Assembly: GCA_031365465.1 (NCBI GenBank)
Contig: JANLYD010000003.1
Location: 1-63,532 of the forward strand
Length of the DNA: 63,532 bases
Direction: 5' to 3'
From: Hyphomicrobiaceae bacterium
Lineage (GTDB): Bacteria > Pseudomonadota > Alphaproteobacteria > Rhizobiales > Hyphomicrobiaceae
The notes beneath the pieces are model-generated. The model was not told where the DNA came from. It did not search any database and was given only the letters and a program-made list of their open reading frames with translations. Position 1 is the stretch's first letter. The number at the start of each line of letters is the position of its first letter. The position numbers were made by a program, and so were the translations under genes. Shown here one piece after another: positions 1 through 63,532 of this stretch.

Positions 1-2
1 CC

Positions 3-566
3 GACAAGGGAACGCTTACCGCCGCCAACTCCACCCCGCTCACCGACGGCGCGGCCGCTGTCTTGCTGTGTTCGGAAGAGTGGGCGGCCAAGCGCGGCTT
101 GCCCGTGCTCGCCTATCTCACCGAGGCGCAAACCGCCGCCAACGATTTTGTGCACGGCGACGGCCTGTTGATGGCGCCCACCATTGCGGTGTCGAAAATG
201 ATCGATCGCGCCGGGCTCAAACTGCAGGACTTCGATTACTATGAAATCCACGAGGCCTTCGCCGCGCAGGTTCTCTGCACGCTGAAAGCCTGGGAAGATC
301 CCGCGTACTGCAAGACGAAGTTGGGCAAGGACGCGCCGCTGGGCTCCATCGATCGCTCCAAGCTCAACGTCATGGGTTCGAGCCTGGCGTTCGGGCATCC
401 GTTCGCAGCCACCGGCGCACGCATCATCGGCAATCTCGCCAAGCTGCTGAACCAGCACGGCGGCCGCGGCCTGATCTCCGTCTGCACCGCCGGCGGCATG
501 GGCGTCACCGCCATCCTCGAAAGCTCAAAAACCTCCGCCGCCGTCATGCCGCAAGCCGCCGAGTAG
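3..566 (+). CDS. acetyl-CoA C-acyl/acetyltransferase (thiolase), C-terminal part; 5-prime end outside window
   Basis: Frame open from the window edge to TAG 564-566. C-terminal thiolase signatures NVMGSSLAFGHPFAATGARI and CTAGGMGVTAILE are present. Confidence 0.85.
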   Translation, partial: DKGTLTAANSTPLTDGAAAVLLCSEEWAAKRGLPVLAYLTEAQTAANDFVHGDGLLMAPTIAVSKMIDRAGLKLQDFDYYEIHEAFAAQVLCTLKAWEDPAYCKTKLGKDAPLGSIDRSKLNVMGSSLAFGHPFAATGARIIGNLAKLLNQHGGRGLISVCTAGGMGVTAILESSKTSAAVMPQAAE

Positions 567-623
567 CAGTCGCTGCGCGTCGAAGCGTTGCGAAACTCGG
601 CCTCGAACGGTTCCTCCTTGTCT

Positions 624-769
624 CGTCATCCCGGCGAAGGCCGGGACCCACGGCAACGCTGAAATCGGCGTGTCTCGACAGAGCAACGGGTTTTCAACGA
701 CGATTGGCGCATTAGGCAACGGGCCACACGATTGATTAGTCGTGCGTCCGGGCCTTCGCCGGGATGACG
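624..769. repeat. REP/MITE-like element with terminal inverted arms
   Basis: Arms CGTCATCCCGGCGAAGGCCGGGACCCAC (624-651) and GTCCGGGCCTTCGCCGGGATGACG (746-769) flank a spacer of about 94 nt. The same arm pair recurs at 3906-4030. Confidence 0.8.
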
Positions 770-787
770 ACCGGTGAGAGCCGCGCG

Positions 788-2524
788 TCACGCCTTCCCG
801 GCTTCCACCCGGCGCGTCGGGTTGTCGTTGGTGGCGGCGACTGCCACGCGTTGGCCGCGCATGTTGGCCATCACTGCGTCACGCGCGCCGAAGGCCAGCG
901 TCAAACCGAACGACATCACCAGCATCTTGTCGACGTGCTGCAAAATCGAGGGCCGGTGGCTCACGATAATCACCGAGCGTTTGGCCGCTTTCATGTGCGC
1001 CAGCGCATGTGCAAGAGCGCGTTCGCCGTCTTCGTCGAGATTGGCGTTCGGCTCGTCGAGCACGATCAGGCGGGGGTCGCCGAACAGCGCGCGCGCGAGG
1101 CCGATGCGTTGCCGCGTGCCGCCCGACAACGCAGCGCCGGCGTCACCGATCTGCGTATCGTAGCCTTTCGGCAGACGCAGGATGAGATCGTGGGCGCCGG
1201 CCGCTCGGGCGGCCTTGATCACGTCGGCATCTTCGACCGTCGCCAGGCGCGCGATGTTCTGCTTGATCGTGCCGGCGAACAACTCGACGCTCTGCGGGAG
1301 ATAGCCGATGTGCTTGCCGAGCTGGGTCGGGTCCCACTGCTTGTAGTCCGCGCCATCGATGCGCACGGTGCCCTGCATGACCGGCCACACGCCGGCGATG
1401 GCCCTTGCCAGGCTCGACTTGCCGCTGCCCGACGCGCCGACAACCGCCACGATCTCACCCGGAGCGACGGCGAAGCTGACGCCTTTCACCACCGGACGCC
1501 CGCCGCTCGGCGGCAACACGACCACGTTTTCGATGTCGATTTGGCCCTGCGGCGTCGGCAACTTCGTCTGCTCGGCCTGCGCGGGCAGGGCTGCGAACAG
1601 TTGGTTCAAACGGTGGTGCGCCTCGCGCAGCTTCAACAGTTGCCGCCATTTGCCGACCAGTTGCTCGACGGGCGCCAAGGCGCGGCCCATCAGGATCGAC
1701 GACGCCATCATCACGCCCGGAGACACCTGCTGCTCTATGGCGAGATAAGCACCCGCGCCCATCAACCCGGTCTGTACCAGCATGCGGACGAATTTCGTCA
1801 CCGCCATCATCGCGGCGCTGCGTTCGTTGGCGGTGGCCATCGTGGCGACGGCTGCAGCCTGCGTCACCCCCCAACGGTCGCGGACGGTTTCACCCATGCC
1901 GAGACCGCGCACGGCTTCGCCGTTCTTCAATACCGATGCGGCGAAACTCGAGGCTTCGCTTGAAAGGCGACCGGCCTCGCTCAGGCCCGATTTGGTGATC
2001 TTTTCAGTCAACAGGGCCAAGCCGAACAGTATGAGGGCGCCGGCCAGCGCCACCAAGCCCAGGACCGGATGCAACAGGAAGCAGAGCGCGACGAAGATCG
2101 GGATCCACGGCACGTCGCACAGCGTTCCGATCACGCCGGAAGCAATGCCGTCGCGCACCGTGTCGGCATCGCGCAGCATCTGCACGCCCGAGACCGGCAC
2201 GCCGGCGGTTTCGGCCCGCAGCAGGCAATCGAACAGCGACGTCCGCAACCGTTCGTCGAACAGGATCGAGGCCTTCTGCTGCAAACCAGAGCGCACGTAT
2301 TCGAGCGCTGCATATAGCGCGAGGAATACCAGCACGATCAGGCTCAGCATCAACAGCGTGCCGGCGTTGCGGCTGGCGATCACGCGGTCGTTGACCTGGA
2401 TCGAGTACAGCGGCAGCGACAGCATCGACAGGTTGATGAATACGCTCATGATTGCCGTGGCGATGAACGCGGGACGGCACACGGCCTTGGCGTGAGCGAG
2501 CGGGGTTTTGAGTTTGGCGGTCAT
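788..2524 (-). CDS. type I secretion system ABC permease/ATPase (PrtD/HasD/AprD type)
   Basis: N-terminal multi-TM domain, then Walker A GASGSGKSS, ABC signature LSGGTRQR and Walker B LIVLDEP. Start placed at MTAKLKTPLAH (ATG 2524); the ORF-track start at 2671 is an alternative. Confidence 0.9.
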   Translation of the reverse strand: MTAKLKTPLAHAKAVCRPAFIATAIMSVFINLSMLSLPLYSIQVNDRVIASRNAGTLLMLSLIVLVFLALYAALEYVRSGLQQKASILFDERLRTSLFDCLLRAETAGVPVSGVQMLRDADTVRDGIASGVIGTLCDVPWIPIFVALCFLLHPVLGLVALAGALILFGLALLTEKITKSGLSEAGRLSSEASSFAASVLKNGEAVRGLGMGETVRDRWGVTQAAAVATMATANERSAAMMAVTKFVRMLVQTGLMGAGAYLAIEQQVSPGVMMASSILMGRALAPVEQLVGKWRQLLKLREAHHRLNQLFAALPAQAEQTKLPTPQGQIDIENVVVLPPSGGRPVVKGVSFAVAPGEIVAVVGASGSGKSSLARAIAGVWPVMQGTVRIDGADYKQWDPTQLGKHIGYLPQSVELFAGTIKQNIARLATVEDADVIKAARAAGAHDLILRLPKGYDTQIGDAGAALSGGTRQRIGLARALFGDPRLIVLDEPNANLDEDGERALAHALAHMKAAKRSVIIVSHRPSILQHVDKMLVMSFGLTLAFGARDAVMANMRGQRVAVAATNDNPTRRVEAGKA

Positions 2525-2654
2525 GGCTCGAGGCCTCTGCTGATGAATAAAGTCGGCGGCGTCTCCAGCGTTTTTCACACAGGCGCGCATTCCCCGCTGT
2601 TTCGCAGGGAACAGGGGTCCAAAATTTGAGTGAAGGCGTGTTTTCAGCGCAGAT

Positions 2655-2686
2655 GCTCCGGGGCGGGTCATGGCCCGTCCCGGAGC
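2655..2686 (-). other. GC-rich intercistronic stem-loop between the RTX gene and the T1SS ABC gene
   Basis: GCTCCGGGGCGGG / loop TCATG / GCCCGTCCCGGAGC, a stem of about 13 bp with one G-T pair. There is no T-run after it on the transcribed (minus) strand, so it is not a canonical intrinsic terminator. Confidence 0.4.
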
Positions 2687-2706
2687 GGTGTAGTGGTTAA
2701 CGCTGA

Positions 2707-3702
2707 TCAGGCATGGAAGACGAAGTCCGAAGAGTGCAGGTCGGCTGCGTGCACACCTTCCAGCGTCATCGATTCCGAACCCCAGCTGACGACGGCGTTG
2801 CCGGCCGAGTTTTGGGTGATCTTGAGATCGCTGAACTGGTCGATGCCAGAAGCATCGTTGAACGAAATCTGGTCACCTTGCGCGGAATGGAAGTCGGTGA
2901 TGACGTCGTGGCCAGACTGTTTGCCGTCGATGGCGAACGTGTCGGCACCCGCTCCACCGGTCAGACGGTCGTTGCCCCAGCCGCCGCTGAGAACGTCGTT
3001 GCCCGATCCACCGTTCAGCACGTCGGCGCCTGCGCCACCGTACAGTTTGTCGTTGCCGGCGTCGCCGAACAGCTGGTCGTTACCGATCCCGCCGACGAGC
3101 TTGTCGGTCCCGTCTCCACCGTGGAGCACGTCGTTGCCTGTGCCGCCGCTGAGGTAGTCGTTGCCAGCGTCGCCGAACATGGTGTCGGCGCCGGCTCCGC
3201 CGTACATCGTGTCGTTGCCTGTGCCTCCGTACATTTTGTCGGCACCGGAGTCGCCGTACATCTTGTCGTCGCCTGCATCGCCGTACAGGGTATCGGCGCC
3301 GGTTCCACCGTGGATTTCGTCGTTCCCGGCTCCGCCGCGCACTGTGTCGTTGCCAGCATCGCCATAAAGCTTGTCGTTGCCCGTTCCGCCGTCGATCGCG
3401 TCGGCGCCGTTGCCGCCGCGGATAACGTCGTTACCGGCATCACCGAACAGCTTGTCGTTGCCGTTGCCGCCGTCGATCTTGTCGGCGCCGGTGCCACCGT
3501 GGATCTCGTCGCGCCCGTCGCCGCCGTTCAGCGTGTCGTTGCCGGCTTCGCCGAAGATCTTGTCGTCGCCTGCTTGTCCGTTGACGACGTCGTTGCCTGC
3601 ACCAGCGTTAACCGTGTCGTTGCCTGCGCCGGCATCGATCTTGTCTGCGAATTGGGTGCCGTTGAGAACTTCGCTCTGGGCGGTGCCTTTGATGGTAGCC
3701 AT
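2707..3702 (-). CDS. RTX calcium-binding repeat protein, probable T1SS substrate
   Basis: ATG at 3702 is preceded by AGGAG (CTCCT at 3711-3715 on the + strand). About two dozen tandem GGxGxDxUx nonapeptides (e.g. GGNGNDKLFGDAGNDVIRGGNGADAIDGGTGNDKLYG). No Cys, no N-terminal signal peptide, and a non-repeat C-terminal tail. The upstream part of the 454-aa track ORF runs through a REP element and is discarded. Confidence 0.9.
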   Translation of the reverse strand: MATIKGTAQSEVLNGTQFADKIDAGAGNDTVNAGAGNDVVNGQAGDDKIFGEAGNDTLNGGDGRDEIHGGTGADKIDGGNGNDKLFGDAGNDVIRGGNGADAIDGGTGNDKLYGDAGNDTVRGGAGNDEIHGGTGADTLYGDAGDDKMYGDSGADKMYGGTGNDTMYGGAGADTMFGDAGNDYLSGGTGNDVLHGGDGTDKLVGGIGNDQLFGDAGNDKLYGGAGADVLNGGSGNDVLSGGWGNDRLTGGAGADTFAIDGKQSGHDVITDFHSAQGDQISFNDASGIDQFSDLKITQNSAGNAVVSWGSESMTLEGVHAADLHSSDFVFHA

Positions 3703-3905
3703 GATAAAATCTCCTGTTGGGTTGGGTTTGTGATCTCTGCAGGCTGCCGCGCCCCGTGTCGTTTCAGAGGTCGTCGGCAACTGTCCCGAATATGCAGGAA
3801 GCGCTGTCCCACCGCTGTTTCCGGCGGAACAGGTGAAAAGATTTCCGAAAGTTTTCGCCGCGACGTTGTGGTCTCGAATTATCAAAAGATACACGACACT
3901 TTCTT

Positions 3906-4030
3906 CGTCATCCCGGCGAAGGCCGGGAGCCACGGCAACACTGGAGATAAAAAAACTCAATAATTTCGGGCGAAACTTGCATTCTTCCGGCTCCCAAATC
4001 CTCTCGTGGGTCCCGGCCTCCGCCGGGATG
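3906..4030. repeat. second copy of the REP/MITE-like inverted-arm element
   Basis: Arms CGTCATCCCGGCGAAGGCCGGGAGCCAC (3906-3933) and GTGGGTCCCGGCCTCCGCCGGGATG (4006-4030). The spacer differs from the copy at 624-769. Confidence 0.8.
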
Positions 4031-4128
4031 CCGAAGAGAGAGGGTGGTGCGAGTGAATTGAGAACGGACACCTAGCGAATAGGGAAAATCGTAATGCGCA
4101 GAGTAGAGACGCGCGTACCCCCCCCGCG

Positions 4129-4273
4129 CCGACGCAGGTCGGCATGCGAAGCGCAAGCCGCGCGGATGCTTGTGGGCATCCGAAGCGCCAGCAGAGAGCG
4201 CGGATGCTTGTGGGCATCCGAAGCGCCAGCAGAGAGCGCGGATGCAGGTCGCATCCGAAGCGCAAGCAGCGAG
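4129..4273. repeat. tandem array of a 38-bp hairpin-containing unit
   Basis: Two perfect units CGCGGATGCTTGTGGGCATCCGAAGCGCCAGCAGAGAG (4161-4198 and 4199-4236) are flanked by diverged units at about 4129-4160 and 4237-4273. Each unit carries the CGGATGC-N6-GCATCCG stem. Confidence 0.85.
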
Positions 4274-4378
4274 TCTCATTATCTTCTTGTGCTCGTTCCC
4301 GGCGAAACAGCGCGTGGCCGTTCGTTCAGCGACGGTGGGTCAACACTGAGTTACTTCCAGCGAGACCGGACCTTCACA

Positions 4379-5698
4379 ATGACAATGACCCTTGCTCTCC
4401 CCGCTCATCGCGCCTCCGGCGATTTTCGTTCGCTGCTGTGGTTCGGCTATGGCTCGATCGCGCTGACGTTCGGTGCGTTTGGTGCGTGGGCGTCGCTGGC
4501 GCCGCTCGACAGCGCGGCCATCGCCAGTGCGCAGGTGGCGGTGGTTTCCGATCGCAAGCCGATCCAACACCTCGAGGGTGGCATCTTGCGCGAGGTGCTG
4601 GTCAGTGAAACCCAGCGCGTCGAAGCAGGGCAGGTGCTGTTTCGTCTGCAGCCCGTGCAGGCGCAAGCCAATGCCGACACCGTTCGCAAGCAACTCGACA
4701 GCACGTTGGCGCAAGAGGCGCGACTGCTCGCCGAACGCGATGACGCTGCCGTCATTCAGTGGCCGTCGGATTTGTCGACCCGCAAGTCGCAGCCCGATGT
4801 CGCGGCCCTCGTCGCCGATCATGAAAAGCAATTTGCCGACCGCCGCCGCTCACTCGAGGGCCAGGTGGCCATTTTTGTGTCGCGGGTCGAACAAACATCG
4901 CGCGACATTTCCGGCAAGAGTAGCCGCGAGAAGTCGCTGACCCGGCAAATCGAAAGTCTGCAGGTCGACGTCGATAAATTCGCATCGCTCTCCGACAAAG
5001 GTTACTTTCCCCGCAGCAAACTCAGCGCCATGCAGCGCGATCTCTGGCGCATGGAAGGCGACCGCGAGGGGCTTCGCAGCGAAGTCGCCCGTTCGACCGA
5101 AATCATCTCCGAGGCGCGCCAACAGATGGCCGTCATCCGCCAGCAACGCATCGACGAGGCGGCCCAGCAGTTGTCGGACGTGCGCGCCAAGCTTGCAGAA
5201 CTCCGCGAGAAGCACTCGGTAACGTCGGATGTGCTGGCGCGACAGGATGTGCGCGCACCACGCTCAGGCACCGTGCAGGCGATCAAGATGCACACCGTCG
5301 GCGAAGTTGTGCGGCCGGGCGATACGATGGCCGAACTCGTCACCATCGACGAAGGGCTGATCATGACCGCGCAGGTTCAGCCCAGCGACATCGACAGCGT
5401 CCACTCCGGATCGAAAGCCGAAATCCGCTTCCCGGCATTCGCTTCCCGGCAGACCGTTGCAACTCGGGGCCGCATCGAAACCATCGCCGCCGATCTGACT
5501 GTCGATCCCGTCACCAAGCAGGCCTTTTACATGGCCCGCGTTTCGATCGACGGGGCGACGTTGCCCGACGAACTCAAGGCCAAACTGGTGCCCGGCATGC
5601 CGGCGAGCGTGTTGATCACGACCGGCGAACGCACGATGCTGACCTATCTCGTCGGACCGCTGCGCGATCGCATCGTCAAGACCATGCGCGACAAATGA
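4379..5698 (+). CDS. HlyD-family type I secretion membrane fusion protein
   Basis: Single N-terminal TM (LLWFGYGSIALTFGAFGAWASLA), a long coiled-coil middle and a C-terminal beta domain. Diverges from the RTX/ABC genes. Start set at ATG 4379 (MTMTLALP), because the 4094 ATG would translate the tandem repeats. Confidence 0.85.
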   Translation: MTMTLALPAHRASGDFRSLLWFGYGSIALTFGAFGAWASLAPLDSAAIASAQVAVVSDRKPIQHLEGGILREVLVSETQRVEAGQVLFRLQPVQAQANADTVRKQLDSTLAQEARLLAERDDAAVIQWPSDLSTRKSQPDVAALVADHEKQFADRRRSLEGQVAIFVSRVEQTSRDISGKSSREKSLTRQIESLQVDVDKFASLSDKGYFPRSKLSAMQRDLWRMEGDREGLRSEVARSTEIISEARQQMAVIRQQRIDEAAQQLSDVRAKLAELREKHSVTSDVLARQDVRAPRSGTVQAIKMHTVGEVVRPGDTMAELVTIDEGLIMTAQVQPSDIDSVHSGSKAEIRFPAFASRQTVATRGRIETIAADLTVDPVTKQAFYMARVSIDGATLPDELKAKLVPGMPASVLITTGERTMLTYLVGPLRDRIVKTMRDK

Positions 5699-5787
5699 GA
5701 CTTTAACCACCGGCCGGCAGTTTGCCCGGCGTGGCCTAGCTCGCACGGCAGCCTTGGGTTACGGTGCGGTACTGGAGACCTCCGCGC

Positions 5788-6477
5788 ATGGCCGATATCG
5801 TTGCAATCCTGACGAAGACGAAACTGTTCGGAACGCTCGATCCGGCGGTGTTGCAGCAAATCGCCAAACAGATGCGACCGATCAACTTCGGTAGCGGGCA
5901 GCTCATCTTCGAGCGCGGCGACGAGGGGCGCGATATCTACCTCATCATCACCGGCCGTGTGCGCCTGTCGGTGCTCTCCTCGGAAGGACGCGAGCTGTCC
6001 TTCGGTCATCCCGGTCCCGGCGACGTTTTCGGCGAGATTGCGGCGCTCGATGGCGGCCCGCGTACGGCGCACGCGACCGCCGTGTCCAAGGTCGAGACGA
6101 TGGCGCTGTCGCGGACGGCATTCGACGCGTTGATCGCGGCGCAACCGGCGCTGGCACGGGCGGCGATCGTTTTTCTCTGCGCTCTTTTGCGGCAGGCCGA
6201 CGACCAGTTCGAAAGTGTCGCCCTGCACCGGATCGAAGTGAGGTTGGCGCGGTTCCTATTGACGCTCGTCAAGCAGCAGCACGGCGCGACGCCCGGCCCC
6301 AAACCCAGCGTTACGTTCGGGTTGTCTCAAAGCGAACTAGCGTTGCACCTGGGTGCCAGCCGGCCCAAGGTGAATGCGGCGTTGATGCTGCTCGAAGAGC
6401 GCGAGGCGATCGTCCGCCAGGACGCGAGCATCATCTGCGATTGTGATCTGCTGGCTGACATTGCCGAAGAGGGCTGA
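5788..6477 (+). CDS. Crp/Fnr-family transcriptional regulator
   Basis: cNMP-binding-domain pattern (GDEGRDIYLIITGRVRL, FGEIAALDGGPRTAHATA) and a C-terminal HTH (LSQSELALHLGASRPKVNAAL). ATG 5788 lies about 10 nt downstream of GGAG. Confidence 0.8.
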   Translation: MADIVAILTKTKLFGTLDPAVLQQIAKQMRPINFGSGQLIFERGDEGRDIYLIITGRVRLSVLSSEGRELSFGHPGPGDVFGEIAALDGGPRTAHATAVSKVETMALSRTAFDALIAAQPALARAAIVFLCALLRQADDQFESVALHRIEVRLARFLLTLVKQQHGATPGPKPSVTFGLSQSELALHLGASRPKVNAALMLLEEREAIVRQDASIICDCDLLADIAEEG

Positions 6478-6500
6478 ATTGGAAAAGGTGCGAGACATCT

Positions 6501-8003
6501 GTGCATGACGTCCTGCAAAAATCAGATGATGTGACAATCGCAGAGCCGGTTTCGCCCCCGCCAACTCCGCCGACGTTGTTCACTGTTCTGCCCTACATTA
6601 TGCTGCCCATGGCGATGGCGGCCATCGATTCGACCATGGTGACGACCGCCTTGCCGGCCATCGTCGCGACCCTCGGCGGCGTCACGCACGTGTCCTGGAT
6701 CGTCGTCGCAAGCCTCGTCAGCGGCGTCATCGCCGCCCCCGTCTACGGCCAATTGCGCGACGTCGCGGGTAGCCGCCGCATGATGCTGATCGCCCTGACG
6801 GTGTTCATGGGGGCGTCGCTGCTATGCGCATTTTCGACATCGCTGACGATGCTGGTGGTCTGCCGCTGCCTGCAAGGCTTGGGCGGGGGCGGTCTGATGA
6901 CGCTGTCACAGGCGATCATCGGCGAAACCATCCCGCCATTGGAGCGAGCTAAATACCAGGGATACCTGGCCGCAGTCATGGTGACGGCCACGTCGATCGG
7001 GCCGTTGATCGGCGGCACGCTCACCACGTACTTCGGTTGGCGCAGCATGTTCCTGTTCAACGTGCCACTGGCGGCGGTGGCGATCGTGCTGACCCGCTCG
7101 GCACCGGCGCGTCCGCCAGTTGCGAGCAACTGGAACTTCGACTTTCCCGGCCTCGTGCTGTTCGTCGCGTTCATCGCGCCGTTCCTGATTGCGCTGGACG
7201 TGCTACGCGCGATGACTGCCGACACGCGCGATACAGGTTTGTTGCTGCTGGCTGCCTCGGCCGCCGCGCTCGCAGCTCTGCTGTGGCAGGAGCGGCGCGC
7301 CTTCTTTCCCTTGCTGCCGGTCCGCTTTTTGAGCGAACGAACGATCTGGATGTCTGATACCCTTGCGGCCTGCCACGGCGCGGCGTTGGTGTCCCTGTTC
7401 ACTCTGCTGCCGCTCTATCTGCACGTCGTCAAAGGCGCGTCGGCGTCCGAGATGGGCGGTTACATTCTGCCGATCATGCTCGGCATTGGAACGGGGTCGA
7501 TGGTGACCGGGCGCTTGGTCAGCCGGACCAGCCGCACGGCGATTTTCCCGAGTGTCGGACTGACCGTCGCGACGCTGCTGCTGGCGAACCAGGCTTTGCA
7601 CATGGATCAATGGTCACGCGTTGCTACGACGATCAGCCTGCTGCTGTGCGGGGCGTCGATGGGCACCGTGATGGGCGTCGTGCAGGTGACGGTGCAGTCT
7701 GCGGCCGGCCGGACGGGGCTTGGGTCGGCTGCGGCGTCGGTGCAGATTTCGCGTTCGATCGGGGCGGCCATCGGTGCCACGGTGACGAACGGCCTGCTGT
7801 TCATGGCGCTGGCCGCGCAAGACCCGGCGTTCGTGCCAGTCTTCGCCGCGCTATTCGAGGCTGAAAAAATCTCGAACGTGCCGCTTGTCCCCGGTTCGGC
7901 TAGTGCCATCGGGACGGCGTTCCGCGTGGCGTTTCTGGCCATCGCCGGCTTTACGGCAATCGGCGCGACAATCGCATGGTCGATCCCCAAACGGCGTCTC
8001 TAG
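6501..8003 (+). CDS. MFS transporter, DHA2 (EmrB/QacA-like, 14-TMS) type
   Basis: About 14 hydrophobic segments. The N-terminal AAIDSTMVTTALPAI motif and GQLRDVAGSRRMMLI loop are typical of drug:H+ antiporter-2. The GTG start is uncertain. Confidence 0.8.
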   Translation: MHDVLQKSDDVTIAEPVSPPPTPPTLFTVLPYIMLPMAMAAIDSTMVTTALPAIVATLGGVTHVSWIVVASLVSGVIAAPVYGQLRDVAGSRRMMLIALTVFMGASLLCAFSTSLTMLVVCRCLQGLGGGGLMTLSQAIIGETIPPLERAKYQGYLAAVMVTATSIGPLIGGTLTTYFGWRSMFLFNVPLAAVAIVLTRSAPARPPVASNWNFDFPGLVLFVAFIAPFLIALDVLRAMTADTRDTGLLLLAASAAALAALLWQERRAFFPLLPVRFLSERTIWMSDTLAACHGAALVSLFTLLPLYLHVVKGASASEMGGYILPIMLGIGTGSMVTGRLVSRTSRTAIFPSVGLTVATLLLANQALHMDQWSRVATTISLLLCGASMGTVMGVVQVTVQSAAGRTGLGSAAASVQISRSIGAAIGATVTNGLLFMALAAQDPAFVPVFAALFEAEKISNVPLVPGSASAIGTAFRVAFLAIAGFTAIGATIAWSIPKRRL

Positions 8004-8036
8004 CTCTTCCGGTCACTCCCGGGCATTTACCTTGAC

Positions 8037-9143
8037 GTGCGATACCACTCGGCGGCAATTTACCGGCTGGGATTTTCGATCGGAATGGAGACGGCGATGC
8101 GCAATATTTTTGGCTGGATGAGCGGCGGGACGGGAAAGGGCGGCGCTGCAGTGAACGCTCCAGCGGATGCATCGTCGGCCAGCGCTGCCGTCAGAGCGCC
8201 CCACGCCAACGGCGGCGACGTCAAACTCGAATACACGTCGGAAACCATCACCACTGCGGCGCTGACGCAGATGGAGAGCACGCCCGACGCGCGGCTCAAG
8301 GTGGTCATGGCGGCAGCGGTTCGTCATCTGCATGCGTTTGCCCGCGAAGTGAACCTAACTCCGGGCGAGTGGATCAAGGGCATCGATTTTCTGACGCGCA
8401 CCGGTCAGGCCTGCACGCCGTCGCGGCAGGAAATGATCCTGCTGTCCGACACCATGGGCTTGAGCACGCTCATCAACACGCTGCACGATAAAACTGCGGT
8501 CGAGGAAGCGACGCATTCGAGCCTGCTCGGGCCGTTCTTCCGCGAAGCACCGCCCAAGTTCAAAGCCGGCGAGCAAATCTCGCTCAAGGATGCATCCGAC
8601 GAAGTGGTGCTGTTCGGCAAAGTCACCGACACCAAGGGCCGCCCGCTGCCGAACGCGACGGTTTCGGTCTGGCAGACGGGCACCGATGGCCTCTACGACA
8701 TGCAGCAGAGCGACACGAGCATGGATTGCCGGGGCGAATTCACCACCGACGCCAATGGTAACTATCTCATTCGCACGGTGCGCCCGCAGTTCTATTCGAT
8801 CCCGATGGATGGCCCGGTCGGCGAGATGATCACCGCTCAGAACCGCCACCGCAACCGCCCCGCCCACATCCACTTCCTGATCGCGGCTGCGGGCTATCGC
8901 GAAATGGTCACCGCTCTCTACATCGCCGACGATCCCCACATCATGAACGACGTGGTGTTCGGCGCGCACGGGGATCTCATTGCGGCGATCAAGAAAGACC
9001 AACCGGGCTGCCCGGTCTCCGGTGTCAACAGCATCAAGTTCAACTTCGCGCTGTCGATCGAAAGTACGGCCGACAGGATGGGCGGCCGCGTCGGCGCAGA
9101 CCCGTCGAAAATTGGCGCAACCGCAAGCGCGGGCGGAGCGTGA
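8037..9143 (+). CDS. intradiol ring-cleavage dioxygenase (hydroxyquinol/catechol 1,2-dioxygenase family)
   Basis: Dioxygenase N-terminal helical region, then the catalytic core with NRPAHIHFLIAAAGY and GLYDMQQ. The start is uncertain; internal ATGs exist at about 8085-8118. Confidence 0.8.
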   Translation: MRYHSAAIYRLGFSIGMETAMRNIFGWMSGGTGKGGAAVNAPADASSASAAVRAPHANGGDVKLEYTSETITTAALTQMESTPDARLKVVMAAAVRHLHAFAREVNLTPGEWIKGIDFLTRTGQACTPSRQEMILLSDTMGLSTLINTLHDKTAVEEATHSSLLGPFFREAPPKFKAGEQISLKDASDEVVLFGKVTDTKGRPLPNATVSVWQTGTDGLYDMQQSDTSMDCRGEFTTDANGNYLIRTVRPQFYSIPMDGPVGEMITAQNRHRNRPAHIHFLIAAAGYREMVTALYIADDPHIMNDVVFGAHGDLIAAIKKDQPGCPVSGVNSIKFNFALSIESTADRMGGRVGADPSKIGATASAGGA

Positions 9144-10000
9144 TCATGGCTGGTGGTGGCGTCGCCAATTCTCCTCCGGCCCGCCGCCTCGGCACTCTCG
9201 AGCGGCGGGATTGCCGGATCCACTACGAGGTCACGGGTAATGGCCCAGCGCTGATTTTCTTGCATGGGCTGGGTGGCAATCAGGTGTCGTGGTGGCAACA
9301 GGTCGCCCACTTCGCGCGGACGCACACCTGCGTGACGTTCGCTGCTAGGGGATTTGCACCGTCGTCGCCGTTACCAGCCGGCCCCGATCCCAACGACTAC
9401 GCCGGCGATCTCGCAGCGCTGATTTCGCATCTGGGGCTGACCAACGTCGTGCTGGTCGGACAATCCATGGGCGGATGGGGTTCACTCGAGTATGCCCTGA
9501 CCACGAAAGGCAACGTTCGCGGGCTGGTTCTTGCCGCCACCACAGGCACCCTCGATTTTGATCGCATCGACGGCCCGCAGAAAATGCGGCTGGCAGGCTG
9601 GCAGGCCGACAGCCGGCAATCGCTGCAGAGTTGGACTGCGCTTGGCATCCACCCCGCGTGCGGCGCGCGCATGGCGCGGGAACAACCGGCGCTGCATCTG
9701 CTCTACAAGCACATCGACGACATGAACACGTCGCTCGACAAAGTCACGCTGCGCGAGCGCCTAGGCCTCGCCCGCGTACGACCGCCGGCGGATATCGCCA
9801 CCGTCGGTTGCCCCGTGCTTTTCATCTCAGGTGACGAAGACGTGGTCATACCGCCGTTTGCCGCCGACGCGCTTGTGCGCCTCTCGCCGCAGACGCGCGT
9901 GGTTCATGTGCCCGATGCCGGCCACTCCGTCTATTTCGAGCGCGCGGAACGCTTCAACGCGATCGTCGAAGCGTTCCTTGGCGAGCTGCCGCCTGCCTGA
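9140..10000 (+). CDS. alpha/beta-fold hydrolase (enol-lactonase-like)
   Basis: HGLGGN oxyanion region, nucleophile elbow GQSMGG and C-terminal DAGHSV. Overlaps the dioxygenase stop (GTGA). Confidence 0.75.
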   Translation: MIMAGGGVANSPPARRLGTLERRDCRIHYEVTGNGPALIFLHGLGGNQVSWWQQVAHFARTHTCVTFAARGFAPSSPLPAGPDPNDYAGDLAALISHLGLTNVVLVGQSMGGWGSLEYALTTKGNVRGLVLAATTGTLDFDRIDGPQKMRLAGWQADSRQSLQSWTALGIHPACGARMAREQPALHLLYKHIDDMNTSLDKVTLRERLGLARVRPPADIATVGCPVLFISGDEDVVIPPFAADALVRLSPQTRVVHVPDAGHSVYFERAERFNAIVEAFLGELPPA

Positions 10001-10027
10001 ACCCGCGCTTTTTCGGATGGCGAAACG

Positions 10028-11305
10028 ATGAGGCGGTTGCAAATGCGTGCGAACACTCAGCCTGCTGCCAATTCTCGGGCTGCGGTCCTGTCGATGCTGC
10101 TGGCAGGGAGCGGGCCTGTGATCGCGCAGACGCCTGCACGGGATTTTCCCGACGGACCGGGCAAAGACGTGGTGTTGCGCACATGCGGTGGCTGTCACGA
10201 CCTCAATCGCCTGCGCGTCGGGTACACGGACGAGGGGTGGCACACCGTTGTCCGCATGATGCAGAACATGCAGACGCCCGTGACGGCAGAGCAATGGCCC
10301 GTCGTCACCGATTATCTGATCAAGTATCTGCCCGAGCGTCAGCGGCCGGCTGCCGTAATCGTGCCCGGTGCCGTCCAGGCCGAGATCAAGCTGTGGCCCG
10401 TGCCGACCCCCGGCTCGCGACCCCACGATCCGTTGGCTGCGCGAGATGGCGCGATCTGGTGGACCGGTCAGTTGGCCAACAGGCTGGGCCGCCTCGATCC
10501 CAAGACCGGCGAGGTGAAAGAATTCGTCCTCAAGTCACCGCATACGGGCCCGCACGGCCTCGCTGAAGATGCGAGCGGCAATATTTGGTTTACCGGCAAC
10601 AATATCGGCCTGATCGGCAAGCTCGATCCTAAAACCGGAGCGGTCACGGAATACAAACTGCCCGATCCCCGGGCGCGTGATCCGCACACGCTTATTTTCG
10701 ATCGCGACGGTATCCTGTGGTTCACGGTTCAGCAGGCCAACATGATCGGCCGCCTCGATCCGAAACAGGACCCCAAGACCGCCGTCAAGCTGGTGACGTC
10801 GCCGACGCAAAAATCGCGTCCCTATGGCATGGCGTTGAGCACGAAAAACGTCGTGTTCATCGTCGAATTCGGTGCGGCCAAGATCATGAGCGTGTCCGGC
10901 GCGGATATGCAGATCAAGGAATTCACTTTGCCGAACCCGGGTGCGCGCCCGCGCCGGCTTGCGATCGATCCGAGCGACCGGATCTGGTATTCAGACTTTG
11001 CGCGTGGCTTCCTCGGCATGCTCGAACCGGCGACGGGCACGGTCAAGGAATGGCCATCACCCAGCGGGCCGCAATCCCAACCCTACGGCATCGTCTTCAC
11101 CAAGGGCGCGGTCTGGTACAGCGAGAGCGGCAGCAAACCCAACACCATCGTGCGCTTCGATCCGGCGACCGAGACGTTTCAATCCTGGCCGTTTTCCGGC
11201 TCCCTCGGCGGCGACATCGTACGCAACATGGACGTTGCGCCGGATGGCAACCCGGTGACGGCCAACAGCCTGTCCAACGAGATCGGCAAGGTCACGATCA
11301 AGTAA
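10028..11305 (+). CDS. secreted cytochrome c domain fused to a Vgb (streptogramin lyase)-like beta-propeller
   Basis: Signal-peptide-like N-terminus and heme motif CGGCHD. Repeated blades follow with a G-hydrophobic-WFT/WYS pattern (GAIWWTG, GNIWFTG, GILWFTV, DRIWYSD, GAVWYSE). Confidence 0.7.
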   Translation: MRRLQMRANTQPAANSRAAVLSMLLAGSGPVIAQTPARDFPDGPGKDVVLRTCGGCHDLNRLRVGYTDEGWHTVVRMMQNMQTPVTAEQWPVVTDYLIKYLPERQRPAAVIVPGAVQAEIKLWPVPTPGSRPHDPLAARDGAIWWTGQLANRLGRLDPKTGEVKEFVLKSPHTGPHGLAEDASGNIWFTGNNIGLIGKLDPKTGAVTEYKLPDPRARDPHTLIFDRDGILWFTVQQANMIGRLDPKQDPKTAVKLVTSPTQKSRPYGMALSTKNVVFIVEFGAAKIMSVSGADMQIKEFTLPNPGARPRRLAIDPSDRIWYSDFARGFLGMLEPATGTVKEWPSPSGPQSQPYGIVFTKGAVWYSESGSKPNTIVRFDPATETFQSWPFSGSLGGDIVRNMDVAPDGNPVTANSLSNEIGKVTIK

Positions 11306-11345
11306 TCGGCCGGCGCTCCGGGGCGGCAACAGCGCCTTGGCCGCG

Positions 11346-12665
11346 CTACGCCTCGTCCTGCGGATGTGGCGGGTATTGTCCGTCGCCGGTCACTGCGCTG
11401 CGGCCGTACCGCGCGCCCAGATACAGCCCCACAGCGAGACCGGCGATCGTGGTGTAGGGCAACACCGGCGCGACGCACTGATCCGTCATGCAACTCGACC
11501 AGACGACGCTGGCGATGACGATGCTGGACAGCGCGCCGAGCAGGGCTCCGGCGAGGCCGCCGGCAAGCGCAAACAGCACGGGCCGCAGCGCCACATTCTC
11601 AGTCCACGCTTCGGCCGGCTGAGGCTCGGCGTCGTCGCCCTGCGCGCTTCTGAGATCGCGTGGGCGATCGACCGTCGTCGCATCGGCATCGGGCGCCGGT
11701 TCCGCCACCGCTGCGGTTCGGCGCGCGGGCGAAGCGTCTTTGCGCATGAGGTCGGCCAGCCAGAGATCGACTTTTTGCGGCCGGTCGTCGGGACGATAAT
11801 TCAGCGCGAGATCGATGGCGTTGAGGAACTGCGGGCGCCATTTGCCGTTTGCCGCCTGGCTCGCCGGCACGAGCGTGTCGCGAAGCGCGCGGCTTTCCGC
11901 TTCCGGCGGAACGTTGCCAGTCACGAGCATGTAGAGGACGGCCGCCATCGCGTAGATGTCGCTGGCGGGACCGATGATGTCGGAGGTACCTGCCAGCACT
12001 TCCGGCGCCATGAACGCTGTCCCGCCACGCGGCGTCGGCACGTTGAGACGCTTGCGCATGGCCAGCCGAACCGCACCGAAATCGATCAATACGGGCGCGC
12101 CGCCGTCGCGGATGACGATGTGAGCCGGCTGGATGTCGAGATGCAGGATCTGCCGGCTGTGCAACACGGCGAGACCCTGCAGCAACGGTTCGGCGATCTG
12201 ATCCAACTCCTGCTGCGTCGGCGTGCGGCGCAATTCGTGTTGCCAGATGGCGAGATCGCGGCCGACTTCGTGCGCCATCACGACGTAGCCTGTGCCGTTG
12301 GCCTCCAACACCGACAATACCGGCACGATGGCTGGATGTTTCAGCTTGGCGATCGTGCGGCCTTCGTTGAGAAACCGGTCGAGACCCCAGGCATAGGCCG
12401 GCGTATGGGTCGACGCCACGCGCACCGTCGGCCCGTCGCGGAAGGCGATGGCGCGTGGCAAAAACTCCTTCACCACGAAACGCCGGGCGTTGCCTTCCTG
12501 GACGCAAATGTAGGTGATGCCGTTCTCGCCCGCCCCCAGCACCGATTGCACGGTCATATCTGCCAGTCGTGCATTCGTCGGCAGCGGACTGAATTTCTGT
12601 ACGGTGTGATCAAGCGAAGCGCCGCCCGCCCCGTCGGCGGTGGTCTTCCGCGCGTCCTCTTGCAT
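11346..12665 (-). CDS. Ser/Thr protein kinase-like protein with C-terminal TM anchor
   Basis: G-loop GAGENGITY, VVKEF lysine, catalytic loop HLDIQPAHIVI (deviates from HRDxKxxN), DFG, APE (FMAPEV). The C-terminus has Gly-rich hydrophobic segments. Confidence 0.8.
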   Translation of the reverse strand: MQEDARKTTADGAGGASLDHTVQKFSPLPTNARLADMTVQSVLGAGENGITYICVQEGNARRFVVKEFLPRAIAFRDGPTVRVASTHTPAYAWGLDRFLNEGRTIAKLKHPAIVPVLSVLEANGTGYVVMAHEVGRDLAIWQHELRRTPTQQELDQIAEPLLQGLAVLHSRQILHLDIQPAHIVIRDGGAPVLIDFGAVRLAMRKRLNVPTPRGGTAFMAPEVLAGTSDIIGPASDIYAMAAVLYMLVTGNVPPEAESRALRDTLVPASQAANGKWRPQFLNAIDLALNYRPDDRPQKVDLWLADLMRKDASPARRTAAVAEPAPDADATTVDRPRDLRSAQGDDAEPQPAEAWTENVALRPVLFALAGGLAGALLGALSSIVIASVVWSSCMTDQCVAPVLPYTTIAGLAVGLYLGARYGRSAVTGDGQYPPHPQDEA

Positions 12666-12744
12666 TCGCCGGGCTCCGATCAGGTCTGTCGTCAGAAATG
12701 GTATCGATATCTAATGGCGCGGCGTGGACGATCTGGTCTGCGCT

Positions 12745-13677
12745 TCAGTTCGTCCAGTTGATGATCTGGACGCGGCGATTGGCGTCCGCGATCGGGTTGC
12801 GTGGATCTTTCAAATAGCCTTTGCCATAGCCTTTGGCGATCAACCGTCGTTCGTCGATGCCGTGCGCCGTCGTCAGGAACTGCCGGACGGCGTCGGCCCG
12901 TTGCTGGGAGAGGCGCAAGTTGTAGTCGGCTTTGCCTTTGCCGTCGGTATAGCCGGCGATCAAGAACTTCTGGTCGGCCAGCCGCGGATCGGCGAGGCTG
13001 CGGCCAAGCGTCGTCAACGACGCGTTGGACCGGGGCGAGATGGCCGCGGACGCAAACTCAAAATAGATTTCGAGATCGATGTAGGGGCGCAGTCTGCCAT
13101 CGGGCTGGGCGAGGGGCGAGGCAAGTTTCGGCGGCTCCGCTGCGACGGGTGCTGCCGATGGCGCGACCGGCGTGGCCGTTGAGGTTGGCGTGGTAGATGG
13201 CACGGCTGGTGCAGGCGGCACGATGGCGGGCGTCACTGCTGCTGGTTGCGCGGGTGCTGCCGGCGGCGGTGGTGGTGATTGGAACGGCAGGGCGACAGCC
13301 GCTGGAGGTGCCACGGCAGCGTCGGCCGGCTTCGCCGCGTCGACTGCAGGTGACGCTGGTGGTGCCGGCGGCGCCGGAGGCGTCGCAACTGGCGCGACCG
13401 CTGGCAGGCTGGGCGGAGCAGGTGGACTAGGTGGCACCGCTGCGGCAGGCGCGGGCGTCGCCGCCTCGGACGGGCGCTTCTGCAACTTGTTGACGAGATC
13501 TTCGACGGCGCGCCGTTCAGCATCTTGCGCGCGCTCCATCAGCGCCTTCATGCCAGCGGCCGTGTCGGCGGCGGAGGGGGCGGCCTGCTGGGCTGCCACA
13601 GGAGTCCACGCGACGGCGAGCACCGCGCCGATTACCAGAGCGGCTGGTAACGAGGTCGCTGGGGCGGGCTTCTGCAT
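12745..13677 (-). CDS. OmpA-family protein with Pro/Ala-rich linker
   Basis: ATG 13677 follows GGAGG. Signal peptide, a long PAPPA-type low-complexity linker, and a C-terminal OmpA-like domain (LIAGYTDGKGKADYNLRLSQQRADAV, NRRVQI). Confidence 0.85.
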   Translation of the reverse strand: MQKPAPATSLPAALVIGAVLAVAWTPVAAQQAAPSAADTAAGMKALMERAQDAERRAVEDLVNKLQKRPSEAATPAPAAAVPPSPPAPPSLPAVAPVATPPAPPAPPASPAVDAAKPADAAVAPPAAVALPFQSPPPPPAAPAQPAAVTPAIVPPAPAVPSTTPTSTATPVAPSAAPVAAEPPKLASPLAQPDGRLRPYIDLEIYFEFASAAISPRSNASLTTLGRSLADPRLADQKFLIAGYTDGKGKADYNLRLSQQRADAVRQFLTTAHGIDERRLIAKGYGKGYLKDPRNPIADANRRVQIINWTN

Positions 13678-13855
13678 GGATGTCACCTCCGGAAAATAAC
13701 ATTCAGAAACAATGCAACGATTACGCCGACGCGTCCTACACTGCAACCACTTTACGGCCTGCGAAAACGCATCCTGAAAACTTGGTGCCGCAACTCGGAG
13801 CGCCGCTGGACCGGCTGTTGCAGCACACCTATAAACTCACCGTGGTTAGCGGCCG

Positions 13856-15598
13856 TTGCGCCGGCACTCGAGCCGTCTGGAAGGTAGTCGGAAAGCTGTG
13901 GTTGTAGTTTTGCGAGGAACGGCGGCACAGCGATTGCGGATCGCATCGGGGCTCGTGCTGTTCGCCTTCGCGCTTCTGCATTTTCTCAATCACGCGATGG
14001 GCCTGGTCAGTCTCGAGGCGATGCTCACTTTCGAGCAGGCGCGTACGTTCGTGTCGCGCTCGTTGCCGGGAACGGTGGTGCTCGGAGGCGCGCTGGTCGT
14101 CCACATCGCGCTGGCGTTCGAAAAAGTCGTCGGCCGTGGAACGTGGCGCATGGCGCCCTGGGAAGCCGTGCAGATCGGGCTGGGCCTGTTCATCCCGTTG
14201 CTGCTGTTCCCCCACATCGTGAACACGCGCGTGGCGCATCGCTTGCTCGCCGTCGACGACAGCTATCTCTACGAATTGGCGCGGCTGTGGCCGGACCGGG
14301 CACTGATGCAGATGCTACTGCTGGCCGTGGTCTGGGCGCATGGCTGCATCGGTTTGCATTACTGGCTGCGGATGGTGCCGGGTTATAGCCGATTTCACCT
14401 GGGGTTGTTGATCGCGGCAATCCTGGTGCCGCTGGCGTCGGTCGCAGGCTTCATCGTTGCCGGACGCGAGGTCGCGGCGTTGGCTGCGACCAGCGAAGGT
14501 GCCGCCGCCATCAAGGCCATGACGCGATGGCCGGATGCCAGTGGTGAAGCGACGCTGGCGTTCGTGCGCGGCTGGACGCAGACGAGCGTGTGGCTCGCGC
14601 TGGGTGCGTTGGGCTGTGCCGTTGGTTATCGCGTGTTCGCCGTGCAGATGGGTCCGAAGATCACCATCAATTACGTCGGTGGGCCGACTGTGTCGGCGCC
14701 ACTCGGACCGACGCTGCTGGAAATTTCGCGCATGCACGGCGTGCCACATGCCGCGATCTGCGGCGGACGCAGCCGCTGCTCGACGTGTCGCGTGCGTGTC
14801 GACCAAGGTGCCGACAAGCTGCCGCGGGCGGATTTTGCCGAGCAGGTGACTTTGGGCAGCATCAACGCGCCGCCAAACGTGCGGCTCGCCTGTCAGCTCA
14901 GGCCAACCGGTAATCTGACAGTTGCGCGGTTGTTACGGCCAACCATGACGTTGCCGGCTGCCGCCGAGACCAGCGAGGCCGATGCCGACGGGGTCGAGCG
15001 CATTTTGGCGCTGATGTTTCTGGATATGCGCAATTTCACCCAGCACATGGAAGAGAAGCTGCCCTACGACGTGGTGTATATTCTGAATGAGTTCTTTGCG
15101 GCCACCGGCAAGGCGATCACGTCGAACGGCGGCATGATCGACAAATTTCAGGGCGACGGACTGCTGGCGGTTTTCGGCCGCAGCAACGGTCCGGAGGCGG
15201 GATGCCGGCAAGCCTTGCAGGCTGCTCGAGCGATCGATCTGGCGCTCGATCACTTCAACGCGAAAATGGCTGAAGAACTGGGTCAACCGCTGCGTGTCGG
15301 CATCGGCATTCATGCAGGGCCGCTTTTGCTTGGCCGGATCGGCTGGGGCGAAGCTGTCGACATGACGGTGATCGGCCACACGGTCAATGCCGCCAGCCGG
15401 CTCGAAGCGTTGACGAAGCCGAAAGCGTGCCAACTCATCATCTCGCGGGACGTGGCCGAATTCGCTGGCTGGCACGAGGCGGCGCTGACGGGTGAGAGCA
15501 TCCGGGTGCGCGGCATCGCCAAGCCGATCGAAATCATCTGCATCGGCCGTGGCCGCGATTTGCCGCCGCAGTTGCTCGGCTCCATCTGGCCGAACTGA
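13856..15598 (+). CDS. membrane-anchored 2Fe-2S ferredoxin-domain / class III adenylate-guanylate cyclase
   Basis: N-terminal multi-TM region, plant-type ferredoxin Cys cluster (CGGRSRCSTCRV ... ACQ), then a cyclase domain (FLDMRNFTQ, FQGDGLLAVFG, GHTVNAASRLE). Start uncertain: TTG 13856 or GTG about 13898. Confidence 0.8.
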   Translation: MRRHSSRLEGSRKAVVVVLRGTAAQRLRIASGLVLFAFALLHFLNHAMGLVSLEAMLTFEQARTFVSRSLPGTVVLGGALVVHIALAFEKVVGRGTWRMAPWEAVQIGLGLFIPLLLFPHIVNTRVAHRLLAVDDSYLYELARLWPDRALMQMLLLAVVWAHGCIGLHYWLRMVPGYSRFHLGLLIAAILVPLASVAGFIVAGREVAALAATSEGAAAIKAMTRWPDASGEATLAFVRGWTQTSVWLALGALGCAVGYRVFAVQMGPKITINYVGGPTVSAPLGPTLLEISRMHGVPHAAICGGRSRCSTCRVRVDQGADKLPRADFAEQVTLGSINAPPNVRLACQLRPTGNLTVARLLRPTMTLPAAAETSEADADGVERILALMFLDMRNFTQHMEEKLPYDVVYILNEFFAATGKAITSNGGMIDKFQGDGLLAVFGRSNGPEAGCRQALQAARAIDLALDHFNAKMAEELGQPLRVGIGIHAGPLLLGRIGWGEAVDMTVIGHTVNAASRLEALTKPKACQLIISRDVAEFAGWHEAALTGESIRVRGIAKPIEIICIGRGRDLPPQLLGSIWPN

Positions 15599-15686
15599 CT
15601 GCGAAGGTCAGCCGCTGATCAACGGTGACCGGTTGTCTCCTCGCCGGGGCTGTGCGAGTTTTTGCGAATTCAGTGCGGGAGCGACG

Positions 15687-16172
15687 ATGGCGGAAGCAGC
15701 GCGGTTACATATCAACGGTGTCGATCATGCGACGACGGCTGCGGCAGCAACGCCGCTGCTTGAAATTCTGCGTGGTGAACTCGGCTTGATGGGCACGCGC
15801 TTCGGCTGTGGGGCTGAAAGTTGCGGCGCATGCATGGTGCTGGTGGATGGCGCTGCTACCTACGCCTGCACGGCGAGCATAGATGCGTTGGCCGGCAAGA
15901 GCATCACGACGGTGGAAGGGCTCGGCACAGCGGCGCAACCGCATCCGCTGCAGCAGGCGTTTCTGGACGAGCAGGCGGGGCAGTGCGGCTATTGCCTGTC
16001 GGGCATCCTCATCTCGGCCAAGGCGCTGCTCGACCGGACGCCCAACCCCAGCCGGCACGACATCGCCGTCGCACTCGACAAGCATCTGTGCCGCTGTGGC
16101 GCCCATGGCCGCATCATGCGCGCGGTGGAACGCGCCGCAAAGCAGTTGGCGAAGGCGGATGACCGGACATGA
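15687..16172 (+). CDS. (2Fe-2S)-binding small subunit of a molybdopterin hydroxylase (IorA-like)
   Basis: Two [2Fe-2S] motifs, GCGAESCGACMV and CGYCLSG ... CRCGAH. ATG 15687 (MAEAARLHING). The stop overlaps the next gene (ATGA). Confidence 0.85.
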   Translation: MAEAARLHINGVDHATTAAAATPLLEILRGELGLMGTRFGCGAESCGACMVLVDGAATYACTASIDALAGKSITTVEGLGTAAQPHPLQQAFLDEQAGQCGYCLSGILISAKALLDRTPNPSRHDIAVALDKHLCRCGAHGRIMRAVERAAKQLAKADDRT

Positions 16173-18280
16173 TCGCGAACACGCTCCCGCTCGGCCTCGT
16201 CGACAACCCGCGCCTCGATCAGTGGATCAGCTTTGCGTTGGCCGGGCATGTCCAGATCAACACGGGTAAGGTCGAACTCGGGCAAGGCATTCTGACGGCG
16301 CTGCTGCAGATCGCCGCCGACGAACTCGACGTCGAACCGAGCCGCGTAAGACTGGTGTCGGGTCAAACGGCTTCGACGCCCCGCGAGGGGTTTACGGCCG
16401 GCAGTCTGTCGGTCGAGCATTCCGGCGGGTCGATCCGGTTGGTGGCGGCGGAAGTGCGGGGCATGCTGGTTGCTGCTGCGGCGAAACTCGCCAACTGTCC
16501 GGAAGCGGAGTTGACAGTCGTCGACGGTGCGTTTCACCGGCTGGGTGCGCCGACGGGGATCGATTACTGGCAAGTTGCGCCGCAGCTTGATTTCGGCCGC
16601 AATGCCACCGGTACGACGGCAACCAAACCCAGCCATTTGCGTAAGTACATCGGCACGAGCCTGCCGCGCATCGATCTGCCGGTGAAGGTTTTTGGCGGCG
16701 CCCCTGCCTTCATTCATGATCTCAGACCGCACGGCCTCGTGCACGCGCGCGTTATTCGCCAGCCTTGGCCGGGAGCAGAGTTGAACGGCCCTGACATCGT
16801 GCAGGCCGCCTCCGATGTCCGCGTCGTGCGTATCCGCAATTTCGTGGCTGTCGTCGCGGCCACAGAACATACGGCCGTGCTGGCCGCCGAAAAAATTGCA
16901 ACGCAGTTGATCTGGCGCGGCGGCACGCCCTTGTTGCCGGACCAAGCGGGGTCCGGTTGGATCGCCACGCAACCATCGCTGGACGCGACGGTGACACGAG
17001 GCCCGGAGCAACCGGGCAAGGCGAGTTCAAAGCGCTTCAAGCAGACCTACACGAAACCGTTCATCGCCCACGCGTCGATCGGACCGTCGTGTGCGTTGGC
17101 GCGGTTCCTTGAGGGACGGCTGACTGTGTGGACACATTCGCAGGGCGTGTTTCCGCTGCGCGATTCGCTGGCGAAGGCGTTCCATCTCGATGTCACGTCG
17201 ATTACGGTCGAGCACGTGCAGGGTGCCGGCTGCTATGGCCACAACGGTGCCGATGACGCCGCCTGCGATGCTGCGGTACTAGCGCTGGAACTGCCGGGTC
17301 AAACGGTGCGCGTGATGTGGAGCCGCGCAGATGAACTGGGCTCGGCCCCGTTCGGCACGGCGATGGTGGTAGCGCTCGAGGCCGAGGTGTCGCCTGCCGG
17401 CATGCCGGTCGATTGGACCAGCGAGATCTGGGGCGGGCCGCATGCCCAGCGCCCGGGGGCTGCGGGCGGCGTCAATCTGCTGGCTGCGGAAGCGTTGCCA
17501 AATCCACCCGTTCGACCGCTGCCGATCGAAATTCCAGAGACCTCAGGCAGCAGCGGACTTCGTAATGCGGTGCTGCTTTACGACGTACCGCATCAAACGC
17601 TGATCAACCATATCGCGACCGGCCTCGAACCACGCACCTCGTCGATGCGGGGCTTGGGGGCTTTTGCCAATGTCTTCGCCATCGAGAGCTTCATCGACGA
17701 GTTGGCCAATGCCGCCGGCATGGACCCTGTCCGTTACCGTCTGGCGATGACATCGGATCCACGTGCGCGAGCGGTGATGGAAGAGGCCGTCCGCATGGCG
17801 CGCTGGGACAGCAGGAAAGCGCCGGGAACCGGGCGGGGGTTCGCCTACAGCCGTTATAAAAACCGCGCCGGATATCTGGCCCTGTTCGTCGACGTGTCTG
17901 TCGAAGAGGAGGTTCGACTGCAGCGTGTATGGTGTGCGGTCGACGCTGGATTGGTCATCAATCCCGATGGGGTTCGCAATCAGGTCGAAGGCGGGCTCAT
18001 TCAAGCGGCAAGCTGGACACTGAAAGAGCAGGTGACGTTCGAGAGCGGGCGCGTCGCATCGACGTCGTGGGATACCTATCCGATCCTGCGCTTTTCCGAG
18101 GTGCCGGAAATCGAAATCACGCTGATGGACAGACCGAACGACGCGACACTTGGGGTGGGCGAAGTGGCGCAAGGTCCGATGGCTGCCGCAATTGCCAATG
18201 CGGTCGCCGATGCCCTGGGGTTGCGCATCCGCGACCTGCCGTTGACGCGCGAACGGATCATTTCAATAGTCAATGGCTGA
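16169..18280 (+). CDS. molybdopterin-binding large subunit (isoquinoline 1-oxidoreductase beta / aldehyde oxidase-like)
   Basis: 703 aa with aldehyde oxidase/xanthine dehydrogenase a/b-hammerhead-like and Mo-cofactor regions (GQGILTAL, GAGCYGHNG, GVGEVAQGPM). Coupled to the IorA-like gene. Confidence 0.8.
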   Translation: MIANTLPLGLVDNPRLDQWISFALAGHVQINTGKVELGQGILTALLQIAADELDVEPSRVRLVSGQTASTPREGFTAGSLSVEHSGGSIRLVAAEVRGMLVAAAAKLANCPEAELTVVDGAFHRLGAPTGIDYWQVAPQLDFGRNATGTTATKPSHLRKYIGTSLPRIDLPVKVFGGAPAFIHDLRPHGLVHARVIRQPWPGAELNGPDIVQAASDVRVVRIRNFVAVVAATEHTAVLAAEKIATQLIWRGGTPLLPDQAGSGWIATQPSLDATVTRGPEQPGKASSKRFKQTYTKPFIAHASIGPSCALARFLEGRLTVWTHSQGVFPLRDSLAKAFHLDVTSITVEHVQGAGCYGHNGADDAACDAAVLALELPGQTVRVMWSRADELGSAPFGTAMVVALEAEVSPAGMPVDWTSEIWGGPHAQRPGAAGGVNLLAAEALPNPPVRPLPIEIPETSGSSGLRNAVLLYDVPHQTLINHIATGLEPRTSSMRGLGAFANVFAIESFIDELANAAGMDPVRYRLAMTSDPRARAVMEEAVRMARWDSRKAPGTGRGFAYSRYKNRAGYLALFVDVSVEEEVRLQRVWCAVDAGLVINPDGVRNQVEGGLIQAASWTLKEQVTFESGRVASTSWDTYPILRFSEVPEIEITLMDRPNDATLGVGEVAQGPMAAAIANAVADALGLRIRDLPLTRERIISIVNG

Positions 18281-18408
18281 GTGGAATAAAGTCTTCACCG
18301 GCAGACGACCGACTTTGCACTTGCGCTCGCGACGTGGGCCGGTGCAAGCTATGCGAAAGCTGTCAGGGTGCTATTCGTCGGCGTCCTAGAGAACGGCATG
18401 GGAGGCAT

Positions 18409-19245
18409 ATGACGGCGTCGGTTGATATGATCGACAGCAAAGGTGCGGCTGGGCGGACGTCAAGTCCGAATTCAGGAACACCATTGCTGAGCGTACGTGC
18501 GGTGACAGTACGGTTCGGCGGCATTGTCGCGCTCAACGGCGTGTCGTTCGACATCACGGAAGGTCACATCGTCGGTCTGATCGGGCCCAATGGCGCGGGT
18601 AAGACGACGCTCTTCAATTGCCTGTCGCGCCTGTATGAGCCGACCGAAGGCGATATTCTCTTCAAAGGCCAGACGATCCTGAAAGCTCCGCCCTATGCGA
18701 TCGCCGGGATCGGCATGGGCCGTACATTCCAGAACGTCGCGCTGTTCGACAACATGAGCGTGCTCGACAACGTCAAGGTCGGCTGTCACAGCGTGAGCGG
18801 CGCTGGATTTATGAGGAGCGCGTTCGGACTTGGCGTTGCAGCCGAAGAAGCGCGGATCGAAGCGCGGGCGCGGGAGCTGGTTGCGTTCATGGATCTGCTG
18901 CCGTACGCAGGCATGCGGGCGGGCCCACTGCCGTTCCCCATTCGCAAGCGCGTGGAGTTGGCGCGTGCTTTGGCATCCGGCCCGAAGCTGCTGCTGCTCG
19001 ACGAGCCCGCTGCCGGGCTCAATCATTCCGAAGTCGACGTGCTGAAGGCGCAGATCCGCCGCGTGCGCGATCTGCAGAATGTCACCGTGCTGCTGGTCGA
19101 GCATCACATGAGCTTGGTGATGTCGGTGTCGGACCGGGTCGTCGCAATCGATTTCGGCAAGAAGCTGGCCGAGGGTACGCCGGCAGAAGTACAACGCAAC
19201 GCGGACGTGGTGCGCGCCTATCTCGGTACGGAGGCGCACGCGTGA
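18409..19245 (+). CDS. livG: branched-chain amino acid-type ABC transporter ATP-binding protein (LivG-like)
   Basis: GGAGG at 18401-18405, then ATG 18409. GPNGAGKTT, LPFPIRKRVELARAL, LLLLDEPAAG. The upstream part of the track ORF overlaps the IorB-like gene and is discarded. Confidence 0.85.
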   Translation: MTASVDMIDSKGAAGRTSSPNSGTPLLSVRAVTVRFGGIVALNGVSFDITEGHIVGLIGPNGAGKTTLFNCLSRLYEPTEGDILFKGQTILKAPPYAIAGIGMGRTFQNVALFDNMSVLDNVKVGCHSVSGAGFMRSAFGLGVAAEEARIEARARELVAFMDLLPYAGMRAGPLPFPIRKRVELARALASGPKLLLLDEPAAGLNHSEVDVLKAQIRRVRDLQNVTVLLVEHHMSLVMSVSDRVVAIDFGKKLAEGTPAEVQRNADVVRAYLGTEAHA

Positions 19246-19955
19246 CAGCGCTGTTACAAGTCGAAGGCCTGAAGGCTTTCTATGGTCCCTCAGAAGCATT
19301 GCACGGCATCGGTTTCACGCTGGCGCAGGGTGGCATAACGACCATCTTGGGCGCCAATGGCGCGGGCAAGACGACGACGCTGCGGGCGCTGGTCGGCATG
19401 GTTCGGCGCGAAGGTTCGGTTCTGTTCGACGGCAAGCCGATCGACCGTCTGTCCACCGAGGCGATCGCGCGGCTGGGTGTGGCCCACGTGCCGGAAGGAC
19501 GGGGCACGTTCACCGGTCTGAGCGTCGACGAAAACCTGCGTATTGCTGCCTACACGCGTAGCGACAAGGCCGCGATCAAGGACGACATCGAGCGTGTGTT
19601 CGGTTATTTCCCGCGCCTCAAGGAACGCATCAACCAGCAGGCCGGCACGTTGTCGGGCGGCGAACAACAGATGCTGGCGATCGCGCGGGCGCTGATGCTG
19701 CGACCGCGCCTGATGTTGCTCGACGAGCCGTCGTTCGGTCTTGCACCCTTGATCGTCCAGGAGATTTTTCGGATCATGCGGCTGATCAACAGCGAAGGCA
19801 AAGTGTCGGTGCTGCTGGTCGAACAGAACGCGTCACTCGCGCTCGATCTCGCCACCGAGGCCTATGTGCTGGAAACCGGCAATGTCGTCATGTCCGGAAA
19901 ATCGGCCGACGTGAAAAACGACGAAGGCATCCGCCGGTCGTATCTCGGATACTGA
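19242..19955 (+). CDS. livF: ABC transporter ATP-binding protein (LivF-like)
   Basis: GANGAGKTT, LSGGEQQMLAIARAL, LMLLDEPSFGLAP. GTGA overlap with the preceding gene. Confidence 0.85.
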   Translation: MTALLQVEGLKAFYGPSEALHGIGFTLAQGGITTILGANGAGKTTTLRALVGMVRREGSVLFDGKPIDRLSTEAIARLGVAHVPEGRGTFTGLSVDENLRIAAYTRSDKAAIKDDIERVFGYFPRLKERINQQAGTLSGGEQQMLAIARALMLRPRLMLLDEPSFGLAPLIVQEIFRIMRLINSEGKVSVLLVEQNASLALDLATEAYVLETGNVVMSGKSADVKNDEGIRRSYLGY

Positions 19956-20011
19956 CGCGCCCGAAACGGCATCGACACGAGCGTAGTTTAGAGAGCAGTC
20001 AGAAAGCCGCC

Positions 20012-20917
20012 ATGGAACAGCTTTTACAGCAGATTGCCTCTGGTCTCGCGAGCGGCGCGATCTACGCCTGCGTCGCGCTGGCGCTGGTCATGATCTTCAC
20101 CGCGACCGACCATCTCAATTTCGCGCAAGGCGAGATGGCGATGTTCTCCACGTACCTTTGTTGGCAAATGATGCAGTGGGGCTTGGGGTTTTGGACATCG
20201 TTGGCGCTAGCGGCCGGCCTCTCGTTCATTCTCGGCGTGCTGATCGAGCGTATCATCCTCCGGCCGCTGGCGGGAGCGTCGGCGTTGTCCGTCGTCGTCG
20301 TCTTCATCGGCCTGCTGGCGATCTTCCACTCGCTCGCGGGGGCGATCTGGAGCCATACGATCAAGACGTTTCCCTCGCCATTCCCGGAAGTGGCATTTGC
20401 CGGCTCAGGCATCATCGGCGCCCATCAGATCGGCATGGTCGTGGTGACGATCGCGATGCTTTCGGCGCTGTTCTGTTTCTTCCGCTTCACGACACTGGGG
20501 CTGGCGATGCGGGCGGCGGCGCAGAACCCAAGTTCGGCACGGCTGGTGGGGGTCAACGTCGACTGGATGCTGGCGCTTGGCTGGGGCTTGGCGGCGGCAA
20601 TCGGGGCGGTGGCGGGCGCTATGGTGGCGCCGGTCGTCTACCTCGAGCCCAACATGATGTCGTCGATCCTGCTGTACGGCTTCGCGGGTGCGCTGGTGGG
20701 CGGTATTTCGAGCCCGGGCGGCGCGGTTTTCGGTGGCTTCATGGTCGGCGTGCTGGAAAACCTCGTGGCGTACTTCGGCAACCTGACCGAGAAGACGTTC
20801 GGGGTCTACTTCATCGGAAACGGTGAGAAGCTGTCGGTCGCGCTGATCATCGTGATCACCATTTTGACGTTGAAGCCAGCGGGCCTGTTCGGCCGCGTCA
20901 TCACCAAGCGAGTTTGA
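20012..20917 (+). CDS. livH: ABC transporter permease (LivH-like)
   Basis: About 8 TM segments. The N-terminus LLQQIASGLASGAIYACVALALVMIF is typical of the LivH family. Confidence 0.85.
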   Translation: MEQLLQQIASGLASGAIYACVALALVMIFTATDHLNFAQGEMAMFSTYLCWQMMQWGLGFWTSLALAAGLSFILGVLIERIILRPLAGASALSVVVVFIGLLAIFHSLAGAIWSHTIKTFPSPFPEVAFAGSGIIGAHQIGMVVVTIAMLSALFCFFRFTTLGLAMRAAAQNPSSARLVGVNVDWMLALGWGLAAAIGAVAGAMVAPVVYLEPNMMSSILLYGFAGALVGGISSPGGAVFGGFMVGVLENLVAYFGNLTEKTFGVYFIGNGEKLSVALIIVITILTLKPAGLFGRVITKRV

Positions 20918-20922
20918 GTGCG

Positions 20923-22176
20923 ATGACGACGACACTTCAGACAGCGACCGCAAGCACTCAAACCACGGCCAGTATGGCGGCGGCAGCGGTCAACGATTTT
21001 CTGCGCGGGCAGGCATCTGCGTCGGGGGTTCGACCGGTCGCGGCGGTCGCAGTGCACAGCGCGGCAGCCGACGGGGCGGCGAGTTCATCTGGCGCTGCTA
21101 ATCATCCGCACCCGATCAATACGAGTAACGGTACCGCGCCACCTGCGCCCGCACCGATACCAATGCGACGAACGAAGCGTTCATGGTGGCCGGTGGTGCT
21201 AGTGGCACTTGCCGGTTCGCTGGTGCTGTTCGGTGGTAAAGGCGGGTGGATTTCGAATTTCCAGTATCTGCAGCTGTCACTGGTGCTGGTTTATGCAATC
21301 GCGGTGCTGGGGCTCAACTTGTTGACCGGCTTCAACGGGCAGATTTCGCTCGGGCACGGGGCGTTCTTCGCGCTGGGCGCCTACACGGCGGCAATCCTGA
21401 TCGATCGCTACAACGTGCCGTATCTGGCAACGCTGCCGATTGCGGCCATCCTGTGCTTCGTCGCGGGTTACCTGTTTGGCTTGCCGGCACTCCGGCTCGA
21501 GGGTCACTATCTGGCGTTGGCGACATTCGCGCTGGCGACCGCCGTGCCGCAGATATTGAAGTACCGGCATATCGAGGGCCTGACCGGCGGCGTGCAGGGC
21601 ATCAATCTAGTCAAGCCGGATGCGCCGTTTGGATTGCCGTTGTCTCCGGATCAATGGATGTACTTGATCGTGCTGGCGACCGCCGCCTTGATGTTCTGGA
21701 TCGGCCGCAACCTGCTCGACAGCCGCCCCGGCCGCGCCATCGTTGCGATCCGTGATCAGCCGCTCGCCGCCGTAACCATGGGCATCGACACCGCCCGTTT
21801 CAAAGCGACCACGTTTGGGATCAGTGCGATTTATGTGGGTCTGGCCGGCGCATTGCACGCCATCATCTTCGAATATGTGTCGCCGGACAGTTTCCGCTTC
21901 GATCTGTCGGTGGCGATTCTCGTCGGCGCGGTGGTCGGAGGTATCGCGTCGCTGCCCGGCGCACTGATCGGTGGCCTGTTCGTGCAGTTCATCGAAAAGT
22001 ATGCCGATGCGGCTACCCGCGCCTTTACCAATCTGGTGCACTTGCCGATCGAACTGGAACCGTGGACGATCTACGGTATCCTGTTGATTACTCTTATCTA
22101 CGTGATGCCAGGTGGGGTCGCAGGCGGCATCGCACAACTGTATGCAAAATTAAAACGCAAATATACGGTTTCCTGA
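20923..22176 (+). CDS. livM: ABC transporter permease (LivM-like) with low-complexity N-terminal extension
   Basis: The TM core from about aa 100 has the LivM-type motif (GQISLGHGAFFALGAYTAA). ATG 20923 lies just after the livH stop; TTG 20914 is also possible. Confidence 0.8.
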   Translation: MTTTLQTATASTQTTASMAAAAVNDFLRGQASASGVRPVAAVAVHSAAADGAASSSGAANHPHPINTSNGTAPPAPAPIPMRRTKRSWWPVVLVALAGSLVLFGGKGGWISNFQYLQLSLVLVYAIAVLGLNLLTGFNGQISLGHGAFFALGAYTAAILIDRYNVPYLATLPIAAILCFVAGYLFGLPALRLEGHYLALATFALATAVPQILKYRHIEGLTGGVQGINLVKPDAPFGLPLSPDQWMYLIVLATAALMFWIGRNLLDSRPGRAIVAIRDQPLAAVTMGIDTARFKATTFGISAIYVGLAGALHAIIFEYVSPDSFRFDLSVAILVGAVVGGIASLPGALIGGLFVQFIEKYADAATRAFTNLVHLPIELEPWTIYGILLITLIYVMPGGVAGGIAQLYAKLKRKYTVS

Positions 22177-22210
22177 AAGACGTATCGATACTTCAGCGGA
22201 GGAAAGAAGC

Positions 22211-23434
22211 ATGACTATGCCTATCATGACACGTCGCGGGTTCGCGGCAACCGCGCTCGGGATGGCACTCGCCGTCAGCCCAGCGCTCGCGCAGAAAAAA
22301 TACGATGACGGTGCGACCGACACCGAAATCAAGATCGGCCAGACGATGCCTTACTCCGGCAACGCGTCGGCGTACGGCAAGATCGGGCAGACCGAGGCTG
22401 CCTTCTTCAAGATGATCAACGATCAGGGCGGCATCAACGGGCGTAAGATCAACTTCATTTCCTTGGATGACGGTTACGCACCACCCAAGACCGTGGAAAT
22501 GACGCGGAAGCTCGTCGAAGAAGACAAGGTACTGTTCCTGTACGGGCAACTCGGCACGCCGCCGAACTCGGCGATCCACAAGTACGTGAACACCAAGAAA
22601 GTGCCGCATCTGTTCCTGGCAACGGGCGCATCGAAGTGGGGCAACCCGAAGGAATTCCCCTGGACGATGGGCTGGCAGCCCGACTACGCGACCGAAGGCG
22701 CGATCTACGCCAAGCACATTCTGGCCAACATCAAGGATGCCAAGATTGCGATCCTGATGCAGAACGACGACTACGGAAAAGATTACCTGAATGGGTTCAA
22801 GGCCGGTCTCGGCAAGGACAACGAGAAGCTGATCGTCCAGTTCTCGACCTACGAGGTGACTGACCCCACCGTCGATAGCCAGATGATCCAGCTGAAGAAC
22901 TCGGGCGCCAACGTATTCTTCAACATCACCACGCCGAAGTTCGCGGCGCAGGCGATCAAGAAGGCCGCCGAGATCGGCTGGAAACCGGCTCATTACTTGA
23001 ACAACGTGTCGGCCTCGTTCGGTTCGGTGTTCATCCCGGCCGGCATCGATGCCTCGCAGGGCGTCATCACGGCCATGTACCAGAAGGACGTGACGGACAG
23101 CCAGTGGGAGAAGTCGCCCGACTTCATCGCCTGGAAGGAATTCATGACCAAGTATATGCCGAACGCGGATCTGAAGGATCAGAATCACGCCTACGGCTAT
23201 GCATCAGCGAACACTCTCGTCGAAGTGCTGAAAAAATGCGGTGATGACCTGACGCGTGAAAACTTGATGAAGCAGGCCGCAAACCTTAAGGGTTTTGTGC
23301 CACCGATGCTCATCCCCGGCATCAAGATCGATACCAGCGCAACCGACTTCTATCCTATCCAGGCGGTGCAGTTGGCGCGCGTGAAAGGCAATACCGTCGA
23401 AGGCTTCGGCCCGATCATGTCGAACGACAACTGA
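22211..23434 (+). CDS. periplasmic substrate-binding protein of the Liv-type ABC system
   Basis: Tat/Sec-like leader (MTRRGFAATALGMALAVSPALA) and type I periplasmic-binding fold pattern (IKIGQTMPYSGNASAYG). Confidence 0.85.
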   Translation: MTMPIMTRRGFAATALGMALAVSPALAQKKYDDGATDTEIKIGQTMPYSGNASAYGKIGQTEAAFFKMINDQGGINGRKINFISLDDGYAPPKTVEMTRKLVEEDKVLFLYGQLGTPPNSAIHKYVNTKKVPHLFLATGASKWGNPKEFPWTMGWQPDYATEGAIYAKHILANIKDAKIAILMQNDDYGKDYLNGFKAGLGKDNEKLIVQFSTYEVTDPTVDSQMIQLKNSGANVFFNITTPKFAAQAIKKAAEIGWKPAHYLNNVSASFGSVFIPAGIDASQGVITAMYQKDVTDSQWEKSPDFIAWKEFMTKYMPNADLKDQNHAYGYASANTLVEVLKKCGDDLTRENLMKQAANLKGFVPPMLIPGIKIDTSATDFYPIQAVQLARVKGNTVEGFGPIMSNDN

Positions 23435-23464
23435 GCGTCGCAGTCGCAGTCTCGTTCGATCAGG

Positions 23465-23498
23465 CCTGCCGGTGGTTGTTACTACCGGCAGGTTTTTT
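23465..23498 (+). terminator. rho-independent terminator after the Liv-type operon
   Basis: CCTGCCGGT (23465-23473) pairs with ACCGGCAGG (23484-23492), followed by TTTTTT (23493-23498). Confidence 0.8.
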
Positions 23499-23633
23499 GT
23501 TGGCATCGTCGCCGACAGCTCTTTGCGTAGCGAATACCCCGGCCGCGCACTGAGCAATGCACAAACCCATCTTGTCGCGCTAATCTGACGCCCGGTGCTG
23601 TAGCGCGGCTCGGCCGTTAGAGGATCTTCGACG

Positions 23634-25250
23634 ATGAAACCTGGCGCAAACTCAGCAGGCGTTCTCGACGCCTTGGTCATCGGCGCGGGGTTCGCCGGCC
23701 TGTATCAGTTGCATTGCTTGCGCGATCGACTGGGACTGAAAGTTGCCGTGCTCGAAGCTGGCGAAGGTGTCGGAGGCACCTGGTATTGGAACCGCTATCC
23801 AGGCGCGCGCTGCGATACCGAAAGCCACGCCTATTGCTTTACGTTTTCCGACGAGTTGATCGACGACTGGGACTGGTCGGAACGCTATCCGGGACAGGCC
23901 GAAATCTTGCGATATGTGAACTTCGTCGCGGACCGGCTCGATCTCAAGCGGGATATCCGCTTTGGCACTCGCGTTACCTCGTGCCGATATGACGGTGCGG
24001 CCAACCTCTGGCGCGTAACGACGGAAACGGGCGAGACCCTTACTGCGACGTATCTCGTCACGGCCGTCGGCTGCTTGTCGACGGCGAACGTGCCCAACAT
24101 TCCCGGTCTCGACAGGTTTCAGGGCCAGTGGCTGCACACCGGGGAATGGCCGCACGACGGCGTGGATTTCAGCGGCAAGCGCGTAGGCCAGATCGGAACG
24201 GGATCGACGGGTATCCAGTCTGCGCCGGTCATTGCGGAAGCCGCACGGCATCTGACCGTGTTCCAGCGCACCGCCAACTACAGCGTGCCCGCGCGCAATG
24301 TTCCGTTGACGCCTGAATTTCAGCGCGACGTGAAAGAGAACTTCGCGGAAGTGCGGCGCATCATGCACAGCACACACAACGGACATGCGTTCCGCATCGC
24401 GGAGCGGTCGGTGTTCGATGTTTCGGAAGCCGAGCGTGCCGAAATCTATGCGCAGGCATGGGAGGCAGGCGGGCTGCAGTTCCGTGCGGCGTTCAAGGAT
24501 CTGCTGTCGAGCAAGACGGCAAACGATACCGCTGCAGAGTTTCTGCGCGGCAAAATACGCGAGATCGTGAAAGACCCGGCGACAGCCGAAGCGCTGTCGG
24601 ACATCGATCATCCCTACGGTGCCAAGCGGCCGCCCATCGACACAAACTATTTCGAAACCTTCAATCGCGAAAACGTCACGCTGGTGGATGTGCGCAAGGC
24701 GCCGATCCAGGAAATTACCGCCACCGGTGTGCGCACGGCGGAAGGCGAGTATCCGCTCGACGTCATCGTGTTCGCGACGGGCTTCGATGCGATGACCGGA
24801 CCGCTGCTTGCGCTCGATCTGCAGGGCCGAGACGGTGTCAAATTAGCTGATATCTGGAAAGACGGCCCGAGCACGTATCTTGGTCTTCAGATTGCGGGCT
24901 TCCCCAACCTGTTCACGATCACCGGCCCCGGCAGTCCGTCCGTGCTGACCAACATGCCGGTCGCCATCGAGCAGCACGTGGAGTGGATTACAGACTGCAT
25001 CGCGCATATGCGGCAGCGTGGCATCGCGCGCATCGAACCCGAACCGCAGGCGGCGACCGCGTGGGGGCGCGAAGTCAACGCGGCGGCCGAAGCAACGCTC
25101 CTGCCGCAGGCGCACCACTCCTGGTATCTGGGTGCCAACGTGCCGGGTAAGCCCCGCGTGTTCATGCCCTATGCGGGCGGGATGGCGAGGTATCGCCAGC
25201 GCTGCACCGATGTTGCGGCCAAGGCCTACGAAGGCTTCGTGCTGAGCTAA
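23634..25250 (+). CDS. Baeyer-Villiger (flavin-containing) monooxygenase
   Basis: Two Rossmann motifs (GAGFAG, GTGSTG) and the BVMO fingerprint FxGxxxHxxxWP, seen here as FQGQWLHTGEWP. Confidence 0.85.
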   Translation: MKPGANSAGVLDALVIGAGFAGLYQLHCLRDRLGLKVAVLEAGEGVGGTWYWNRYPGARCDTESHAYCFTFSDELIDDWDWSERYPGQAEILRYVNFVADRLDLKRDIRFGTRVTSCRYDGAANLWRVTTETGETLTATYLVTAVGCLSTANVPNIPGLDRFQGQWLHTGEWPHDGVDFSGKRVGQIGTGSTGIQSAPVIAEAARHLTVFQRTANYSVPARNVPLTPEFQRDVKENFAEVRRIMHSTHNGHAFRIAERSVFDVSEAERAEIYAQAWEAGGLQFRAAFKDLLSSKTANDTAAEFLRGKIREIVKDPATAEALSDIDHPYGAKRPPIDTNYFETFNRENVTLVDVRKAPIQEITATGVRTAEGEYPLDVIVFATGFDAMTGPLLALDLQGRDGVKLADIWKDGPSTYLGLQIAGFPNLFTITGPGSPSVLTNMPVAIEQHVEWITDCIAHMRQRGIARIEPEPQAATAWGREVNAAAEATLLPQAHHSWYLGANVPGKPRVFMPYAGGMARYRQRCTDVAAKAYEGFVLS

Positions 25251-25297
25251 TCGCCGCGTTCATCAAAGAGCACCGAAAATCATCAAAGGATCGAGCC

Positions 25298-26059
25298 ATG
25301 CGATTTAAAGACTGGGGCGCCCTGGTGTCAGGCGCGGCGAGCGGAATTGGCGAGCAGGTTGCGCGTGAACTGGCGGCCGAAGGAGCGGTGGTCGCGGTGG
25401 CCGATCGCGACAGCGCGGGCGCCAGGCGAGTGGCCGATGCGATTTCATCGGCTGGCGGACGTGTGCACGCGTTTGATTTGGACGTCGGAGACGCGAAAAG
25501 CGTTTCGGCTTTCGTCGACAGCGCCCAGCGCCGGCTCGGGCGATTGGATGTGCTGGTGAATTCGGCAGGCGTACGGGAAATCGTACCGGTACTGGATCTG
25601 TCGCTCGAAGAATGGACGCGGGTGATGACGGTCAACGTCACCGGCACGTTCCTATGCTCACAGGCGTTCGCACGCGCCGTCGTGGCGGCCAAGGGACGGG
25701 CAGCGATCGTCAATCTTGCGTCGACCTTGGGGGTGACGGCGTCGCCCAACCGCGCGGCCTATACGGCGTCGAAACACGCGGTGGTCGGACTGACCAAAGA
25801 AATGGCGATGGAACTGGGCGCGATGGGTATTCGTGTCAACGCAGTCGGCCCCGGCGTCATTCGCACGCCGCTGACCGAGCGCTATTTCCAAGAACCGGAA
25901 CAGTCGCAGCGGATCAAAGACATTCACGCGCTGGGCCGGTGGGGCGAGCCAGACGAAGTGGCCAAAGCCATTCTGTTCCTCGCCTCCGCCGATGCCAGTT
26001 TCTGCACCGGCACGACATTGCTGGTCGACGGTGGCTGGACGGCAGGCAAGACGTTTTAG
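25298..26059 (+). CDS. SDR-family oxidoreductase
   Basis: GAASGIG cofactor motif, NSAG, catalytic YTASK. 253 aa. Confidence 0.85.
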   Translation: MRFKDWGALVSGAASGIGEQVARELAAEGAVVAVADRDSAGARRVADAISSAGGRVHAFDLDVGDAKSVSAFVDSAQRRLGRLDVLVNSAGVREIVPVLDLSLEEWTRVMTVNVTGTFLCSQAFARAVVAAKGRAAIVNLASTLGVTASPNRAAYTASKHAVVGLTKEMAMELGAMGIRVNAVGPGVIRTPLTERYFQEPEQSQRIKDIHALGRWGEPDEVAKAILFLASADASFCTGTTLLVDGGWTAGKTF

Positions 26060-26093
26060 CCCTGCGCTGCAGCCCTTTTGCAAGACGCGCCCG

Positions 26094-27935
26094 TCACGTG
26101 AACAGGAAGTCGCTCGCAGTCATCGTGATGGCTGAGATGCCGGCAAGGACGATGTCGTGCCCGCCGAAGCTGACGTGGGCGTCCGCACCCACTTGCGTGA
26201 GCGTCAGTTGAGAAAAGTCGCTCAACCCTGTCACGTGATGGAACTCGAGCTTGTCTTGCTTGCGCGTAAAGTCGGTGATGGTGTCGGTGCCCCAGTTGGT
26301 ATCGAACACGAACACGTCGGAACCCGTGCCGCCGGTCAATCTGTTGGCGCCGAGCCCGCCGGTGAGACGATCGTTGCCGCCGCCTCCGATGATCTGATCG
26401 TTGCCCGCACCACCATCGATGGTGTCGTTGCCGCCGCCGCCGTCGAGTTGATTGGCCCCGCCGTTGCCGATCAGGACGTCGTTGTAGGAAGATCCCTTCA
26501 GGTGTTCGATCGAGACGAGTTCTGCTGCCGCCGTGCCGCCGATCATTGCCTTGATGCTCGCATTCGATAGATCAACCGTGACTGCCGCACCGGCTTTTGA
26601 AAAGTCGACAGTGTCGTTACCTGCGCCGCCGTCGAGAACGTCGTAACCGGCCGAGACCATCAATCGGTCATCGCCGGCGCCGCCGTAGACCTTGTCGTTA
26701 CCGTCGCCGCCGTTCAGCACGTCGTTGCCATCATTGCCTAAGAGCGTGTCGTCGCCCGCAGCCCCGTTGACAGTGTCATTGCCACTGCCGGCCGAGATCG
26801 CGTCGCGACCGGCGCTGCCGGTGATGATGTCGTCACCTGATGTGACCGCCCATGTCCATGCCGTGGCACCTGCGGGGATGCCAGCGTCGGGTTGATGGAC
26901 ACCGTCGATCGTCACGTCGTGGGCTGCGATCCAGCGATCGTTAGCCGTGTCGCTATCGCCAAAGTCCTGCAGAAGGGCCTGAATGCCGACCGTGCCGGTG
27001 CCGCCGTTACCACTGTAGACGACATCATGAATGTCGACGCCGTCGACGCCGGACAAGCGGATGCCGTCCATTACATTATCGCTGATGGCGACATGATCGA
27101 CGGCGACGTGACTTGCTTCGCTGACTTCGATTCCGGCGCGCCCATTGTGAGCCAGCGTTCCGCCGGTGATGTGGATGCTGTCGGTCCAACTGCGGATTTC
27201 GTTGTCGCCGGTCTGGACGGAAATGCCCGAGCCGCCGTTGTCGTGTGCGTCGTTGCCGGTCATCGTCACGTCGTGCGAGCCGGTGACGATATTGAAACCG
27301 TGCCGCCCATTATCGTACGCGACGTTGTTTGACAGTGTCACATTGGAACAGAAGTCGATGGTGAAGCCGTCGACGCCGTTGTTGTGGGCGGCGCTGTTGG
27401 TGATCGACAATCCGACGGTCTGCTCGTGCGGATCGAAGCCGTAGCGCGAGCAGTTCATGATCTCGACGTGATCGAGGCTGATGTTGGTATCGGCCTGCGC
27501 GGTGCCGGGCTTCGGCCCGCAGTAGAATCCGTCGACGTTGCCTGTGCTGTGGGCGGCATTCCCGTCGAGCGACAAGCCTTTGACGCTGACGTTGTCGACG
27601 GTGGTGTAAGTGCCGTCCGGATTGGTTTTTCCGCTGTCCGTGCGTAGGATTCCGGTGACTGCGGACGAACCGTCGGCGAGCTTCAGTACGGTGGCGCCCA
27701 TACCGGCGCCTTCCAAGGTCGTGTTACTGCCGATCTTCAAGCAGCCATCTGCGGCTTTACCGGTGCCGGCGACCGTCCATACGCCCGCTGACAGATCGAC
27801 GGTGCCGCCACCGTGGGCTTCAACTGCACTCAGCGCTTTTTGAATTGCGGCCGTCTGATCTTTTGCAGAGGCTGTGTCCGAAATTGAAACAGAGAACGTT
27901 TGACCGTCATTGTATGAATATGAAACATTGAGCAT
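26094..27935 (-). CDS. secreted right-handed beta-helix protein (mannuronan C5-epimerase/AlgE-like) with C-terminal RTX repeats
   Basis: ATG 27935 follows GGAGGAA. The N-terminus AAIQKALSAVEAHGGGTVDLSAGVWTV and repeated NxxxHDNG/NG beta-helix turns match an AlgE-like fold. The C-terminus has GGxGxD nonapeptides (GGAGNDQIIGGGGNDRLTGGLGANRLTGGTGSDVFVF). Confidence 0.75.
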   Translation of the reverse strand: MLNVSYSYNDGQTFSVSISDTASAKDQTAAIQKALSAVEAHGGGTVDLSAGVWTVAGTGKAADGCLKIGSNTTLEGAGMGATVLKLADGSSAVTGILRTDSGKTNPDGTYTTVDNVSVKGLSLDGNAAHSTGNVDGFYCGPKPGTAQADTNISLDHVEIMNCSRYGFDPHEQTVGLSITNSAAHNNGVDGFTIDFCSNVTLSNNVAYDNGRHGFNIVTGSHDVTMTGNDAHDNGGSGISVQTGDNEIRSWTDSIHITGGTLAHNGRAGIEVSEASHVAVDHVAISDNVMDGIRLSGVDGVDIHDVVYSGNGGTGTVGIQALLQDFGDSDTANDRWIAAHDVTIDGVHQPDAGIPAGATAWTWAVTSGDDIITGSAGRDAISAGSGNDTVNGAAGDDTLLGNDGNDVLNGGDGNDKVYGGAGDDRLMVSAGYDVLDGGAGNDTVDFSKAGAAVTVDLSNASIKAMIGGTAAAELVSIEHLKGSSYNDVLIGNGGANQLDGGGGNDTIDGGAGNDQIIGGGGNDRLTGGLGANRLTGGTGSDVFVFDTNWGTDTITDFTRKQDKLEFHHVTGLSDFSQLTLTQVGADAHVSFGGHDIVLAGISAITMTASDFLFT

Positions 27936-28088
27936 GATATTCCTCCGGAATGGTGCCGTTTCGACCGTTCCGTCGCAATTTACGTGCCCGTGAGCGAAGC
28001 CGACGCGGCTGCCGCCGTGCGAACTTCGGCAAGAGTTGTTTTTCAGCGGCGTATTGCAAGCGTATGCAATCAGCAACTGATGGTGCGC

Positions 28089-28766
28089 CTAGGGATCGAA
28101 ACCGACGAACACCGCCGCTTCAGCGACGGACTTGCGTTCGGACACGACCGCATTTGCCGGAAAGCTCTCGTCGGGCCAACCCAGCGCAATGCTTTTCATG
28201 ATGACCTGATCGTCGCTTATTTTGGCATGCTCCCGCACCACGGGTGATTGCATGATGCCCTGGCTGTTGATGACAGTGCCAAGCCCGCGCGACCATGCGG
28301 CGTTCACCAGGGCCGTCGACACAGCGCCGCAATCGAAAGGTGTATCGTCGCTACCGTCGAGTGCCCGGTCATAGGTCACGATCACGCACACGGGCGCGTC
28401 GAATTGCCGGAAGCCACGCAGGACCCAATCCTGCCGTTTGATCTTGTCGTCGCGTTCGATCCCCATTGCGGAAAACAACTGCTTGGCGACGCCGACCTGC
28501 CGATCCCGGTGTGGTCCGGCGAACGCCTGCCCGGTGCGAAACTCGCGCGACTGCGGCACGCCCGTCACCATGCGTTCGGTGTTACCGGCACGGATGCGCT
28601 CGAGCGGTTCGCCAGTAATGACGTAGAAATTCCAGGGCTGCGTATTCATGGAGGACGGCGCGCGCATCGCCAGACCGATGATCTCTTCGATCAGTGCCCT
28701 GGGGACCGGATCGGGTTTGTAACCACGGATGCTCCGGCGCCCGAGCACGACATCATCAAACTGCAT
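28089..28766 (-). CDS. nitroreductase-family protein
   Basis: MQFDDVVLGRRSIRGY N-terminus and PSSMNTQPW motif. Start set at the internal ATG 28766. Confidence 0.8.
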   Translation of the reverse strand: MQFDDVVLGRRSIRGYKPDPVPRALIEEIIGLAMRAPSSMNTQPWNFYVITGEPLERIRAGNTERMVTGVPQSREFRTGQAFAGPHRDRQVGVAKQLFSAMGIERDDKIKRQDWVLRGFRQFDAPVCVIVTYDRALDGSDDTPFDCGAVSTALVNAAWSRGLGTVINSQGIMQSPVVREHAKISDDQVIMKSIALGWPDESFPANAVVSERKSVAEAAVFVGFDP

Positions 28767-28882
28767 GGATCTGTATTTCCCGGACACGTGTGAACACATT
28801 GCCGGAATGATCGCGGTTTGCAGCCTCTCGCGCAAGATCGATGTGTAGACGGAGATCGACCGGACACGGCGAGATGCGGCTT

Positions 28883-29563
28883 TCAGTCCATCGCGTATCC
28901 CGCGCCGCGCACCGTCCGGATGGGATCAGATTCGTTACCGCGGATGAGGGCCTTGCGCAGACGGCCGATGTGGACGTCGACGGTGCGGTCATCGACCTCA
29001 GTCGCGGAGCCCCAGACGCGACCGATCAGATGATCCCGGCTCAGAACGCGACCCGCGCTTTCGAGCAAGGTTTCGAGCAACCGGTATTCCGTCGGTCCGA
29101 GTGCCACCTCGCGCGTTCCGCGCGTGACGCGATGCGTTGAGCGGTCGAGAACGATGTCGCCATGTGACAGCGACGTGCTGACACGCTCGGGCGAAGCGCG
29201 GCGCAACAGTGCCGCGACGCGCGCCATCAGCTCCGGCACCGAAAACGGTTTGACCACATAGTCATCGGCGCCGGTCTTGAGGCCGCGGACGCGATCGGCT
29301 TCCTCGCCGCGCGCCGTGAGCATCAGGATGGGCATGTCCGAATGGGCGCTGGCCTTGCGCAAGCGGGCGCACAACTCGATGCCCGACATATCCGGCAGCA
29401 TCCAGTCGAGAATGACGAGGTCGAAGGCGCCAGCAGCGAGATGGTGATCGCCGTCCTCTGCCGTGGCGGCGGTGGTCACAGCGTAGCCCGCACTTTCCAT
29501 GTTGTAGCGAAGCAGCGTGACGAGTGCCGTGTCGTCTTCGACGATGAGGATGTGCACGGCCAT
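28883..29563 (-). CDS. phoB: phosphate regulon response regulator PhoB
   Basis: Receiver domain (ILIVEDD, ILDWMLPDMSG, VKPF) plus an OmpR/PhoB winged helix (RTVDVHIGRLRKAL). Position directly after phoU. Confidence 0.9.
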   Translation of the reverse strand: MAVHILIVEDDTALVTLLRYNMESAGYAVTTAATAEDGDHHLAAGAFDLVILDWMLPDMSGIELCARLRKASAHSDMPILMLTARGEEADRVRGLKTGADDYVVKPFSVPELMARVAALLRRASPERVSTSLSHGDIVLDRSTHRVTRGTREVALGPTEYRLLETLLESAGRVLSRDHLIGRVWGSATEVDDRTVDVHIGRLRKALIRGNESDPIRTVRGAGYAMD

Positions 29564-29567
29564 GAAA

Positions 29568-30290
29568 TCAGGTGCCCGGCTGCGAAAAGAGGTGCGAACT
29601 GGTGTCATCGCCCTTCGGCCGGTCGTCGACGAGTACTGTTCCGGTCACCAGATAGTGAATGTTCTCGGCGATGTTGGTGGTGTGATCACCGATGCGCTCG
29701 AGGTTCTTGGCCCCGAACAGAAGATGCGTGCAGAGACCGATGTTGCGTGGATCTTCCATCATGTATGTCAGCAACTCACGGAACACACTGTTGTAGAGCG
29801 CGTCGAGCTGGGCGTCGGAACCCCAGACCGTCAGGGCCTTGGCAACGTCGCGCGTGGCGAGCGCATCAAGTACGTCCTTCAATTGCCGCAATGCCGTCTC
29901 GCCGAGATGCGCCATGCCAGCCACCAGCGGGCGTGGACGCTGCTCGCCGGCGATCACCGATGCTCGCTTGGCGATGTTTTTTGCGAGATCGCCGACGCGC
30001 TCGAGGTCGCCCGCAATTTTAAGCACGGTCATGATATGGCGCAGGTCGTTCGCCAGGGGCTGGCGCTTGGCGATCATCAGGATGGCGCGTTCCTGCAACT
30101 GGCGCTCCAATGCATCGATGCGGCGATCGCTGGCCGCGACTTTCTCGCCAAGCTTGGGATCGGGGCGCTCCAAGGCGCCGATGGCGTCGGCAAGCTGAGC
30201 CTCGGCAAGACCGCCCATCGCAGCGGTCATCCGATCGAGTTCTGCAAATTCTTCGTCGTAGGATTTGACGATGTGCCCGGTCATGCGCAA
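29568..30290 (-). CDS. phoU: phosphate signalling complex protein PhoU
   Basis: Two PhoU repeats (LERVGDLAKNIA and LERIGDHTTNIAE). Lies between pstB and phoB. Confidence 0.9.
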   Translation of the reverse strand: MRMTGHIVKSYDEEFAELDRMTAAMGGLAEAQLADAIGALERPDPKLGEKVAASDRRIDALERQLQERAILMIAKRQPLANDLRHIMTVLKIAGDLERVGDLAKNIAKRASVIAGEQRPRPLVAGMAHLGETALRQLKDVLDALATRDVAKALTVWGSDAQLDALYNSVFRELLTYMMEDPRNIGLCTHLLFGAKNLERIGDHTTNIAENIHYLVTGTVLVDDRPKGDDTSSHLFSQPGT

Positions 30291-30295
30291 TCTCC

Positions 30296-31105
30296 TCAGC
30301 CGAAGCGGCCGGTTATGTAGTCTTGTGTGCGTTGGACGCGCGGATTGGTGAAGGTTTGGCTGGTCGGCCCGAATTCGACGAGTTCACCGAGGTACATGAA
30401 CGCGGTGTGGTCGGACGTGCGCGACGCCTGCTGCATGTTGTGTGTGACGATGGCGATGGTGTAGTCGGATTTCAATTCCTCGATCAGCGCCTCGATGCGC
30501 GCGGTCGAGATCGGGTCGAGCGCCGAGCACGGCTCGTCCAGCAAGATGACTTCCGGCTTGACGGCGATCGTGCGGGCAATGCAGAGGCGCTGCTGCTGTC
30601 CACCGGACAGGCTCTGGCCGCTGGCGGTCAGTTTGTCCTTCACTTCGTCCCATAGCGCGGCGCGACGCAACGCCTCCTCGACGCGGACGGCCATGTCGGC
30701 CTTGGACAGCTTTTCGTAGAGGCCGATGCCGAAGGCGATGTTGTTGTAGATCGACATCGGGAACGGCGTCGGCTTTTGGAACACCATGCCGACGCGTGCG
30801 CGCAGCAAGTTGAGATCCACTGCCGGCGACAGGATATTCTCCCCGTCGAACATCACTTCGCCCTCGGCGCGTTGATCGGGATAGAGCTCATACATGCGGT
30901 TCAGCACGCGCAGCAACGTCGATTTCCCGCAGCCCGATGGACCGATGAAGGCGGTGACCTGTCTGGTGTGGAGCGGCAGGCTGATGTCCTTGAGCGCTTG
31001 CGATGCGCCGTAGAAGAAGCTGAGGTGCCGAATAGATATGCGCTCGGACAAGGAGCCGGTATCTGCCGCTGCTTCGCGCAAATTTTGCATCTGCATAAGA
31101 CTCAT
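30296..31105 (-). CDS. pstB: phosphate ABC transporter ATP-binding protein PstB
   Basis: [34 protein letters not shown], and a C-terminal ITGRFG tail typical of PstB. Confidence 0.92.
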
Positions 31106-31962
31106 GACTTGGGTCCTTTATCACCCAGCGCGCGGGCGACGATACTGAGTGCGAGTACGGTTGCTGTGATCAACAAGGCACCCGTCCAGGCCAATCGCTG
31201 CCAATCGGCGTAAGGCGAGAGCGCGAACTGGAAGATGACGGCCGGCAGGCTGGCCATGGGTTCTCGGATGTCGAGATTCATGAACTGGTTGTTGAGGGCC
31301 GTGAACAGCAGCGGCGCGGTCTCGCCGCTGATGCGTGCGATGGCGAGGAGCACGCCGGTGAGAATGCCGGCCTTGGCTGCTCGATAGCCAACGCTGCGTA
31401 TCATGACGACGCGCGGCATGCCGACAGAGGCCGCGGCTTCACGCATCTGGTCGGGCACCAAGCGGAGCATATCCTCGGTTGTCCGCACCACTACGGGAAT
31501 GACGAGGATCGCGAGCGCGACGGCGCCGGCGAGGCCGGAAAACGTTTTCATCGGTGCGACGATCAGCGTGTACACGAACAAACCAATGACGATCGAGGGC
31601 GCACTGAGCAGAATATCGTTGATGAAGCGGATGACCTGCGAGATCCGTGCATGACGGCCGTACTCGGCCAGATAGGTGCCGGCGAGAATGCCGATCGGGG
31701 TTCCGAGGAGAACGCCGAGCGTCGTCATGACAAGGCTGCCGACGATGGGATTGAGCAGGCCGCCATCGGCACCCGGTGGTGGCGTCATCTCGGTGAATAT
31801 CTTCGTCGAGAACCCCGCGAGACCTTTGACGACCAGCGTCCCCAGCACAAGGACGAGGCAGATGAGGCCGAGTGTGGTTGCAGCAACGCAGAGTGCCATG
31901 GCGATGTCGCTGCGGCGGCGGCGGCGTCGAAATCCGCTGATGTCGAAAGTGGGTTTGGTCAT
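31102..31962 (-). CDS. pstA: phosphate ABC transporter permease PstA
   Basis: 6-TM permease with an EAA-like loop ([11 protein letters not shown]). Overlaps the pstB start. Confidence 0.9.
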
Positions 31963-31966
31963 GCGA

Positions 31967-32941
31967 TCACCGCCCCGCAGTTCGTTCGAGACGCCAGAGC
32001 AGATAGCGGGCGCCGCTCAGCACGATCAGCGTAATCACGAACAAAATCAGCCCCAGCAGCAACAGCGACGACGTGTAGAGGTCGCCGACGGCTTCTGTAA
32101 ACTCGTTGGCGATCGTTGCGGAGATCGTCGTGGCGGGGGCCAGCAGCGACGGGGCGATTTTGTGCGCGTTGCCGATGACGAAGGTGACGGCCATCGTCTC
32201 GCCAAGCGCCCGCCCGAGCCCCAGCATGATGCCGCCGATGATGCCGACGCGCGTGTAGGGGATGACGACGTTGCGCACGACTTCCCAGCGCGTGCAGCCA
32301 AGTCCGTAGGCGGCTTCCTTGAGTACCGGCGGCACGGTAGCGAACACGTCGCGGCTGACCGCTGTGATGAAGGGAAGAACCATGATGGCAAGGATCAGCG
32401 ACGCCGTCAGCAGTCCGATGCCGTAAGGTGGCCCAGCGAACAGTGAGGAGAGAACCGGTACGGGCGCGAATGTCGTAATCAGGAATGGCTGAACCGTCGA
32501 CTGCAGGAAGGGCGCTAGAACGAAGATGCCCCAGATGCCGAAAATGATGCTGGGAATGCCGGCGAGCAACTCGATCGCCGTGCCGATGGGGCGGCGCAGG
32601 GCTTGCGGGCAGGCTTCGGTGAGGAACACGGCAATCCCGATCCCTATCGGAACTGCGATCAGCATCGCGATCAGTGATGTAACGACGGTTCCGTAGATCG
32701 GCGCTAGGGCGCCGAACCTCTCGGTAACGGGGTTCCAGGACTGGCTGGTCAGAAAATCGAAGCCGAAGGTCTTGAGCGCGGGCCACGCGCCGATGGCGAG
32801 CGACACACAGATAGCGCCGAGCAGGACCAGCACGCCAACCGCACAGGCCAAGGTCAGCTGATGAAAAAACGCATCCGACCGCCGCAGACGGTCGAGTGAC
32901 CGTTGCCGTTCATCGATTGCAGCACTTGAGGCCGTCAACAT
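31967..32941 (-). CDS. pstC: phosphate ABC transporter permease PstC
   Basis: TM permease with [15 protein letters not shown] loop. Position between pstS and pstA. Confidence 0.9.
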
Positions 32942-33003
32942 ATGTCAGCACCAAAATTGAGGTCTGCGCGACCTGAGGACCAGGCCGCGCAGGAACGTCC
33001 GCT

Positions 33004-34056
33004 TTACATCAAGGGCTTGCCGTCGGCACCGACGATCTTGACCCATTCCTTCTTGATCGACGTGATGACCGCTTCCGGCATGGGCACGTAGTCGAGATCG
33101 GAAGCCATCTGGCCGCCTTTCTTAAATGCCCAGTCGAAAAACTGCAGCGCCGTCTTCGCATCTTCAACTTTTGCGGGGGCTTTGTGCATGAGGATGAACG
33201 TGGCACCGGCGATCGGCCACGACGTGTCGCCCACCTGATCGGTGATGATCTCGCCCATGCCGGCCACACTGTCCCACTTGGCGTTGGCTGCGGCAGCCTG
33301 GAATGTCGCAAGACCCGGTTCGACGGCCTTACCGGATTTATTGATGACCTTGGTGTGGCTCATCTTGTTCTGCTTTGCGTAGGCGAACTCGACGTACCCG
33401 ATGGCGCCCTTGGTCTGCTGCACGTTGTTGGCAACGCCTTCATTGCCTTTGGCGCCGATGCCGACAGGCCATTCGACGGCAGTACTAGCGCCGACTTTCG
33501 CCTTCCACTCGGCACTGATCTTCGACAGGTAATCGGTCCAGATGAAGGTCGTACCAGAGCCGTCGGAGCGCCGCACGACGACGATGGGCTGGTTCGGCAA
33601 CTTGATGCCGGGATTGAGTTTCTGGAGTGCCGCATCGTCCCAGGACTTTATCTTGCCGAGATAGATGTCGGCCAGCGCTGGGCCATCGAGCACGAGTTCG
33701 CCCGGTTTAATGCCGTCGATATTGACCACCGGCACGTTGCCGCCAACGACCATCGGCCACTGCACCAGTCCGTCCTTCTCGAGTTGCTCCGCTTTGAGGG
33801 GCATGTCGGTTGCGCCGAACGTCACCGTTTTGGCCTGGATCTGCTTGATGCCACCACCCGAGCCGATCGATTGATAGTTGAGCCCGTTGCCGGTTTCCTT
33901 TTTGTAGACGTCCGCCCACTTGGCGTAGATCGGATACGGGAATGTCGCGCCGGCTGCAGAGATATCGGCAGCGTGCGATGGGATTGCCCATGCGGACACG
34001 CCTGCAGCCACAGCTGCAGCAACACCGGCGATGACTGCTCTTCTTGATTGTTTCAT
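33004..34056 (-). CDS. pstS: phosphate-binding protein PstS
   Basis: ATG 34056 (MKQSRRAVIAGVAAAVAAGVSAWA leader). GATFPYPIYAKW and SGSGT-like (GSGTTF) phosphate-binding motifs. Confidence 0.9.
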   Translation of the reverse strand: MKQSRRAVIAGVAAAVAAGVSAWAIPSHAADISAAGATFPYPIYAKWADVYKKETGNGLNYQSIGSGGGIKQIQAKTVTFGATDMPLKAEQLEKDGLVQWPMVVGGNVPVVNIDGIKPGELVLDGPALADIYLGKIKSWDDAALQKLNPGIKLPNQPIVVVRRSDGSGTTFIWTDYLSKISAEWKAKVGASTAVEWPVGIGAKGNEGVANNVQQTKGAIGYVEFAYAKQNKMSHTKVINKSGKAVEPGLATFQAAAANAKWDSVAGMGEIITDQVGDTSWPIAGATFILMHKAPAKVEDAKTALQFFDWAFKKGGQMASDLDYVPMPEAVITSIKKEWVKIVGADGKPLM

Positions 34057-34149
34057 TGGTCGGCTCTCTCTCTTGCGGCGTTGCGCCCGTGTGAGGGATG
34101 CGGGGGCGGGGTCCGATCGGCTGGCTCGGCCGCAAAATAACCGCGCAAC

Positions 34150-34167
34150 GCAACAGCAATATGACAA
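34150..34167 (-). promoter_or_regulatory. candidate Pho box upstream of pstS
   Basis: The minus strand reads TTGTCAT-ATTG-CTGTTGC, two 7-nt direct repeats at 11-nt periodicity resembling CTGTCAT-N4-CTGTCAT. It sits in an AT-rich tract about 95-110 nt upstream of the pstS ATG. The second half-site is weak. Confidence 0.4.
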
Positions 34168-34209
34168 TCTATCTAATTGAACTTATTAGATATTGTAAGT
34201 TCTGACCGC

Positions 34210-35493
34210 TCAAGCGGCGGGTAGAACAACCGTGAACGTCGAGCCCTTGCCCAGCGTCGATTGGATCCGCAGTTCGCCGCGATGCCGGTTGACGATGTGC
34301 TTGACGATCGCGAGGCCGAGCCCGGTCCCGCCACGCTCGCGGCTCTCTTTCGTGCTGACCCGATAGAAGCGCTCGGTGAGGCGCGGCAGATGCTGGGCTG
34401 CGATGCCGATTCCGTCGTCGGCAATCATCAGCGCGACGCGCGCTTCCTCCGACACGAAGCAGATACGGACACGTCCGCTGCGCCGGCCGTACTTGATTGC
34501 GTTCTGCATCAGGTTCTGGACGACTTGCATGAGTTCGTCGCGGTCGCCGATCACGGCCGTCGTCGCGGAAAGGGTCGGCTCATCGATTGTGACGCCGGCT
34601 TCGGCCGCGAGCTGTTGCAAAGCCTGCCTGGCCTGCGCGATCAGTTCCGCAAGATCGACGACGCCGGTCGGCGGCACATGCTGGCGCATCTCGATTCGGC
34701 TGAGCGACAGCAAATCTTCGATCAGGCGGGACATGCGCTGGGCCTGATCCTGCATGATGGCGAGGAACTTGTCGCGAGCGGCGGGATCGTTTCTGGCGGC
34801 ACCCTGTAAGGTTTCGACGAAGCCCTTGAGTGCCGCCAGCGGCGTGCGCAGTTCATGGCTCGCGTTGGCGACGAACTCGGCGCGCATCTGCGCGAGGTTG
34901 TCAGCTTCGGTCCTGTCGCGGAACAGGAGCAGCACTGCCGGCGCCGATGCTGCCTGCCCCTGCCCCGACATGGGAGTGGCGACGACCGACAGGTGCCGTT
35001 CGACGGGCAGGAGCATGTGCATGTCGCAGACTTGCGTCTGTCGCGTGAAATAGGCCTGATCGACTGCGGACAGGAGCTGGGGATCGCGATGAACCTGCGT
35101 CAAACTCCGCTCATTGCATGCTGGAAACATGATCTGCGCGCTGGCATTCGCAGCAATTATGGTTTGGTCGCGGCCAAGCATCAACGCCGGATCGGCCATG
35201 GCATCCATTACCTGGCGCCAGGTTGCAGCGGGATCGTGTCGCGACGGCGCGTGTGCCGGGGTGAGGCTTTGCCGAAATTGCGTCGTCACCTCGGCACGAT
35301 CGAACACCGGCCTCAAAGCAAGCCCAACGCCCAGCGCCAACAGGATCAGCAGCGGCCACGGGGATTGCAATCCGATGGCGATCGCGAGTGCGGCGATGGC
35401 TGTCGAGACCGCAATCGCCGGCAATCGTCCGGCAAGCACACGCGGAGTGAGCTTAGCCTTCAAGGCTGTCCAATCATTCGGCCGGTTCAGCAT
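34210..35493 (-). CDS. phoR: phosphate regulon sensor histidine kinase PhoR
   Basis: Two N-terminal TM segments, a PAS-like region, H-box ANASHELRTPL, and N/G boxes (NLMQNAIKYG, DDGIGI, GGTGLGLAIVK). Sits at the head of the pst locus. Confidence 0.88.
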   Translation of the reverse strand: MLNRPNDWTALKAKLTPRVLAGRLPAIAVSTAIAALAIAIGLQSPWPLLILLALGVGLALRPVFDRAEVTTQFRQSLTPAHAPSRHDPAATWRQVMDAMADPALMLGRDQTIIAANASAQIMFPACNERSLTQVHRDPQLLSAVDQAYFTRQTQVCDMHMLLPVERHLSVVATPMSGQGQAASAPAVLLLFRDRTEADNLAQMRAEFVANASHELRTPLAALKGFVETLQGAARNDPAARDKFLAIMQDQAQRMSRLIEDLLSLSRIEMRQHVPPTGVVDLAELIAQARQALQQLAAEAGVTIDEPTLSATTAVIGDRDELMQVVQNLMQNAIKYGRRSGRVRICFVSEEARVALMIADDGIGIAAQHLPRLTERFYRVSTKESRERGGTGLGLAIVKHIVNRHRGELRIQSTLGKGSTFTVVLPAA

Positions 35494-35783
35494 CGTGTCG
35501 GCGAGATCCTTCTGCGCAGCGGCGGGCGCGGTCGCTCGTGACCTCGGTCATATCAGGCAAAAGCCATGATGTAACTTCGGCAACTGCGGAGGATGTCGCG
35601 GCTGTTGCCAAGCTGCGGCGCTGCGGAACCCGTTCCTTCCGCAGTCGTGTCCAAAGCCGGTCAGCCGCTGGTTGACTGCTTACGATCCGCACTTTGGCCC
35701 GAGACCGGGCTCTGCCCGCAGGTAATTAAGCCAACTTATCACCCCTAGATTCGCCCGATCGCCTTGACGGCTGCGGCTACTCC

Positions 35784-35812
35784 TTGCCAGCGGGGTGATT
35801 GTCCAATATTAA
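35784..35812 (+). promoter_or_regulatory. candidate sigma70-type promoter of the island operon
   Basis: TTGCCA (35784-35789), 17-nt spacer, TATTAA (35807-35812), about 45 nt upstream of ATG 35857. Pattern match only. Confidence 0.3.
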
Positions 35813-35856
35813 TTCGTGTGCCCTCTTTCAGGCACTCAACGGTGCGCGTTAAATTC

Positions 35857-37707
35857 ATGTTGCGTCCCAAAATTCTCGGCATCAATTTCGTCTATCATCA
35901 GCCTTCGGCCTGTGTGGTGATCGACGGGGTCGTCGCTTGTGCTGTCGAGGAAGAGCGGCTCAATCGGGTCAAGGGCGGCAAGCCGACGCATGTCGACCAC
36001 ACTCTCGTGCTGCCATTCGGCGCGATCGATCGAACGCTGGCCGCGGCTGGTATCGCGTTTCGCGACATCGACTTGATCGCAACGAGCTTCAGCACGGAAC
36101 GGCGACGCCTCCACGCGCCGGAGCTGACCAAGCACCAGCCGATCCTACAGGGCAATTTCGAGACCGATGCCGGCAATCGTGCGTTCAATCAACTGGTGAC
36201 CCTTGCCCCAGAAGTCTTGGCGGCGCGCTACTCGGTGACATCGGCCTTCGTCACCGAGCGGTTCCGCTGGGTGCCGCATCATCTCGCTCACATCGCAAGC
36301 GCGTTCTACCCATCGGCCTTTGACAGCGCCGCCGCCATGGTTATCGACGGGATAGGCGAATACGAGACAGCGACGCTTGCGGACTGCGACGGGGCGGGCA
36401 TTCGCATTCTCGAAGAGACGTACTATCCGAACTCGCTCGGTTTCGTCTGGGAATTGTTGACTAGTTTTCTTGGTTTTGAGGGCAATCACGACGAGTCGAA
36501 GATTATGGGGCTTGCTGCATATGGCAATCCGGACCGGTTCCGCGATGCATTGCGCCGGCTGGTCACCGTCGGCGCCGACGGCCGCTTCGTAACACACCTT
36601 GACGGTACGGCGCTGACGGACAATTTCTCATCGCTCGAGACGGCGCTCGGGGTTCGCCGCCGCCTGCCTTACGAGCCGTTGGCTTGGCAAGGCCAGAACC
36701 GCAATCACGCCAACCTCGCGGCGGCGCTACAGGAGATTACGAGTGAAGTGTTCATACGCCAGGCTGAAACGCTCCGCCTGAAAACCGGTCGACGCCAACT
36801 TGTACTCGCTGGCGGGGTTTGCCTCAACTGCGTGGCGAACGGCGCCATCGCTGAGCATTGCGGCTTCGATGACATCTACGTGCAGCCGGCGACCGGTGAT
36901 GCCGGCACATGCGTCGGAGCGGCACTGCATGTCCTGAGAAGCGAGGCCGGCACCCCTTCGGCCATGAAGCCGCTCGCCATGCCCACGCCTTTCGTCGGAC
37001 CCGCCTTCAGCGATGACGAAATACGTATGGCGCTCGAGAAGTTCCGCTTGGACTACGAAGTACTCGACGACCCTGCCGATTACGCGGCTGAGTTTCTTGC
37101 CAAAGACAAGATCATCGGCTGGTTTCAGGGCGCTATGGAGTTCGGTCCCCGCGCGCTCGGAAACCGGAGCCTGCTCGCAAATCCGACCACACTCGGCATT
37201 CGCCACACGCTCAATCTCAAGGTCAAGCACCGGGAGGAGTTCCGGCCTTTCTGCCCGACCATTCTCGCTGAGGATGCATCCGAATGGTTCGATCATGCGC
37301 GGCCGCTGACGAAAGCGAGCCGGTGGATGTTGATGACACACCAAGTCAAGCACGCTAAGCGGTCGCTTATCCCTGATGTGTTGCACATGGACGGCAGCTC
37401 GCGCGTGCAAGTGCTGCAACGCGACGACAACCCGCTGTTTTACGCACTGATCGAAAATTTCAAGCGCCGGACCGGCGTACCGATTGTGCTGAATACCTCA
37501 TTCAATGATCAGGAACCGATCGTCTGCACGCCAGAAGACGCCTGCAAGTGCTATTTGAAGACACGCTTTGATGCGATGATCCTCGGGTCCTATCTTGTTG
37601 TTGGGCCCAAGCCATGGGAGCGGGAGCCGCGTCTCAGCTTTTTTGAAATGGAGGCGCGAAACTTCGACAGCTTCGGTTCTGCGTCGACGCGGAGGACAAG
37701 GTCATGA
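35857..37707 (+). CDS. NodU/CmcH-family carbamoyltransferase
   Basis: N-terminus KILGINFVYHQPSACVVIDGVVACAVEEERLNRVK, HHLAH metal motif, and the full family length of about 616 aa. Start at MLRPKILGI (ATG 35857). Confidence 0.8.
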   Translation: MLRPKILGINFVYHQPSACVVIDGVVACAVEEERLNRVKGGKPTHVDHTLVLPFGAIDRTLAAAGIAFRDIDLIATSFSTERRRLHAPELTKHQPILQGNFETDAGNRAFNQLVTLAPEVLAARYSVTSAFVTERFRWVPHHLAHIASAFYPSAFDSAAAMVIDGIGEYETATLADCDGAGIRILEETYYPNSLGFVWELLTSFLGFEGNHDESKIMGLAAYGNPDRFRDALRRLVTVGADGRFVTHLDGTALTDNFSSLETALGVRRRLPYEPLAWQGQNRNHANLAAALQEITSEVFIRQAETLRLKTGRRQLVLAGGVCLNCVANGAIAEHCGFDDIYVQPATGDAGTCVGAALHVLRSEAGTPSAMKPLAMPTPFVGPAFSDDEIRMALEKFRLDYEVLDDPADYAAEFLAKDKIIGWFQGAMEFGPRALGNRSLLANPTTLGIRHTLNLKVKHREEFRPFCPTILAEDASEWFDHARPLTKASRWMLMTHQVKHAKRSLIPDVLHMDGSSRVQVLQRDDNPLFYALIENFKRRTGVPIVLNTSFNDQEPIVCTPEDACKCYLKTRFDAMILGSYLVVGPKPWEREPRLSFFEMEARNFDSFGSASTRRTRS

Positions 37708-40700
37708 ACAAGACGTCGGTCGGCCGCGATGACGAGCTGCGACGGGAATATCACGTCCTCAAAGACGACATGCCGCACGAGTTCCGCCTCATCGTCAGCA
37801 AACTGGAGAACGATAAGGTCAGCCGTGGAATGCTGTATGGCAATGCGATCGAAGGCCTCGGCGCGATGACCTACGCGATTGCGATTGCGGTCGCGGCGGC
37901 ACATTCTGACGAAAAGGGCCGTGAGCGGAGGCTACTGCTGTGGAACAAGCTTAATGAGCCGAAACACAGGGCACTGGTGGAGAATCTCGGCAGCGATCAG
38001 CATTACATAAGATTGTGCGGCAAGCCCCTAAGCGACCTGTTCGAGGAAGTCGACCGCCAAAAATCCTTCAGCGGCATTCTCAACGATATCCTTCTGACAG
38101 CGAAAAGCATCGAGAGCGGCGTCCGATCCAGCGGCGAGGGCGATATATATGCCGAACTCGAGAACCTAAAACGAGAGTCACCTGATGGCACCTACGAGCA
38201 GCGTAGCCGGTTTGGCAACTCGCTCTATCATTTGGTGTGTGAGCTGTTCTGGTACTGGCCGCGCTATTCACTCGGATTTCTGGACGCTAACTCAAACCCG
38301 CCACGGGTCGAATTCGACACCGACGAACTTGGTGATCTGGTGTTGACCGAGACGCAGCGCGACAAATTCAAGTTCGACGTCGTTACGCGCGACAACAGAT
38401 GGATAAAACCGATGGTCGAACGGGGTCGGGTCCACATCGGCCCCGACCACGTCGAGGCGATCGACCCCGACCGCGTCCGCACGGTCTTTCTCGCCGACCA
38501 GATAGAGCGCAAGATCTATATGATCAGCCCGTTCCTCTTCAATTACGTCACGTCGGCGAAGGGTGCGCAAAATGTGAAATCCAAGTACCTGTTCCTTGAA
38601 CCGAATTGGTCACTCGCGAGTGGCGGGTTGATGTGGAAGACGTTTAACGATCTGGAGAAAGACGAGCATCGCGGACCGACACTGCCTGGTGGCGAAATCG
38701 GGCCAAGTCTCGAGCAAAGTCAAGACGGGCGCTGGCAGTCCTTCGTGAAGGGTTTACTGGAGCGTCCCTGCCAAGTCGCGCTTGAGACAGCCGGTGAGGC
38801 ATCGCAAGAGCGCGCCGTCTTCGACCACCTCAGGAACCAGTTGAGCAAAGTCCGCTTCGAACCAACGACCGGGAACGCCTACAAAGTTGCGGAGAAATCG
38901 GCGAAACCCCGCCTGTTCTACAAAACGGGCGCGTCGATCTATGTCGAAGTTGTCGAGGACGTCCCGAACGGCCGCACGGCTGTAGCCAAGGTTCTGCAGC
39001 CGAGCGTCATGGGTATTACGCATGTCGAACTTGATCGCTTCCCACGTGAAGTGACTTTTTTGAAAGCGTATTTCAGCTCACCGCAGATCGGCGCTAATGA
39101 TACGCGTTTGATCGGCAGCGGTATTGTCCAGTTTCTGGCCGAAGGGAAGACTACGGCGGGGGACGACGGCACCGCTGGGGCCAATTCGGACCGGCAAGGC
39201 GAAACAGCGGAGCGCGCGCGCAAGAGTACTGGAAAGGCGCGATCCGTCGACTTCTCCAATTGCTCGTTCTACGTCCGAGAGAAAATTGAAGAGAACCTGC
39301 GGGATGTCATCAACGAGGTCGAGCGTGAGCAACGCCGTGGTGTGCGCGGCACGGTACCCCGATCTTTGCCTGCCAACCGCGAGTCGATTGCCGTTGGCCG
39401 GCGCATTCTTCGCGCTCTCTATATCATCGAGCGTGCGGCGACGACACTCGAGCGCATCTATTCGGAGCCGAAGTCGCCAGAACTAGAGGCGCGGCTCGGC
39501 GACAACAAGGACGCACACTTTATTCATCGCGACATCCGGCCAGAAGTGATTCTTCACGCCGGTGGCGGGCTGATAAAGATCTGCGATTTTTCCGCAGCTT
39601 ATTTTCCCGGCCGCGACACTCATCGCGCACTCACAGACGACGAGGTAGGCCATGGCGCAGGGACTGCGCTGTTACTAGATAGTTTCGGCATGTCGTCCGA
39701 TTATTGCGCGCCAGAAGTTTACGTGCGTCCGGACGCCTACAGCCCGACTGCCGATGTGTTTTCGCTCGGCATCATTCTCAACGAATTGCTGTTCGGCAAA
39801 CGCAAGAACGTACAGCGTCACATTTGGGAGTGGCGAAAGACAGCCGGGGAGGAGCGCGATTGGAAGGACAAGCTATACGACGCGCCAGAGGGCGCCGAGC
39901 AAAGGGCCGACGAGCGCATCAAGTCCGCAGAGACAAGCGGCACACCCAGCCGATTCGATTTGCGCGAGCTTGTCGCGCGTTCGACGTGCCACCACACTCA
40001 ACGCTGGTCGATGTCGGAGTTTCGCGACAATGTCGCGGCGGCAAGTGTGATCGTCAGGGAGTTTTTGGCCGCCGAGACGAGGAAGGTAATCGCCGACGCG
40101 CGCAAAAGCGCAGCCCCCAAAGAACTGCAGGATGCGATAAGGTTCACCGCCGAGGCTTTCGGCTATGACGGGCGCACCCTCAAACCGACATCAATGGTCC
40201 GCTGCGCCGCCTGCTATGGCTGTAAGGAATTCACCTACGACAGCGACGAGCCGGAATTCTATGCGTGCCACAAAGACGGCATGTCGAAGGCCATCGCCGA
40301 CCTGAAGCAGGTGACAGACGGCGTCAACTCGGGGGCACAGCCCTCCGCCGACGCTACGGATCAGCTGGTTCGGCCTTTGACGCACGAGCAGGCGAATATT
40401 GTTCTTGGAGCGCTCGAGGCCGGCCTTACCATCTGTTCTGGCGTCGTCGATCGTGTTTCCGACGAGTTGGAGATTTTGGTAGGACGCCCAATCCCCGGCG
40501 GCGAGCGCGCCGAAGGCGAGTTCGATAAGCTTCGACCGCACCGCAGCTTCAACAGCCTCAGCGAAAAAATCTTCGTAGCTGCCGCTTACCCCGGGGGGGT
40601 GACAGTTGCTGATCCGGTCCAAGTTACCAAGCCGGCCGCCAGGGATACGCAGTTCGCTGAGGAACTGTTAATGCTGATAGGACGAGCCAGCGGCGTACAA

Positions 40701-40745
40701 ACGGGCGAGATTGCCAAGCTGCTCGATGTGCCGCGGCCAGACTAG
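37704..40745 (+). CDS. 1013-aa multidomain protein with a central degenerate Hanks-type protein-kinase-like core
   Basis: ATGA overlap with the carbamoyltransferase stop. AVAKVL lysine (38988-38990), HRDIRPEVIL (HRD at 39525-39533), DFS (39595-39603), APE (39708-39716), FSLGIILNELLFG. The N-terminal 400 aa or so and the C-terminal 250 aa or so have no motif I recognise, apart from a Cys cluster CAACYGCKEF...FYACH and a terminal HTH-like GVQTGEIAKLLDV. Confidence 0.7.
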   Translation: MNKTSVGRDDELRREYHVLKDDMPHEFRLIVSKLENDKVSRGMLYGNAIEGLGAMTYAIAIAVAAAHSDEKGRERRLLLWNKLNEPKHRALVENLGSDQHYIRLCGKPLSDLFEEVDRQKSFSGILNDILLTAKSIESGVRSSGEGDIYAELENLKRESPDGTYEQRSRFGNSLYHLVCELFWYWPRYSLGFLDANSNPPRVEFDTDELGDLVLTETQRDKFKFDVVTRDNRWIKPMVERGRVHIGPDHVEAIDPDRVRTVFLADQIERKIYMISPFLFNYVTSAKGAQNVKSKYLFLEPNWSLASGGLMWKTFNDLEKDEHRGPTLPGGEIGPSLEQSQDGRWQSFVKGLLERPCQVALETAGEASQERAVFDHLRNQLSKVRFEPTTGNAYKVAEKSAKPRLFYKTGASIYVEVVEDVPNGRTAVAKVLQPSVMGITHVELDRFPREVTFLKAYFSSPQIGANDTRLIGSGIVQFLAEGKTTAGDDGTAGANSDRQGETAERARKSTGKARSVDFSNCSFYVREKIEENLRDVINEVEREQRRGVRGTVPRSLPANRESIAVGRRILRALYIIERAATTLERIYSEPKSPELEARLGDNKDAHFIHRDIRPEVILHAGGGLIKICDFSAAYFPGRDTHRALTDDEVGHGAGTALLLDSFGMSSDYCAPEVYVRPDAYSPTADVFSLGIILNELLFGKRKNVQRHIWEWRKTAGEERDWKDKLYDAPEGAEQRADERIKSAETSGTPSRFDLRELVARSTCHHTQRWSMSEFRDNVAAASVIVREFLAAETRKVIADARKSAAPKELQDAIRFTAEAFGYDGRTLKPTSMVRCAACYGCKEFTYDSDEPEFYACHKDGMSKAIADLKQVTDGVNSGAQPSADATDQLVRPLTHEQANIVLGALEAGLTICSGVVDRVSDELEILVGRPIPGGERAEGEFDKLRPHRSFNSLSEKIFVAAAYPGGVTVADPVQVTKPAARDTQFAEELLMLIGRASGVQTGEIAKLLDVPRPD

Positions 40746-40749
40746 TCGA

Positions 40750-43002
40750 ATGTTGTATGGTGATAATGGAACGGGACGTGCTTCGATGAGTGGGCAAAAA
40801 AATAAAGCAATGGACGAGTTGAAGCGGCATGCGCGCACCATGAAGGGAGTGCAGGCGACGCTACTCGCCCAGGCAGAGGGAGATAAACTCAAGGTCTCCG
40901 ACTACGAGATAGACAGGGACAACGCGCAGGATGCCATCATGCCGCGCATCTTTGCGCTCGATTCCGCGCTTATTCCCTTTTCGGCCGTCACGCCCATCAG
41001 TCGGCGCCTGGAGAAAGATGCCAAGTTCGTCGATTTAGCGGCGAGCCTGCGCCGCGACCGCGACATACGCGACCTACTCTCGGTGAGCTCGAGCGACACC
41101 GGCCGGCGAATACTCGAACTCAGTCGTGACCGCCTCGATGAGACGCTCACTTTCATCGAGAACGCAGTCAAAGGCAATTCTGCCGTGCCGGCACCCTATG
41201 GCACGTTTGTCGATTTTGACATGCTTGTTTGGGCCCTCGGCTACGTTCTCGATCTGAAAACCACGCTCTCGCAGTCCAACACTGCCAAATCTCAATCGAC
41301 CGACAGTGATGAGACAATACGAATCGAGACACTGGTCAAGGAGGGACTTGCGGCACTTATTCAGCGCGGTCAGGAAGGCCTTGCATCCTCCGAATTGCGA
41401 CACGGCTGGTACGCCAGCCTGGAGACAATGGAGTCGCTGTTCGAGCAGCGCGGAACCTTTAAAGGTACTGCCGGCAAGGATAGAATCAGCAACCGCAAAG
41501 ATAATTTGTCAAAAGCGTTTGTGCGGCATCAACAGAAACTCGATCCGCTACTGCTCGAGATCGTCGATAGTCCGGCGTTCGTCGAGTCGATATTCGTGGC
41601 GACGCGCGCGATCTGTGTGTTCGTGTCGATAGCGAAGGAAGTCGCGGAGGAGGCAGAACGCGAGTCGGGCGTCGCGAGCGAGACCTCGCTGTCCGCCTAC
41701 TTCACAGACCTCGAAACCGAGGTGTTCCGTCAAGACTCCTTCGGTCAATTCTGCCTGACACAGCTCAAGAAATATACGCTGGACCGCCAGGGGCGGCCGC
41801 TGCCGCTCGATCACTACGACCCGTTCATCCACTTGACCGGCATCCTCGCGTTCGCACTGGCTGAGGGCTATTTCTCGCCAACTGATGACGATGGCAAGCC
41901 AATGACCGAGAGCCTGCGGCCGAAGTTTGTGGAAATCGGCTTTGCTAACCGGACGGCGATCATCGACGCAATCGTGGATACCTTTGAGGGCCCGCTCATC
42001 CAGGCGCTCGGCGACCAGTTGAACCCGATAAACATCGAGGAAAACCGCTTTGTTGCGACGGCCGAACTTCACCGCCTGTTCGACGGTGACGGCAACCTCA
42101 TGCTGCTCGACAACGTGCAAAAGAAGTCCGGGATCGAGCGAGATCCCAACGACAAAAGCCCAACCGCTTACCTCGACCGCCGCAATCACTCGTTCACTTA
42201 CCTCGTGGCGCTTCCCATCGCACTCAAGGGTCTCGCGCAAATGGTGCGTGAAGAACTTATGAGCCGCCTGCTGGAAACGCCAAGTACGGAGTGGAAAACC
42301 GCCGCGGCCAAGTTGCCCAACTGGGTCGGGCGCGTCGAGACCATGTGCGGCAAGCTCGTCAAGACACTGTACGATGTCAATATCAACAAGGAGGGGGACA
42401 AACGCATTGGGGTATGGAAGGGCAAGCCGTCCTGGAGCGTGACCGCCGCAGTTGTCGATGCCCTCAGTGTGTGGATGGGGGTGCTGACGTGCCGGGTCGC
42501 GATTGAACTGGCATCCGGCGAGGCCGAGGAAACGCTCACGGAGGGGATCGACTTTCCGAGCAGCGATATTGGTGTCGTCAAGGACTTCTTTTCTCTGCTC
42601 ACGAAATATACATCGCCCCCACCCGCACCGCCTGTGCAGACGCAGCCGGAAAGCCCTGCGGTCGAGCCGAGCCTGCTGCAATGGCTGAACTCGATCAAAA
42701 CGGTGGCCGATGTCGGAATCTTTTATAATCCAAGCTCGAATGCCGGTTTTACGACGACCCTCGGTCCGGAGCAGGTGCTAAAGACGGTCAAGCTCATAAA
42801 GTTCATTTCCGACCGCATGAAGGACGAGACGACATACGCAGAAGTCGAAGAGTACGTTTGCACAAAGTTGATCAAGGACCTGCGGAAAGAAGTCAGGGCG
42901 TCGGGCAAGATGACTGTCGAATCCGTGTTCCAGACACTGGAAAACCGACTTAAAGAAAAATATCCGACCGCATTCCGGAACCAGACGAAGGGCCGGGATT
43001 AA
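40750..43002 (+). CDS. 750-aa hypothetical protein, no recognisable catalytic motif
   Basis: ATG 40750 lies 4 nt after the upstream stop, and the long ORF shows island-type composition. Mostly helical-looking sequence with a short Pro-rich linker (SPPPAPPVQTQPESP). Confidence 0.6.
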   Translation: MLYGDNGTGRASMSGQKNKAMDELKRHARTMKGVQATLLAQAEGDKLKVSDYEIDRDNAQDAIMPRIFALDSALIPFSAVTPISRRLEKDAKFVDLAASLRRDRDIRDLLSVSSSDTGRRILELSRDRLDETLTFIENAVKGNSAVPAPYGTFVDFDMLVWALGYVLDLKTTLSQSNTAKSQSTDSDETIRIETLVKEGLAALIQRGQEGLASSELRHGWYASLETMESLFEQRGTFKGTAGKDRISNRKDNLSKAFVRHQQKLDPLLLEIVDSPAFVESIFVATRAICVFVSIAKEVAEEAERESGVASETSLSAYFTDLETEVFRQDSFGQFCLTQLKKYTLDRQGRPLPLDHYDPFIHLTGILAFALAEGYFSPTDDDGKPMTESLRPKFVEIGFANRTAIIDAIVDTFEGPLIQALGDQLNPINIEENRFVATAELHRLFDGDGNLMLLDNVQKKSGIERDPNDKSPTAYLDRRNHSFTYLVALPIALKGLAQMVREELMSRLLETPSTEWKTAAAKLPNWVGRVETMCGKLVKTLYDVNINKEGDKRIGVWKGKPSWSVTAAVVDALSVWMGVLTCRVAIELASGEAEETLTEGIDFPSSDIGVVKDFFSLLTKYTSPPPAPPVQTQPESPAVEPSLLQWLNSIKTVADVGIFYNPSSNAGFTTTLGPEQVLKTVKLIKFISDRMKDETTYAEVEEYVCTKLIKDLRKEVRASGKMTVESVFQTLENRLKEKYPTAFRNQTKGRD

Positions 43003-43085
43003 AAAGAGTCAAACGGCATCGGATTAATTGAGCGCATCTTTCGAAATCGGGCTCGCCGGGCGCGATAGCAGGCATAGGTTGAGCA

Positions 43086-44159
43086 ATGAGCAAGGACGCC
43101 CAGCGGGCACCTCAAATCCCGATCGTCAACATCGTGAGCTACTCCTACAAGGGCGGCTCTGGACGGTCGACGGCAAGCGTGAACATCGCCTTTTCGCTAG
43201 CAAAGCAGGGCAAGCTGGTCGTCTGCCTCGACATGGATGTCGGCGCTGCCGGGCTGCACATGATCATCAGCGACTGGGATGAGAAAACAAAGACGCACGT
43301 CGCAGCAAACCGGGACGAGATCGGGCATCAGCTCTTCTTCAATGCGTCCAACGAACCTTCAATCAATCAGCTCGCGCCAGCGCTCATCGACATCGACAAG
43401 GTCACCGGAGTGGCTCATGTCGGAATCGGCGAGAACCCGGGCCGTCTGCTGTTTGCGTTCAGCTCGACCAAGGATAGGGCGTTGAAGGACCTCAACAACG
43501 ATAGCGACGGTGCCCGGGCCTTCAAGCAGAAATATCTGCGCCTGCAGCAACTCCTGGCAAGGGAAGTCGGCGGCACCGCCGACCGCGAAGTGTATTTCAT
43601 CGTCGACGCGCCCAACGGGATAACCAATGTGAGCCTGCCTCTACTGAAATGCGCCGACCTTATCCTGATGTTCTATCGTTATAGCTTGCAACACGTGCAA
43701 GGCACTGTCGAAGCTGGCGACAAATTGATCTTCTATCTGCGCGACGAGTATGAAAAGCGGCCGTACATGCGGCTCCTGCTGGTCGGCTCATGCGTGCCCG
43801 AGCGGATCATCGAGAATTTGCGGCAGCATGCCGATAGCCTTGAGCCGTACGAGCGCGAAATGCTCGATAAATTCAATAGTACCCAGGCAAATCTCGAGGC
43901 CTTCGCGGACGATTATCCGCTGCAGGTCGAGCTGTTACCGATGCATCAGCGCATCGGCGAGGACGATCTTTTGAAGATCTTGGAGCAGCCAATCACAAAC
44001 GCCAAAGGTGTGCGCAATGCCGTTCTCGGTTATCCCGAGATCGGTTGGCCTGCGTCGAGTTCGGCCGGCACCATGGACCGCATTACCGCAATCGCAAACC
44101 TGCTTGGCCAGCATGGCCCCGAGATCGCACGCGAGAAGAAGCGCCGCTATGGCGGGTGA
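43086..44159 (+). CDS. ParA/MinD-like P-loop ATPase with variant Walker A (KGGSGRST)
   Basis: Deviant Walker A in SYSYKGGSGRSTASVN, with Arg codon 43164-43166 where the P-loop Lys is expected. CLDMDV switch region and Walker-B-like YFIVDAPNG. 357 aa. Confidence 0.7.
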   Translation: MSKDAQRAPQIPIVNIVSYSYKGGSGRSTASVNIAFSLAKQGKLVVCLDMDVGAAGLHMIISDWDEKTKTHVAANRDEIGHQLFFNASNEPSINQLAPALIDIDKVTGVAHVGIGENPGRLLFAFSSTKDRALKDLNNDSDGARAFKQKYLRLQQLLAREVGGTADREVYFIVDAPNGITNVSLPLLKCADLILMFYRYSLQHVQGTVEAGDKLIFYLRDEYEKRPYMRLLLVGSCVPERIIENLRQHADSLEPYEREMLDKFNSTQANLEAFADDYPLQVELLPMHQRIGEDDLLKILEQPITNAKGVRNAVLGYPEIGWPASSSAGTMDRITAIANLLGQHGPEIAREKKRRYGG

Positions 44160-44193
44160 AGCGTAACATCGATAATGATCAGAGTTTTTGAAT

Positions 44194-45480
44194 ATGGCTG
44201 ATGACATCTTCTTGTCGTACCGACGGTCACAGGAACGCAAGGTCGAGGAACTGGCCAATTTCCTCAAGGCTGTCGGCTACAGAGTCTTCATGGATATCAA
44301 AGGTCTGGAGGTCGGAGTCGACTGGTGGAAGCAGTTGCAAGACAAGCTCCGCGAAGTGAAGCTAGTGATAGTTTGCGTATCCAGCGACGCCTTAAGCGAT
44401 GGCTCGGTTGTCTTAAGAGAATTAGAGCTGGCGATCGGTCAAAACAAGTTGGTTCCCCTTTATATCGAGAATGTAAAGTGGAACGAAAACCTCAAACATC
44501 TGCATTCCGTGAGTATTGCGCAATGGGACGGTGACCCTCATCACCGGCAGGTTACCGAGCTCGTTAAGCAGCTGAGAGGAAAAAAATGCTTCGGGAGTAA
44601 TTCCGCTTCTGAAGAGATGGTGCGTGAGAAACTAAAGGAAATCCGCACGTTTGTTGAGACGTACAAATCTGCCTGGAATCCCAACGGTGATGTCGCCACG
44701 ATTCAACCCCTCGAGTTTCAGTCAATCATCGCACCTCCAACACGGCGGATTGAAAAGCTGGAATTCATCCAAGGCGCCGGGAATACCGAGGCCGGTGCAC
44801 TCGATCAGGAACTTCCGCGTCGCGCCGTGCGACTTCGCGCCTTTGAGATCGGCGTGACAACCGTGACGGTGGGACAATGGGCAGAATACGTTGCGTCCGG
44901 CCAGAGCGGGAGAGCAATGCCGGCTGACGATTACCCCGGCACGACAGTCTTGTGGTCCAAAGCTTTCGAGTATCCGATGGTCCGCGTTTCCTGGCACGAG
45001 GCACGCGAGTATACGGCCTGGTTGAGCACAATCACTGGAAGCAGATATCGCCTTCCAAGCGAGAGCGAATGGGAATGTGCGGCGCGGGCTGGACACGGGG
45101 GGCGCATCTTTGGATGGGGTGACGATATCGTCCCGGAGCACGCTATCTACAACTGGTCGAAATCCTACCAGGGTGGGCGGACGAAACGGCCCCCGCCCAG
45201 TGGGCCGCGGCCAGTGCAGCGCGGAACCGCCAACGATTTCGACCTCCATGATCTGCACGGCAACGTCAAAGAGTGGGTGGCGGACGTCCTCAGGCCCTAT
45301 GACCCCGAGCATTGCGACGGAAGCGTCGTCGGCGATCCGGGGATGCCGGAAGGCCGTGCCGTTGTCCGCGGTGGTTCGTGGCGCAGCGACCCCGCCAAAT
45401 TGCGATCGGCTTGGCGCGAACCTTATCCCGCAGACTGCGGCGACGACGAGATTGGCTTTCGCATCGTGCGCGAGCTATAG
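44194..45480 (+). CDS. TIR domain fused to a formylglycine-generating-enzyme (FGE/SUMF1)-like domain
   Basis: N-terminal TIR pattern: DIFLSYRRSQE ... GYRVFMD ... VKLVIVCVSSDAL ... VLRELELAI, with a candidate catalytic Glu at about 44419-44421. C-terminal FGE-sulfatase pattern: RVSWHEAREYTAWLS, YRLPSESEWECAARAG, GNVKEWVAD, VVRGGSW, GFRIVREL. Confidence 0.8.
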   Translation: MADDIFLSYRRSQERKVEELANFLKAVGYRVFMDIKGLEVGVDWWKQLQDKLREVKLVIVCVSSDALSDGSVVLRELELAIGQNKLVPLYIENVKWNENLKHLHSVSIAQWDGDPHHRQVTELVKQLRGKKCFGSNSASEEMVREKLKEIRTFVETYKSAWNPNGDVATIQPLEFQSIIAPPTRRIEKLEFIQGAGNTEAGALDQELPRRAVRLRAFEIGVTTVTVGQWAEYVASGQSGRAMPADDYPGTTVLWSKAFEYPMVRVSWHEAREYTAWLSTITGSRYRLPSESEWECAARAGHGGRIFGWGDDIVPEHAIYNWSKSYQGGRTKRPPPSGPRPVQRGTANDFDLHDLHGNVKEWVADVLRPYDPEHCDGSVVGDPGMPEGRAVVRGGSWRSDPAKLRSAWREPYPADCGDDEIGFRIVREL

Positions 45481-45521
45481 GCAGCCGCTGTTTCGACGCG
45501 CTGCCGCCAACGGAGCAAGCT

Positions 45522-46463
45522 GTGACACGTGTTTCTGGCGCCGCGCCGACTAAAGGCGAGGGCAAGATCGATAAGACATTCTACCGCATTTCGACCGGCA
45601 TTTCCGTTGCACGCGCGGTGCTTGTCGTTTCGCTTTACCTTGCGATCGGCGTCGCGGCGTTGGTCACCGACAGCAATGTCGGATACGCGCTGGCTGCCTT
45701 GCCCCTGGCGTTCGCACAGCAGTTTTTTTTCAATGCCCTACACTATTGTACGCACTCGACGTTCGTTCGGTCTCGGGCGATCAACAACGTGTTGGGTATT
45801 GCCTTCGGCTGCCTGTCGATCATGAACTTCGCGCTCTATAAGCCGTATCACCTCCAGCATCACCGCCATCTGGGAACTGATCAGGATCCGGAACCGCATC
45901 CGCGTTCATTTGCGACACGAGCGCAATATCTCCGCGAGATGCTCATGCCCCACTTCTTTATCGACAACTGGATGAGCAGCTTAAAAACCCTAACGCGCTC
46001 TCTCGGACTCGCTTGGTTTGGCTCGCACGAGCGATACCTCCTTCATGTCTCGCGGGTGTCGGTCAATTTCAACAGCTTTTTGTTGTTCGTCTGGGTTTCA
46101 GCGCTGTTGGGGTTGACCTTGATGTATGGGCGGCAGGTTTTTTGGCTCTATTGGGTTCCACTCGGGCTGAGCTACGTGCTCGCCAATCTGGTCATACTGC
46201 CCGAGCATTATCGCACCGATCCGGTCCTCGGACGCAATCTGGAGAACAGCCGTACTGTTTCAGCGGGCGCGTTCGCTAGGTTTTTCATCGTGAACATGAA
46301 TTTTCATGCCGAGCATCATCTTTACCCAGGCGTTCCATTTCACAATCTTTCGCAATTGAACAGGCGGATCGGCAGCGGGGTAAAGCATCGCGACCAGTCT
46401 TTCTTTGCATTCCATCGCGACGTTTTCAGGTCGCTGCCATGGAAAAAGCATCGCGAAGCTTGA
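45522..46463 (+). CDS. membrane fatty-acid desaturase-family protein
   Basis: GTG 45522 lies 6 nt after GGAG. Three His boxes (HYCTH, HLQHH, HAEHH) and TM segments. The upstream part of the track ORF overlaps the TIR-FGE gene and is discarded. Confidence 0.75.
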   Translation: MTRVSGAAPTKGEGKIDKTFYRISTGISVARAVLVVSLYLAIGVAALVTDSNVGYALAALPLAFAQQFFFNALHYCTHSTFVRSRAINNVLGIAFGCLSIMNFALYKPYHLQHHRHLGTDQDPEPHPRSFATRAQYLREMLMPHFFIDNWMSSLKTLTRSLGLAWFGSHERYLLHVSRVSVNFNSFLLFVWVSALLGLTLMYGRQVFWLYWVPLGLSYVLANLVILPEHYRTDPVLGRNLENSRTVSAGAFARFFIVNMNFHAEHHLYPGVPFHNLSQLNRRIGSGVKHRDQSFFAFHRDVFRSLPWKKHREA

Positions 46464-46478
46464 ACGCCGATCTTTAAA

Positions 46479-47213
46479 TCAAACCAACGTCCGGCAATGC
46501 GCGAGGAGTTCGGCGTTCGCGACAGCCGCCCCGGGCTCGGGCCTAGCCCGAAATACAATACTTGTAGGCGTTCCGCCGAGTACCACGACTTCGTCGGCGA
46601 GGCGCACTGCATCCTCGACGTCATGGGTGACAAAGACCACGCTTCCCACTTTGCCCTCCGTATAAAGATCTCGCACGAGCGTGCCGAGATGCCGGCGGTT
46701 TCCGACGGCAAGCGCGCCGAACGGTTCGTCGAGCAGCAGGACATGGGGGTCCTGGGCCAAGGTGCGAGCAAGGGCCACGCGCTGGCGCATGCCACCCGAC
46801 AGTTGGTCCGGACGCGCACGTCCATTCGTCTCGAGCTTGACGGTTCGGAGTAGCTGGTTCGCACGGGCAAGCCGGTCGGATTTGGACAAACCGGAACGCG
46901 CGAGGCCGAGGGTGACATTGCCGATGACCGACTTCCATGCAAGCAGGTCGTAGGACTGAGACATGTAGCCGATGCCCGAAACGGGCCCGTCGATCGGCCG
47001 ACCGTCAAACAAGACCTGGCCCTGGTCGGGATGTACAAAGCCAGCGAACATCCGCAGCAAGGTTGATTTTCCGCAACCGGAGACGCCGAGAATGGCAATG
47101 AAGTGTCGTTTGGGGATAACAAGATTCAGATCGCTAAATAGGGCGCGAGCGCTGCCACCGCTCGTAACCTGCTTGTGGATCCCGACGAGTTGCAAGCCCC
47201 CCCGCGCACTCAT
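46479..47213 (-). CDS. ABC transporter ATP-binding protein (nitrate/sulfonate/taurine type)
   Basis: [38 protein letters not shown]. Confidence 0.85.
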   Translation of the reverse strand: MSARGGLQLVGIHKQVTSGGSARALFSDLNLVIPKRHFIAILGVSGCGKSTLLRMFAGFVHPDQGQVLFDGRPIDGPVSGIGYMSQSYDLLAWKSVIGNVTLGLARSGLSKSDRLARANQLLRTVKLETNGRARPDQLSGGMRQRVALARTLAQDPHVLLLDEPFGALAVGNRRHLGTLVRDLYTEGKVGSVVFVTHDVEDAVRLADEVVVLGGTPTSIVFRARPEPGAAVANAELLAHCRTLV

Positions 47214-48001
47214 GATGCCTGCCGAACCTCATTCATCCACGGGAACAGGCGCGGGTACAGGCGGCGAAGCACATAATCGATCACGAGGCCGACCACGGCG
47301 ATCAACAGGATGATCGCCAGAACTCGCGGTATCTCCAGGAACCGTTGCGCCGTGATCAGCGACTGGCCAAGGCCGTGCGTTGCCCCGACAATTTCCGCCA
47401 CCAGCAGGTAGGACCATGCCCAGCCGATTGCGACACGCGATCCATCGTAAATCTGTGGGCTCGAGTACGGTAGCACGGCGTGAACCAGCGTCTCGAACCT
47501 GCCGAGGCGTAACGACTGGCAGAGTTCGATTGTGCTCGTTGGCAGGCGACTTGCCGCGTCCGCGATCAGCACGATCAATTGTGGTAACGTGCCGAACACA
47601 ATGACCCCGATCTGGCTAGTGTTGCCGAGGCCGAGCCAGAGAATCATCAATGGCACCATCGCGGGAACAGGAACGTAACGGACGAAGTCATTGAGCGGCT
47701 GGAGCAAGCGCCGAGTTGGACCGTGGAGCGCCAAAGCTACACCGAGCGGCAGCGCGATCAGGAACGAAATTATGAAACCAGCAAATATGCGGGCGGTGCT
47801 GACTGCGAGGTCCAAAAGCAGCGAACCGGACGCCAATCCAGCGACCAGCGACTGGAAGACGGACTGGGGGGACGGTAGGAAGACTTCAGGCACCGATCCC
47901 CATGTTGCCGCGACAAACCAGACCGTCAAGACGATCGCAAAAGGCAAGAGGCTGGCGAGGCCGGACTCGCCCGCCTTGATTGGTCGCTGGCTCTGAATCA
48001 T
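47210..48001 (-). CDS. ABC transporter permease (SsuC/TauC-like)
   Basis: 6-TM BPD-type permease. Start and stop overlap the neighbouring genes. Confidence 0.8.
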   Translation of the reverse strand: MIQSQRPIKAGESGLASLLPFAIVLTVWFVAATWGSVPEVFLPSPQSVFQSLVAGLASGSLLLDLAVSTARIFAGFIISFLIALPLGVALALHGPTRRLLQPLNDFVRYVPVPAMVPLMILWLGLGNTSQIGVIVFGTLPQLIVLIADAASRLPTSTIELCQSLRLGRFETLVHAVLPYSSPQIYDGSRVAIGWAWSYLLVAEIVGATHGLGQSLITAQRFLEIPRVLAIILLIAVVGLVIDYVLRRLYPRLFPWMNEVRQAS

Positions 48002-48969
48002 CGAACGAAGTCGCTGGTGGTTGCGGATGACAAGTCGGGCATCGTTTTAATAAGCTTGGCTTCGCGCCAAATTTTCAATGCTAGCGCCAGCGTGCTTGCC
48101 GCTTGGCCCTGTGGAGCCAGGTATTGCCGATTGGCGTCGGCGCCAAGAAAACGGACCCCGCCAACCATGTCGCCTACCGCTTCGGGGCTCAGAGAGAAGT
48201 ATTTGCCGACGATGGCATTCGCCTCGGCCGGGCTGGCTTGCCAGAATTCGATTGCTTTGGTTAGCCCGTTGACGAGGCTGCGAACGTCCTCCGGACGGCG
48301 CTTCATTACAGCGGGATGGGCGATAAGGGCATCGACCATTATACTCGGATGATCCTTGCTCGAAACCAGCAGCCTGCCCTTGCCCTGCTCCTTTGCGCGC
48401 GACAACCAGGGCTCCCACGTCACTGCGGCATCAAGTTTACCGCTGACGAAAGCGGCGCCAGCTTTGTCCGCGTCGAGATTAATGTGCGTGTATTGCGAGG
48501 GCGCAATATTGGCCGTCGACATCAAATAGAGGAGAAAGAAATGATTGGGGTTTCCGGTTTGCGCGGCGACCGTCTTGCCGCGCAAGTCGGCGAGACTCTT
48601 GATCCCGTCACGCGCAATTATCCCGTCGGCGCCAGCAGATTCGTCAAACAGATACACGACCTTGCCCGGCACGTTCCGAGAAGCGGCGATCGCGAATGTG
48701 TCAAGCGTGGTGCAATAGCCGTCGAGGTCACCGCGTAACATCGCGCTGTTGAAAACGTTCGAATCGTCACTACGCCGGAGTTCGACGTCGAGGCCGGAGA
48801 AGAAACCCTTGTCCCGACCAATGTAGAGGGCGCCATAACCGATCCATGTCGGCACCCCGATACGAAACTTTCGCGGCGTCTGCGCGACCGCGCTCAGAGG
48901 CCGCGCTGCCACCGACATAGCGGCGGCCACTAAACTCGCGCCGCGCACCCACTCCCGACGTGTTATCAT
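47998..48969 (-). CDS. periplasmic substrate-binding protein (NMT1/SsuA-like) with Tat-type leader
   Basis: The leader MITRREWVRGASLVAAAMSVAARPLSA carries a twin-Arg. The overall pattern is that of nitrate/sulfonate/bicarbonate-family binding proteins. Confidence 0.75.
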   Translation of the reverse strand: MITRREWVRGASLVAAAMSVAARPLSAVAQTPRKFRIGVPTWIGYGALYIGRDKGFFSGLDVELRRSDDSNVFNSAMLRGDLDGYCTTLDTFAIAASRNVPGKVVYLFDESAGADGIIARDGIKSLADLRGKTVAAQTGNPNHFFLLYLMSTANIAPSQYTHINLDADKAGAAFVSGKLDAAVTWEPWLSRAKEQGKGRLLVSSKDHPSIMVDALIAHPAVMKRRPEDVRSLVNGLTKAIEFWQASPAEANAIVGKYFSLSPEAVGDMVGGVRFLGADANRQYLAPQGQAASTLALALKIWREAKLIKTMPDLSSATTSDFVR

Positions 48970-49288
48970 TGCAATCGCACTCTCAAAATTGTGACTCCGT
49001 CATTCACCATAGCCCCCGACCGGGCTGCCGTCTCGCAAAAGGTTGTCTGCGGAGCAATGCATTTTTCACCGTGTCATATTTTCCGGAAAGGAAGCCGGGC
49101 CCAGGATCGCGCCCACGCCTTCTTGCCGGAGGTCGCGATGAGTATCAGTGTGTTGTCGGACGTTTCGGCGGCCGCGATACCTGGAGACAGACGCTCGTTG
49201 CGGCGGGGGCCATCTCGACGTGACCTCGCAATTCCGTCACGATGCTGATTACAATTATTCAGTCCACACATTAGTGACGGAACTTAAA

Positions 49289-50533
49289 ATGACTGCTCGC
49301 CTTGCGGCCGCTGGGCCGAAACGCATTCTGGCGCTTGATGGCGGTGGCACGCGCGGTATCGTTACCCTCGCGCTTCTCGCTGAAATCGAAGAGACGTTGC
49401 GTGCAAAGTTCCAAAACCGAAACCTTGTGCTTGCTGACTATTTCGACCTGATCGGTGGCACGTCAGTTGGCGCGATGATCGCCACATTATTGGCACTCGG
49501 CAGAGACGTTGCCTACGTGCGACAGCGCTTCGAAGAGTGGGCGCCACGCATTTTTTCGAAACGCCGCCTCAATTTCGGGATCATCACGTCGCTTTACGAC
49601 GCTCGCATTTTGCGCGGCCTCGTGCAGCAGGAAGTGTTCGATTGGACGATGCGATCGCCTAACCTCAAAACCGGGTTATGTATCGTCACGAAGCGCATCG
49701 ACACAGGCAGCGTATGGCCAGTCATCAACAATCCACATGATCGTTACTTCGAGGGGCGTGCCGCCGTTGGCGACACCCCGGAACGCATCGGAAATGGCGA
49801 TTATCTGCTGCTTGACCTGATACGCGCCTCGACCGCCGCGCCACGCTACTTCTCGCCTGAATCCATCCGTATCTTCAAAGGTGTCTCAACTTTTGTTGAC
49901 CGCGAACGGGGACTGTTCGTCGACGGCGCGATCTCGCCGCACAACAATCCTGCGCTGCAGCTCTTTCTCATGGCTGGGATTAGTGGTTACAATCTTGGTG
50001 GTGCAGATTTGACCAAGGGCGAGAAGGCTCTGCCTTGGTCGCTGGGCGCGGATCAGCTGATGATCGTTTCGGTCGGCACAGGCTCGTATGAATTTCAAGT
50101 CGGGGAAAGTGGGTCTGCGGCTTACGACGCCGTGCAGGCACTGCAGGGCATGGTTTCGGACGGCCAGGAACTTGCGTTGACGCTCTTGCAATGGATGAGC
50201 ACGCCGACCGCATCAGCGCCGACGTCACATTGGCCCATCGATCGTGTCATCGAGAATTTGTCGGGCGATCAGTTGGGTCATTCGTCCGCACCAAAATTGC
50301 CGTTGCTGACGTTTCACCGATACGATGTTCGACTCGAGCGAGAGTGGTTGCTGAAAATGCTGGGTCAAAACGTACCAGCCGACCTGCTGGACGAGATGCG
50401 CGACTTCACAAATGCGAAGCATTTGAAGGCGCTTGCAAACCTGGGGCGATTGGCCGGCAAGCAACAGGTTCATGCTCACCACTTCCCGGATGTGTTCGGG
50501 ACCGCGCCCCAGGTGGCGGAGGCTGCTGAATGA
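49289..50533 (+). CDS. patatin-like phospholipase
   Basis: Oxyanion motif GGGTRG (49340-49357), nucleophile GTSVG (49457-49471) and catalytic Asp motif VDGAI. Start at MTARLAAAGPKRILALDGGG (ATG 49289). Confidence 0.85.
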   Translation: MTARLAAAGPKRILALDGGGTRGIVTLALLAEIEETLRAKFQNRNLVLADYFDLIGGTSVGAMIATLLALGRDVAYVRQRFEEWAPRIFSKRRLNFGIITSLYDARILRGLVQQEVFDWTMRSPNLKTGLCIVTKRIDTGSVWPVINNPHDRYFEGRAAVGDTPERIGNGDYLLLDLIRASTAAPRYFSPESIRIFKGVSTFVDRERGLFVDGAISPHNNPALQLFLMAGISGYNLGGADLTKGEKALPWSLGADQLMIVSVGTGSYEFQVGESGSAAYDAVQALQGMVSDGQELALTLLQWMSTPTASAPTSHWPIDRVIENLSGDQLGHSSAPKLPLLTFHRYDVRLEREWLLKMLGQNVPADLLDEMRDFTNAKHLKALANLGRLAGKQQVHAHHFPDVFGTAPQVAEAAE

Positions 50534-51168
50534 AAATAGGCGTTACCGGACATCGGCCAAAGCGGATTGATATCGGTCTGGATCGCATCGAGGCGCGCGT
50601 AACGGAGGCGCTGCACTTATTGCTCGGCGCGTCTCACGTCGCGGAGGCCGGTGCTAAACCGATAGAGGCAATTTCTGCGCTGGCAGAAGGGGCGGATCGT
50701 GTGTTTGCCAAAGCCGCGCTAGCAGTCGGATGCGAGTTGCATGCTGTGTTGCCGTTCGCATCGCCGGAATACGAAACGACTTTCTCGGATGCATCCGAGC
50801 TGCCTGCTTATTTTGCGCTGTTGGCGCAGGCCAAGACTGTAACGGAGTTGGCGGGCACACTGGCGGATGCAGATGTTGCATACGAGGTGGCTGGCCGACT
50901 TATCGCGGATCAATCGGATGTTCTGTTTTGCGTTTGGGACGGACAGCCGGCGGCCGGACGCGGAGGCACGCCAGAGATCATTCAATATGCGCTCAGTAAC
51001 GGCAGATCCGTCGTCTGGATCGATGCATCGCGTGACAGATCGCCCTTGCTGCTGGAGGCATCAATCACGGATGCGTTCACGCTGGTCGACATCGACGCTG
51101 TTGCGCACAGTGCCGCCACGCTAACGCAACATCTGCTCGAGAGGGTCTTTGGCCAGGCGCGCACGTAG
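50530..51168 (+). CDS. stand-alone SLOG/DprA-LOG-like Rossmann protein (hypothetical)
   Basis: ATGA overlap with the patatin stop. N-terminal strand KIGVTGHRP, then ALAEGADRVFAKAAL and VWDGQPAAGRGGTPEII. This resembles the GxxGxD...A and DG...GGT motifs of SLOG-superfamily proteins. Assignment is from motif reading only. Confidence 0.5.
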   Translation: MKIGVTGHRPKRIDIGLDRIEARVTEALHLLLGASHVAEAGAKPIEAISALAEGADRVFAKAALAVGCELHAVLPFASPEYETTFSDASELPAYFALLAQAKTVTELAGTLADADVAYEVAGRLIADQSDVLFCVWDGQPAAGRGGTPEIIQYALSNGRSVVWIDASRDRSPLLLEASITDAFTLVDIDAVAHSAATLTQHLLERVFGQART

Positions 51169-51318
51169 CTGTTTAGCGCTTCACGGCGTCGTGCGGACGT
51201 CGGCAGCGCCGCACAGCCCTGCCATCCCATTAATCGTATTCAAATTAAGCGTTCATGGTCTATTGCGGACGCAATTTGGCACTCCAGCGCAATGCGAACC
51301 GCAGCGAACGGGGTAAGC

Positions 51319-51347
51319 GGCGGTAGGGGGTGGGATTCGAACCCCAC
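51319..51347 (-). pseudogene. degenerate duplicate of the tRNA-Ser 3-prime end (T-arm plus acceptor strand)
   Basis: The + strand reads GGCGGTAGGGGGTGGGATTCGAACCCCAC, against GGCGGAGGGGGTGGGATTCGAACCCAC at 51420-51446. It is identical except for two 1-nt insertions, has the same orientation and is offset by 100 bp. Confidence 0.7.
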
Positions 51348-51418
51348 ATTTTTTGGCGCGCCTCCGCGCGGAAACCGTGGGTTCGCATTCCCACCAACTG
51401 ATTGTTAGTACACATATT

Positions 51419-51508
51419 TGGCGGAGGGGGTGGGATTCGAACCCACGGTGGCCTTTCAACCACGCTAGTTTTCAAGACTAGAGCCATAAACCACTCGGCC
51501 ACCCCTCC
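51419..51508 (-). tRNA. tRNA-Ser (anticodon UGA)
   Basis: 90-nt cloverleaf: acceptor GGAGGGG/CCCCTCC, 3-bp D stem, anticodon stem CTAGT/ACTAG with loop CTTGAAA, long variable arm (GTGG...CCAC), T arm GTGGG-TTCGAAT-CCCAC, discriminator G and encoded CCA. Confidence 0.95.
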
Positions 51509-51683
51509 GGGCGTGGCGTCAGTCGACGCGCCGCTGTGGGACGACCGGGTAGCCGAGCCGCTGCGCCGTGTCAAACCGTTGCTGGGAAAGCCCTTTGCGA
51601 GCGACGCCAGGCCGGGCGGCAGGTTCTGGGACAGGCAGTGGTGAGCCGCCTGTCCCGTGCGCATGGCGGAACGTCAGTTTTCA

Positions 51684-54410
51684 TCACGCGTTGAGCGCGG
51701 TGAAGCCGGCGGGTAGTGCGCCTGCGATCGTGGCCGGCAGGGTGATGACCTGACCTTGCGTGGTGCCTTGATAGACGGTCACCGCAGGCCACCAACTGCC
51801 GGCCGTGTCGATGGTGAAGTCTGGCCCGGTACCGGCGGCCGGGCTGCCACCGCTTCGGCCCCAGGTGGTGCCGCCGTTGAACGAGTACCAGACCTTGCCT
51901 GCGGGTACGTCGATTGCAAGCATCACGCGCTGGCCGTCGACGAGCGGACGCGGCCAGGCGTTGCCGCCCTGTACGATGTGGCCGTTGGTGCCGTCGGCAG
52001 TCATCTGATTGTAAGCGGACGCCAAAACGTAACCGGTGACGGCGCTGTTGCAATCGGCCGTCGCAGCGGTTGCCGTGCGTACGAGGCCGACCCATTGATA
52101 GGCGCCGCCAGCCCCAGCCAGACCATTGAACAGGAGCTCGGCGACAACCTTGCCGGTAATGGACGCCGAGCCCATTCGGATGCGGTTCGAGTTGTTACCG
52201 GTGGTGGGCGTGAGGATGTGCTTGGTCGCGTCGAGCGTACCCTGGCCGGCGGTCTCGACGGCACTCCAGGCGAAGCTGGCGGCGGTTCCGATGGTGTAGG
52301 CGGCGGAAGCGACGGCGCTGGTGGTGTAACCGCTGGCGACGGCGATGGCTTTCAGCGTCGCGGTGGCGGCGATGGAAATTGTCGCTGCGTAAACGGGGCT
52401 GGATGTCGTCGGCGTGCTGCCGTCGAGCGTGTAGTAGATGACGGCGGACGGCGTGGTCGACGACAGAGTGATCGATTGCGCCGTGGAGAAGGTGCCGGCG
52501 GCAGGTGAGAATGTCGGCGCCGCCGCTTGCGTGGTGATGGTGTAGGCGGCGGAAGCGACGGCGCTGGTGGTGGAACCTGCTTTGAACGCCACGGCCTTGA
52601 CGGTGAGTGAGGTGGCGACGGTGAGCGGTGCGGAGTAGACGGTGCTGGCGCTAGTGGGGGTCGAACCGTCGATCGTGTAGGCGATGGTGGCGCCTGCGGT
52701 CGCAACTGTGATGGCCACGGACTGTGCACCTGCGTAACTGCCGGCTGATGGCGCGAAGGTTGGCGTCGCGACAACGCTGGCGATCGTGTATGTGGCCGCC
52801 GCGACCGGGCTGTTGGCCAAGCCGGCCTTGACGGCGATGGCATTGAGCGTTGTCGTGGACGCAACCGGGATGGCCGCGCCGTAGACCGTCGACGAAGTCG
52901 TCGGGACCGTGCCGTTGGTCGTGTAGTAGATTGTGGCACCGGCCGTTGCCGACGTGAGCGTGACGGACTGGGCGGTTTCGTAGGTTCCGGGCGCCGGACC
53001 GAATACGGGGACTGCGGCCGAGGCGACAGCGTTGACAGCCTGAGCGTTGTAGATCGGGGCTGCGATCAACATCTCGCGGGCGTGGCCGTAGGCGCTTTGA
53101 TGCACATAGTCATGGAAAAACAGGGACGGTGGTCCTTCGGTGCCGGCCACCGGGTTCATGCTGGCGGGGTTGCCCATGATCGGATCGGCGGCGAAATCGG
53201 CGATACCGTTGGCGTGACCCGACGCCACCAACGAGCGCAGGAACGCATTGGCCGTTACGCGGCTGGTGGCGTCGGCAACCGTTTTCTCGGTGTTGTAGGG
53301 CGTGATGGTGCAGACGACGATGCGTTGCCAACCAGCGGCGCGGCGGGCCGTGAGATAGGCTTTGAGCTGGACCTGCCAATCCGGCAACGCACTCTGGCCG
53401 CCGGGGTAGGAGAGGCCGGGCGAGGCGGGATATGCACCATCGTTGCGGCCGATGTAAACGGACAGACACGTATTGGCATAGCCGGGATGAGCCGCGAGTT
53501 GTGCGTCGAGGGCCGAGGCACGGGTTTGCAGGTCGGTCAACTTGCTGCCGCCTTGGGATACGTTCACATACCCGATGGCGCCCGACGTGTTGCTGGCCGC
53601 GTAGAGGTCGGCGTAAGCGATGCCGCTGGTCGAGGCCCAGGCACCCGGAACGGCCGATTGTCCCGACGTCAGGCTATCGCCTTCGGCCGCGAGAAACATG
53701 CTGTTTGCGATGGTGCATTTGAGCGTCGGATCGAGCCCTTCGGCCCAGAACTGATAGCGTGTGCCGGAGGGGAAGCTGACGCTGCCGCTGGCGGGGTCGA
53801 TGAGCATGGCGTCTTTCCAGGCCGTGCCGTTGCTGGAGACCTTGACGTGCAGGCTGTCGTCGCCAGTCAGACCGATTTCGGCGCGGCCGGAATAGGCGTC
53901 CTGAAAAAGCAGGCTGACGGTGTCGCTGGCCGCGGCCTTGTTGAGCTTGAGCTGATGCCCATTGCCGACGTTGTCGAACAGGCTTGCCGGGCTTTTGACG
54001 GCCAGGCGATTCGTGGCGTCGGCGGTGGCGTTGACGCCGACCAGGGCCACGGGATTGGTGCTCGAGAGGCCGCCGGTGGTCAGTGTCCAAGCGGTGCCGT
54101 CGAAGACGACCAGCTTGGCTTCGTCGACGACATAGACCAGCCAACCGGCACGCGGCACGAAGAACGCCCAAGCGCCGTCCTGAAACGCCGCCACGGAAAG
54201 CCCATGGCCGCTCCAGGCCCCGCTGGCAGATGCGGCAACGATGTAGCGCGCACCCTCGGCCGGGGCGCTGGGCGGGGTGGCTGCAACTCGACTGATCGCG
54301 GAGAGCTGCACGAGCGCATCGAGCGCACGGATGGCTTCGTTGTGGGTGACGTGTTTTTGGGATTGGGCCGCAGCCAGATAAGGCAGGCCCAGGTTCGGTG
54401 TCGTGTCCAT
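51684..54410 (-). CDS. 908-aa multidomain surface or tail-fibre-like protein (DUF2793-like N-terminus, GDSL/SGNH-like region, three Ig-like repeats, C-terminal lectin-like domain)
   Basis: N-terminus MDTTPNLGLPYLAAAQSQKHVTHNEAIRALD, a GDSLTSG motif at about 53.68 kb, and three repeats of about 80 aa of the ATIYYTxxGSTPTxSSxVY type. ATG at 54410. Confidence 0.65.
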   Translation of the reverse strand: MDTTPNLGLPYLAAAQSQKHVTHNEAIRALDALVQLSAISRVAATPPSAPAEGARYIVAASASGAWSGHGLSVAAFQDGAWAFFVPRAGWLVYVVDEAKLVVFDGTAWTLTTGGLSSTNPVALVGVNATADATNRLAVKSPASLFDNVGNGHQLKLNKAAASDTVSLLFQDAYSGRAEIGLTGDDSLHVKVSSNGTAWKDAMLIDPASGSVSFPSGTRYQFWAEGLDPTLKCTIANSMFLAAEGDSLTSGQSAVPGAWASTSGIAYADLYAASNTSGAIGYVNVSQGGSKLTDLQTRASALDAQLAAHPGYANTCLSVYIGRNDGAYPASPGLSYPGGQSALPDWQVQLKAYLTARRAAGWQRIVVCTITPYNTEKTVADATSRVTANAFLRSLVASGHANGIADFAADPIMGNPASMNPVAGTEGPPSLFFHDYVHQSAYGHAREMLIAAPIYNAQAVNAVASAAVPVFGPAPGTYETAQSVTLTSATAGATIYYTTNGTVPTTSSTVYGAAIPVASTTTLNAIAVKAGLANSPVAAATYTIASVVATPTFAPSAGSYAGAQSVAITVATAGATIAYTIDGSTPTSASTVYSAPLTVATSLTVKAVAFKAGSTTSAVASAAYTITTQAAAPTFSPAAGTFSTAQSITLSSTTPSAVIYYTLDGSTPTTSSPVYAATISIAATATLKAIAVASGYTTSAVASAAYTIGTAASFAWSAVETAGQGTLDATKHILTPTTGNNSNRIRMGSASITGKVVAELLFNGLAGAGGAYQWVGLVRTATAATADCNSAVTGYVLASAYNQMTADGTNGHIVQGGNAWPRPLVDGQRVMLAIDVPAGKVWYSFNGGTTWGRSGGSPAAGTGPDFTIDTAGSWWPAVTVYQGTTQGQVITLPATIAGALPAGFTALNA
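52290..53010 (-). repeat. three tandem in-frame domain repeats (about 240 nt each) inside the 908-aa gene
   Basis: Peptide repeats PxFxPxxGxYxxAQSVxLxxxTxGATIxYTxxGxxPTxxSxVYxxxxxVxxxxTLxAxAxxxGxxxSxVAxAxYTI occur three times. They also generate the Pro-rich shadow ORFs listed in the track. Confidence 0.8.
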
Positions 54411-54786
54411 TTGGTGTGCGGTTCCGGTTCTGCAGATCCAATCACACCCTCCAAGAGCAACCTAGAGAAGACGTGCTGTTTTTTCAATCACAATCAAAAA
54501 TTGAAGTTAATGCCAATGGCCCTGCGAACTTTTGGTGGCGTGGCCAAAACCACACATACGTAAACTGATCATGACACAACTGTCGTCGTTGGCGCTTGGT
54601 GTGGCCGCAGGTGCGTTGCTACGCTGGGCTTCCTGTGGCACATGCGAACACTGAAAAACGAGCCCGCGCCGCCGTCGTTAAATATTCTTTGACCATAACG
54701 GCCGAGAACTTAATCGTGGGCCGAAGTGGCCGAATCCGGCGTCCAGGCCTGAACCCTGCGCCGTACAACAAACTGGAGCCAGAGTG

Positions 54787-55491
54787 ATGATCCGTCACGT
54801 GTCGAGCCTTCGTGTCGTCGGTGGTGTCCTGTTGGGTTTGGCCGCAGGCATCTGTGCGACCTCGGCTGCGCAGGCCCAGTCGCTGTTCTTCGATTGGGGC
54901 GGCGACGAGAGTGTGGGAGGCACAGGCAAGCAGTCAGTGCGATTCCCATCGACGTTCCGGCCCGGCGAGTTGATCGTCAGTTTCGGGGACCGCAAGATTT
55001 ATCACGTGACGGGCGCGGGCACGGCAAATAGCTATCCGATCGCCATCCCGCGTGAAGACGCGCGCTGGCAGGGCGTCACCAGCGTCAGCCAGAAGCGCGA
55101 AAATCCGTCATGGACGCCGACCCCGACCATGCGCGCCAAGAACCCTCGCTTGCCGATGTGGGTGCCGGGTGGCCATCCGATGAACCCGCTGGGCAACCGT
55201 GCTTTGTACCTGGGATCCAGCATGTACCGCATTCACGGCACGGACGCGCCGTGGACCATAGGCACGTCGGCCTCGTCGGGCTGTGTGCGGATGTATAACC
55301 AGGACGTTCTCGACCTTTATGGCAAAGTCGGCGTCGGCACCAAGGTGACTGTGACCTGGTCGAAATTCGGCGGTGGCGGCGCGGCAGTCGCCAGCGCGGC
55401 TGACGAAACGACATCCGCCAAGCCGAAAAAGTATCTCCGCCCGGTTCAGGCGCGCCGTTCGACGGCATCTGTCGCTGGCGCTGGGGAGTAA
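54787..55491 (+). CDS. L,D-transpeptidase (YkuD domain)
   Basis: Signal peptide, then the catalytic motif IHGTDAPWTIGTSASSGCVRM (His ... Cys). Confidence 0.85.
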   Translation: MIRHVSSLRVVGGVLLGLAAGICATSAAQAQSLFFDWGGDESVGGTGKQSVRFPSTFRPGELIVSFGDRKIYHVTGAGTANSYPIAIPREDARWQGVTSVSQKRENPSWTPTPTMRAKNPRLPMWVPGGHPMNPLGNRALYLGSSMYRIHGTDAPWTIGTSASSGCVRMYNQDVLDLYGKVGVGTKVTVTWSKFGGGGAAVASAADETTSAKPKKYLRPVQARRSTASVAGAGE

Positions 55492-55548
55492 GGGGCATTT
55501 TTGGGCTTCACGCGCTGGTCGCGCTCCGGCCGGGGCGGGCACTCAAGT

Positions 55549-55578
55549 GGCGCTTCAGATGCCCACCTGCCTCCGCGC
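55549..55578. repeat. solitary inverted copy of the 38-bp repeat family seen at 4129-4273
   Basis: GGCGCTTCAGATGCCCACCTGCCTCCGCGC matches the reverse complement of the 4161 unit, GGCGCTTCGGATGCCCACAAGCATCCGCGC, at 26 of 30 positions by eye. Confidence 0.6.
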
Positions 55579-55635
55579 AGCGCCCGACGGCGGTCGCCTA
55601 CGTGCCGCCAAGCGGCAGGTGGGATAGAACCTTCC

Positions 55636-57231
55636 TCACGTTGTAGCCCGGATCAAATCGGCGGCTTTTTCGCCGACCATGATCGAGGGCGCGTTGGTGT
55701 TGCCCGACGGCATGGTCGGAAAAATCGATGCGTCGGCAATGCGCAGACCGTGTAGTCCGTGCACCCGCAATTTGTCGTCGACCACGGTGCCGGGGCCTGC
55801 GGGACCCATGCGGCAGGTGCCGATGGGGTGATAGGCCGTCTGCGAGGTGTTGCGGATCCAACCGAGGATCTGCTCGTCGGTCGCGACGTCGGTACCGGGC
55901 GACAGTTCAGCGCCGCGCAGCGCGGCCATCGCGGGCGCGGCGACGATGCGGCGCATCATCTTGAAACCGTCGAGCGTGGTCTGCTGGTCGATGCGATCAG
56001 CCAGAAAGTTGAAACGTATCGCCGGCGGCACGTCGGGGTCTGCCGAGCGGATATGGATCGACCCGAGGCTTTCCGGGCGCAACTGATAGCAGGCGATGGT
56101 CATCGACGGGATGTCGTGGAGCTTGCGGCGCTTGGGATCTTTGACGGCGTAGGGCACCAGATGCATCTGGACATCGGGGGAGGCCAGATCAGGGCGCGTC
56201 TTGAGAAAGGCAACAAGCGGCGCCGACGGCAGGCTGAAAAACCCACCGCCGGTCAGCGCATATTTCATAGCTTGCTGCACCGAGCCGATGCCACGCGCCA
56301 TGTGGTTGTAGGAGACCCGCGCATCCGTCACGCGCCACTGGATGCGGGCATTGATGTGGTCGCGAAAGTTTTCGCCGACGGCGGGCAGCGAGTGCTGCAC
56401 CGGAATACCGTGCGCTGTGAGCACCTCGGGCCGGCCGATACCGGACAGCTCCAGCAACTGCGGCGTGGCGACCGCGCCCGCCGATACGATCACCTCGCGG
56501 CCGGCCCGCACGACGATTCGCTGGCCTTGATGTTCGTATTCGACACCGGTGCAGCGGGTACCTTCGAGCAGTAGTCGGCGCGCCGGCGCTTCGGTGACGA
56601 CTTCGAGATTGGGACGGCGCATAGCCTGCCGGAGGTAGGTATGGTGGATGCTCATGCGGCGGCCACGGCGAATGTTGACCTGCGTCTTGGCGATGCCCTC
56701 CTGGTCTTCGCTGTTGTAATCGGGATTGGTGCGATAGCCGGCTTCGTTGGCTGCTTTGAACAGTGCATCGTAGAGCGGGTTCTGATCAGGCACTTCGGAG
56801 ACGTGGACCGGTCCGCCTCGACCGCGACCCAGCGCGCCCGGTCGTTCAAAGTCTTCGATGCGATCGAACAGCGGTGCTACGTCCTGCCAGCTCCAGCCGC
56901 GCGCGCCCATCTGCGCCCAGGTGTCATAGTCGAGCGTCTGCCCGCGGACCCAGACGAGCCCGTTGATCGCACTCGACCCGCCGAGCAGTTTGCCGCGCGG
57001 CACAGGAATGGTGCGATTGTTGGTGCCGGGTTCGGGTTCTGATTGATACAGCCAATTGGCCGCCGCGTTGTTGATCAGCAAGCCAAAACTAATCGGAAAC
57101 TGCGAATAGACGTGCGTGGCCCGGCCGGCTTCGAGCAGCAGCACGCGGGTCGCCGGATTCTCGGACAATCGCGATGCCAGTACGCCGCCCGCCGATCCCG
57201 ACCCGATGACGATGTAGTCGAAACTGTGCAT
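55636..57231 (-). CDS. GMC-family oxidoreductase (choline dehydrogenase-like)
   Basis: ATG 57231 follows GGGGGAG. N-terminus FDYIVIGSGSAGGVLASRLSE, GMC signatures (GGSSAINGLVWVRG, and a C-terminal HPIGTCRMG ... SGNTNAP). The N-terminal 296 aa of the 828-aa track ORF overlap livF in another frame and are discarded. Confidence 0.88.
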   Translation of the reverse strand: MHSFDYIVIGSGSAGGVLASRLSENPATRVLLLEAGRATHVYSQFPISFGLLINNAAANWLYQSEPEPGTNNRTIPVPRGKLLGGSSAINGLVWVRGQTLDYDTWAQMGARGWSWQDVAPLFDRIEDFERPGALGRGRGGPVHVSEVPDQNPLYDALFKAANEAGYRTNPDYNSEDQEGIAKTQVNIRRGRRMSIHHTYLRQAMRRPNLEVVTEAPARRLLLEGTRCTGVEYEHQGQRIVVRAGREVIVSAGAVATPQLLELSGIGRPEVLTAHGIPVQHSLPAVGENFRDHINARIQWRVTDARVSYNHMARGIGSVQQAMKYALTGGGFFSLPSAPLVAFLKTRPDLASPDVQMHLVPYAVKDPKRRKLHDIPSMTIACYQLRPESLGSIHIRSADPDVPPAIRFNFLADRIDQQTTLDGFKMMRRIVAAPAMAALRGAELSPGTDVATDEQILGWIRNTSQTAYHPIGTCRMGPAGPGTVVDDKLRVHGLHGLRIADASIFPTMPSGNTNAPSIMVGEKAADLIRATT

Positions 57232-57278
57232 GGTGGCTCCCCCAGCCCGTTGGCCGACGCCTGCGAACGTCTCACGGT

Positions 57279-58004
57279 TCAGCTGCGTCCGCCACCCAGT
57301 CCCAAATAACTCTCGATGACGCGCGGGTCGGCTGCCAGTTGGGCTGCTGGTCCCTGCAGCGTGACCTCCCCGAGTTCCATGACGTAGGCGTGATCTGCAA
57401 CCTGGAGCGCGGCGCGGGCATTCTGCTCGACCAACAGGATCGACACGCCGGCGCGACTGAGATCGGTGACGATGTGGAAGATCTCTTTGACGATCAGCGG
57501 CGCGAGGCCGAGGCTGGGTTCGTCGAGCATCAGCAGCCGCGGCTTGCTCATCAACGCGCGGCCCATGGCGAGCATCTGCCGCTCGCCGCCGGACAAGGTG
57601 CCCGCCTCCTGGCGGCGTCGTTCTTCGAGGCGAGGAAAGCGCCGGAACACTTCGCGCAAGCCATCGGCGACGGCACTCGTGCCGAACCGGTAGGCGCCGA
57701 GCCGCAGGTTGTCTTCGACGCTCATTGTCGTGAAGAGTTCGCGCTTTTCGGGAACGAGGCAGAGCCCCTGGCCGACGCGCGCTTCGACCAGACTGCGGCC
57801 GAGAGCGCGGCCGTCGAGCGCCATGTCGCCGGCGGCCGGCAGCACGCCCATGATCGCGTTGAGCAACGTCGTCTTGCCCGCGCCGTTGGCACCGATGACC
57901 GTGACGATGCTGCCTTCGGCGATCTCGAGGGACACGCCACGCACCGCTTCGACGCGGCCGTAATTCACCGACACGCCGGAGACTTTGAGAATGGGCGTGC
58001 TCAT
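57279..58004 (-). CDS. livF: ABC transporter ATP-binding protein (LivF-like), second Liv-type system
   Basis: Start at MSTPILKVSGVSVNYG (ATG 58004). GANGAGKTT, LSGGERQMLAMGRAL, LLMLDEPSLGLAP. Confidence 0.85.
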   Translation of the reverse strand: MSTPILKVSGVSVNYGRVEAVRGVSLEIAEGSIVTVIGANGAGKTTLLNAIMGVLPAAGDMALDGRALGRSLVEARVGQGLCLVPEKRELFTTMSVEDNLRLGAYRFGTSAVADGLREVFRRFPRLEERRRQEAGTLSGGERQMLAMGRALMSKPRLLMLDEPSLGLAPLIVKEIFHIVTDLSRAGVSILLVEQNARAALQVADHAYVMELGEVTLQGPAAQLAADPRVIESYLGLGGGRS

Positions 58005-58060
58005 GGAGAGCCTCGCTCGGGTGATGCCGGGGCGGGGCGGGTCGGTCGCGTGTCTCGAAC

Positions 58061-58372
58061 GGTGTGAGGCCGGGGCGGTCCCGGGTCTGCGTCGCACCGA
58101 TCCGCTTTTCTCCACGCAGCACCGCGCCCGGGATGTCAGTGAAATTTCACGGCTGCCGTTGTATGCGCGATGGTTCGTTTTGCACTTTGTAAAGATGCAC
58201 CGGAGTGTGCCGCTCGATTGGTGTGAGGTCTGTGCGGTCCCGTGTCTGCGTCGCACCACAAGAGTGCTGCGCCGCGCACGGGATGACAGCAGTTGTTTTC
58301 ATTTGTCATTGCGCGCGCGATGCATAGTTTTGCACTTGGCAAAATTGTGCGCCGCAGACACGGGACCGCCCA
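58061..58372. repeat. two imperfect tandem copies (period about 160 bp) of a structured intergenic element
   Basis: GGTGTGAGGCCGGGGCGGTCCCGGGTCTGCGTCGCACC (from 58061) and GGTGTGAGGTCTGTGCGGTCCCGTGTCTGCGTCGCACC (from 58220). CGCGATGGTTCGTTTTGCACTTTGTAAAG is paired with CGCGATGCATAGTTTTGCACTTGGCAAAA. An inverted partner CGCAGACACGGGACCGC closes the second copy at about 58350-58370. Confidence 0.75.
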
Positions 58373-58407
58373 GGATTGAAACAGTGGCGCCACATCAGAA
58401 GCGAAGC

Positions 58408-60186
58408 TCATTCGACGCCTCCGAGATAGGCTTCGAGCACCTGCGGATTGACGGCGATTTCGGCCGGCGTGCCCTCGGCGATCTTGGTGCCGAACACCAG
58501 CACCACCAGATGGTCGGTCAGCTTCATGACGAAATCCATGTCGTGTTCGACCAGCAGGATCGTCATTCCCTCGCCCCGCAAGCGCGACAGCAACTCAGCC
58601 AATTGCTGCTTTTCGTTGAAGCGCAGGCCGGCGGCGGGTTCGTCGAGCAACAGCAACGCCGGATCGAGACACAGAGCGCGCGCGATTTCGACGACCCGCT
58701 GCTGCCCCAGCGCAAGCGATCCCGCTGGCTTGTGCATGTGCGCGCCGAGCCCGACGCGCTGCAACTGGCGCGCGGCTTCCGCCAGCATGCGCGCCTCTTC
58801 GGCCCGATCCAATCGCAGCATGGAGGCGACGACGCCAGGTCGCGTCCGCAGATGCGCACCGATGGCGACATTTTCCAAAACGGTCATGGCGCCCACCAGC
58901 TTCACATGCTGGAACGTGCGGGCGATGCCGAGCTTGGCAATGCCGCGCGCCGGGAGACGTTCGATGCGCTGACCGCCGAAGCTGATCACACCCGCCGTTG
59001 CGTCGAGCACCCCGGTCAGCAGGTTGAACAGCGTGCTCTTGCCCGCGCCGTTGGGCCCGATGACGCCGACGATTTCGCCGGCTTTCAGCGTGAAGCTCAC
59101 GTCGTTGACCGCGACGAGGCCGCCGAACTGCTTGCGGGCCTTGTCGATCACCAGCAACGGGCTGCCCTTCGCCGGCACCGGCCGATGCGACAGTGGGATG
59201 GCGGCGGCATCGATGATCTTGTCGGCGGGTTTCGGCAGCACCTGCAGAATGAATGGCCACAACCCCTGCCGCGCCACCTGCAAGACGGCGACCATGAGAA
59301 TGCCGAACACGATGGATTCGAAATTGCCCCCGATGCCGATCAACTTCGGCAGGATATTCTGCAGTTGATCTTTGAGGACGGTGACGATGCCCGCGCCCAG
59401 CACGCCGCCGACCACATAGCCGGAGCCGCCAAGCACCGCCATCAGCAGATATTCGATGCCGGCGTTGATGCCGAACGGCGACGGACTGACGGATCGTTGC
59501 ACGTGCGCATAGAGCCAGCCGGCCAACCCCGCCAACAATGCCGCGTAGACGAAGATCACCAGCTTCGCGCGCGCCGTGTCGACGCCAAAACTTTCCGCAG
59601 CGATGCTGCCTCCGCGCAAGGCTCGCACCGCGCGGCCCATGCGGCTGTCGAGCAGGTTTTCGCTGAGGACGACCGCGATCAGCACCGAGATCCAGATCGG
59701 GTAGAATACGGCGCGCGCGTCGATGAGCGACGAGCCGCCGATGGAAAACGCGGGGATGCCGGAGATGCCGTCGTAGCGGCCGAGCGCTTCGATGTTGCCG
59801 AACAGATAGTAGAAGCTGATGCCCCAGGCGATGGTGCCGAGCGGCAGATAGTGCCCCGACAGTTTCGCCGTGACGACGCCGATCAGCAACGCCATGGCAC
59901 CCGTCGCCAGTAACGCTGCCGGCAACGTGGCCCAGGGCGAGATACCGAATTTGGTGGTGAGGATCGCGGTCGTGTACGCGCCGAAGCCGACGAACGCCGC
60001 CTGCCCGAACGACGTCATGCCGCCGACGCCCGTCAACAGGACCAGGCCGATAGCGACGAGGCTGGACAGGCCGATGTAGCCGGCCAGCGTCACCCAGAAC
60101 TCAGGCACGCCGGGGATCAGCGGAAACGCCGCGATGGCCGCCACCGCGAGCAGTCGCACCAGCCACGAGTTGAGCCGCGCACTCAT
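58408..60186 (-). CDS. fused LivM-like permease / LivG-like ATPase
   Basis: The N-terminal 330 aa or so are a TM permease. The C-terminal ABC domain has GPNGAGKSTLFNLLTG, a signature-region LALGQQRVVEIARAL, and LLLLDEPAAGL. Confidence 0.85.
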   Translation of the reverse strand: MSARLNSWLVRLLAVAAIAAFPLIPGVPEFWVTLAGYIGLSSLVAIGLVLLTGVGGMTSFGQAAFVGFGAYTTAILTTKFGISPWATLPAALLATGAMALLIGVVTAKLSGHYLPLGTIAWGISFYYLFGNIEALGRYDGISGIPAFSIGGSSLIDARAVFYPIWISVLIAVVLSENLLDSRMGRAVRALRGGSIAAESFGVDTARAKLVIFVYAALLAGLAGWLYAHVQRSVSPSPFGINAGIEYLLMAVLGGSGYVVGGVLGAGIVTVLKDQLQNILPKLIGIGGNFESIVFGILMVAVLQVARQGLWPFILQVLPKPADKIIDAAAIPLSHRPVPAKGSPLLVIDKARKQFGGLVAVNDVSFTLKAGEIVGVIGPNGAGKSTLFNLLTGVLDATAGVISFGGQRIERLPARGIAKLGIARTFQHVKLVGAMTVLENVAIGAHLRTRPGVVASMLRLDRAEEARMLAEAARQLQRVGLGAHMHKPAGSLALGQQRVVEIARALCLDPALLLLDEPAAGLRFNEKQQLAELLSRLRGEGMTILLVEHDMDFVMKLTDHLVVLVFGTKIAEGTPAEIAVNPQVLEAYLGGVE

Positions 60187-60187
60187 C

Positions 60188-61234
60188 TCACGCCTCCTCG
60201 TCTTCGTCGTGATGAGGGCCGCTGGCGAGCGATCGCCAGATCAGCACGGGAATGATGATCGAAAACACGATCACTTCCTTGAAGGCGCTGGCGAAGAAAG
60301 CCGAATACGATTCGAGCAACCCGACGAACAATGCCGACAGCGCCGTCAACGGATAGCTGTGCAACCCCGCGATGATAGCGGCGACAAATCCTTTGAGACC
60401 GATCAGGAATCCAGAGTCGTAATAGATCGTCGTCAGCGAACCGATCAGAATGCCGGACACCGCCCCGATCGCCGCCGCCAGCGCAAACGCGATGCGGCCC
60501 GTCGAGGCCACGGGAATGCCGACGAGGCGCGCGCCGAGCCGATTGACCGCAGTCGCCCGCAGCGCTTTGCCCAACATCGTGCGTTCGAAAAAAACGTACA
60601 GTCCGCATAGCACCAGCACCGTGACGACGAGTACGCCGAGGCTCTGCCACTTGATCATCAACGGTCCCGCCGCGAATGCGCCAGCGAGCAGCGGCGTGGT
60701 GCGCACGCCTTCAGCGCCGAAGAACACGAGGCCGAGCCCGACGAGCGCGAAATGCACGCCGATCGATGCGATCAGCAACACGAGCACCGACGCATCGGCC
60801 AATGGCTGGAACGCAATGCGATAGACGAGCGGCCCCATCGGAACGAGCAACGCGAGGGTGATGGCCACGTTGAAGGCGAGGCCGAGCTTTAACGGCGCCA
60901 GCCAGATGACGGTCAGCAACAGCGCGCTGGGCAACGCGACGTCGAGCATCAGTGACGTTGCCACCTGCCTGAGCGTCACCTCGCGGCCGTCGCGGATAAT
61001 GTCCAGCGCCGCAGTGGCGATGCCGAGCACCAGCAGCAACCACGCCGTACCCGGAACCGTGCCCGCTTCGAGCGCCGCGACCGTAAGTGCGGCCCAAGCG
61101 ATGAACTCGCCTTGCGGTACGAAGATTACGCGCGTCACGGCGAACACTAGCACCAGCGTCACGCCGACGAGCGCATAAATCGCCCCGTTTATGATGCCGT
61201 CCTGCGCCAGAAACAGCGCGATGGTCGCGTTCAT
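60188..61234 (-). CDS. livH: ABC transporter permease (LivH-like)
   Basis: Start at MNATIALFLAQDGIINGAIYALVGV (ATG 61234). Multi-TM. The stop abuts the fused permease/ATPase start. Confidence 0.85.
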   Translation of the reverse strand: MNATIALFLAQDGIINGAIYALVGVTLVLVFAVTRVIFVPQGEFIAWAALTVAALEAGTVPGTAWLLLVLGIATAALDIIRDGREVTLRQVATSLMLDVALPSALLLTVIWLAPLKLGLAFNVAITLALLVPMGPLVYRIAFQPLADASVLVLLIASIGVHFALVGLGLVFFGAEGVRTTPLLAGAFAAGPLMIKWQSLGVLVVTVLVLCGLYVFFERTMLGKALRATAVNRLGARLVGIPVASTGRIAFALAAAIGAVSGILIGSLTTIYYDSGFLIGLKGFVAAIIAGLHSYPLTALSALFVGLLESYSAFFASAFKEVIVFSIIIPVLIWRSLASGPHHDEDEEA

Positions 61235-61284
61235 GCCGCCGCACTCCCGCTCACAGGAATCTGCGTCGGTGACGGCGGGATATG

Positions 61285-61525
61285 CAATGCCTCCCACCCT
61301 GTCCCTCCCGCACGAGGGGGGAGGGGACGGTCACGTCAGCACGGGCAGGTGTGGTGGGGTCACCGACGACGCATCCGCTGACGATCGGACACGCGACGAC
61401 CGCGCCACGGCGTCGACGGAACTCCCTCCCCCCTTGGGGGGGAGGGTTGGGGTGGGGGGACTTTTTCGACGGTCGCATCGCTGGAGAGAGCCCCCCACCC
61501 CTAACCCCTCCCCACCAGGGGGAGT
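61285..61525. repeat. G-tract/C-tract palindromic REP-like elements
   Basis: Hairpin GTCCCTCCCGCACGAGGGGGGAGGGGAC near 61291-61318. The arm CTCCCTCCCCCCTTGGGGGGGAGGGTTGGGGTGGGGGG (about 61423-61460) faces an imperfect inverted partner CCCCCCACCCCTAACCCCTCCCCACCAGGGGGAG (about 61491-61524). Confidence 0.7.
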
Positions 61526-61580
61526 GAAAGACCTCAGGGTCGGCTTGATGTTGGAGGTCGTGGACGCACTTTGATCGGTG

Positions 61581-62753
61581 TCACTTCGTCTCGGGCACGA
61601 GCGTCCACTTGCCGCCTTCGACTTTGATCAGCACGCGGCTGCGTTTGTCGAGGCCGGCATGATCGGTGGGCGAGAACGTGTAGACGCCGTGCGTCGCCAC
61701 GACTTCCTTGGAGGTTTCCACCGCGTCACGGAGGGCCGAGCGGAACTCTTCGCTCCCCGGCTTTGCCTTCGCAAGTGCCGGCTTCACGCCAGCCAGCATC
61801 AACGTCGCGCAATCGTTGAGATGGGCGCCGAAGCCAGCGAACGGCGACTTGTTGTTCTCTTCGTACTGCTTGATGTAGGCGAGGCCGGCGGCCTTCGACG
61901 GATGACTGTCGGGCAACAGGCTGGCGACCACGACGGGGCCTGCCGGGAAGATCGTGCCTTCGACATCCTTGCCGCCGACGCGAACGAACTCCATCGTGGA
62001 GATGCCGTGCGTCTGATAGATCGGCTTGGTATAACCCTGCTCGCGCAGCGTTTTGTGCGGCATCACGGCGACCGTTCCGGAGGCCGCGATCAGCACCGCA
62101 TCTGGTGTCGTCGACAGGATCTTGAGGCCTTGGGCGGTGACGCTGGTGTCGGTGCGCTGAAAGCGTTCGGTGGCGAGAACGGTGATCCCCTTTTTCGGGA
62201 AGATCGCGTTGACCTCGTCGAGCCAACCCTGGCCGTAACCGTCGGTATAGCCGAGGAAGCCAACCGTCTTGATGCCGGCCGCCGCCATGTGATCGGCCAC
62301 AGCTTCGGCCATGATGGCGTCGTTTTGCGGCGCCTTGAATACCCACTTGCGCTTGTCGTCCATGGGCATGACCGTGCCCTTCGTCGGCACCATCGCGCAG
62401 TAGGGCGTCTTGGTTTCGGCTGCCACGTCGACCAGTGCGATCGTCGCCGGAGTGGCCGACGAGCCGATGAGGACGTCGATCTTGTTTTCGGCAATCATCT
62501 TGCGGGCGTTTGCGACAGCCTTCGTCGGATCGGTGGCATCATCGAGCACGATGTATTCGATCGACTGACCCTCGATCTCTTTCGGCAACTGCGCGACCGT
62601 ATTCTTTTGCGGAATGCCAAGCGCTGCGGCCGGGCCGGTCTGTGACACGGTGATGCCGACTTTTAGCTGAGCCTCAGCCGACACGGCCATGGCGGCACAC
62701 AGCGCGCCAGTCGAAAGCAGAGTCCGAACTGTGGTGCGAACGATAAATGACAT
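61581..62753 (-). CDS. periplasmic substrate-binding protein of the second Liv-type ABC system
   Basis: Signal peptide (LLSTGALCAAMAVSAEA) and LKVGITVSQTGPAAALG, typical of LivK-type type I binding proteins. Confidence 0.85.
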   Translation of the reverse strand: MSFIVRTTVRTLLSTGALCAAMAVSAEAQLKVGITVSQTGPAAALGIPQKNTVAQLPKEIEGQSIEYIVLDDATDPTKAVANARKMIAENKIDVLIGSSATPATIALVDVAAETKTPYCAMVPTKGTVMPMDDKRKWVFKAPQNDAIMAEAVADHMAAAGIKTVGFLGYTDGYGQGWLDEVNAIFPKKGITVLATERFQRTDTSVTAQGLKILSTTPDAVLIAASGTVAVMPHKTLREQGYTKPIYQTHGISTMEFVRVGGKDVEGTIFPAGPVVVASLLPDSHPSKAAGLAYIKQYEENNKSPFAGFGAHLNDCATLMLAGVKPALAKAKPGSEEFRSALRDAVETSKEVVATHGVYTFSPTDHAGLDKRSRVLIKVEGGKWTLVPETK

Positions 62754-62889
62754 TGTCTCACTCCCTGAGGGTCCGTTGCCCGTAATTTTTATGTCGCTGA
62801 GCGACCGGCTGGTTCCGGGCGTCGTGGACGTGCACCCGGTTGGTTCCGGATGCTAGGCGTTGCGCAATGGTTACGCACGCTCTTTCAAT

Positions 62890-62910
62890 ATAGTTATGGA
62901 TCATAACTAT
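62890..62910. promoter_or_regulatory. 21-bp perfect palindrome, candidate MarR operator
   Basis: ATAGTTATG-GAT-CATAACTAT, 9-bp arms with a 3-nt centre. It is AT-rich and lies in the divergent intergenic region between the binding-protein gene and the MarR gene. Confidence 0.45.
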
Positions 62911-63161
62911 CTACTCAGGTCAACCCGATCCGTGTCGCTCTCGACCGATCCCGTTCGGTGTCCCGGCCAAGTTTCGGCAGCATTCTGACGATGATAATTC
63001 TTGCCAATATGCCCGATGCGGATATTGTTTCGGCGTCACACTGGAGATGCGGGCGCCGCGGTCGATGTCGACCCCACGGCTGACGGAGAAATGCCTTGAA
63101 GCAAGGCGACGAACGAGCGGGCCCGGCAGCAACGCCTGAGTTGGAGCTCGAGATTTACGGG

Positions 63162-63532
63162 ATGCCCGGGTTTTTGATCCGCCGCATGCATCAGGCGTCG
63201 CAGGCGATCTTCGACAGCGAGATGGCGAAGACCGGCGGGGGTCTCACCTCCGTGCAGTATGCCGCCCTAACGGCAATCGCCGCGCGCCCCGGCCTCGATC
63301 AGGCGACGCTCGCGACCATCATCGCCTTCGACCGCGTCACCACCGGCGGCGTCGTCGACCGGCTCGAGGTCAAGAGTTACGTTCGGCGCGAAATCGCAAA
63401 GGGCGATCGGCGGTCTCGCCGCCTGCATCTGCAAACCGCAGGCGAGCTTGCGCTGGCGGCTGCCGCCCCGGTCGTGCGCGATATACAAGTCAAGATGCTG
63501 GCGGGGCTGTCTGACACCGAGCGAGTCCACCT
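63162..63532 (+). CDS. MarR-family transcriptional regulator, 3-prime end outside window
   Basis: The frame is open from 63084 to the window end and is not in the ORF track because no stop is reached. It translates as MPGFLIRRMHQASQAIFDSEMAKTGGGLTSVQYAALTAIAARPGLDQATLATIIAFDRVTTGGVVDRLEVKSYVRREIAKGDRRSRRLHLQ, a winged-helix MarR pattern. TTG 63096 or 63141 are alternative starts. Confidence 0.75.
   Translation, partial: MPGFLIRRMHQASQAIFDSEMAKTGGGLTSVQYAALTAIAARPGLDQATLATIIAFDRVTTGGVVDRLEVKSYVRREIAKGDRRSRRLHLQTAGELALAAAAPVVRDIQVKMLAGLSDTERVH

Follow-up and report, generated by a model that had tools for sequence, protein, structure and literature searches.

Kinase, ParA-like and FGE-fold proteins in described conflict systems

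NTP-dependent conflict systems of multicellular bacteria, including the VMAP ternary system, were described by Kaur, Burroughs, Iyer and Aravind (2020/2021; PMC7159879, PMC8195603). These conflict systems include pairings of a kinase, often catalytically disrupted, with a MinD/ParA protein. FGS domains, which have the fold of the formylglycine-generating enzyme (FGE), are always placed on the C-terminal side of exchangeable effectors (TIR or caspase, for example), and effector-FGS proteins are encoded in many bacteria by stand-alone or otherwise-linked genes (PMC7159879, PMC8195603). A sequence-only reading of the DNA analyzed here had mentioned that effector-fused FGE-like domains appear in surveys of conflict systems, and these are indeed described there as invader sensors (PMC7159879, PMC8195603, PMC13581612).

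The window, which is the whole 63,532-nt stretch analyzed, comes from a Hyphomicrobiaceae bacterium (GCA_031365465.1 JANLYD010000003.1:1-63532) and carries a cluster whose five originally noted genes lie at 35857-45480. Like the VMAP ternary system and its relatives, the cluster and its homologous loci show a pairing of a Ser/Thr kinase with a MinD/ParA-like protein, a C-terminal FGS domain, FHA phospho-readers and effector diversification. Unlike the VMAP ternary and STAND-FGS systems, its five proteins contain no vWA, MoxR (AAA_5), VMAP, STAND or EAD/Death-like component, and the absence of vWA, MoxR and STAND domains argues against membership in either; a further difference from VMAP-type systems is the ABC importer and metabolic enzymes attached to the present cluster. 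The NodU-type carbamoyltransferase, the orphan protein and the N- and C-terminal regions of the kinase-like protein are unmentioned in PMC7159879 and PMC8195603, in each of which "carbamoyl" occurs 0 times. The genes are as follows.

35857-37707, + strand: CT, NodU/CmcH/TobZ-type carbamoyltransferase, 616 aa
37704-40745, + strand: KIN, Hanks-kinase-like protein, 1013 aa
40750-43002, + strand: ORPH, all-alpha orphan, 750 aa
43086-44159, + strand: ParA-like P-loop protein (ParA/MinD-like), 357 aa
44194-45480, + strand: TIR-FGE effector, 428 aa
45531-46463, + strand: membrane di-iron hydroxylase/desaturase-family protein (FA_desaturase, E 1.4e-32)
46479-48969, - strand: SsuA/TauA-family ABC importer (ABC_tran, BPD_transp_1, NMT1), composed of the next three genes
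46479-47213, - strand: importer ATPase, TauB-like
47210-48001, - strand: importer permease, TauC/SaoP-like
47998-48969, - strand: importer substrate-binding protein (SsuA_fam, 129 bits vs a cutoff of 163.5)
49148-50533: patatin gene, 179 bp beyond the ABC importer, matching CBASS phospholipase effector models

A conserved four-gene unit

The sequence-only reading had described five same-strand ORFs packed nearly without gaps, and the coordinates, the ATGA overlap between the CT stop and the KIN start, and the spacers of 4 nt (KIN-ORPH), 83 nt (ORPH to the ParA-like gene) and 34 nt (ParA-like gene to TIR-FGE) are all confirmed. The packing goes beyond chance, as the tight same-strand arrangement is repeated across all related loci. 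The domain readings also held for all five proteins, with profile matches for four and no match for the 750-aa ORPH. The claim that the five genes are poor in G+C is true, though the effect is modest (per kb, 0.630 +/- 0.023 in the flanks vs 0.577 +/- 0.015 at 37-51 kb), CT is intermediate (0.597), and the tract extends past the five genes to take in the desaturase-like gene, the ABC importer and the patatin gene. Its end adjoins a tRNA-Ser (51419-51508).

The core of CT, KIN, ORPH and the ParA-like gene is found in 15 distinct loci of unrelated bacteria, at 21-68% identity and in hosts with GC contents of 0.42-0.70; the cluster is very rare. In every locus with enough sequence (the window, L001, L007, L008, L010, L011, L013-L018 and L020) the four genes have one order and strand; the truncated loci L005, L006 and L019 retain ORPH and the ParA-like gene. 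As the loci were collected via homologues of the ParA-like protein, KIN or ORPH, this synteny is partly inherent in the sampling. Intergenic distances within the core range from -32 to +83 nt, with overlaps predominating, and in two lineages KIN and ORPH are fused into a single protein (P0013, P0017). The four core genes make up one conserved unit with close packing. Divergence from the window is unequal: CT is 58-68% identical, the ParA-like protein 37-53%, KIN 23-37% and ORPH 21-35%. Co-occurrence well outside close relatives holds for the four-gene core, and TIR-FGE is an accessory that varies and is missing in five loci. The five-gene boundary drawn earlier was also too tight, since the ABC importer (nine loci), the desaturase, pyruvoyl decarboxylases and radical-SAM enzymes travel with the core.

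A swappable effector behind the ParA-like gene

In the TIR-FGE protein, an N-terminal TIR domain (TIR_2, E 1e-18, 68.4 bits vs 28) with the catalytic glutamate E76 is followed by a C-terminal FGE-sulfatase-fold domain (E 1e-44, 153.5 bits). The six TIRs linked to the cluster all share F6, S8, Y9, D34 and E76, in agreement with the glutamate proposed from the sequence. With a TIR fold and this conserved glutamate, the window TIR is a predicted NADase-type domain. The C-terminus of the FGE domain reads RGGSWRSDPAKLRSAWRE, and this RGGSW... segment, as read from the sequence, is without the Cys pair of human FGE. The fold is that of FGE, but because this Cys pair is missing, the domain is more likely to be a binding module than a catalytic formylglycine-generating enzyme. 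A search for a DGR-like template repeat of the FGE gene found none.

TIR-FGE is carried by the window, L005, L006 and L017; its start overlaps the stop of the ParA-like gene in L017, and radical-SAM genes are inserted between the two in L005. A TIR gene lies directly 3' of the ParA-like gene in the window, L006, L014, L015 and L017. In L014 and L015 the effector is a zinc-ribbon-FHA-TIR protein whose start abuts or overlaps the ParA-like stop. Its FHA domain aligns over the full Pfam profile at E 0.012 and 0.014, below the gathering score, and the best PDB matches of the region are all FHA proteins (Rv0020c, ArnA). In L001 a caspase with an intact His/Cys dyad replaces TIR on the FGE domain, and this gene is situated ~5 kb upstream of CT, not 3' of the ParA-like gene. 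The genes BrnT, relaxase and Dam also occur around L001. TIR and caspase are both missing in five loci. The position after the ParA-like gene holds a swappable death effector, which is a variable accessory of the unit.

The kinase-like protein and its helical partner

The kinase core of KIN is of the Hanks type and spans residues ~400-720. It is preceded by an uncharacterised helical-plus-beta stretch (1-~395) and followed by a C-terminal region in which cysteines cluster at conserved positions (C834 and C837, with C855 kept in most members). The closest relative of KIN is P0003 (37% identity), with no other close homologue. The Hanks-kinase-like core noted earlier is borne out by a Pkinase match limited to residues 604-700 (E 4e-13, 49.7 bits vs a cutoff of 31.7), and the family alignment shows no variation at K429, E449, H608, D610 or the APE motif. 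A competent Hanks kinase is not indicated in the window's clade, however: the catalytic loop of the window KIN reads HRDIRPEV, with Asn replaced by Val and Lys by Arg, and DFS replaces DFG, with D628 present. L001 and L017 carry the two catalytic-loop substitutions as well; most other family members have the canonical motif. Because the Asn is lost, the kinase of the window's clade, which retains the kinase fold, is probably a pseudokinase. In L018, whose sequence stops short of the effector region, both the HRD Asp and the DFG Asp are lost.

The state of the kinase co-varies with the effector. The loci lacking the catalytic-loop Asn (window, L001, L017) are those whose effectors are fused to FGE, and the Lys, Asp, Asn and DFx-Asp of the kinase are canonical in the FHA-TIR loci. 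Of the 12 aligned KIN N-termini, 6 (L008, L010, L013, L016, L020 and L011) contain an RNxxxH (HEPN-like) motif, located where helix is predicted. The five loci without TIR or caspase keep it, and KIN lacks it wherever a TIR or caspase gene is adjacent (five loci, the window among them). The HEPN-like label refers to the six-residue motif, as Pfam and PDB profile searches of the relatives' N-terminus were empty. The AF2 model of the KIN N-terminal region (pLDDT 45) is too low in confidence for fold comparison.

ORPH has no match in Pfam, NCBIfam or PADLOC, nor in a profile search of PDB sequences. The family is very rare: at E<=1e-3, a set of 1.84 billion proteins contains 15 representatives, and two of these, P0013 (1752 aa) and P0017 (1566 aa), are KIN-ORPH fusions. 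ORPH is an obligate partner of KIN. Its AF2 model is entirely helical (pLDDT 76, pTM 0.71), and Foldseek returned nothing at E<=0.001 in PDB or BFVD, with TM scores <=0.28.

The ParA-like protein

The Walker A motif, KGGSGRST, retains the signature Lys and has Arg in place of the P-loop Lys. A search of 5.8 billion proteins yielded 22 family members, every one of them with YSYKGGSGR[ST]T. As KGGxxGK[ST] is absent, this is not a standard ParA/MinD deviant Walker A ATPase. Models for ParA, MinD, MipZ and CbiA cover only the N-terminus (40-60 residues for the first three), and no ParB-like partner or partition site is present with the gene. The nearest named family is NF047398, "KGGVGR-motif variant AAA ATPase" (NCBIfam, E 4.7e-16), of which the protein is not a member by score (59.7 bits, under the 90-bit cutoff). 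PADLOC PDC-M28B models match residues 12-67 (E 4e-13, 56 residues) and 16-197 (E 2e-5), and PDC-M28A has no match among the cluster and neighbouring proteins scanned. The protein resembles NF047398, PDC-M28B and ParA/MinD in its fold and shares the Lys-to-Arg change of KGGVGR, but differs from the KGGVGR family in its KGGSGR motif and sub-cutoff score, and the better PDC-M28B match spans 56 residues.

Carbamoyltransferase, importer and associated enzymes

CT belongs to the NodU/CmcH/TobZ family, with both Pfam domains (Carbam_trans_N, E 7.5e-50, 171 bits vs a gathering cutoff of 24; Carbam_trans_C, E 1.5e-65, 220 bits vs 27), a Kae1-like HHxxH metal motif and a YrdC-like GPRALG. Its motifs are HHLAH at 141, GGVCLN at 319, GPRALG at 430 and NTSFN at 546. 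The NodU (nodulation) equivalog is ruled out (NCBIfam NF041651, 139 bits vs a cutoff of 1000). No gene of the cluster is better conserved than CT when the window is compared with every related locus.

The desaturase-like ORF opens at 45312, with homology from about 45531, so its start position is uncertain. The best NCBIfam model is GntB (E 1.4e-19, 70.7 bits vs a cutoff of 380), the L-arginine gamma-hydroxylase of guanitoxin synthesis (PMC10367076). In each of the window, L001 and L017, the gene follows the one for the FGE-fused effector, and the window and L001 copies share 51% identity. The importer is found beside the core in the window, L001, L008, L010, L013, L014, L016, L018 and L020; its orthologues occur in three different arrangements and are operonic in L008, L013 and L016, and the window proteins are 49-63% identical to those of L001. 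Relatives also carry a B12-radical-SAM enzyme (nine loci), a second radical-SAM enzyme with a 214-230 aa protein (five loci), the pyruvoyl decarboxylases PvlArgDC or AdoMet_dc (ten loci) and a deoxyhypusine-synthase-like enzyme (L010). The window has no decarboxylase or radical-SAM gene of these kinds. The cluster resembles NodU, CmcH, TobZ and the guanitoxin pathway in the two-domain architecture of CT with intact motifs, the adjacent GntB-like hydroxylase and the arginine decarboxylases of relatives. It differs from guanitoxin and Nod-factor pathways in scores far under the equivalog cutoffs and the absence of other genes of either pathway.

The patatin protein matches CBASS phospholipase models (PADLOC E 3e-34; NCBIfam 96 bits vs 200), and no CBASS cyclase (CD-NTase) was matched among the proteins scanned, which are part of the window. 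Upstream of the cluster are a histidine kinase and Pst genes, which are not conserved beside it in other loci.

Comparison with named defence systems

PADLOC yields partial single-domain matches only, consistent with the earlier statement that the cluster matches none of the named defence systems. None of the system models of PADLOC, Pfam and NCBIfam comprises the set of CT, KIN, ORPH, ParA-like protein and effector, and no publication on it was found; nor was a published report of O-carbamoyltransferase or GntB-type enzymes adjoining TIR or caspase effectors. Thoeris shares the TIR with a conserved catalytic Glu. On the other hand, the present TIR is fused to FGE or FHA and linked to the kinase and ParA-like genes, matches to ThsB models are weak (PADLOC E 3e-4; ThsB_TIR Pfam E 6e-4 for the L015 TIR), and no ThsA-type protein (SIR2/SLOG, Macro, TM) is encoded in the cluster or among 15 neighbouring proteins (30.3-51.2 kb). 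KIN has a Hanks-type core like PD-T4-6, MADS Mad6, Mokosh MkoA, TerY-P and Stk2. Its PADLOC matches to mad6 (E 3.5e-12), MkoA and PD-T4-6 each cover ~100 C-lobe residues; the NCBIfam MAD6 score is 40.8 bits vs 460, the partner genes of these systems are absent, and the window kinase lacks the catalytic-loop Asn, so MADS, PD-T4-6 and Mokosh do not apply. A mad8-like ATPase occurs around L008, and a PD-T4-6-like kinase with a MoxR-like AAA protein around L011. A class III/IV lanthipeptide synthetase is likewise rejected (LanL 14.8 bits vs 650, no LanC match, and no alpha-toroid match for the ORPH model).

Proposed function

Taken together, the cluster is a candidate for an undescribed, horizontally scattered conflict system of the abortive-infection or programmed-death kind, in which TIR-mediated abortive infection gated by a kinase and an NTPase would be combined with a still unexplained small-molecule arm; we give this reading about an even chance. 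A defence function is suggested by core synteny, unequal rates, effector swapping, co-variation with the kinase and the precedent of described systems. Context is added by the CBASS-lipase-like patatin near the cluster in a low-GC tract by a tRNA-Ser, and by the genes named above around L001, L008 and L011. Counted against it are the five loci without TIR or caspase, the shortness of the HEPN-like motif, the FHA scores below gathering, the collection of loci via core proteins, the lack in the window of the relatives' decarboxylase and radical-SAM genes, and the substrate-binding-protein-dependent importer, strongly conserved CT, radical-SAM enzymes and decarboxylases, which are typical of metabolic clusters and unusual in immunity. 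The main rival builds on the latter: the enzymes of a specialised-metabolite or cofactor cluster would make an arginine- or polyamine-derived carbamoylated compound from a precursor imported by the ABC transporter, with KIN, ORPH and the ParA-like protein as scaffold or regulators and TIR or caspase as neighbours or self-protection. The universal CT at 58-68% identity, the importer in nine loci (operonic in three), the B12-radical-SAM (nine), second radical-SAM (five), PvlArgDC/AdoMet_dc (ten) and deoxyhypusine-synthase-like (L010) enzymes, and the desaturase's best match to the arginine hydroxylase GntB all speak for it. However, enzymes other than CT differ by locus, the window lacks decarboxylase and radical-SAM genes, no pathway enzyme attains an NCBIfam equivalog cutoff, and the C-lobe motifs APE and DVFSxG are those of protein kinases, not small-molecule kinases. 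It would also leave unexplained why KIN and ORPH diverge fast, why caspase takes the place of TIR on FGE and why FHA-TIR genes abut or overlap the ParA-like stop. We regard this rival as unlikely, though worth serious attention.

A chance meeting in one island of a housekeeping or regulatory four-gene unit and an independent TIR-FGE sensor-effector appears quite improbable. It would accommodate the stand-alone or otherwise-linked effector-FGS genes of many bacteria (PMC7159879, PMC8195603), the distant caspase-FGE gene of L001 and the five loci without an effector, but not the TIR gene after the ParA-like gene in the window, L005, L006, L014, L015 and L017 at ParA-like identities of 37-53%, the TIR starts that abut or overlap the ParA-like stop in three of these (L014, L015, L017), or the co-variation of the effector's fused domain with the kinase state. 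ParA/MinD proteins are positioning ATPases, and together with the conserved SsuA/TauA-type importer and the histidine kinase and Pst genes upstream this could point to a positioning or developmental signalling module that senses an imported sulfonate- or urea-like nutrient and has no role in conflict. The rarity of the ParA-like protein (only 22 clusters among 5.8 billion proteins) and its patchy distribution argue against such a housekeeping role, the upstream genes are not conserved in other loci, and the TIR and caspase effectors and the low-GC island fit it poorly, making it highly improbable.

Under the conflict-system reading, KIN and ORPH would form a fast-evolving sensor complex, which the ParA-like protein with its KGGSGR motif may couple to the effector, acting as a scaffold or as a switch whose dimerisation depends on nucleotide. 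Once the system is triggered, the TIR domain would degrade NAD+ through E76 and arrest the cell. In lineages with a canonical kinase, the zinc ribbon and FHA phospho-Thr reader on TIR suggest coupling by phosphorylation. In the window's clade the effector carries an FGE-fold, putatively ligand-binding domain, so coupling there may occur by binding of a protein or small molecule. Where TIR and caspase are missing, the RNxxxH motif at the KIN N-terminus may act as the effector. CT may work with the GntB-like hydroxylase, the SsuA-type importer and the pyruvoyl decarboxylases or radical-SAM enzymes of relatives, and the product of this small-molecule arm is possibly an arginine-derived O-carbamoylated compound that would serve the system as a signal or cofactor.

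Organization and genomic context of the locus

The sequence-only reading proposed five forward-strand open reading frames (ORFs), and all of them are present, with an ATGA overlap at 37704-37707 followed by gaps of 4, 83 and 34 nt. Profile searches (Pfam, NCBIfam and PADLOC) bore out its domain readings for all five proteins. The genes of the locus and its surroundings are as follows.

35857-37707 (+), CT, two-domain NodU/CmcH-type carbamoyltransferase
37704-40745 (+), KIN, 1013 aa, Hanks-kinase C-lobe embedded at residues 604-700
40750-43002 (+), ORPH, 750 aa, zero matches in Pfam, NCBIfam and PADLOC
43086-44159 (+), ParA*, ParA/MinD-like P-loop protein
44194-45480 (+), TIR-FGE, fusion of TIR_2 and FGE-sulfatase domains
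45531-46463, "desaturase", GntB-like membrane hydroxylase gene
46479-48969, SsuA/TauA-family ABC importer
49148-51168, patatin-like phospholipase (461 aa) and a 212-aa ORF, inside the low-GC tract
51419-51508 (-), tRNA-Ser(tga), right edge of the low-GC tract

The five genes had also been described as lying in DNA poorer in G+C than the flanks. The drop is real, though moderate (0.577 ± 0.015 per kb in the tract vs 0.630 ± 0.023 in the flanks), but the tract is wider than the five genes, extending to ~51.2 kb, where its end adjoins tRNA-Ser, and CT is intermediate (0.597). The 3' end of this tRNA is duplicated 100 nt away as a 21-nt copy with 2 mismatches (51326-51346), which looks like an att-like scar. 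Neither an integrase nor a second copy at the left edge (~35.7 kb) was found, and an island with tRNA-derived direct repeats at both ends was rejected because the copy near the tRNA is the sole one. The patatin-like protein matches models of the phospholipase effectors of CBASS, with E 3e-34 in PADLOC and 96 bits in NCBIfam (CBASS_lipase; cutoff 200). Its stop codon overlaps the start of the 212-aa ORF, which has no family match, and no cyclase was seen with it; the two genes may form a separate defence module in the same island.

In a DNA search, the upstream flank (25-36 kb) gave solely Pst-gene matches of ~75-80% in Azospirillum and Ralstonia. Promoter and terminator scans were indistinguishable from shuffled sequence, and no template/variable-type repeat, as a diversity-generating (DGR) origin of the FGE domain would involve, was found in the window. 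A 377-aa antisense ORF (41548-42681, -) lies inside ORPH; the other overlapping antisense ORFs of the window suggest that it is a by-product of high GC. Arrays of 27-nt period (nonapeptide, RTX-type) occur at 2914-3647 and 26316-26806, in two genes, and the genes listed with RTX-type arrays are 788-2671 (-), 4094-5698 (+) and 26094-28076 (-). One array gene matches RTX/serralysin-type calcium-binding repeat proteins, and a PrtD/HlyD type I secretion pair adjoins the other array. Just outside the island, past tRNA-Ser, a gene for a 908-aa protein (51684-54410, -; DUF2793, a GDSL lipase domain, three CHB_HEX_C_1 and three Fn3_assoc repeats) contains DNA tandem repeats of 246-nt period at 52290-52938. 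Long imperfect inverted repeats, 70-74% complementary and ~38-40 kb apart (18513-19775 and 57471-59128), fall in regions encoding ABC-transporter ATPases according to tblastn, and probably reflect paralogous genes in opposite orientation.

A conserved four-gene core

The proposed neighbourhood recurs beyond the window for CT-KIN-ORPH-ParA*. Fifteen distinct loci (the window and 14 others) were recovered, with GC from 0.42 to 0.70; in every locus with enough sequence the four genes keep the same order on one strand, mostly overlapping or a few bases apart. The contigs were retrieved via homologues of KIN, ORPH and ParA*, so that this synteny is partly built into the sampling. One locus comes from a Sedimenticola MAG, and among further members of the family some carry annotations from Alphaproteobacteria MAGs.

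In a word-indexed set of 5.8 billion proteins, KIN has one close homologue (P0003, 37% identity). A word-indexed search with ORPH returned the query alone; its family emerged with exhaustive HMMER, which detected just 15 relatives at E<=1e-3 among 1.84 billion representatives. ParA* has 22 relatives, and its alignment, used as a query for related loci, gave 1 genome, 2 metagenome and 0 viral hits. Searching IMG/VR viral contigs with the ParA* alignment, and PLSDB plasmids with ORPH, brought up no homologue. Divergence is strongly unequal among the core proteins: identity to the window copy is 58-68% for CT, 37-53% for ParA*, 23-37% for KIN and 21-35% for ORPH. In two lineages KIN and ORPH are one polypeptide (P0013, 1752 aa; P0017, 1566 aa), which is Rosetta-stone evidence that both proteins work together; on the strength of these fusions, KIN and ORPH would be expected to bind each other stably. 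At 666-5421 of locus L007 (MOXH01000117.1), a frameshift divides CT into two parts (666-2006 and 1916-2482) and KIN is spread over at least 3 ORFs, with ORPH and ParA* still intact; either decay of this copy or faults of the assembly could account for the broken genes.

Features of the core proteins

CT retains the HHLAH, GGVCLN, GPRALG and NTSFN motifs and, because these are kept, is probably an active carbamoyl-adenylate-forming transferase, by analogy with the known TobZ/NodU enzymes. All 12 aligned KIN sequences keep the beta3 Lys and alphaC Glu, and the HRD Asp is kept in all except that of L018 (HRN), which has lost both catalytic Asp residues. The APE and subdomain-IX DVFSxG motifs are conserved in nearly all members, and the protein therefore has a protein-kinase fold. 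Most members have a canonical HRDxKPENLL; those of the window, L001 and L017 have HRDIRP[EQ][VI], and the loss of the catalytic-loop Asn suggests that this clade is probably composed of pseudokinases. Assignment to the class III/IV lanthipeptide synthetases was rejected (14.8 bits, no cyclase).

ORPH is modelled as all-helical (AF2 pLDDT 76, pTM 0.71). Foldseek searches of this model against PDB and BFVD gave no match at E<=0.001 (TM scores <=0.28), and a profile search against PDB gave none. Outside its kinase domain, KIN likewise lacks annotated relatives and fold matches. In ParA*, YSYKGGSGR[ST]T is invariant in 22/22 members, with Arg in place of the P-loop Lys, which looks like a selected variant rather than decay. 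The nearest named family is the KGGVGR-motif variant AAA ATPase of NCBIfam, which ParA* matches below its cutoff.

Exchange of effectors and the state of the kinase

The proposal of a five-gene unit holds for CT-KIN-ORPH-ParA*, but the fifth gene encodes an interchangeable effector.

Effector genes associated with the core
Window, L006 and L017: TIR-FGE after ParA* (in L017 its start overlaps the ParA* stop)
L005: TIR-FGE after ParA*, behind inserted radical-SAM genes and a pyruvoyl-dependent arginine decarboxylase (PvlArgDC)
L001: caspase on a homologous FGE domain (39% identity), His/Cys dyad intact
L014 and L015: 316-319 aa TIR protein with N-terminal zinc ribbon and divergent FHA domain, start abutting or overlapping the ParA* stop

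The catalytic Glu of the TIR domain (E76 in the window) is invariant in 6/6 cluster-linked TIRs. The FHA domain of L014 and L015 covers the full Pfam profile (E 0.012 and 0.014), and its best matches in a profile search against PDB are the FHA proteins Rv0020c and ArnA. The kinases are fully canonical in the FHA-TIR loci and degenerate in loci with FGE-fused effectors.

In five loci (L008, L010, L013, L016 and L020), neither a TIR nor a caspase lies within 10 kb. Their KIN proteins, and that of L011, contain a conserved RNxxxH in the N-terminal region, which is predicted to be helical (~residues 150-175). The motif is lost or deleted in KIN of the window, L001, L007, L014, L015, L017 and L018, and no locus in which a TIR or caspase gene lies beside the core has it. 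RNxxxH is compatible with the HEPN Rx4-6H signature (as Rx4H), and we hypothesize that this region could be a HEPN domain; Pfam and PDB profile searches gave no support for HEPN, nor did an AF2 model of the N-terminus built from 4 sequences (pLDDT 45).

Importer, enzymes and neighbouring genes

The cluster is larger than the five genes originally delimited, as an importer and variable enzymes accompany the core. An SsuA/TauA-family ABC importer (SBP, permease and ATPase) is found with the core in nine loci (window, L001, L008, L010, L013, L014, L016, L018 and L020) in three different arrangements; in L008, L013 and L016 it immediately follows ParA*, in the same orientation. The desaturase-like gene follows the FGE-fused effector gene in the window, L017 and L001, where that effector is the caspase. 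Its best match is the GntB model, with a score far below cutoff; GntB is the transmembrane L-arginine gamma-hydroxylase of guanitoxin biosynthesis (PMC10367076).

Enzyme genes accompanying the core in related loci
Pyruvoyl-dependent arginine decarboxylase: L001, L005-7, L017-20
AdoMet_dc-family decarboxylase: L014, L015
B12-radical-SAM enzyme: 9 loci
Second radical-SAM enzyme and a 214-230 aa protein: 5 loci
Deoxyhypusine-synthase-like enzyme: L010

None of the decarboxylase and radical-SAM genes of the relatives is present in the window. We infer that the enzyme set would fit arginine/polyamine-type substrate chemistry, with O-carbamoylation of an introduced hydroxyl.

Other neighbours are a BrnT toxin, a relaxase and a Dam methylase in L001, a 1676-aa WD40 protein in L010, and a PD-T4-6-like TPR kinase and a MoxR-like ATPase in L011. 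Beside effector-less clusters lie an 838-aa DUF87/mad8-like ATPase (L008, 16848-19364, +) and a 792-aa ABC/SMC-like ATPase with faint NACHT matches (L020, 16471-18849, -), which might belong to the cluster as further components or be defence genes that happen to lie nearby.

Comparison with known systems and possible functions

As the sequence-only reading had claimed, the gene set corresponds to no named defence system: no PADLOC system and no NCBIfam equivalog describes it, and no paper on this combination was found in the searchable library. Membership of Thoeris, CBASS, MADS, PD-T4-6 and VMAP was rejected, the resemblances being confined to single domains. In the NTP-dependent conflict systems that Kaur et al. 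described, kinases are paired with MinD/ParA and active sites are disrupted, FGS sensors carry effectors at the N-terminus, and FHA domains serve as readers (PMC7159879, PMC8195603). The window cluster follows their logic, but contains none of their defining components (vWA, MoxR, VMAP, STAND and EADs). On sequence evidence, we rate it as outside every known system family.

Whether the cluster is a conflict system seems to us an evenly balanced question. The most economical reading is that KIN-ORPH would act as sensor and ParA* as nucleotide switch, with a modular death effector (the TIR NADase or the caspase, or perhaps a HEPN domain within KIN) producing the response; CT, the importer and the variable enzymes would constitute a conserved small-molecule arm, to which this proposal assigns no role. 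Precisely these genes are accounted for by the main rival, a specialised-metabolite cluster, which we consider distinctly less probable; it leaves unexplained the TIR-to-caspase swap, the FHA coupling and the co-variation with kinase state. That TIR-FGE is juxtaposed independently of the core is improbable, and other readings share the remaining probability.

A decidedly improbable proposal would give the small-molecule arm a role, as the source of a dedicated signal in an immune or cell-death system. CT and the GntB-like hydroxylase, with arginine decarboxylase or radical-SAM enzymes in relatives, would make an arginine-derived O-carbamoylated compound, which the SsuA-type importer would return into neighbouring cells. 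The reader of the compound would be either the KIN-ORPH complex or the FGE-fold domain that is fused to the TIR or caspase. This would represent communal small-molecule alarm signalling coupled to NAD+ depletion.

If the locus is instead a metabolite cluster, it would make an unknown carbamoylated compound using proteins that include two families without annotation. Should it be a defence or death system, as in the reading that we prefer, its architecture would be new: a kinase or pseudokinase paired with a novel helical protein is combined with a carbamoyltransferase and a ParA-type switch that has Arg for Lys, and no role in bacterial immunity is assigned to any of these. It would also be the first to link TIR/caspase effectors with an SBP-dependent importer and arginine-type small-molecule chemistry. 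Its variants would then serve as natural experiments on the coupling of a kinase module to death effectors: a canonical kinase goes with FHA-TIR, a degenerate one with FGE-TIR or FGE-caspase, and KIN with RNxxxH has no separate effector.

What the first reader, a model, noticed from the sequence alone, without database searches (positions are those of the whole stretch)
44194..45480. TIR-FGE/SUMF1 fusion with the lowest G+C in the window
Seen: the N-terminal 140 aa or so match the bacterial TIR pattern (DIFLSY ... VIVCVSSDAL ... LRELELAI). The C-terminal 230 aa or so match the FGE-sulfatase fold pattern (WHEAREYTAWLS, YRLPSESEWE, GNVKEWV, RGGSW, GFRIV). Hand G+C counts on lines 44401 and 44581 are 29 and 25 of 60, the lowest I sampled anywhere in the window.

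Established: TIR Glu-dependent NADase or cyclase activity underlies several bacterial immune systems.

Inference: the TIR is the effector or signal generator and the FGE-like domain is a sensor. I could not tell by eye whether the FGE catalytic Cys pair is retained.
Basis: partly seen in the sequence, partly recalled or inferred. Interest (0 to 1): 0.65.

Follow-up and report, generated by a model that had tools for sequence, protein, structure and literature searches.

The report
TIR enzyme fused to FGE-like sensor
The gene is real and encodes a probable bacterial immune protein: an NAD-cleaving TIR domain joined to a non-enzymatic FGE-type binding domain. The fusion is already catalogued, but here it closes a rare, undescribed gene cassette and lies near a SLOG-patatin pair that could read its signal.

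Summary
ORF 44194-45480 (+, 428 aa) has an N-terminal TIR_2 domain and a C-terminal FGE-sulfatase-like domain. Its TIR+linker part is the lowest-GC 400 bp of the window (0.48 against 0.62).

- **Catalytic residues.** The TIR catalytic Glu (E76) is kept. The FGE Cys pair is lost, here and in all 17 full-length homologues aligned, so the domain is a binding module (closest to PvdO) and not a sulfatase maturase.
- **Negative checks.** I found no TM segment, no DGR template and no sulfatase on the contig.
- **How common it is.** The fusion is common and computationally described (Kaur/Aravind FGS proteins). This scan has noted it before on other DNA (43 notes in at least 39 genomes).
- **New: a cassette.** The gene is the last member of a rare cassette: NodU-like carbamoyltransferase, pseudokinase, a 738-aa orphan and a ParA-like protein with KGGSGRS. 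Another very divergent copy of the cassette (L020) also ends in a TIR-FGE gene. The orphan family has 19 representatives among 1.84 billion proteins.
- **New: SLOG neighbours.** TIR-FGE genes sit beside SLOG-domain genes in three other loci. In this window a SLOG-like protein plus a patatin lipase lie 3.7 kb downstream.

Most likely this is a ligand-gated TIR enzyme serving as the output of a multigene conflict system, possibly signalling Thoeris-style. Nothing here has been tested experimentally.

The parts
44194..45480 (+). TIR-FGE(FGS) fusion gene, 428 aa; soluble, with no TM segment or signal peptide
   Evidence: ORF; Pfam; maximum 19-residue Kyte-Doolittle hydropathy 1.43; AF2 model with mean pLDDT 72, TIR and FGE cores at 75-92.
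44206..44535 (+). TIR_2 domain match (PF13676)
   Evidence: The closest solved relatives by sequence are the TIR-APAZ proteins of short-pAgo/SPARTA systems (E 4e-5), followed by SARM1 TIR.
44419..44421 (+). Codon GAA for Glu76, the predicted catalytic glutamate of the TIR domain
   Evidence: Aligns with the Glu of the VLKEL motif of TIR-APAZ. Invariant column E76 in the 18-sequence alignment A2. Codon read.
44569..44769 (+). Low-complexity, partly helical linker between the two domains; with the TIR it forms the G+C minimum of the window
   Evidence: pLDDT 36-54 for residues 131-176 with a predicted helix at 140-160; G+C 0.49.
44770..45471 (+). FGE-sulfatase-like domain (C-type-lectin-type fold), non-catalytic
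   Evidence: Pfam 1.1e-44. Best solved match is PvdO 5HHA, by sequence 5.9e-20 and by Foldseek 5.4e-18 with TM 0.74 on the target. The best NCBIfam match is the PvdO model, scoring 101.5 bits against a cut-off of 500.
45367..45381 (+). RGGSW motif; the stretch after it, where FGE carries its two catalytic Cys, reads RSDPAKLRSAWR with no Cys
   Evidence: Alignment to S. coelicolor FGE 6MUJ; consensus RGGSWxxxPxxLRSAxR in 18 TIR-FGE proteins.
35764..37707 (+). NodU/CmcH-type carbamoyltransferase, first gene of the conserved cassette; its stop overlaps the next gene's start
   Evidence: Pfam Carbam_trans_N and Carbam_trans_C; 68% identical to its counterpart in L014; NCBIfam NodU 2e-40, far below the cut-off.
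37704..40745 (+). 1013-aa protein with a degenerate protein-kinase core (HRDIRPEV, DFS)
   Evidence: Pfam Pkinase covers only residues 604-700. It is 37% identical to the 973-aa L014 protein, which keeps the same HRDIRPE motif. It is fused to the orphan domain in P0132 and P0137.
40786..43002 (+). 738-aa all-alpha orphan protein, the marker of the cassette
   Evidence: No Pfam, NCBIfam, PADLOC or PDB match. 19 representatives among 1.84 billion proteins. The AF2 model is poor, with pLDDT 50.
43086..44159 (+). ParA/MinD-like P-loop protein whose Walker A reads KGGSGRS (Lys replaced by Arg), conserved in all three cassette copies
   Evidence: Pfam CbiA, ParA and MipZ. NCBIfam AAA_KGGVGR at 4.7e-16, below the cut-off. 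53% and 50% identical to the L014 and L020 proteins, which carry the same KGGSGRST.
45564..46463 (+). Membrane di-iron desaturase/hydroxylase-family gene following the TIR-FGE stop; start uncertain (45522 is also possible). Linked to the cassette in L014 too.
   Evidence: Pfam FA_desaturase. Best NCBIfam match is GntB arginine hydroxylase at 1e-19, far below the cut-off. 53% identical to the L014 gene.
46479..48969 (-). NMT1-type ABC importer (ATPase, permease, binding protein), linked to the cassette in L014 as well
   Evidence: Pfam; 49-63% identical to the L014 genes, which lie on the other side of the cassette there.
49148..50533 (+). Patatin-like phospholipase, a candidate executioner
   Evidence: Pfam Patatin 1.2e-21; PADLOC CBASS-type phospholipase effector 3.2e-34; NCBIfam CBASS_lipase 2.3e-27, below the cut-off.
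50530..51168 (+). 212-aa SLOG-superfamily protein overlapping the patatin stop, a candidate receptor of a TIR-made nucleotide
   Evidence: Of 11 aligned family members, 8 hit DprA (best 5.7e-4) and 5 hit the YAcAr SLOG family (best 1.4e-6). Weak profile hits to the DprA and YpsA structures. Homologues sit next to patatin, DUF4231 and TIR genes.
51419..51508 (-). tRNA-Ser(UGA) at the right edge of the lower-GC segment; its 3' 20 nt are repeated exactly at 51325-51344
   Evidence: ARAGORN; direct repeat D3.

Best explanation
The gene encodes a cytoplasmic, two-module conflict (immune) protein. The C-terminal FGE-like domain has lost the enzyme's cysteines and serves as a binding or sensor module (an 'FGS' domain in the sense of Kaur et al. 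2020). The N-terminal TIR domain keeps its catalytic glutamate and is the enzymatic output. On ligand-driven clustering it would cleave NAD+, either depleting it or making an ADP-ribose-derived signal.

The protein does not act alone. It is the conserved last gene of a rare cassette made of a carbamoyltransferase, a pseudokinase, a 738-aa orphan and a ParA-like protein with KGGSGRS (plus an arginine decarboxylase in relatives). The large, apparently non-catalytic proteins of that cassette most likely form the regulatory scaffold that controls it.

The neighbouring SLOG-like protein and patatin lipase are the best candidates for a downstream receptor and executioner.

What is shown: the domains, the residue states, the conserved linkage to the cassette, and the recurrence of TIR-FGE genes next to SLOG genes. 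What is inferred: enzymatic activity, the ligand, the direction of information flow, and the immune role itself.
For: Domains and residues:
- TIR_2 and FGE-sulfatase score above the Pfam cut-offs.
- E76 aligns with the Glu of the VLKEL motif of TIR-APAZ and is invariant in 18 homologues.
- The FGE Cys pair is absent.
- The closest fold is the non-FGE protein PvdO.

Linkage to the cassette:
- L014 carries carbamoyltransferase (68% identity), pseudokinase (37%), orphan (35-38%) and ParA-like (53%) in the same order.
- L020, from an unrelated metagenome, carries orphan (32%), ParA-like (50%), PvlArgDC and then TIR_2+FGE-sulfatase. The TIR-FGE start lies 3 nt after the PvlArgDC stop and has a GAGGGAG Shine-Dalgarno.
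- In the window the gap between the ParA-like stop and the TIR-FGE start is 34 nt.
- Identities give the grouping (window,(L014,L020)). TIR-FGE therefore sits on both sides of the deepest split.
- An AU test does not reject the two cassette-linked TIRs being sisters (p 0.51).
- The pseudokinase and the orphan are fused into one chain in P0132 and P0137.

Immune flavour:
- PADLOC's best TIR hits are pAgo-TIR and SAVED-TIR effectors.
- The segment has lower G+C and ends at a tRNA-Ser with a repeated 3' end.
- The L014 copy lies next to relaxase, TrwB and BrnT genes.
- The genome holds 11 TIR ORFs.

SLOG link:
- TIR-FGE genes lie beside SLOG-domain genes in L012, L090 and L091.
- G1098 (the L090 genome) has only two FGE loci in 5 Mb, and one of them abuts its single SLOG-like gene.
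Against: - There is no experiment on any TIR-FGE protein or on this cassette.
- Only three independent cassette copies could be inspected. One of them (L014) ends in a DUF4384 protein instead of a TIR-FGE.
- Full-length TIR-FGE homologues also occur alone among housekeeping genes (P0017, P0041), so the family can work without this cassette.
- The cassette contains enzymes that look metabolic: a NodU-like carbamoyltransferase, a GntB-like hydroxylase and an ABC importer, plus PvlArgDC in relatives. It matches no known defence model apart from weak P-loop and kinase hits.
- The SLOG-patatin pair is separated from the TIR-FGE gene by four genes, three of them on the other strand.
- The nearest SLOG-like homologue (L017, 54% identity) sits between GST and RNase R genes, with no TIR found within 10 kb.
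- The TIR tree is unresolved and both cassette-linked TIRs are long branches.
- The Trp usually found four residues before the catalytic Glu is Val here. SPARTA TIRs also lack that Trp.
Confidence: 0.55

Rival explanations
1. Thoeris-like signalling is the core, and the cassette is a bystander. TIR-FGE would be the ThsB-type sensor. Its FGS domain detects an invader and its TIR makes a cyclic or linear ADPR-derived signal. The 212-aa SLOG-like protein binds that signal and switches on the translationally coupled patatin phospholipase, killing the cell by membrane damage.
For: - The SLOG-like assignment is supported at family level by YAcAr, DprA and YpsA hits.
- The patatin matches CBASS-type lipase effectors.
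- Among 20 SLOG-like loci from the same order, patatin is adjacent in 5 and lies 3 kb away in a sixth, and TIR ORFs lie within 8 kb in 6.
- A TIR+FGE fusion is the divergent neighbour in L090 and lies 2.3 kb away in L091.
- L012 interleaves three TIR-FGE genes with two SLOG cluster2 proteins.
- L019 (Novosphingobium) has ThsB_TIR, an 8xMP membrane protein and a SLOG-like protein in a row.
- 'SLOG Patatin' is listed as a putative Thoeris effector type in Yirmiya et al. 2025 (Table S2).
Against: - The two modules are 3.7 kb apart, with a desaturase and a three-gene ABC operon on the opposite strand between them.
- The TIR partners listed for 'SLOG Patatin' in that preprint are short ThsB-type TIRs, not TIR_2-FGE proteins, and the two cloned operons gave no defence in E. 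coli.
- The window TIR does not hit Pfam ThsB_TIR.
- The genome has 10 other TIR ORFs that could serve the SLOG protein.
- This reading does not explain why TIR-FGE recurs at the end of the cassette in L020.
- Co-location in defence islands can arise without direct coupling.
Confidence: 0.3
2. A self-contained single-gene abortive-infection protein. The FGS domain senses a phage or invader molecule and the TIR domain depletes NAD+ directly. All neighbours, cassette and SLOG-patatin alike, are functionally unrelated island cargo.
For: - The TIR_2+FGE architecture is common: 43 of the 120 listed hits carry the TIR.
- It is found alone in unrelated housekeeping contexts.
- The TIR is most similar to NAD-depleting effector TIRs such as SPARTA TIR-APAZ and SAVED-TIR.
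- Yirmiya et al. treat stand-alone TIR proteins as probable NAD+ depleters.
- A second, unlinked TIR-FGE paralogue exists in this genome on contig C372.
Against: An independent, very divergent copy of the cassette again has a TIR-FGE gene directly downstream with operon-like spacing. With about one or two such genes per genome, that is very unlikely by chance. The recurrence next to SLOG genes also argues for partners.
Confidence: 0.25
3. A metabolic or biosynthetic reading. The cluster makes or imports an arginine-derived small molecule, using the carbamoyltransferase, the GntB-like hydroxylase and the ABC importer, plus PvlArgDC in relatives. The FGE-like domain would be a PvdO/EgtB-type enzyme or metabolite-binding domain in that pathway, and the TIR would play a regulatory or self-protection role.
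For: - The desaturase-like gene and the ABC transporter are linked to the cassette in both the window and L014, at a divergence similar to that of the cassette genes.
- The best NCBIfam hit of the desaturase-like protein is the arginine hydroxylase GntB.
- PvlArgDC keeps its SS self-cleavage motif in L014 and L020.
- The closest characterised relatives of the FGE-like domain (PvdO, EgtB, SenA, OvoA) act on amino-acid-derived small molecules.
Against: - All NCBIfam scores are far below the family cut-offs.
- The FGE-like domain lacks the Cys pair.
- The protein has no DinB-type iron-binding domain of the EgtB/OvoA kind; its N-terminus is a TIR.
- A pseudokinase, a ParA-like protein with Lys replaced by Arg, and a TIR are not typical biosynthetic parts.
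- The FGE-like domains that recur with N-terminal TIR, caspase and kinase modules are predicted to be sensors in the literature.
Confidence: 0.08
4. A genuine sulfatase maturase (FGE) or a DGR-diversified receptor.
For: The FGE-sulfatase HMM match is strong. The genome has five sulfatase-family ORFs and three reverse-transcriptase hits. The T. denticola DGR target TvpA is a structural neighbour.
Against: Both catalytic Cys are missing and no sulfatase lies on this contig. No second copy or template-like repeat of the FGE-coding DNA exists anywhere in the 4.8-Mb assembly, even with 7-nt words and E up to 10. No repeats of it occur in the island either. The assembly is 94% complete, so a template on a missing contig is not strictly excluded.
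Confidence: 0.02

Closest known systems
FGS-domain (FGE-sulfatase-like) proteins of bacterial NTP-dependent conflict systems (Kaur, Burroughs, Iyer, Aravind 2020, eLife, PMC7159879)
   Same: A C-terminal FGE-like C-type-lectin-fold domain with functionally diverse domains always N-terminal to it. TIR is among the partner domains. The same paper notes that (often inactive) S/T/Y kinase domains tend to be coupled with inactive MinD/ParA domains, which parallels the pseudokinase and KGGSGRS ParA-like genes here.
   Different: Those systems are built on vWA-MoxR-VMAP or iSTAND cores and are often DGR-linked. No vWA, MoxR, VMAP, STAND or DGR part was found here. The carbamoyltransferase, the 738-aa orphan and PvlArgDC are not mentioned in that paper.
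Thoeris (ThsB TIR sensor plus SLOG-containing effector), including the putative 'SLOG Patatin' and 'SLOG and 4TM' types of Yirmiya et al. 2025 (bioRxiv 10.64898/2025.12.03.692087)
   Same: A TIR protein with a catalytic Glu lies in the same island as a SLOG-superfamily protein coupled to a patatin lipase. In relatives, TIR-FGE genes abut SLOG-DUF4231 and SLOG cluster2 genes.
   Different: The TIR is of the TIR_2 type and carries a 240-aa FGE-like domain; it is not a ThsB_TIR. It is not adjacent to the effector pair. SLOG and patatin are two genes here. The listed SLOG-Patatin operons gave no defence when tested.
DGR-diversified CLec/FGE 'antigen sensor' proteins of multicellular bacteria (Doré et al. 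2024, PNAS, PMC10907252) and TvpA (PDB 2Y3C)
   Same: The same fold is used as a C-terminal sensor. N-terminal TIR, peptidase or kinase modules occur, as does domain shuffling. TvpA is a detectable structural and sequence neighbour.
   Different: No template repeat and no nearby RT. No STAND or vWA module in the protein.
PvdO (PDB 5HHA), a FGE-fold protein of pyoverdine maturation
   Same: It is the closest solved structure and sequence for residues 190-428 (E 5.9e-20; Foldseek 5.4e-18). The query stretch aligned to PvdO contains no Cys.
   Different: PvdO is, from memory, a periplasmic stand-alone protein. This domain is cytoplasmic and fused to a TIR. The NCBIfam PvdO equivalog scores 101.5 bits against a cut-off of 500.
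TIR-APAZ of short-pAgo SPARTA systems and SARM1 TIR (NAD+ hydrolases)
   Same: They are the closest solved TIRs by sequence, and the Glu of their VLKEL motif aligns with E76. PADLOC's best hits are the same class.
   Different: Similarity is low (E about 4e-5) and covers only about 83 residues. There is no APAZ, pAgo or SAM/ARM context.
STAND NTPases with FGE-sulfatase-like sensor domains (Nature 2026, PMC13581612)
   Same: The FGE-like domain is interpreted there as a pattern-recognition sensor.
   Different: There is no NTPase switch between effector and sensor in this protein.

Membership tests
TIR domain enzymes (Pfam TIR_2, PF13676) | HMM match above the curated cut-off | tested here: met
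   68.4 bits against a cut-off of 28; 71.5 bits in the genome scan.
TIR domain enzymes (Pfam TIR_2, PF13676) | Catalytic glutamate in the alpha-C region | tested here: met
   E76 aligns with the Glu of the VLKEL motif of TIR-APAZ and is invariant in alignment A2.
TIR domain enzymes (Pfam TIR_2, PF13676) | NAD+ hydrolase or cyclase activity | not testable with these tools
   Needs a biochemical assay.
Formylglycine-generating enzyme (FGE/SUMF1) | FGE-sulfatase fold and HMM match | tested here: met
   Pfam 1.1e-44; Foldseek hits to 2Q17, 6MUJ and 1Y1E at 1e-14 to 1e-16.
Formylglycine-generating enzyme (FGE/SUMF1) | Two catalytic, copper-binding cysteines after the RGGS motif | tested here: not met
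   The query reads RGGSWRSDPA---KLR where 6MUJ reads RGGSYLCHDSYCNRYR. The first Cys is replaced by Ser and the second falls in a gap. No Cys occurs at these columns in any of the 18 TIR-FGE proteins.
Formylglycine-generating enzyme (FGE/SUMF1) | Sulfatase substrate gene nearby | tested here: not met
   Five PF00884 ORFs in the genome, none on contig C253.
EgtB/OvoA/SenA sulfoxide or selenoxide synthases | N-terminal DinB-type iron-binding domain plus the C-terminal FGE-like domain; equivalog score | tested here: not met
   The N-terminus is a TIR and Pfam finds no DinB domain. NCBIfam EgtB scores 68 bits against 360 and SenA 72 against 420.
PvdO | Equivalog-level similarity | tested here: not met
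   NF051459 scores 101.5 bits against a cut-off of 500. The protein has no signal peptide or TM segment.
Thoeris | TIR gene next to an effector gene with a signal-binding domain (SLOG, Macro and others) | tested here: inconclusive
   The SLOG-like protein and the patatin lie 3.7 kb downstream and are not adjacent. Adjacency is seen for TIR-FGE relatives in L090 and L012.
Thoeris | ThsB-type TIR (PF08937 or the PADLOC ThsB models) | tested here: not met
   No PF08937 hit for the window protein. PADLOC ThsB hits are weak, at 3e-4 and 1.2e-3.
DGR variable proteins | Template repeat matching the C-terminal variable region, with an RT nearby | tested here: not met
   No second copy in the genome. 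The RT hits are on other contigs.
vWA-MoxR-VMAP / iSTAND ternary systems and STAND-FGS proteins | vWA, MoxR AAA+, VMAP or STAND NTPase component in the protein or operon | tested here: not met
   Pfam scans of all genes from 33.0 to 54.4 kb show none.
Cassette: carbamoyltransferase, pseudokinase, orphan, ParA-like (undescribed, defined here) | Same-strand order with the orphan-family protein and a KGGSGRS ParA-like protein, followed by a variable terminal gene | tested here: met
   Window, L014-L016 and L020.

The most novel reading that the evidence does not exclude
The 35.7-51.2 kb segment is one undescribed multigene immune system with three parts.

1. A pseudokinase, orphan and ParA-like scaffold works with enzymes that make or modify an arginine-derived metabolite: the carbamoyltransferase and the GntB-like hydroxylase, plus PvlArgDC in relatives.
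2. That scaffold controls the FGE-like domain of a TIR enzyme.
3. The TIR's nucleotide product then triggers a split SLOG-patatin executioner.

This would make an FGE-fold domain a metabolite- or modification-gated switch for TIR signalling.
Probability: 0.12. Interest if true: 0.85.

Novelty: new variant of a known kind. Interest (0 to 1): 0.5.

Why it matters
TIR-FGE/FGS fusions are among the commonest predicted bacterial 'sensor plus TIR' proteins. The paper searches run here found no experimental study of one, and neither the ligand of the FGE-like domain nor the TIR product is known.

This locus offers two concrete handles.
- A conserved set of partner genes, the cassette, that may control the protein.
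- A nearby SLOG-patatin pair, together with SLOG neighbours of relatives. These suggest that the family feeds Thoeris-type nucleotide signalling instead of simply burning NAD+.

If either link holds, it would extend Thoeris-like signalling to a very large, uncharacterised TIR family. It would also assign a role to a rare cassette of apparently inactivated kinase and ParA proteins. If neither holds, this is one more member of a catalogued architecture.

Tried and rejected
- **Sulfatase maturase.** Rejected: the Cys pair is absent and no sulfatase lies on the contig.
- **DGR target.** Rejected for this assembly: no template-like copy of the FGE DNA, even with 7-nt words, and the RT hits lie on other contigs.
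- **Membrane receptor layout,** as in several relatives with a TM segment between TIR and FGE (and L090). Rejected here: no hydrophobic segment.
- **Widening the orphan family through the word-indexed search with an 11-sequence profile.** This returned only the two known proteins. The exhaustive HMMER search gave 19 representatives, but under the tools' rules their contigs could not be looked up, so I did not try.
- **Looking for the cassette elsewhere.** Not found in 400 genomes of the family or 400 of the phylum, nor in plasmid records or viral contigs. One metagenome locus was found (L020).
- **TIR phylogeny, to ask whether the two cassette-linked TIRs are sisters.** Unresolved, with long branches. 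The AU test does not reject sisterhood (p 0.51), which is weak evidence.
- **AF2 model of the 738-aa orphan from three sequences.** pLDDT 50, all-alpha, and too poor for a fold search. A profile search against the PDB found nothing.
- **Promoter and terminator scan of 35.4-51.6 kb.** Counts equal chance, so it gives no information on operon boundaries.
- **PADLOC PDC-M28B and NCBIfam AAA_KGGVGR hits of the ParA-like protein.** These are P-loop-region or below-cut-off matches. No PDC-M28 partner was found, so I do not file the cassette there.
- **Literature search for the cassette or for 'KGGVGR'.** Nothing relevant.
- **Low G+C as proof of recent transfer of the gene.** Not supported as stated. 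Only the TIR and linker are low. Their GC3 is only moderately reduced, and the TIR is rich in Lys, Ile, Asn and Phe.


Full report

Yes. A single open frame runs from 44188 (TTG) or 44194 (ATG) to 45480 on the + strand; it is 428 aa from the ATG. Pfam finds TIR_2 (E 1.1e-18, 68.4 bits against a cut-off of 28) at nt 44206-44535. It finds FGE-sulfatase (E 1.1e-44, 153.5 bits against 23.3) at nt 44770-45471.

Over 400 bp the minimum of the whole window is 44271-44670 at 0.4825, against a window mean of 0.617. The dip belongs to the TIR (0.498) and the linker (0.491) only. The FGE part is at 0.634, typical of the genome. The whole 35.7-51.3 kb stretch is a few points lower than its flanks.

**2. 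Anatomy of the protein**

- *TIR.* The closest solved relatives by sequence are the TIR-APAZ proteins of short-pAgo/SPARTA systems (E about 4e-5), followed by SARM1. In that alignment the query's VVLRELELA pairs with GVLKELAVA. This puts query Glu76 (codon 44419-44421) on the Glu of the VLKEL motif, which from memory is the residue reported as catalytic in TIR-APAZ. In an alignment with 17 full-length TIR-FGE homologues, E76 is one of only six invariant TIR positions. The Trp that most homologues have four residues upstream is Val here, as it is in the SPARTA TIRs.
- *Linker.* Residues 130-185 are a low-confidence, partly helical linker. There is no hydrophobic stretch (maximum 19-residue hydropathy 1.43, inside a TIR strand) and no signal peptide. 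Both domains are therefore cytoplasmic. Several homologues differ in this respect and carry a TM segment at this place.
- *FGE-like domain.* The best solved match is PvdO (5HHA), by sequence at 5.9e-20 and by Foldseek on the AF2 model at 5.4e-18 with TM 0.74 on the target (mean pLDDT 72, domain cores 75-92). Genuine FGEs, the T9SS ring protein PorK, ToxD, EgtB/OvsA and the DGR target TvpA follow.
- *Loss of the FGE cysteines.* Against S. coelicolor FGE the query reads RGGSWRSDPA---KLR where the enzyme reads RGGSYLCHDSYCNRYR. The first catalytic Cys is Ser and the second falls in a gap. The consensus of all 18 TIR-FGE proteins is RGGSWxxxPxxLRSAxR with no Cys. The EgtB/OvoA type of chemistry needs an N-terminal DinB-type iron domain, which the TIR replaces here. 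All NCBIfam equivalog scores (PvdO 101 against 500, EgtB 68 against 360, SenA 72 against 420) are far below their cut-offs.

The domain is therefore a member of the fold but not of any of the characterised enzyme families.

**3. Sulfatase and DGR**

The genome has five sulfatase-family ORFs, none on this contig.

No second copy or template-like repeat of the FGE-coding DNA exists in the 4.8-Mb assembly, either with the genome tool or with blastn at word size 7 and E up to 10. The three RT hits lie on other contigs. There is thus no evidence of retroelement diversification. One reservation: the MAG is 94% complete.

**4. How common is the fusion?**

Very common. A search of 5.8 billion proteins gave 2,573 hits among the 8,000 candidates scored. 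None is more than 42% identical over the aligned part. Of the 120 listed hits, 43 carry the TIR in front of the FGE-like domain. Others carry PEGA, ankyrin, caspase, kinase, PP2C or nSTAND modules instead.

Full-length relatives (about 30-35% identity) occur alone among glycogen or sulfur-metabolism genes (P0017, P0041). They also occur in a TIR-rich island (P0018).

The architecture is described computationally: Kaur et al. 2020 name the FGS domain and note that other domains are always N-terminal to it. Later work treats FGE-like domains as antigen or pattern sensors. Two full-text searches found no experimental study of a TIR-FGE protein. This scan has already noted the same kind of fusion on other DNA: 43 notes in at least 39 genomes hold the search words. 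The fusion on its own is therefore a further member of a known kind.

**5. What is new: the gene belongs to a conserved, rare cassette**

Upstream on the same strand, with overlaps or short gaps, lie four genes:
- a NodU/CmcH-type carbamoyltransferase (35764-37707);
- a 1013-aa protein with a degenerate kinase core (37704-40745);
- a 738-aa protein with no detectable family (40786-43002);
- a ParA/MinD-like protein whose Walker A reads KGGSGRS (43086-44159).

The TIR-FGE start follows the ParA-like stop by 34 nt.

*Rarity.* The orphan protein has one relative in the word-indexed search. An exhaustive HMMER search of 1.84 billion cluster representatives gave 19. The family was not found in 400 genomes of the same family, in 400 of the phylum, or in plasmid or viral collections.

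*L014-L016.* The relative's contigs show the same four genes in the same order, at 68, 37, 35-38 and 53% identity. They are followed by a pyruvoyl-dependent arginine decarboxylase (PvlArgDC), a DUF4384 protein and then relaxase, Dam and TrwB genes.

*L020.* A third copy, on an unrelated JGI metagenome contig, shows orphan (32%), ParA-like (50%), PvlArgDC and then a TIR_2+FGE-sulfatase gene that runs off the contig end. Its GTG start lies 3 nt after the PvlArgDC stop, behind a GAGGGAG Shine-Dalgarno.

*Grouping.* Pairwise identities group L014 with L020 (41% and 59%) against the window (32-35% and 50-53%). The TIR-FGE gene is thus present on both sides of the deepest split among the three copies. 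The simplest history is an ancestral linkage that was lost or replaced in L014. With one or two TIR-FGE genes among several thousand genes per genome, a chance repeat of this adjacency is very unlikely.

*Phylogeny.* The two cassette-linked TIR-FGE proteins align colinearly at 29% identity. In a TIR tree both are long, unresolved branches. An AU test does not reject their being sisters (p 0.51), which is compatible with co-inheritance but not proof of it.

*Fusions.* Two representatives of the orphan family (P0132 at 1752 aa, P0137 at 1566 aa) carry the kinase-like region and the orphan region in one chain. This argues that those two proteins work together.

*Degenerate motifs.* The kinase loop HRDIRPE and the ParA-like KGGSGRST motif are conserved between copies, so the deviations are features and not decay. 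Kaur et al. report a parallel in actinobacterial ternary systems: usually inactive S/T/Y kinase domains coupled with inactive MinD/ParA domains. No vWA, MoxR, VMAP or STAND part is present here.

**6. A second association: SLOG-domain partners**

I checked this independently.
- The patatin matches CBASS-type lipase effectors.
- The 212-aa protein alone hits nothing significant.
- Of 11 aligned family members, 8 hit DprA (best 5.7e-4) and 5 hit the YAcAr SLOG family (best 1.4e-6). The profile weakly finds the DprA and YpsA structures.
- SLOG-superfamily membership is therefore likely.

*Relatives in the same order.* The domain occurs in 23 of 400 sampled genomes of the order, mostly inside ORFs of 580-770 aa. 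In 20 loci inspected with 8-kb flanks:
- patatin is adjacent in five and 3 kb away in a sixth;
- TIR ORFs are present in six;
- a TIR+FGE fusion is the divergently transcribed neighbour of a SLOG-DUF4231 gene in L090;
- another TIR+FGE fusion lies 2.3 kb from the SLOG gene in L091.

The L090 genome has only two FGE-like loci in 5 Mb, so that adjacency is unlikely to be chance.

*Other loci.* In L012, three TIR-FGE genes are interleaved with two 'SLOG cluster2' proteins, one of them fused to a TIR. In Novosphingobium (L019) the SLOG-like gene follows a ThsB_TIR gene and an 8xMP membrane protein gene. No cassette genes occur in the twenty order loci (L072-L091) screened.

*Counter-evidence.*
- The closest SLOG-like relative (L017, 54% identity) sits between GST and RNase R genes, with no TIR found in the flanks.
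- In the window the pair is separated from the TIR-FGE gene by a desaturase-family gene and a three-gene ABC operon on the opposite strand.
- The genome has ten other TIR ORFs.
- The 'SLOG Patatin' operons listed by Yirmiya et al. 2025 use short ThsB-type TIRs and gave no defence in E. coli.

**7. The rest of the island**

The desaturase-family gene and the NMT1-type ABC importer are linked to the cassette in L014 as well, at 49-63% identity. There they lie on the other side of the cassette. The desaturase-like protein's best NCBIfam match is the arginine hydroxylase GntB, far below the cut-off.

Together with the carbamoyltransferase and, in relatives, PvlArgDC with its SS motif intact, this hints at an arginine-derived small molecule. 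I keep this as a minority reading and as part of the most novel case. The characterised relatives of the FGE-like domain (PvdO, EgtB, SenA, OvoA) all handle amino-acid-derived small molecules, so a metabolite ligand for the FGE-like domain is conceivable.

The segment ends at tRNA-Ser(UGA), whose last 20 nt are repeated exactly 100 bp away. No integrase was seen.

**8. Most likely mechanism**

I commit to the following. The protein is a ligand-gated TIR enzyme of a conflict or immune system. The FGE-like domain binds a trigger or docks onto a partner. Binding brings TIR domains together, and E76-dependent NAD+ cleavage is the output.

The protein is functionally tied to the cassette, whose large non-catalytic proteins (pseudokinase fused or coupled to the orphan, and the Lys-to-Arg ParA-like protein) act as scaffold or regulator. 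I put the confidence for this core at about 0.55.

Whether the output is NAD+ depletion or a signal read by the SLOG-patatin pair is open.
- *For depletion:* the TIR is most similar to effector-type TIRs, and stand-alone relatives exist.
- *For signalling:* TIR-FGE genes recur next to SLOG genes.
- *Estimate:* I put the Thoeris-like flow at about 0.3 as a description of this locus, and a purely self-contained single-gene reading at about 0.25.

What is shown: the domains, the residue states, the conservation of gene order, and the co-locations. Everything about activity, ligand and phenotype is inferred.

**9. Comparison and novelty**

The protein works like the FGS-tailed effector proteins of Kaur et al. 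and like sensor-TIR proteins in general. It fails the membership tests for FGE proper, EgtB/OvoA, PvdO, DGR targets, vWA-MoxR/iSTAND ternary systems and STAND-FGS proteins. It meets only part of the Thoeris definition.

The cassette itself matches no model in PADLOC, NCBIfam or Pfam beyond generic P-loop and kinase hits. I found no paper on it. I therefore rate the finding as a new variant of a known kind: a known fusion recruited as the terminal gene of an undescribed, very rare cassette, with a plausible but unproven SLOG-patatin partner.

Interest is moderate (0.5). The fusion is ordinary, but the locus gives testable partners for a large uncharacterised TIR family.

Noticed in passing
window 37704-40745 and 40786-43002; proteins P0132, P0137: The kinase-like protein and the 738-aa orphan are separate genes here. 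In two distant representatives (1752 and 1566 aa) they are fused into one chain, a Rosetta-stone hint that they form one functional unit.
   Followed up: partly
window 43086-44159; L014 12146-13228; L020 2011-3135: The ParA/MinD-like protein keeps KGGSGRST (Walker A Lys replaced by Arg) in all three cassette copies, which are 50-59% identical to one another. NCBIfam has a 'KGGVGR-motif variant AAA ATPase' model that it approaches (59.7 bits against a cut-off of 90). No paper in the library mentions the motif in this sense.
   Followed up: partly
window 45564-46463, 46479-48969; L014 1-3445: A desaturase/hydroxylase-family gene (best NCBIfam hit GntB arginine hydroxylase, weak) and an NMT1-type ABC importer travel with the cassette in both the window and L014, but on opposite sides of it. 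With the carbamoyltransferase and, in relatives, PvlArgDC, this hints at an arginine-derived metabolite.
   Followed up: partly
genome G000: contigs C416, C166, C299, C97, C354, C372, C262, C41, C356, C264: The MAG carries 11 TIR_2 ORFs with varied tails. By eye these include repeat-rich Sel1/TPR-like tails, a multi-TM region and a possible second nucleotide-binding module. Pfam confirms a second, unlinked TIR-FGE paralogue of 562 aa on C372 (32% identical in the FGE part).
   Followed up: partly
window 51325-51344 and 51425-51444: The 3' 20 nt of tRNA-Ser(UGA) are repeated exactly 100 bp away, an att-like scar at the right edge of the lower-GC segment. No matching repeat was found at the left edge near 35.6 kb, and no integrase was seen.
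   Followed up: partly
L012 (ENA contig of P0018) 2595-15026: A dense TIR island: TIR-NACHT, a truncated FGE ORF, TIR_2 fused to SLOG cluster2, three TIR-FGE paralogues, a stand-alone SLOG cluster2 protein, another TIR protein and an nSTAND1 fragment.
   Followed up: partly
L090 (G1098:C24) 6678-10657; L084 7824-9593: SLOG-like domains fused to DUF4231, which from memory is a SLATT-type membrane domain. In L090 this gene is divergently adjacent to a 650-aa TIR-FGE protein that appears to have a TM segment between its two domains.
   Followed up: partly
L014 13278-14676; L020 3162-3632: A small pyruvoyl-dependent arginine decarboxylase homologue (SS cleavage motif kept) follows the ParA-like gene in two cassette copies but is missing from the window. 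L014 then has a DUF4384 protein where the others have TIR-FGE.
   Followed up: no
window 51684-54410 (-): A 908-aa protein with DUF2793, a GDSL lipase domain and three CHB_HEX_C_1 / Fn3_assoc repeats lies just beyond the tRNA. It resembles a phage- or GTA-type tail-fibre protein.
   Followed up: no

Follow-up and report, generated by a model that had tools for sequence, protein, structure and literature searches.

The locus examined here raises the question of what a patatin-like phospholipase and a small SLOG-like protein, encoded by overlapping genes, do together, and whether they answer a signal made by a TIR-domain protein encoded a few kilobases away. The immune systems of bacteria, plants and animals alike use TIR-based signalling, in which several of the molecules made by TIR proteins, and the receptors for them, are still to be found. 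The first-pass annotation of the window, by which we mean the whole stretch of 63,532 nucleotides that was analysed, had put the two genes forward as a possible receptor and effector for a TIR-made signal. Our analysis leads us to lean towards the view that they form one unit, a ligand-gated phospholipase split over two polypeptides in which the SLOG protein would be the receptor and the patatin the effector. Most probably such a pair represents a predicted Thoeris-type anti-phage effector in its two-gene form.

The patatin-like phospholipase

The first gene of the pair (49289..50533, forward strand) runs from an ATG at 49289 to a stop codon at 50531-50533 and encodes a patatin-like phospholipase of 414 residues, the predicted effector, which matches the Pfam Patatin family (PF01734) with an E-value of 8.7e-22. 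The three lipase motifs with which it had been credited are all intact in the translation; counted by hand, the GGGTRG oxyanion loop occupies residues 18-23, GTSVG residues 57-61 with Ser59 as the nucleophile, and DGA residues 212-214 with Asp212. Beyond these motifs, some 190 residues at the C-terminal end are conserved as well and have no family assignment. The patatin subfamily is large and has fusions among its members; certain database sources label relatives 'predicted acylesterase/phospholipase RssA'.

Across the PADLOC and NCBIfam families the nearest resemblance of this patatin is to CBASS lipase effectors, its PADLOC match being the CBASS phospholipase effector PDLC00758 (2.1e-34). 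CapV, the cGAMP-activated patatin of CBASS, shares its catalytic motifs, whereas the window patatin has the additional C-terminal region and a SLOG partner, and its score of 96.5 bits against NCBIfam CBASS_lipase lies under the equivalog cut-off of 200. A Pfam scan of all genes from 32.0 to 54.4 kb found no nucleotidyltransferase that could be a CD-NTase cyclase. We rejected a CBASS reading because the cyclase is absent and the score falls below the family cut-off. The closest relative of the patatin, at 73-75% identity, is part of a single TIR-WD40-patatin protein of 1153 residues that is followed by a SLOG gene (locus L014); because of this architecture we searched upstream of the window patatin for TIR-WD40 remnants, and found none.

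The predicted SLOG protein

The second gene (50530..51168, forward strand) encodes a stand-alone protein of 212 residues that we predict to be the patatin's partner and to bind the ligand; a SLOG assignment had been suggested for it on the basis of three motifs. These motifs, KIGVTGHRP (residues 2-10), ALAEGADRVF (residues 50-59) and VWDGQPAAGRGGT (residues 135-147), are all present in the open reading frame and are the most conserved columns of a family that comprises 10,757 clusters (50% identity, E<=1e-3). Every one of 314 homologues is unnamed. The assignment itself held by structure but was not borne out by curated sequence profiles. With an AlphaFold2 model (pLDDT 93.2, pTM 0.90) as the query, the best Foldseek match in the PDB was YpsA (2nx2, E 5.5e-7, TM 0.67 on the target), followed by ShosA (8zva, 2.9e-5) and DprA (3uqz, 6.5e-5), and further matches included the Moco carrier protein, TM1055, the ThsA SLOG domain with 3'cADPR (7uxs) and LOG. 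The TM score to ThsA was about 0.4, against the 0.67 to YpsA. Viral SLOG, DUF2493 and YpsA-related proteins likewise match, and phage relatives exist. In contrast, curated sequence profiles gave nothing significant for the 212-residue protein in Pfam, NCBIfam, PADLOC or PDB sequences: NCBIfam returned no match at all, PADLOC returned ShosA only (E 0.046, 11 bits, 36 residues), and the best sub-threshold Pfam E-values were 0.047 for YpsA (in 2 of 46 members), 0.058 for YAcAr and 0.15-0.28 for DprA. For the family as a whole the weak sequence matches are limited to DprA, YpsA, YAcAr and Nuc_deoxyrib_tr, with a weak nucleoside 2-deoxyribosyltransferase profile match in 5 of 46 members. One plasmid homologue of the window protein has been named 'DUF1273 domain-containing' by NCBI.

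The modelled structure is a SLOG-type Rossmannoid fold of the YpsA-like kind. In the model TGHRP (residues 6-10) follows strand 1, AEGADR (residues 52-57) follows strand 2 and GRGGT (residues 143-147) follows strand 5, and the loop features of the SLOG superfamily, namely a glycine loop after strand 1, GxD/E after strand 2 and GG(S/T) after strand 5, are present at these places. The pocket residues L51, A52, G54, D56, Y81, W136, D137, G145, G146 and T147 are invariant in all architectures of the family, and its conserved polar residues are H8, E53, D56, Y81, D137 and T147. The SLOG and SLATT domains are said to have been first classified by Burroughs et al. in 2015.

Conserved pairing and natural fusions

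The patatin gene ends in ...GCT GAA TGA and the SLOG gene begins with ATG AAA ATA GGC at 50530, so that the DNA contains the four-nucleotide ATGA overlap (50530..50533, forward strand) described in the annotation, by which the two genes would be translationally coupled. To see how far this pairing extends we examined 80 genomic loci that carry the SLOG family of the window. The patatin subfamily of the window was found in 23 of them, and in 18 of these 23 the patatin gene lies directly upstream of the SLOG gene, on the same strand and within 60 bp; a candidate start that yields the identical four-nucleotide overlap exists in 10 of the 18. The identities of the patatin and of the SLOG protein to their window counterparts co-vary over the loci (Spearman 0.78, p 2e-5). 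The arrangement is therefore beyond chance, and both this census and natural fusions of the two proteins show the two genes to be conserved neighbours.

Single-protein fusions, always ordered patatin then SLOG, occur in at least ten clusters (L012; P0123, P0181, P0202; P0241, P0245, P0249, P0251, P0329, P0355). An AlphaFold2 model of one of them, P0123, reached a pLDDT of 68 and a pTM of 0.54, and because its patatin part was poor we drew no conclusion from it about the interface between the domains. In about 50 of the 80 loci SLOG is instead followed, within one protein, by a SLATT-like membrane domain (Pfam DUF4231, 4.5e-6; NCBIfam SLATT_1, 7e-8), and in about 10 a SLATT gene of its own comes directly after that for SLOG; tandem SLOG-SLOG-SLATT fusions are also present. 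A search of the window for a SLATT-like open reading frame found none. On Rhizobiaceae plasmids a caspase gene lies just 5' of the SLOG gene. A protein of 190 residues and unknown function is also encoded by a gene with SLOG just downstream. In Acidobacteriaceae the SLOG-SLATT gene is syntenic and lies near the rpoD, dnaG and pirin genes, a position less typical of mobile defence islands. In the reading that we favour, the window pair would be the two-gene form of the patatin-SLOG proteins and a sister, with a SLOG of the same family, of the SLOG-SLATT fusions.

TIR genes and the genomic surroundings

That the SLOG family as such is associated with TIR genes was confirmed by the neighbourhood census. 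A TIR gene is present in 36 of the 80 loci, never more than 2.6 kb away from that for SLOG, and the range of 4-9 kb holds none; of the weaker TIR matches, all ten that were put to a check were confirmed by Pfam. The TIR proteins of the census carry fusion modules of many kinds (WD40, FGE, Sel1, PDZ, BNR, TPR, STAND and SIR2), and a single one of them, at L021, is a TIR-FGE protein, encoded beside patatin-SLOG-SLATT. Where the flanks of a patatin-SLOG locus are long, a TIR gene is missing from the neighbourhood in about half of the cases (L001, L003, L006, L012, L017, L076).

The candidate signal source in the window is a TIR-FGE protein of 430 residues (44188..45480, forward strand; TIR_2 1.1e-18, FGE-sulfatase 1.1e-44) in which, as judged by eye on the translation, Glu E78 (VVLRELELA) stands at the position of the TIR_2 catalytic glutamate. 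The link between this protein and the pair is a tentative one. Between the end of its gene and the first codon of the patatin are 3,808 bp, and its distance to the SLOG gene, 5.05 kb, is greater than that of every TIR gene of the census; the window has no TIR gene inside the distance seen in the 36 TIR-bearing loci. The TIR-FGE gene is the last of a separate five-gene, same-strand cluster, in which it follows a KGGVGR ATPase gene by 28 bp, and it is cut off from the pair by four genes of unrelated kinds, of which three lie on the opposite strand; they include those for a fatty-acid desaturase and a NitT/TauT-type ABC transporter. Homologues of the carbamoyltransferase, the kinase-like protein, the 763-residue protein, the KGGVGR ATPase and the desaturase were found in none of the 80 SLOG loci, and because of this we place the upstream cluster outside the conserved system. 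A protein search found no close relative of the TIR-FGE protein, the next best hit having 39% identity over the FGE part only, and a metagenome scan returned generic FGE-domain relatives only (25-42% identity), with a gene context that was not informative. Two distant full-length relatives adjoin dynamin-like GTPases or two small unknown genes, and neither a patatin nor a SLOG gene was found beside these two. We consider the neighbouring TIR-FGE protein a possible but doubtful signal source for the pair; otherwise the signal would come from a TIR encoded elsewhere, or the pair would sense something else.

The coordinates and the GC profile do agree with the remaining positional claims, which placed the pair next to a tRNA-Ser gene and in the same low-GC segment as the TIR gene, 3.8 kb away. 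The GC content is 0.54-0.60 over approximately 37-51 kb, as against 0.61-0.67 for most other parts of the window, with a second dip (0.56-0.58) at 22-24 kb. The segment that holds the pair is bounded by tRNA-Ser(tga) (51419..51508, reverse strand), identified with ARAGORN. An imperfect second copy of the 3' end of this tRNA (51326..51346, forward strand; two matches against 0.01 expected) resembles what an integration site might leave behind; together with a T-run it also folds into a hairpin of terminator-like form (51330-51347) downstream of SLOG. It is the only further copy and lies 100 bp from the intact gene; a distal copy that would mark the end of an island was not found.

Relation to known systems

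The pair had been thought to be without a described precedent, and this claim to novelty is weakened by a December 2025 preprint (10.64898/2025.12.03.692087, Table S2) that already lists 'SLOG Patatin', together with 'SLOG and 4TM', as putative Thoeris effectors beside TIR genes. The entries come from Pseudomonas veronii R4, a Proteobacteria scaffold, Streptomyces sp. GKU 895 and Ca. Nitrospira nitrosa, and two 'SLOG Patatin' and two 'SLOG and 4TM' systems tried in E. coli gave no defence (10.64898/2025.12.03.692087). Both tested examples of each being negative, the two architectures stand without a type number, signal or mechanism. Their likeness to our system, as judged by architecture, is that a SLOG domain is combined with a patatin or membrane domain beside a TIR gene and is proposed to be activated by a signal, a make-up that agrees with the patatin-SLOG and SLOG-SLATT fusions of our SLOG family. 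They are, however, effectors fused into one protein, each in an operon of two genes with its TIR; in the window the genes for patatin and SLOG overlap but are separate, and a TIR gene does not adjoin them.

In type I Thoeris, which consists of ThsA (SIR2-SLOG) and ThsB (TIR), the SLOG domain of ThsA is the receptor for a cyclic ADPR isomer, the TIR-made 3'cADPR, and turns on the killing domain (10.64898/2025.12.03.692087). ThsA differs from the window pair in that its effector is a SIR2 NADase and not a patatin lipase and that its SLOG domain is fused, whereas the window SLOG is a separate protein of a YpsA-like clade, and the short ThsB contrasts with the TIR_2-type proteins with sensor repeats that are found around the SLOG family. 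Thoeris effectors include, or are partnered by, a domain such as SLOG or Macro that recognises the molecule made by the TIR; here the SLOG-fold protein is translationally coupled to the patatin and, in relatives, fused to it. SLATT effectors also respond to a TIR product, cADPR (10.64898/2025.12.03.692087). In type VII Thoeris, in which the SLATT effector is ThsH and the signal is canonical cADPR, the SLATT lies beside a TIR, as it does, fused or separate, in many loci of the SLOG family; ThsH is, however, described with a SLATT annotation and no mention of a SLOG domain, and the window lacks a SLATT gene.

Outside Thoeris, the founder of the YpsA clade, YpsA of Bacillus subtilis (2NX2, Pfam DUF1273), shares with the window protein the GxD/E after strand 2, whereas it has no link to a lipase and the window family falls under the Pfam YpsA threshold. 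YpsA is a Firmicute protein implicated in the inhibition of cell division (PMC6459960). The second-best structural match, the DprA-like antitoxin ShosA (8ZVA) of the Shosta system, is likewise a small SLOG/DprA-fold controller of an adjoining toxic partner. ShosA neutralises ShosT, and we know of no TIR link for Shosta. The Shosta partner is a PRTase-like toxin, in contrast to the patatin lipase of the window, and the ShosA profile match is negligible.

A proposed mechanism and its rivals

In the reading that we favour, the 212-residue protein would be the receptor subunit and its pocket, formed by the GHRP loop (strand 1), AEGxD (strand 2) and WDG...GGT (strand 5), would take a small nucleotide, for which a derivative of ADP-ribose, produced by a TIR-domain enzyme upon infection, is the likeliest candidate. 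The bound ligand would alter a complex of the SLOG protein with the patatin so that the Ser59/Asp212 lipase is switched on, by activation or possibly by release from inhibition, and the active patatin would break down membrane phospholipid, with the infected cell being killed or arrested. In its favour are the SLOG fold, the intact lipase motifs, the conserved adjacency, the fusions to killing modules, the TIR linkage of the family and the precedents of ThsA, the SLATT effectors and the CBASS lipases. Against it stand the negative phage tests in E. coli of the only relatives examined there, two 'SLOG Patatin' and two 'SLOG and 4TM' systems that are alike in architecture, and further the many long-flanked patatin-SLOG loci that have no TIR gene, the distance of the window TIR, the enzymes known among SLOG domains together with the polar residues that the family keeps, and the position of the SLOG-SLATT gene in Acidobacteriaceae. 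More tentatively, we suggest a broader form of it in which the free-standing SLOG protein may be a portable, trans-acting receptor for patatin, caspase and the 190-residue protein, and in other cases is fused to SLATT pores, its trigger being an ADPR-derived signal from TIR proteins that have FGE, WD40, Sel1, TPR or BNR recognition modules of their own.

The SLOG superfamily contains true enzymes, and SLOG domains may be enzymes instead of sensors. The window protein might then be a LOG-like N-glycosidase or a processor of ADPR derivatives that matures or degrades the signal, setting a threshold or guarding against self-killing, while the patatin would sense the ligand through its own C-terminal region. 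That region, the LOG structures among the Foldseek matches, the nucleoside 2-deoxyribosyltransferase profile matches and the conserved polar residues listed above are all consistent with an enzyme, but the repeated fusion to killing domains, in which patatin precedes SLOG, SLATT comes after it or two SLOG copies stand in tandem before SLATT, mirrors the SIR2-SLOG syntax of ThsA. The LOG motif is PGGxGTxxE, and the G-R-G-G-T-P-E that follows strand 5 is spaced differently. On the side of an enzyme, SLOG proteins of the YpsA clade that occur in conflict systems have been suggested to be either sensors or signal processors (PMC6459960), and the breakdown of cADPR-type signals has been put forward as a role of phage SLOG proteins (PMC9503650); phage relatives exist, as noted above. 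On this evidence we regard an enzymatic role as unlikely, although it is the alternative that we take most seriously.

Less probable again is a module that resembles a toxin-antitoxin system and has no TIR input, in which the SLOG protein would keep the lipase off and its loss or titration during infection or stress would free the lipase. ShosA is the second structural match and the sole PADLOC match, the toxin gene precedes its translationally coupled partner, the window TIR is not adjacent to the pair, and about half of the well-flanked patatin-SLOG loci have no TIR gene, all of which would fit. Yet a stable fusion in one protein, seen in at least ten clusters, is ill-suited to an antitoxin that has to be lost, the pocket residues are invariant over the architectures, TIR genes cluster tightly around the family, and the PRTase partner is absent. 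We give very little credence to a role in ordinary lipid metabolism, outside immunity, in which an RssA-type patatin esterase would work with a small regulatory protein. The RssA names of some relatives, the desaturase and the ABC transporter between the TIR gene and the pair, and the synteny of the Acidobacteriaceae SLOG-SLATT locus could be cited for it; however, no tested gene of the upstream cluster, the desaturase included, recurs in the 80 related loci; what does recur beside SLOG are genes for TIR, SLATT and caspase proteins. The top profile matches of the patatin are, moreover, anti-phage lipase effectors, and the pair has a tRNA gene for a neighbour and lies where the GC content is low.

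Significance

The SLOG family described here is large, unannotated and tightly linked to TIR genes, and it has no verified function. For a receptor-gated phospholipase of the kind that we favour, the split form in the window is of practical value, since the soluble 212-residue candidate receptor could be purified alone and used as bait for a ligand, and the lipase readout of the pair could be reconstituted in vitro. If the SLOG protein acts in trans on varied effectors, it would be a new receptor class in TIR signalling, and this would explain why screens of two-gene operons miss or mis-score such systems. If the portable-receptor proposal is true, these genes would represent a modular, three-part Thoeris class that consists of a TIR-sensor, a SLOG adaptor and an interchangeable effector.

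Identity of the patatin and its 212-residue partner

The upstream gene of the pair (49289-50533, + strand) opens with an ATG at 49289, closes with a TGA at 50531-50533 and specifies a patatin-like phospholipase of 414 aa, which matches Pfam Patatin with an E-value of 8.7e-22. Reading of its translation by hand found the motifs GGGTRG (residues 18-23), GTSVG (Ser59) and DGA (Asp212) intact, as the first-pass annotation had described them. CBASS phospholipase effectors are its top matches in defence-oriented libraries (PADLOC PDLC00758, 2.1e-34; NCBIfam CBASS_lipase, 96.5 bits against a model cut-off of 200). The downstream ORF (50530-51168, + strand) encodes a protein of 212 aa that carries every motif quoted for it in that annotation. 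Since the junction DNA reads GCT GAA TGA in the patatin frame and ATG AAA ATA GGC from 50530 in the next, ATGA is common to the patatin stop and the SLOG start, confirming the overlap first noticed there.

No curated profile recognized the 212-aa protein at a significant level (Pfam DNA_processg_A, 0.28; PADLOC ShosA, 0.046), NCBIfam gave no match and PDB sequences nothing meaningful. Forty-six family members scanned singly gave only sub-threshold matches, to Nuc_deoxyrib_tr, YAcAr, YpsA and DprA. An AlphaFold2 model built from an alignment of 46 homologues has six alternating strands and helices (mean pLDDT 93.2, pTM 0.90), and its best Foldseek match in the PDB is YpsA 2nx2 (E 5.5e-7, TM 0.67 on target), followed by ShosA 8zva, DprA 3uqz and 3maj, a Moco carrier protein, TM1055, the SLOG domain of ThsA (the 3'cADPR-bound entry 7uxs) and LOG enzymes. 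Predicted viral structures matching the model were phage and giant-virus DprA-like, DUF2493 and YpsA-related SLOG proteins. On these structural matches the earlier SLOG assignment therefore holds by predicted fold, with YpsA as the nearest solved relative; one plasmid homologue is named 'DUF1273 domain-containing' by NCBI, DUF1273 being the YpsA family. The conserved segments of the family are TGHRPNR after strand 1, AEGxDR after strand 2 and WDG...GRGGT.E after strand 5, and in the model the conserved residues are predicted to occupy the ligand-binding positions of SLOG proteins.

A large family with varied putative effectors

A word-indexed search returned 314 unnamed homologues of the 212-aa protein, mostly from Hyphomicrobiaceae and other Alphaproteobacteria. 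The exhaustive search of 1.84 billion cluster representatives with the family profile matched 10,757 clusters at E<=1e-3, 6,041 at E<=1e-10 and 1,073 at E<=1e-30. Among the best 150 matches the prevailing forms were stand-alone proteins of ~200-240 aa, proteins of ~600 aa with an N-terminal SLOG domain, and proteins of ~615-690 aa with a C-terminal one. The last are patatin-SLOG fusions (representatives P0241, P0245, P0249, P0251, P0329 and P0355); three more came from the patatin-side search (P0123, P0181 and P0202), the patatin of P0123 being 64% identical to that of the window, and a further fusion lies within a genome locus (L012). Thirteen pocket or core residues, including G54, D56, Y81, W136, D137, G145, G146 and T147, are invariant in all architectures; one and the same predicted ligand site would thus work with lipase, pore-type and protease modules alike. 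Some members of a further set (P0254, P0269, P0352, P0356, P0259) have tandem SLOG domains and a SLATT-like membrane region, and in one 1187-aa protein of this set two SLOG domains come after an ATPase region; such forms suggest cooperative or dual-ligand sensing.

Our neighbourhood census comprised 80 loci, mostly metagenome bins, obtained by scanning a single genome for each species; it was seeded from the SLOG side only. Its gene calls are simple ORF calls from a crude caller, complemented by tblastn and by phmmer/hmmsearch runs whose domain queries came from the window and the loci. The window's patatin subfamily is present in 23 of the 80, and in 18 of these 23 the patatin lies directly upstream of the SLOG gene on the same strand, within 60 bp. 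Ten loci have a candidate start that recreates the 4-nt overlap; the two genes are fused in one, and a SLATT-type gene is inserted between them in two. Besides Hyphomicrobiaceae, the pairing occurs in one bin each of Acidobacteria gp11, Thermoanaerobaculia and unclassified Proteobacteria, and the identities of patatin and SLOG to their window counterparts co-vary over the loci (Spearman 0.78). These counts and the natural fusions bear out the idea of a conserved neighbourhood. A sibling branch of the patatin subfamily (P0170, P0166, P0186 and ~25 further clusters of ~572 aa, ~45% identity) carries, in place of a SLOG partner, a ~170-aa domain (GDWIVTN ... FDILAPW ... YG) that matched nothing in Pfam or among PDB sequences; it is N-terminal, or in P0186 C-terminal, the SLOG position of other members, and may be an alternative sensor.

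In about 50 loci SLOG is instead the N-terminal domain of a ~600-aa protein, with hosts including Acidobacteriaceae, Terracidiphilus, Niveispirillum, Gemmatimonadaceae, Verrucomicrobiae and Rhodanobacteraceae. The C-terminal membrane region matches Pfam DUF4231 (4.5e-6), a member of the SLATT superfamily (PMC9812332), and NCBIfam SLATT_1 (7e-8, under cut-off). A separate SLATT-like gene comes straight after the SLOG gene in ~10 loci. In the Acidobacteriaceae/Terracidiphilus loci L031-L064 the SLOG-SLATT gene (~8001-9750) is conserved in place after rpoD, dnaG and a pirin gene; its constant companion, a ~690-aa TrkA_N-domain protein, lies 3' of it, and next comes either a TIR-BNR protein or one of 1340 aa. 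Other operons, on plasmids of Rhizobiaceae and Novosphingobium, end with a shorter family member (L081, Agrobacterium pTi, 4645-6486; L082, Rhizobium binae p4, 4617-6986; L083, Novosphingobium p4, 5002-6474), in the order TIR, caspase, SLOG and in some cases a second TIR, or TIR, a 190-aa unknown, SLOG. Because type IV Thoeris as described consists of TIR and caspase only, the caspase-SLOG operons look like an undescribed three-gene variant.

Linkage to TIR genes, in the family and in the window

With a TIR profile built from the loci, a TIR gene was found in 36 of the 80; all ten weaker hits that were re-checked pass Pfam TIR_2, as do the stronger ones examined. The nearest TIR is always within 2.6 kb of the SLOG gene and none lies at 4-9 kb, with flanks reaching 8 kb, so the association is positional and not incidental. 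The TIR proteins share a syntax of TIR plus a variable module: WD40, then SLATT or patatin (L004, L007, L014), FGE (L021), Sel1 (L020), PDZ (L038), BNR propeller (L041, L053, L058), TPR (L072, L074), STAND-TPR (L015, L028, L029) or SIR2 (L065, L080). In L014, the locus that holds the closest patatin relative of the window in the genome-contig scan (73-75% identity), a single 1153-aa TIR-WD40-patatin protein precedes the SLOG gene with a 4-nt overlap. Giant TIR-WD40-effector fusions of this kind thus place signal maker, sensor repeats and killing domain in one polypeptide beside a free SLOG. Giant proteins flank the SLOG gene at L014 4041-7502 and 8132-12373, L004 3738-8003 and L007 3004-7323, the others being TIR-WD40-SLATT-like and about 1415-1440 aa long.

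The proposal that the window's own TIR-FGE (TIR_2 plus FGE-sulfatase by Pfam; 44188-45480, + strand; 430 aa) drives the pair is not supported. It stops 5.05 kb short of the SLOG start, double the greatest TIR-SLOG distance of the census, and four genes separate it from the patatin: one for a fatty-acid desaturase and, on the other strand, three for an ABC transporter of the NitT/TauT type. A compact run of five + strand genes (35764-45480) ends with it. The first encodes a carbamoyltransferase, the second a kinase-like protein of 1013 aa whose kinase domain is partial, and the third a 763-aa protein that hit nothing; the fourth, 28 bp ahead of TIR-FGE, encodes a ParA-like ATPase with a KGGVGR motif (NCBIfam NF047398 at 4.7e-16, under the 90-bit cut-off; PADLOC candidate PDC-M28B, 4.2e-13). 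The other four genes have no homologue in the 80 loci; a protein search found no close relative of TIR-FGE, and two distant full-length relatives are in contexts unrelated to the pair. The cluster may be a separate, undescribed TIR-containing system. Nevertheless, because L021 (patatin and SLOG in one direction, SLATT in the opposite, TIR-FGE again in the first) has the same TIR architecture and both window elements share a low-GC segment (0.54-0.60 at ~37-51 kb against 0.61-0.67 in most of the remaining window), a functional link is possible, if somewhat doubtful.

The tRNA-Ser, the low-GC segment and the TIR gene lie where the first-pass annotation had placed them. The tRNA-Ser(tga) gene (51419-51508, - strand) is accompanied, 100 bp away, by an imperfect second copy of its 3' end (51326-51346, two mismatches), which has the look of a leftover integration site; together with the T-run that follows, this copy also scores as a terminator-like hairpin (51330-51347) just past the SLOG gene. 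The window has no third copy, and hence no distal boundary of a possible island was located. Just past the tRNA gene, a 908-aa protein (51684-54410, - strand) combines DUF2793, a GDSL lipase and three chitobiase-C/Fn3-associated repeats, an arrangement reminiscent of phage tail fibres or of surface enzymes that bind glycans.

Proposed mechanism and relation to known systems

The best-supported reading is that the pair would be a split, ligand-gated lipase: the SLOG protein would bind a nucleotide, probably a TIR-made ADP-ribose derivative, and control the patatin, which would then destroy membrane lipid. In its favour are the SLOG fold and the invariance of the pocket, the fact that SLOG is coupled or fused to a lipase and elsewhere joined to other killing modules in its stead, the close linkage to TIR genes, and the precedents of ThsA, SLATT effectors and CapV. 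CapV is a cGAMP-activated patatin. The SLOG domain of ThsA binds 3'cADPR and SLATT effectors respond to cADPR (10.64898/2025.12.03.692087). In a model of a natural patatin-SLOG fusion the patatin part was of low confidence and no interface was discernible. That the SLOG protein is instead an enzyme making, maturing or removing the signal, a role proposed for YpsA-clade proteins (PMC6459960), seems to us unlikely. It is less probable again that it acts as an inhibitor of the Shosta kind, the pair being a toxin-antitoxin module complete in itself, and a housekeeping lipid role for the pair is very improbable.

The general concept is prior art and no surprise to specialists: Burroughs et al. in 2015 reportedly placed SLOG sensors with SLATT and other effectors in TIR-centred, nucleotide-based conflict systems. 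The pair is not CBASS, since the Pfam scan of the genes between 32.0 and 54.4 kb showed no cyclase and the CBASS_lipase score is below cut-off; Shosta was likewise rejected. Its kinship to Thoeris is one of analogy alone: in the window no TIR gene, the defining neighbour, directly adjoins the pair, and the role of the pair is predicted. A December 2025 preprint on 29 putative Thoeris types (10.64898/2025.12.03.692087) lists in its Table S2 'SLOG Patatin' effectors from Pseudomonas veronii R4 and a Proteobacteria scaffold, and 'SLOG and 4TM' effectors from Streptomyces and Ca. Nitrospira, each adjoining a TIR gene and scored 'Defense: No' in an E. coli test. These are the closest specific precedent, matched to our family by description only. 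Those effectors are fused proteins within two-gene operons. In the window, by contrast, SLOG has its own gene, coupled in translation to the patatin; free SLOG of this family also follows other effectors such as caspases, and the TIR partners found here are long sensor fusions. The initial interpretation stands as to the SLOG assignment, the conservation of the pair and a TIR link across the family, but not as to the link to the window TIR-FGE or the claim that a patatin-SLOG pair had no precedent. The window pair is a variant of a putative kind already described. The SLOG family to which it belongs is large and has no annotation, and the two-gene form is a convenient handle for finding the SLOG ligand.
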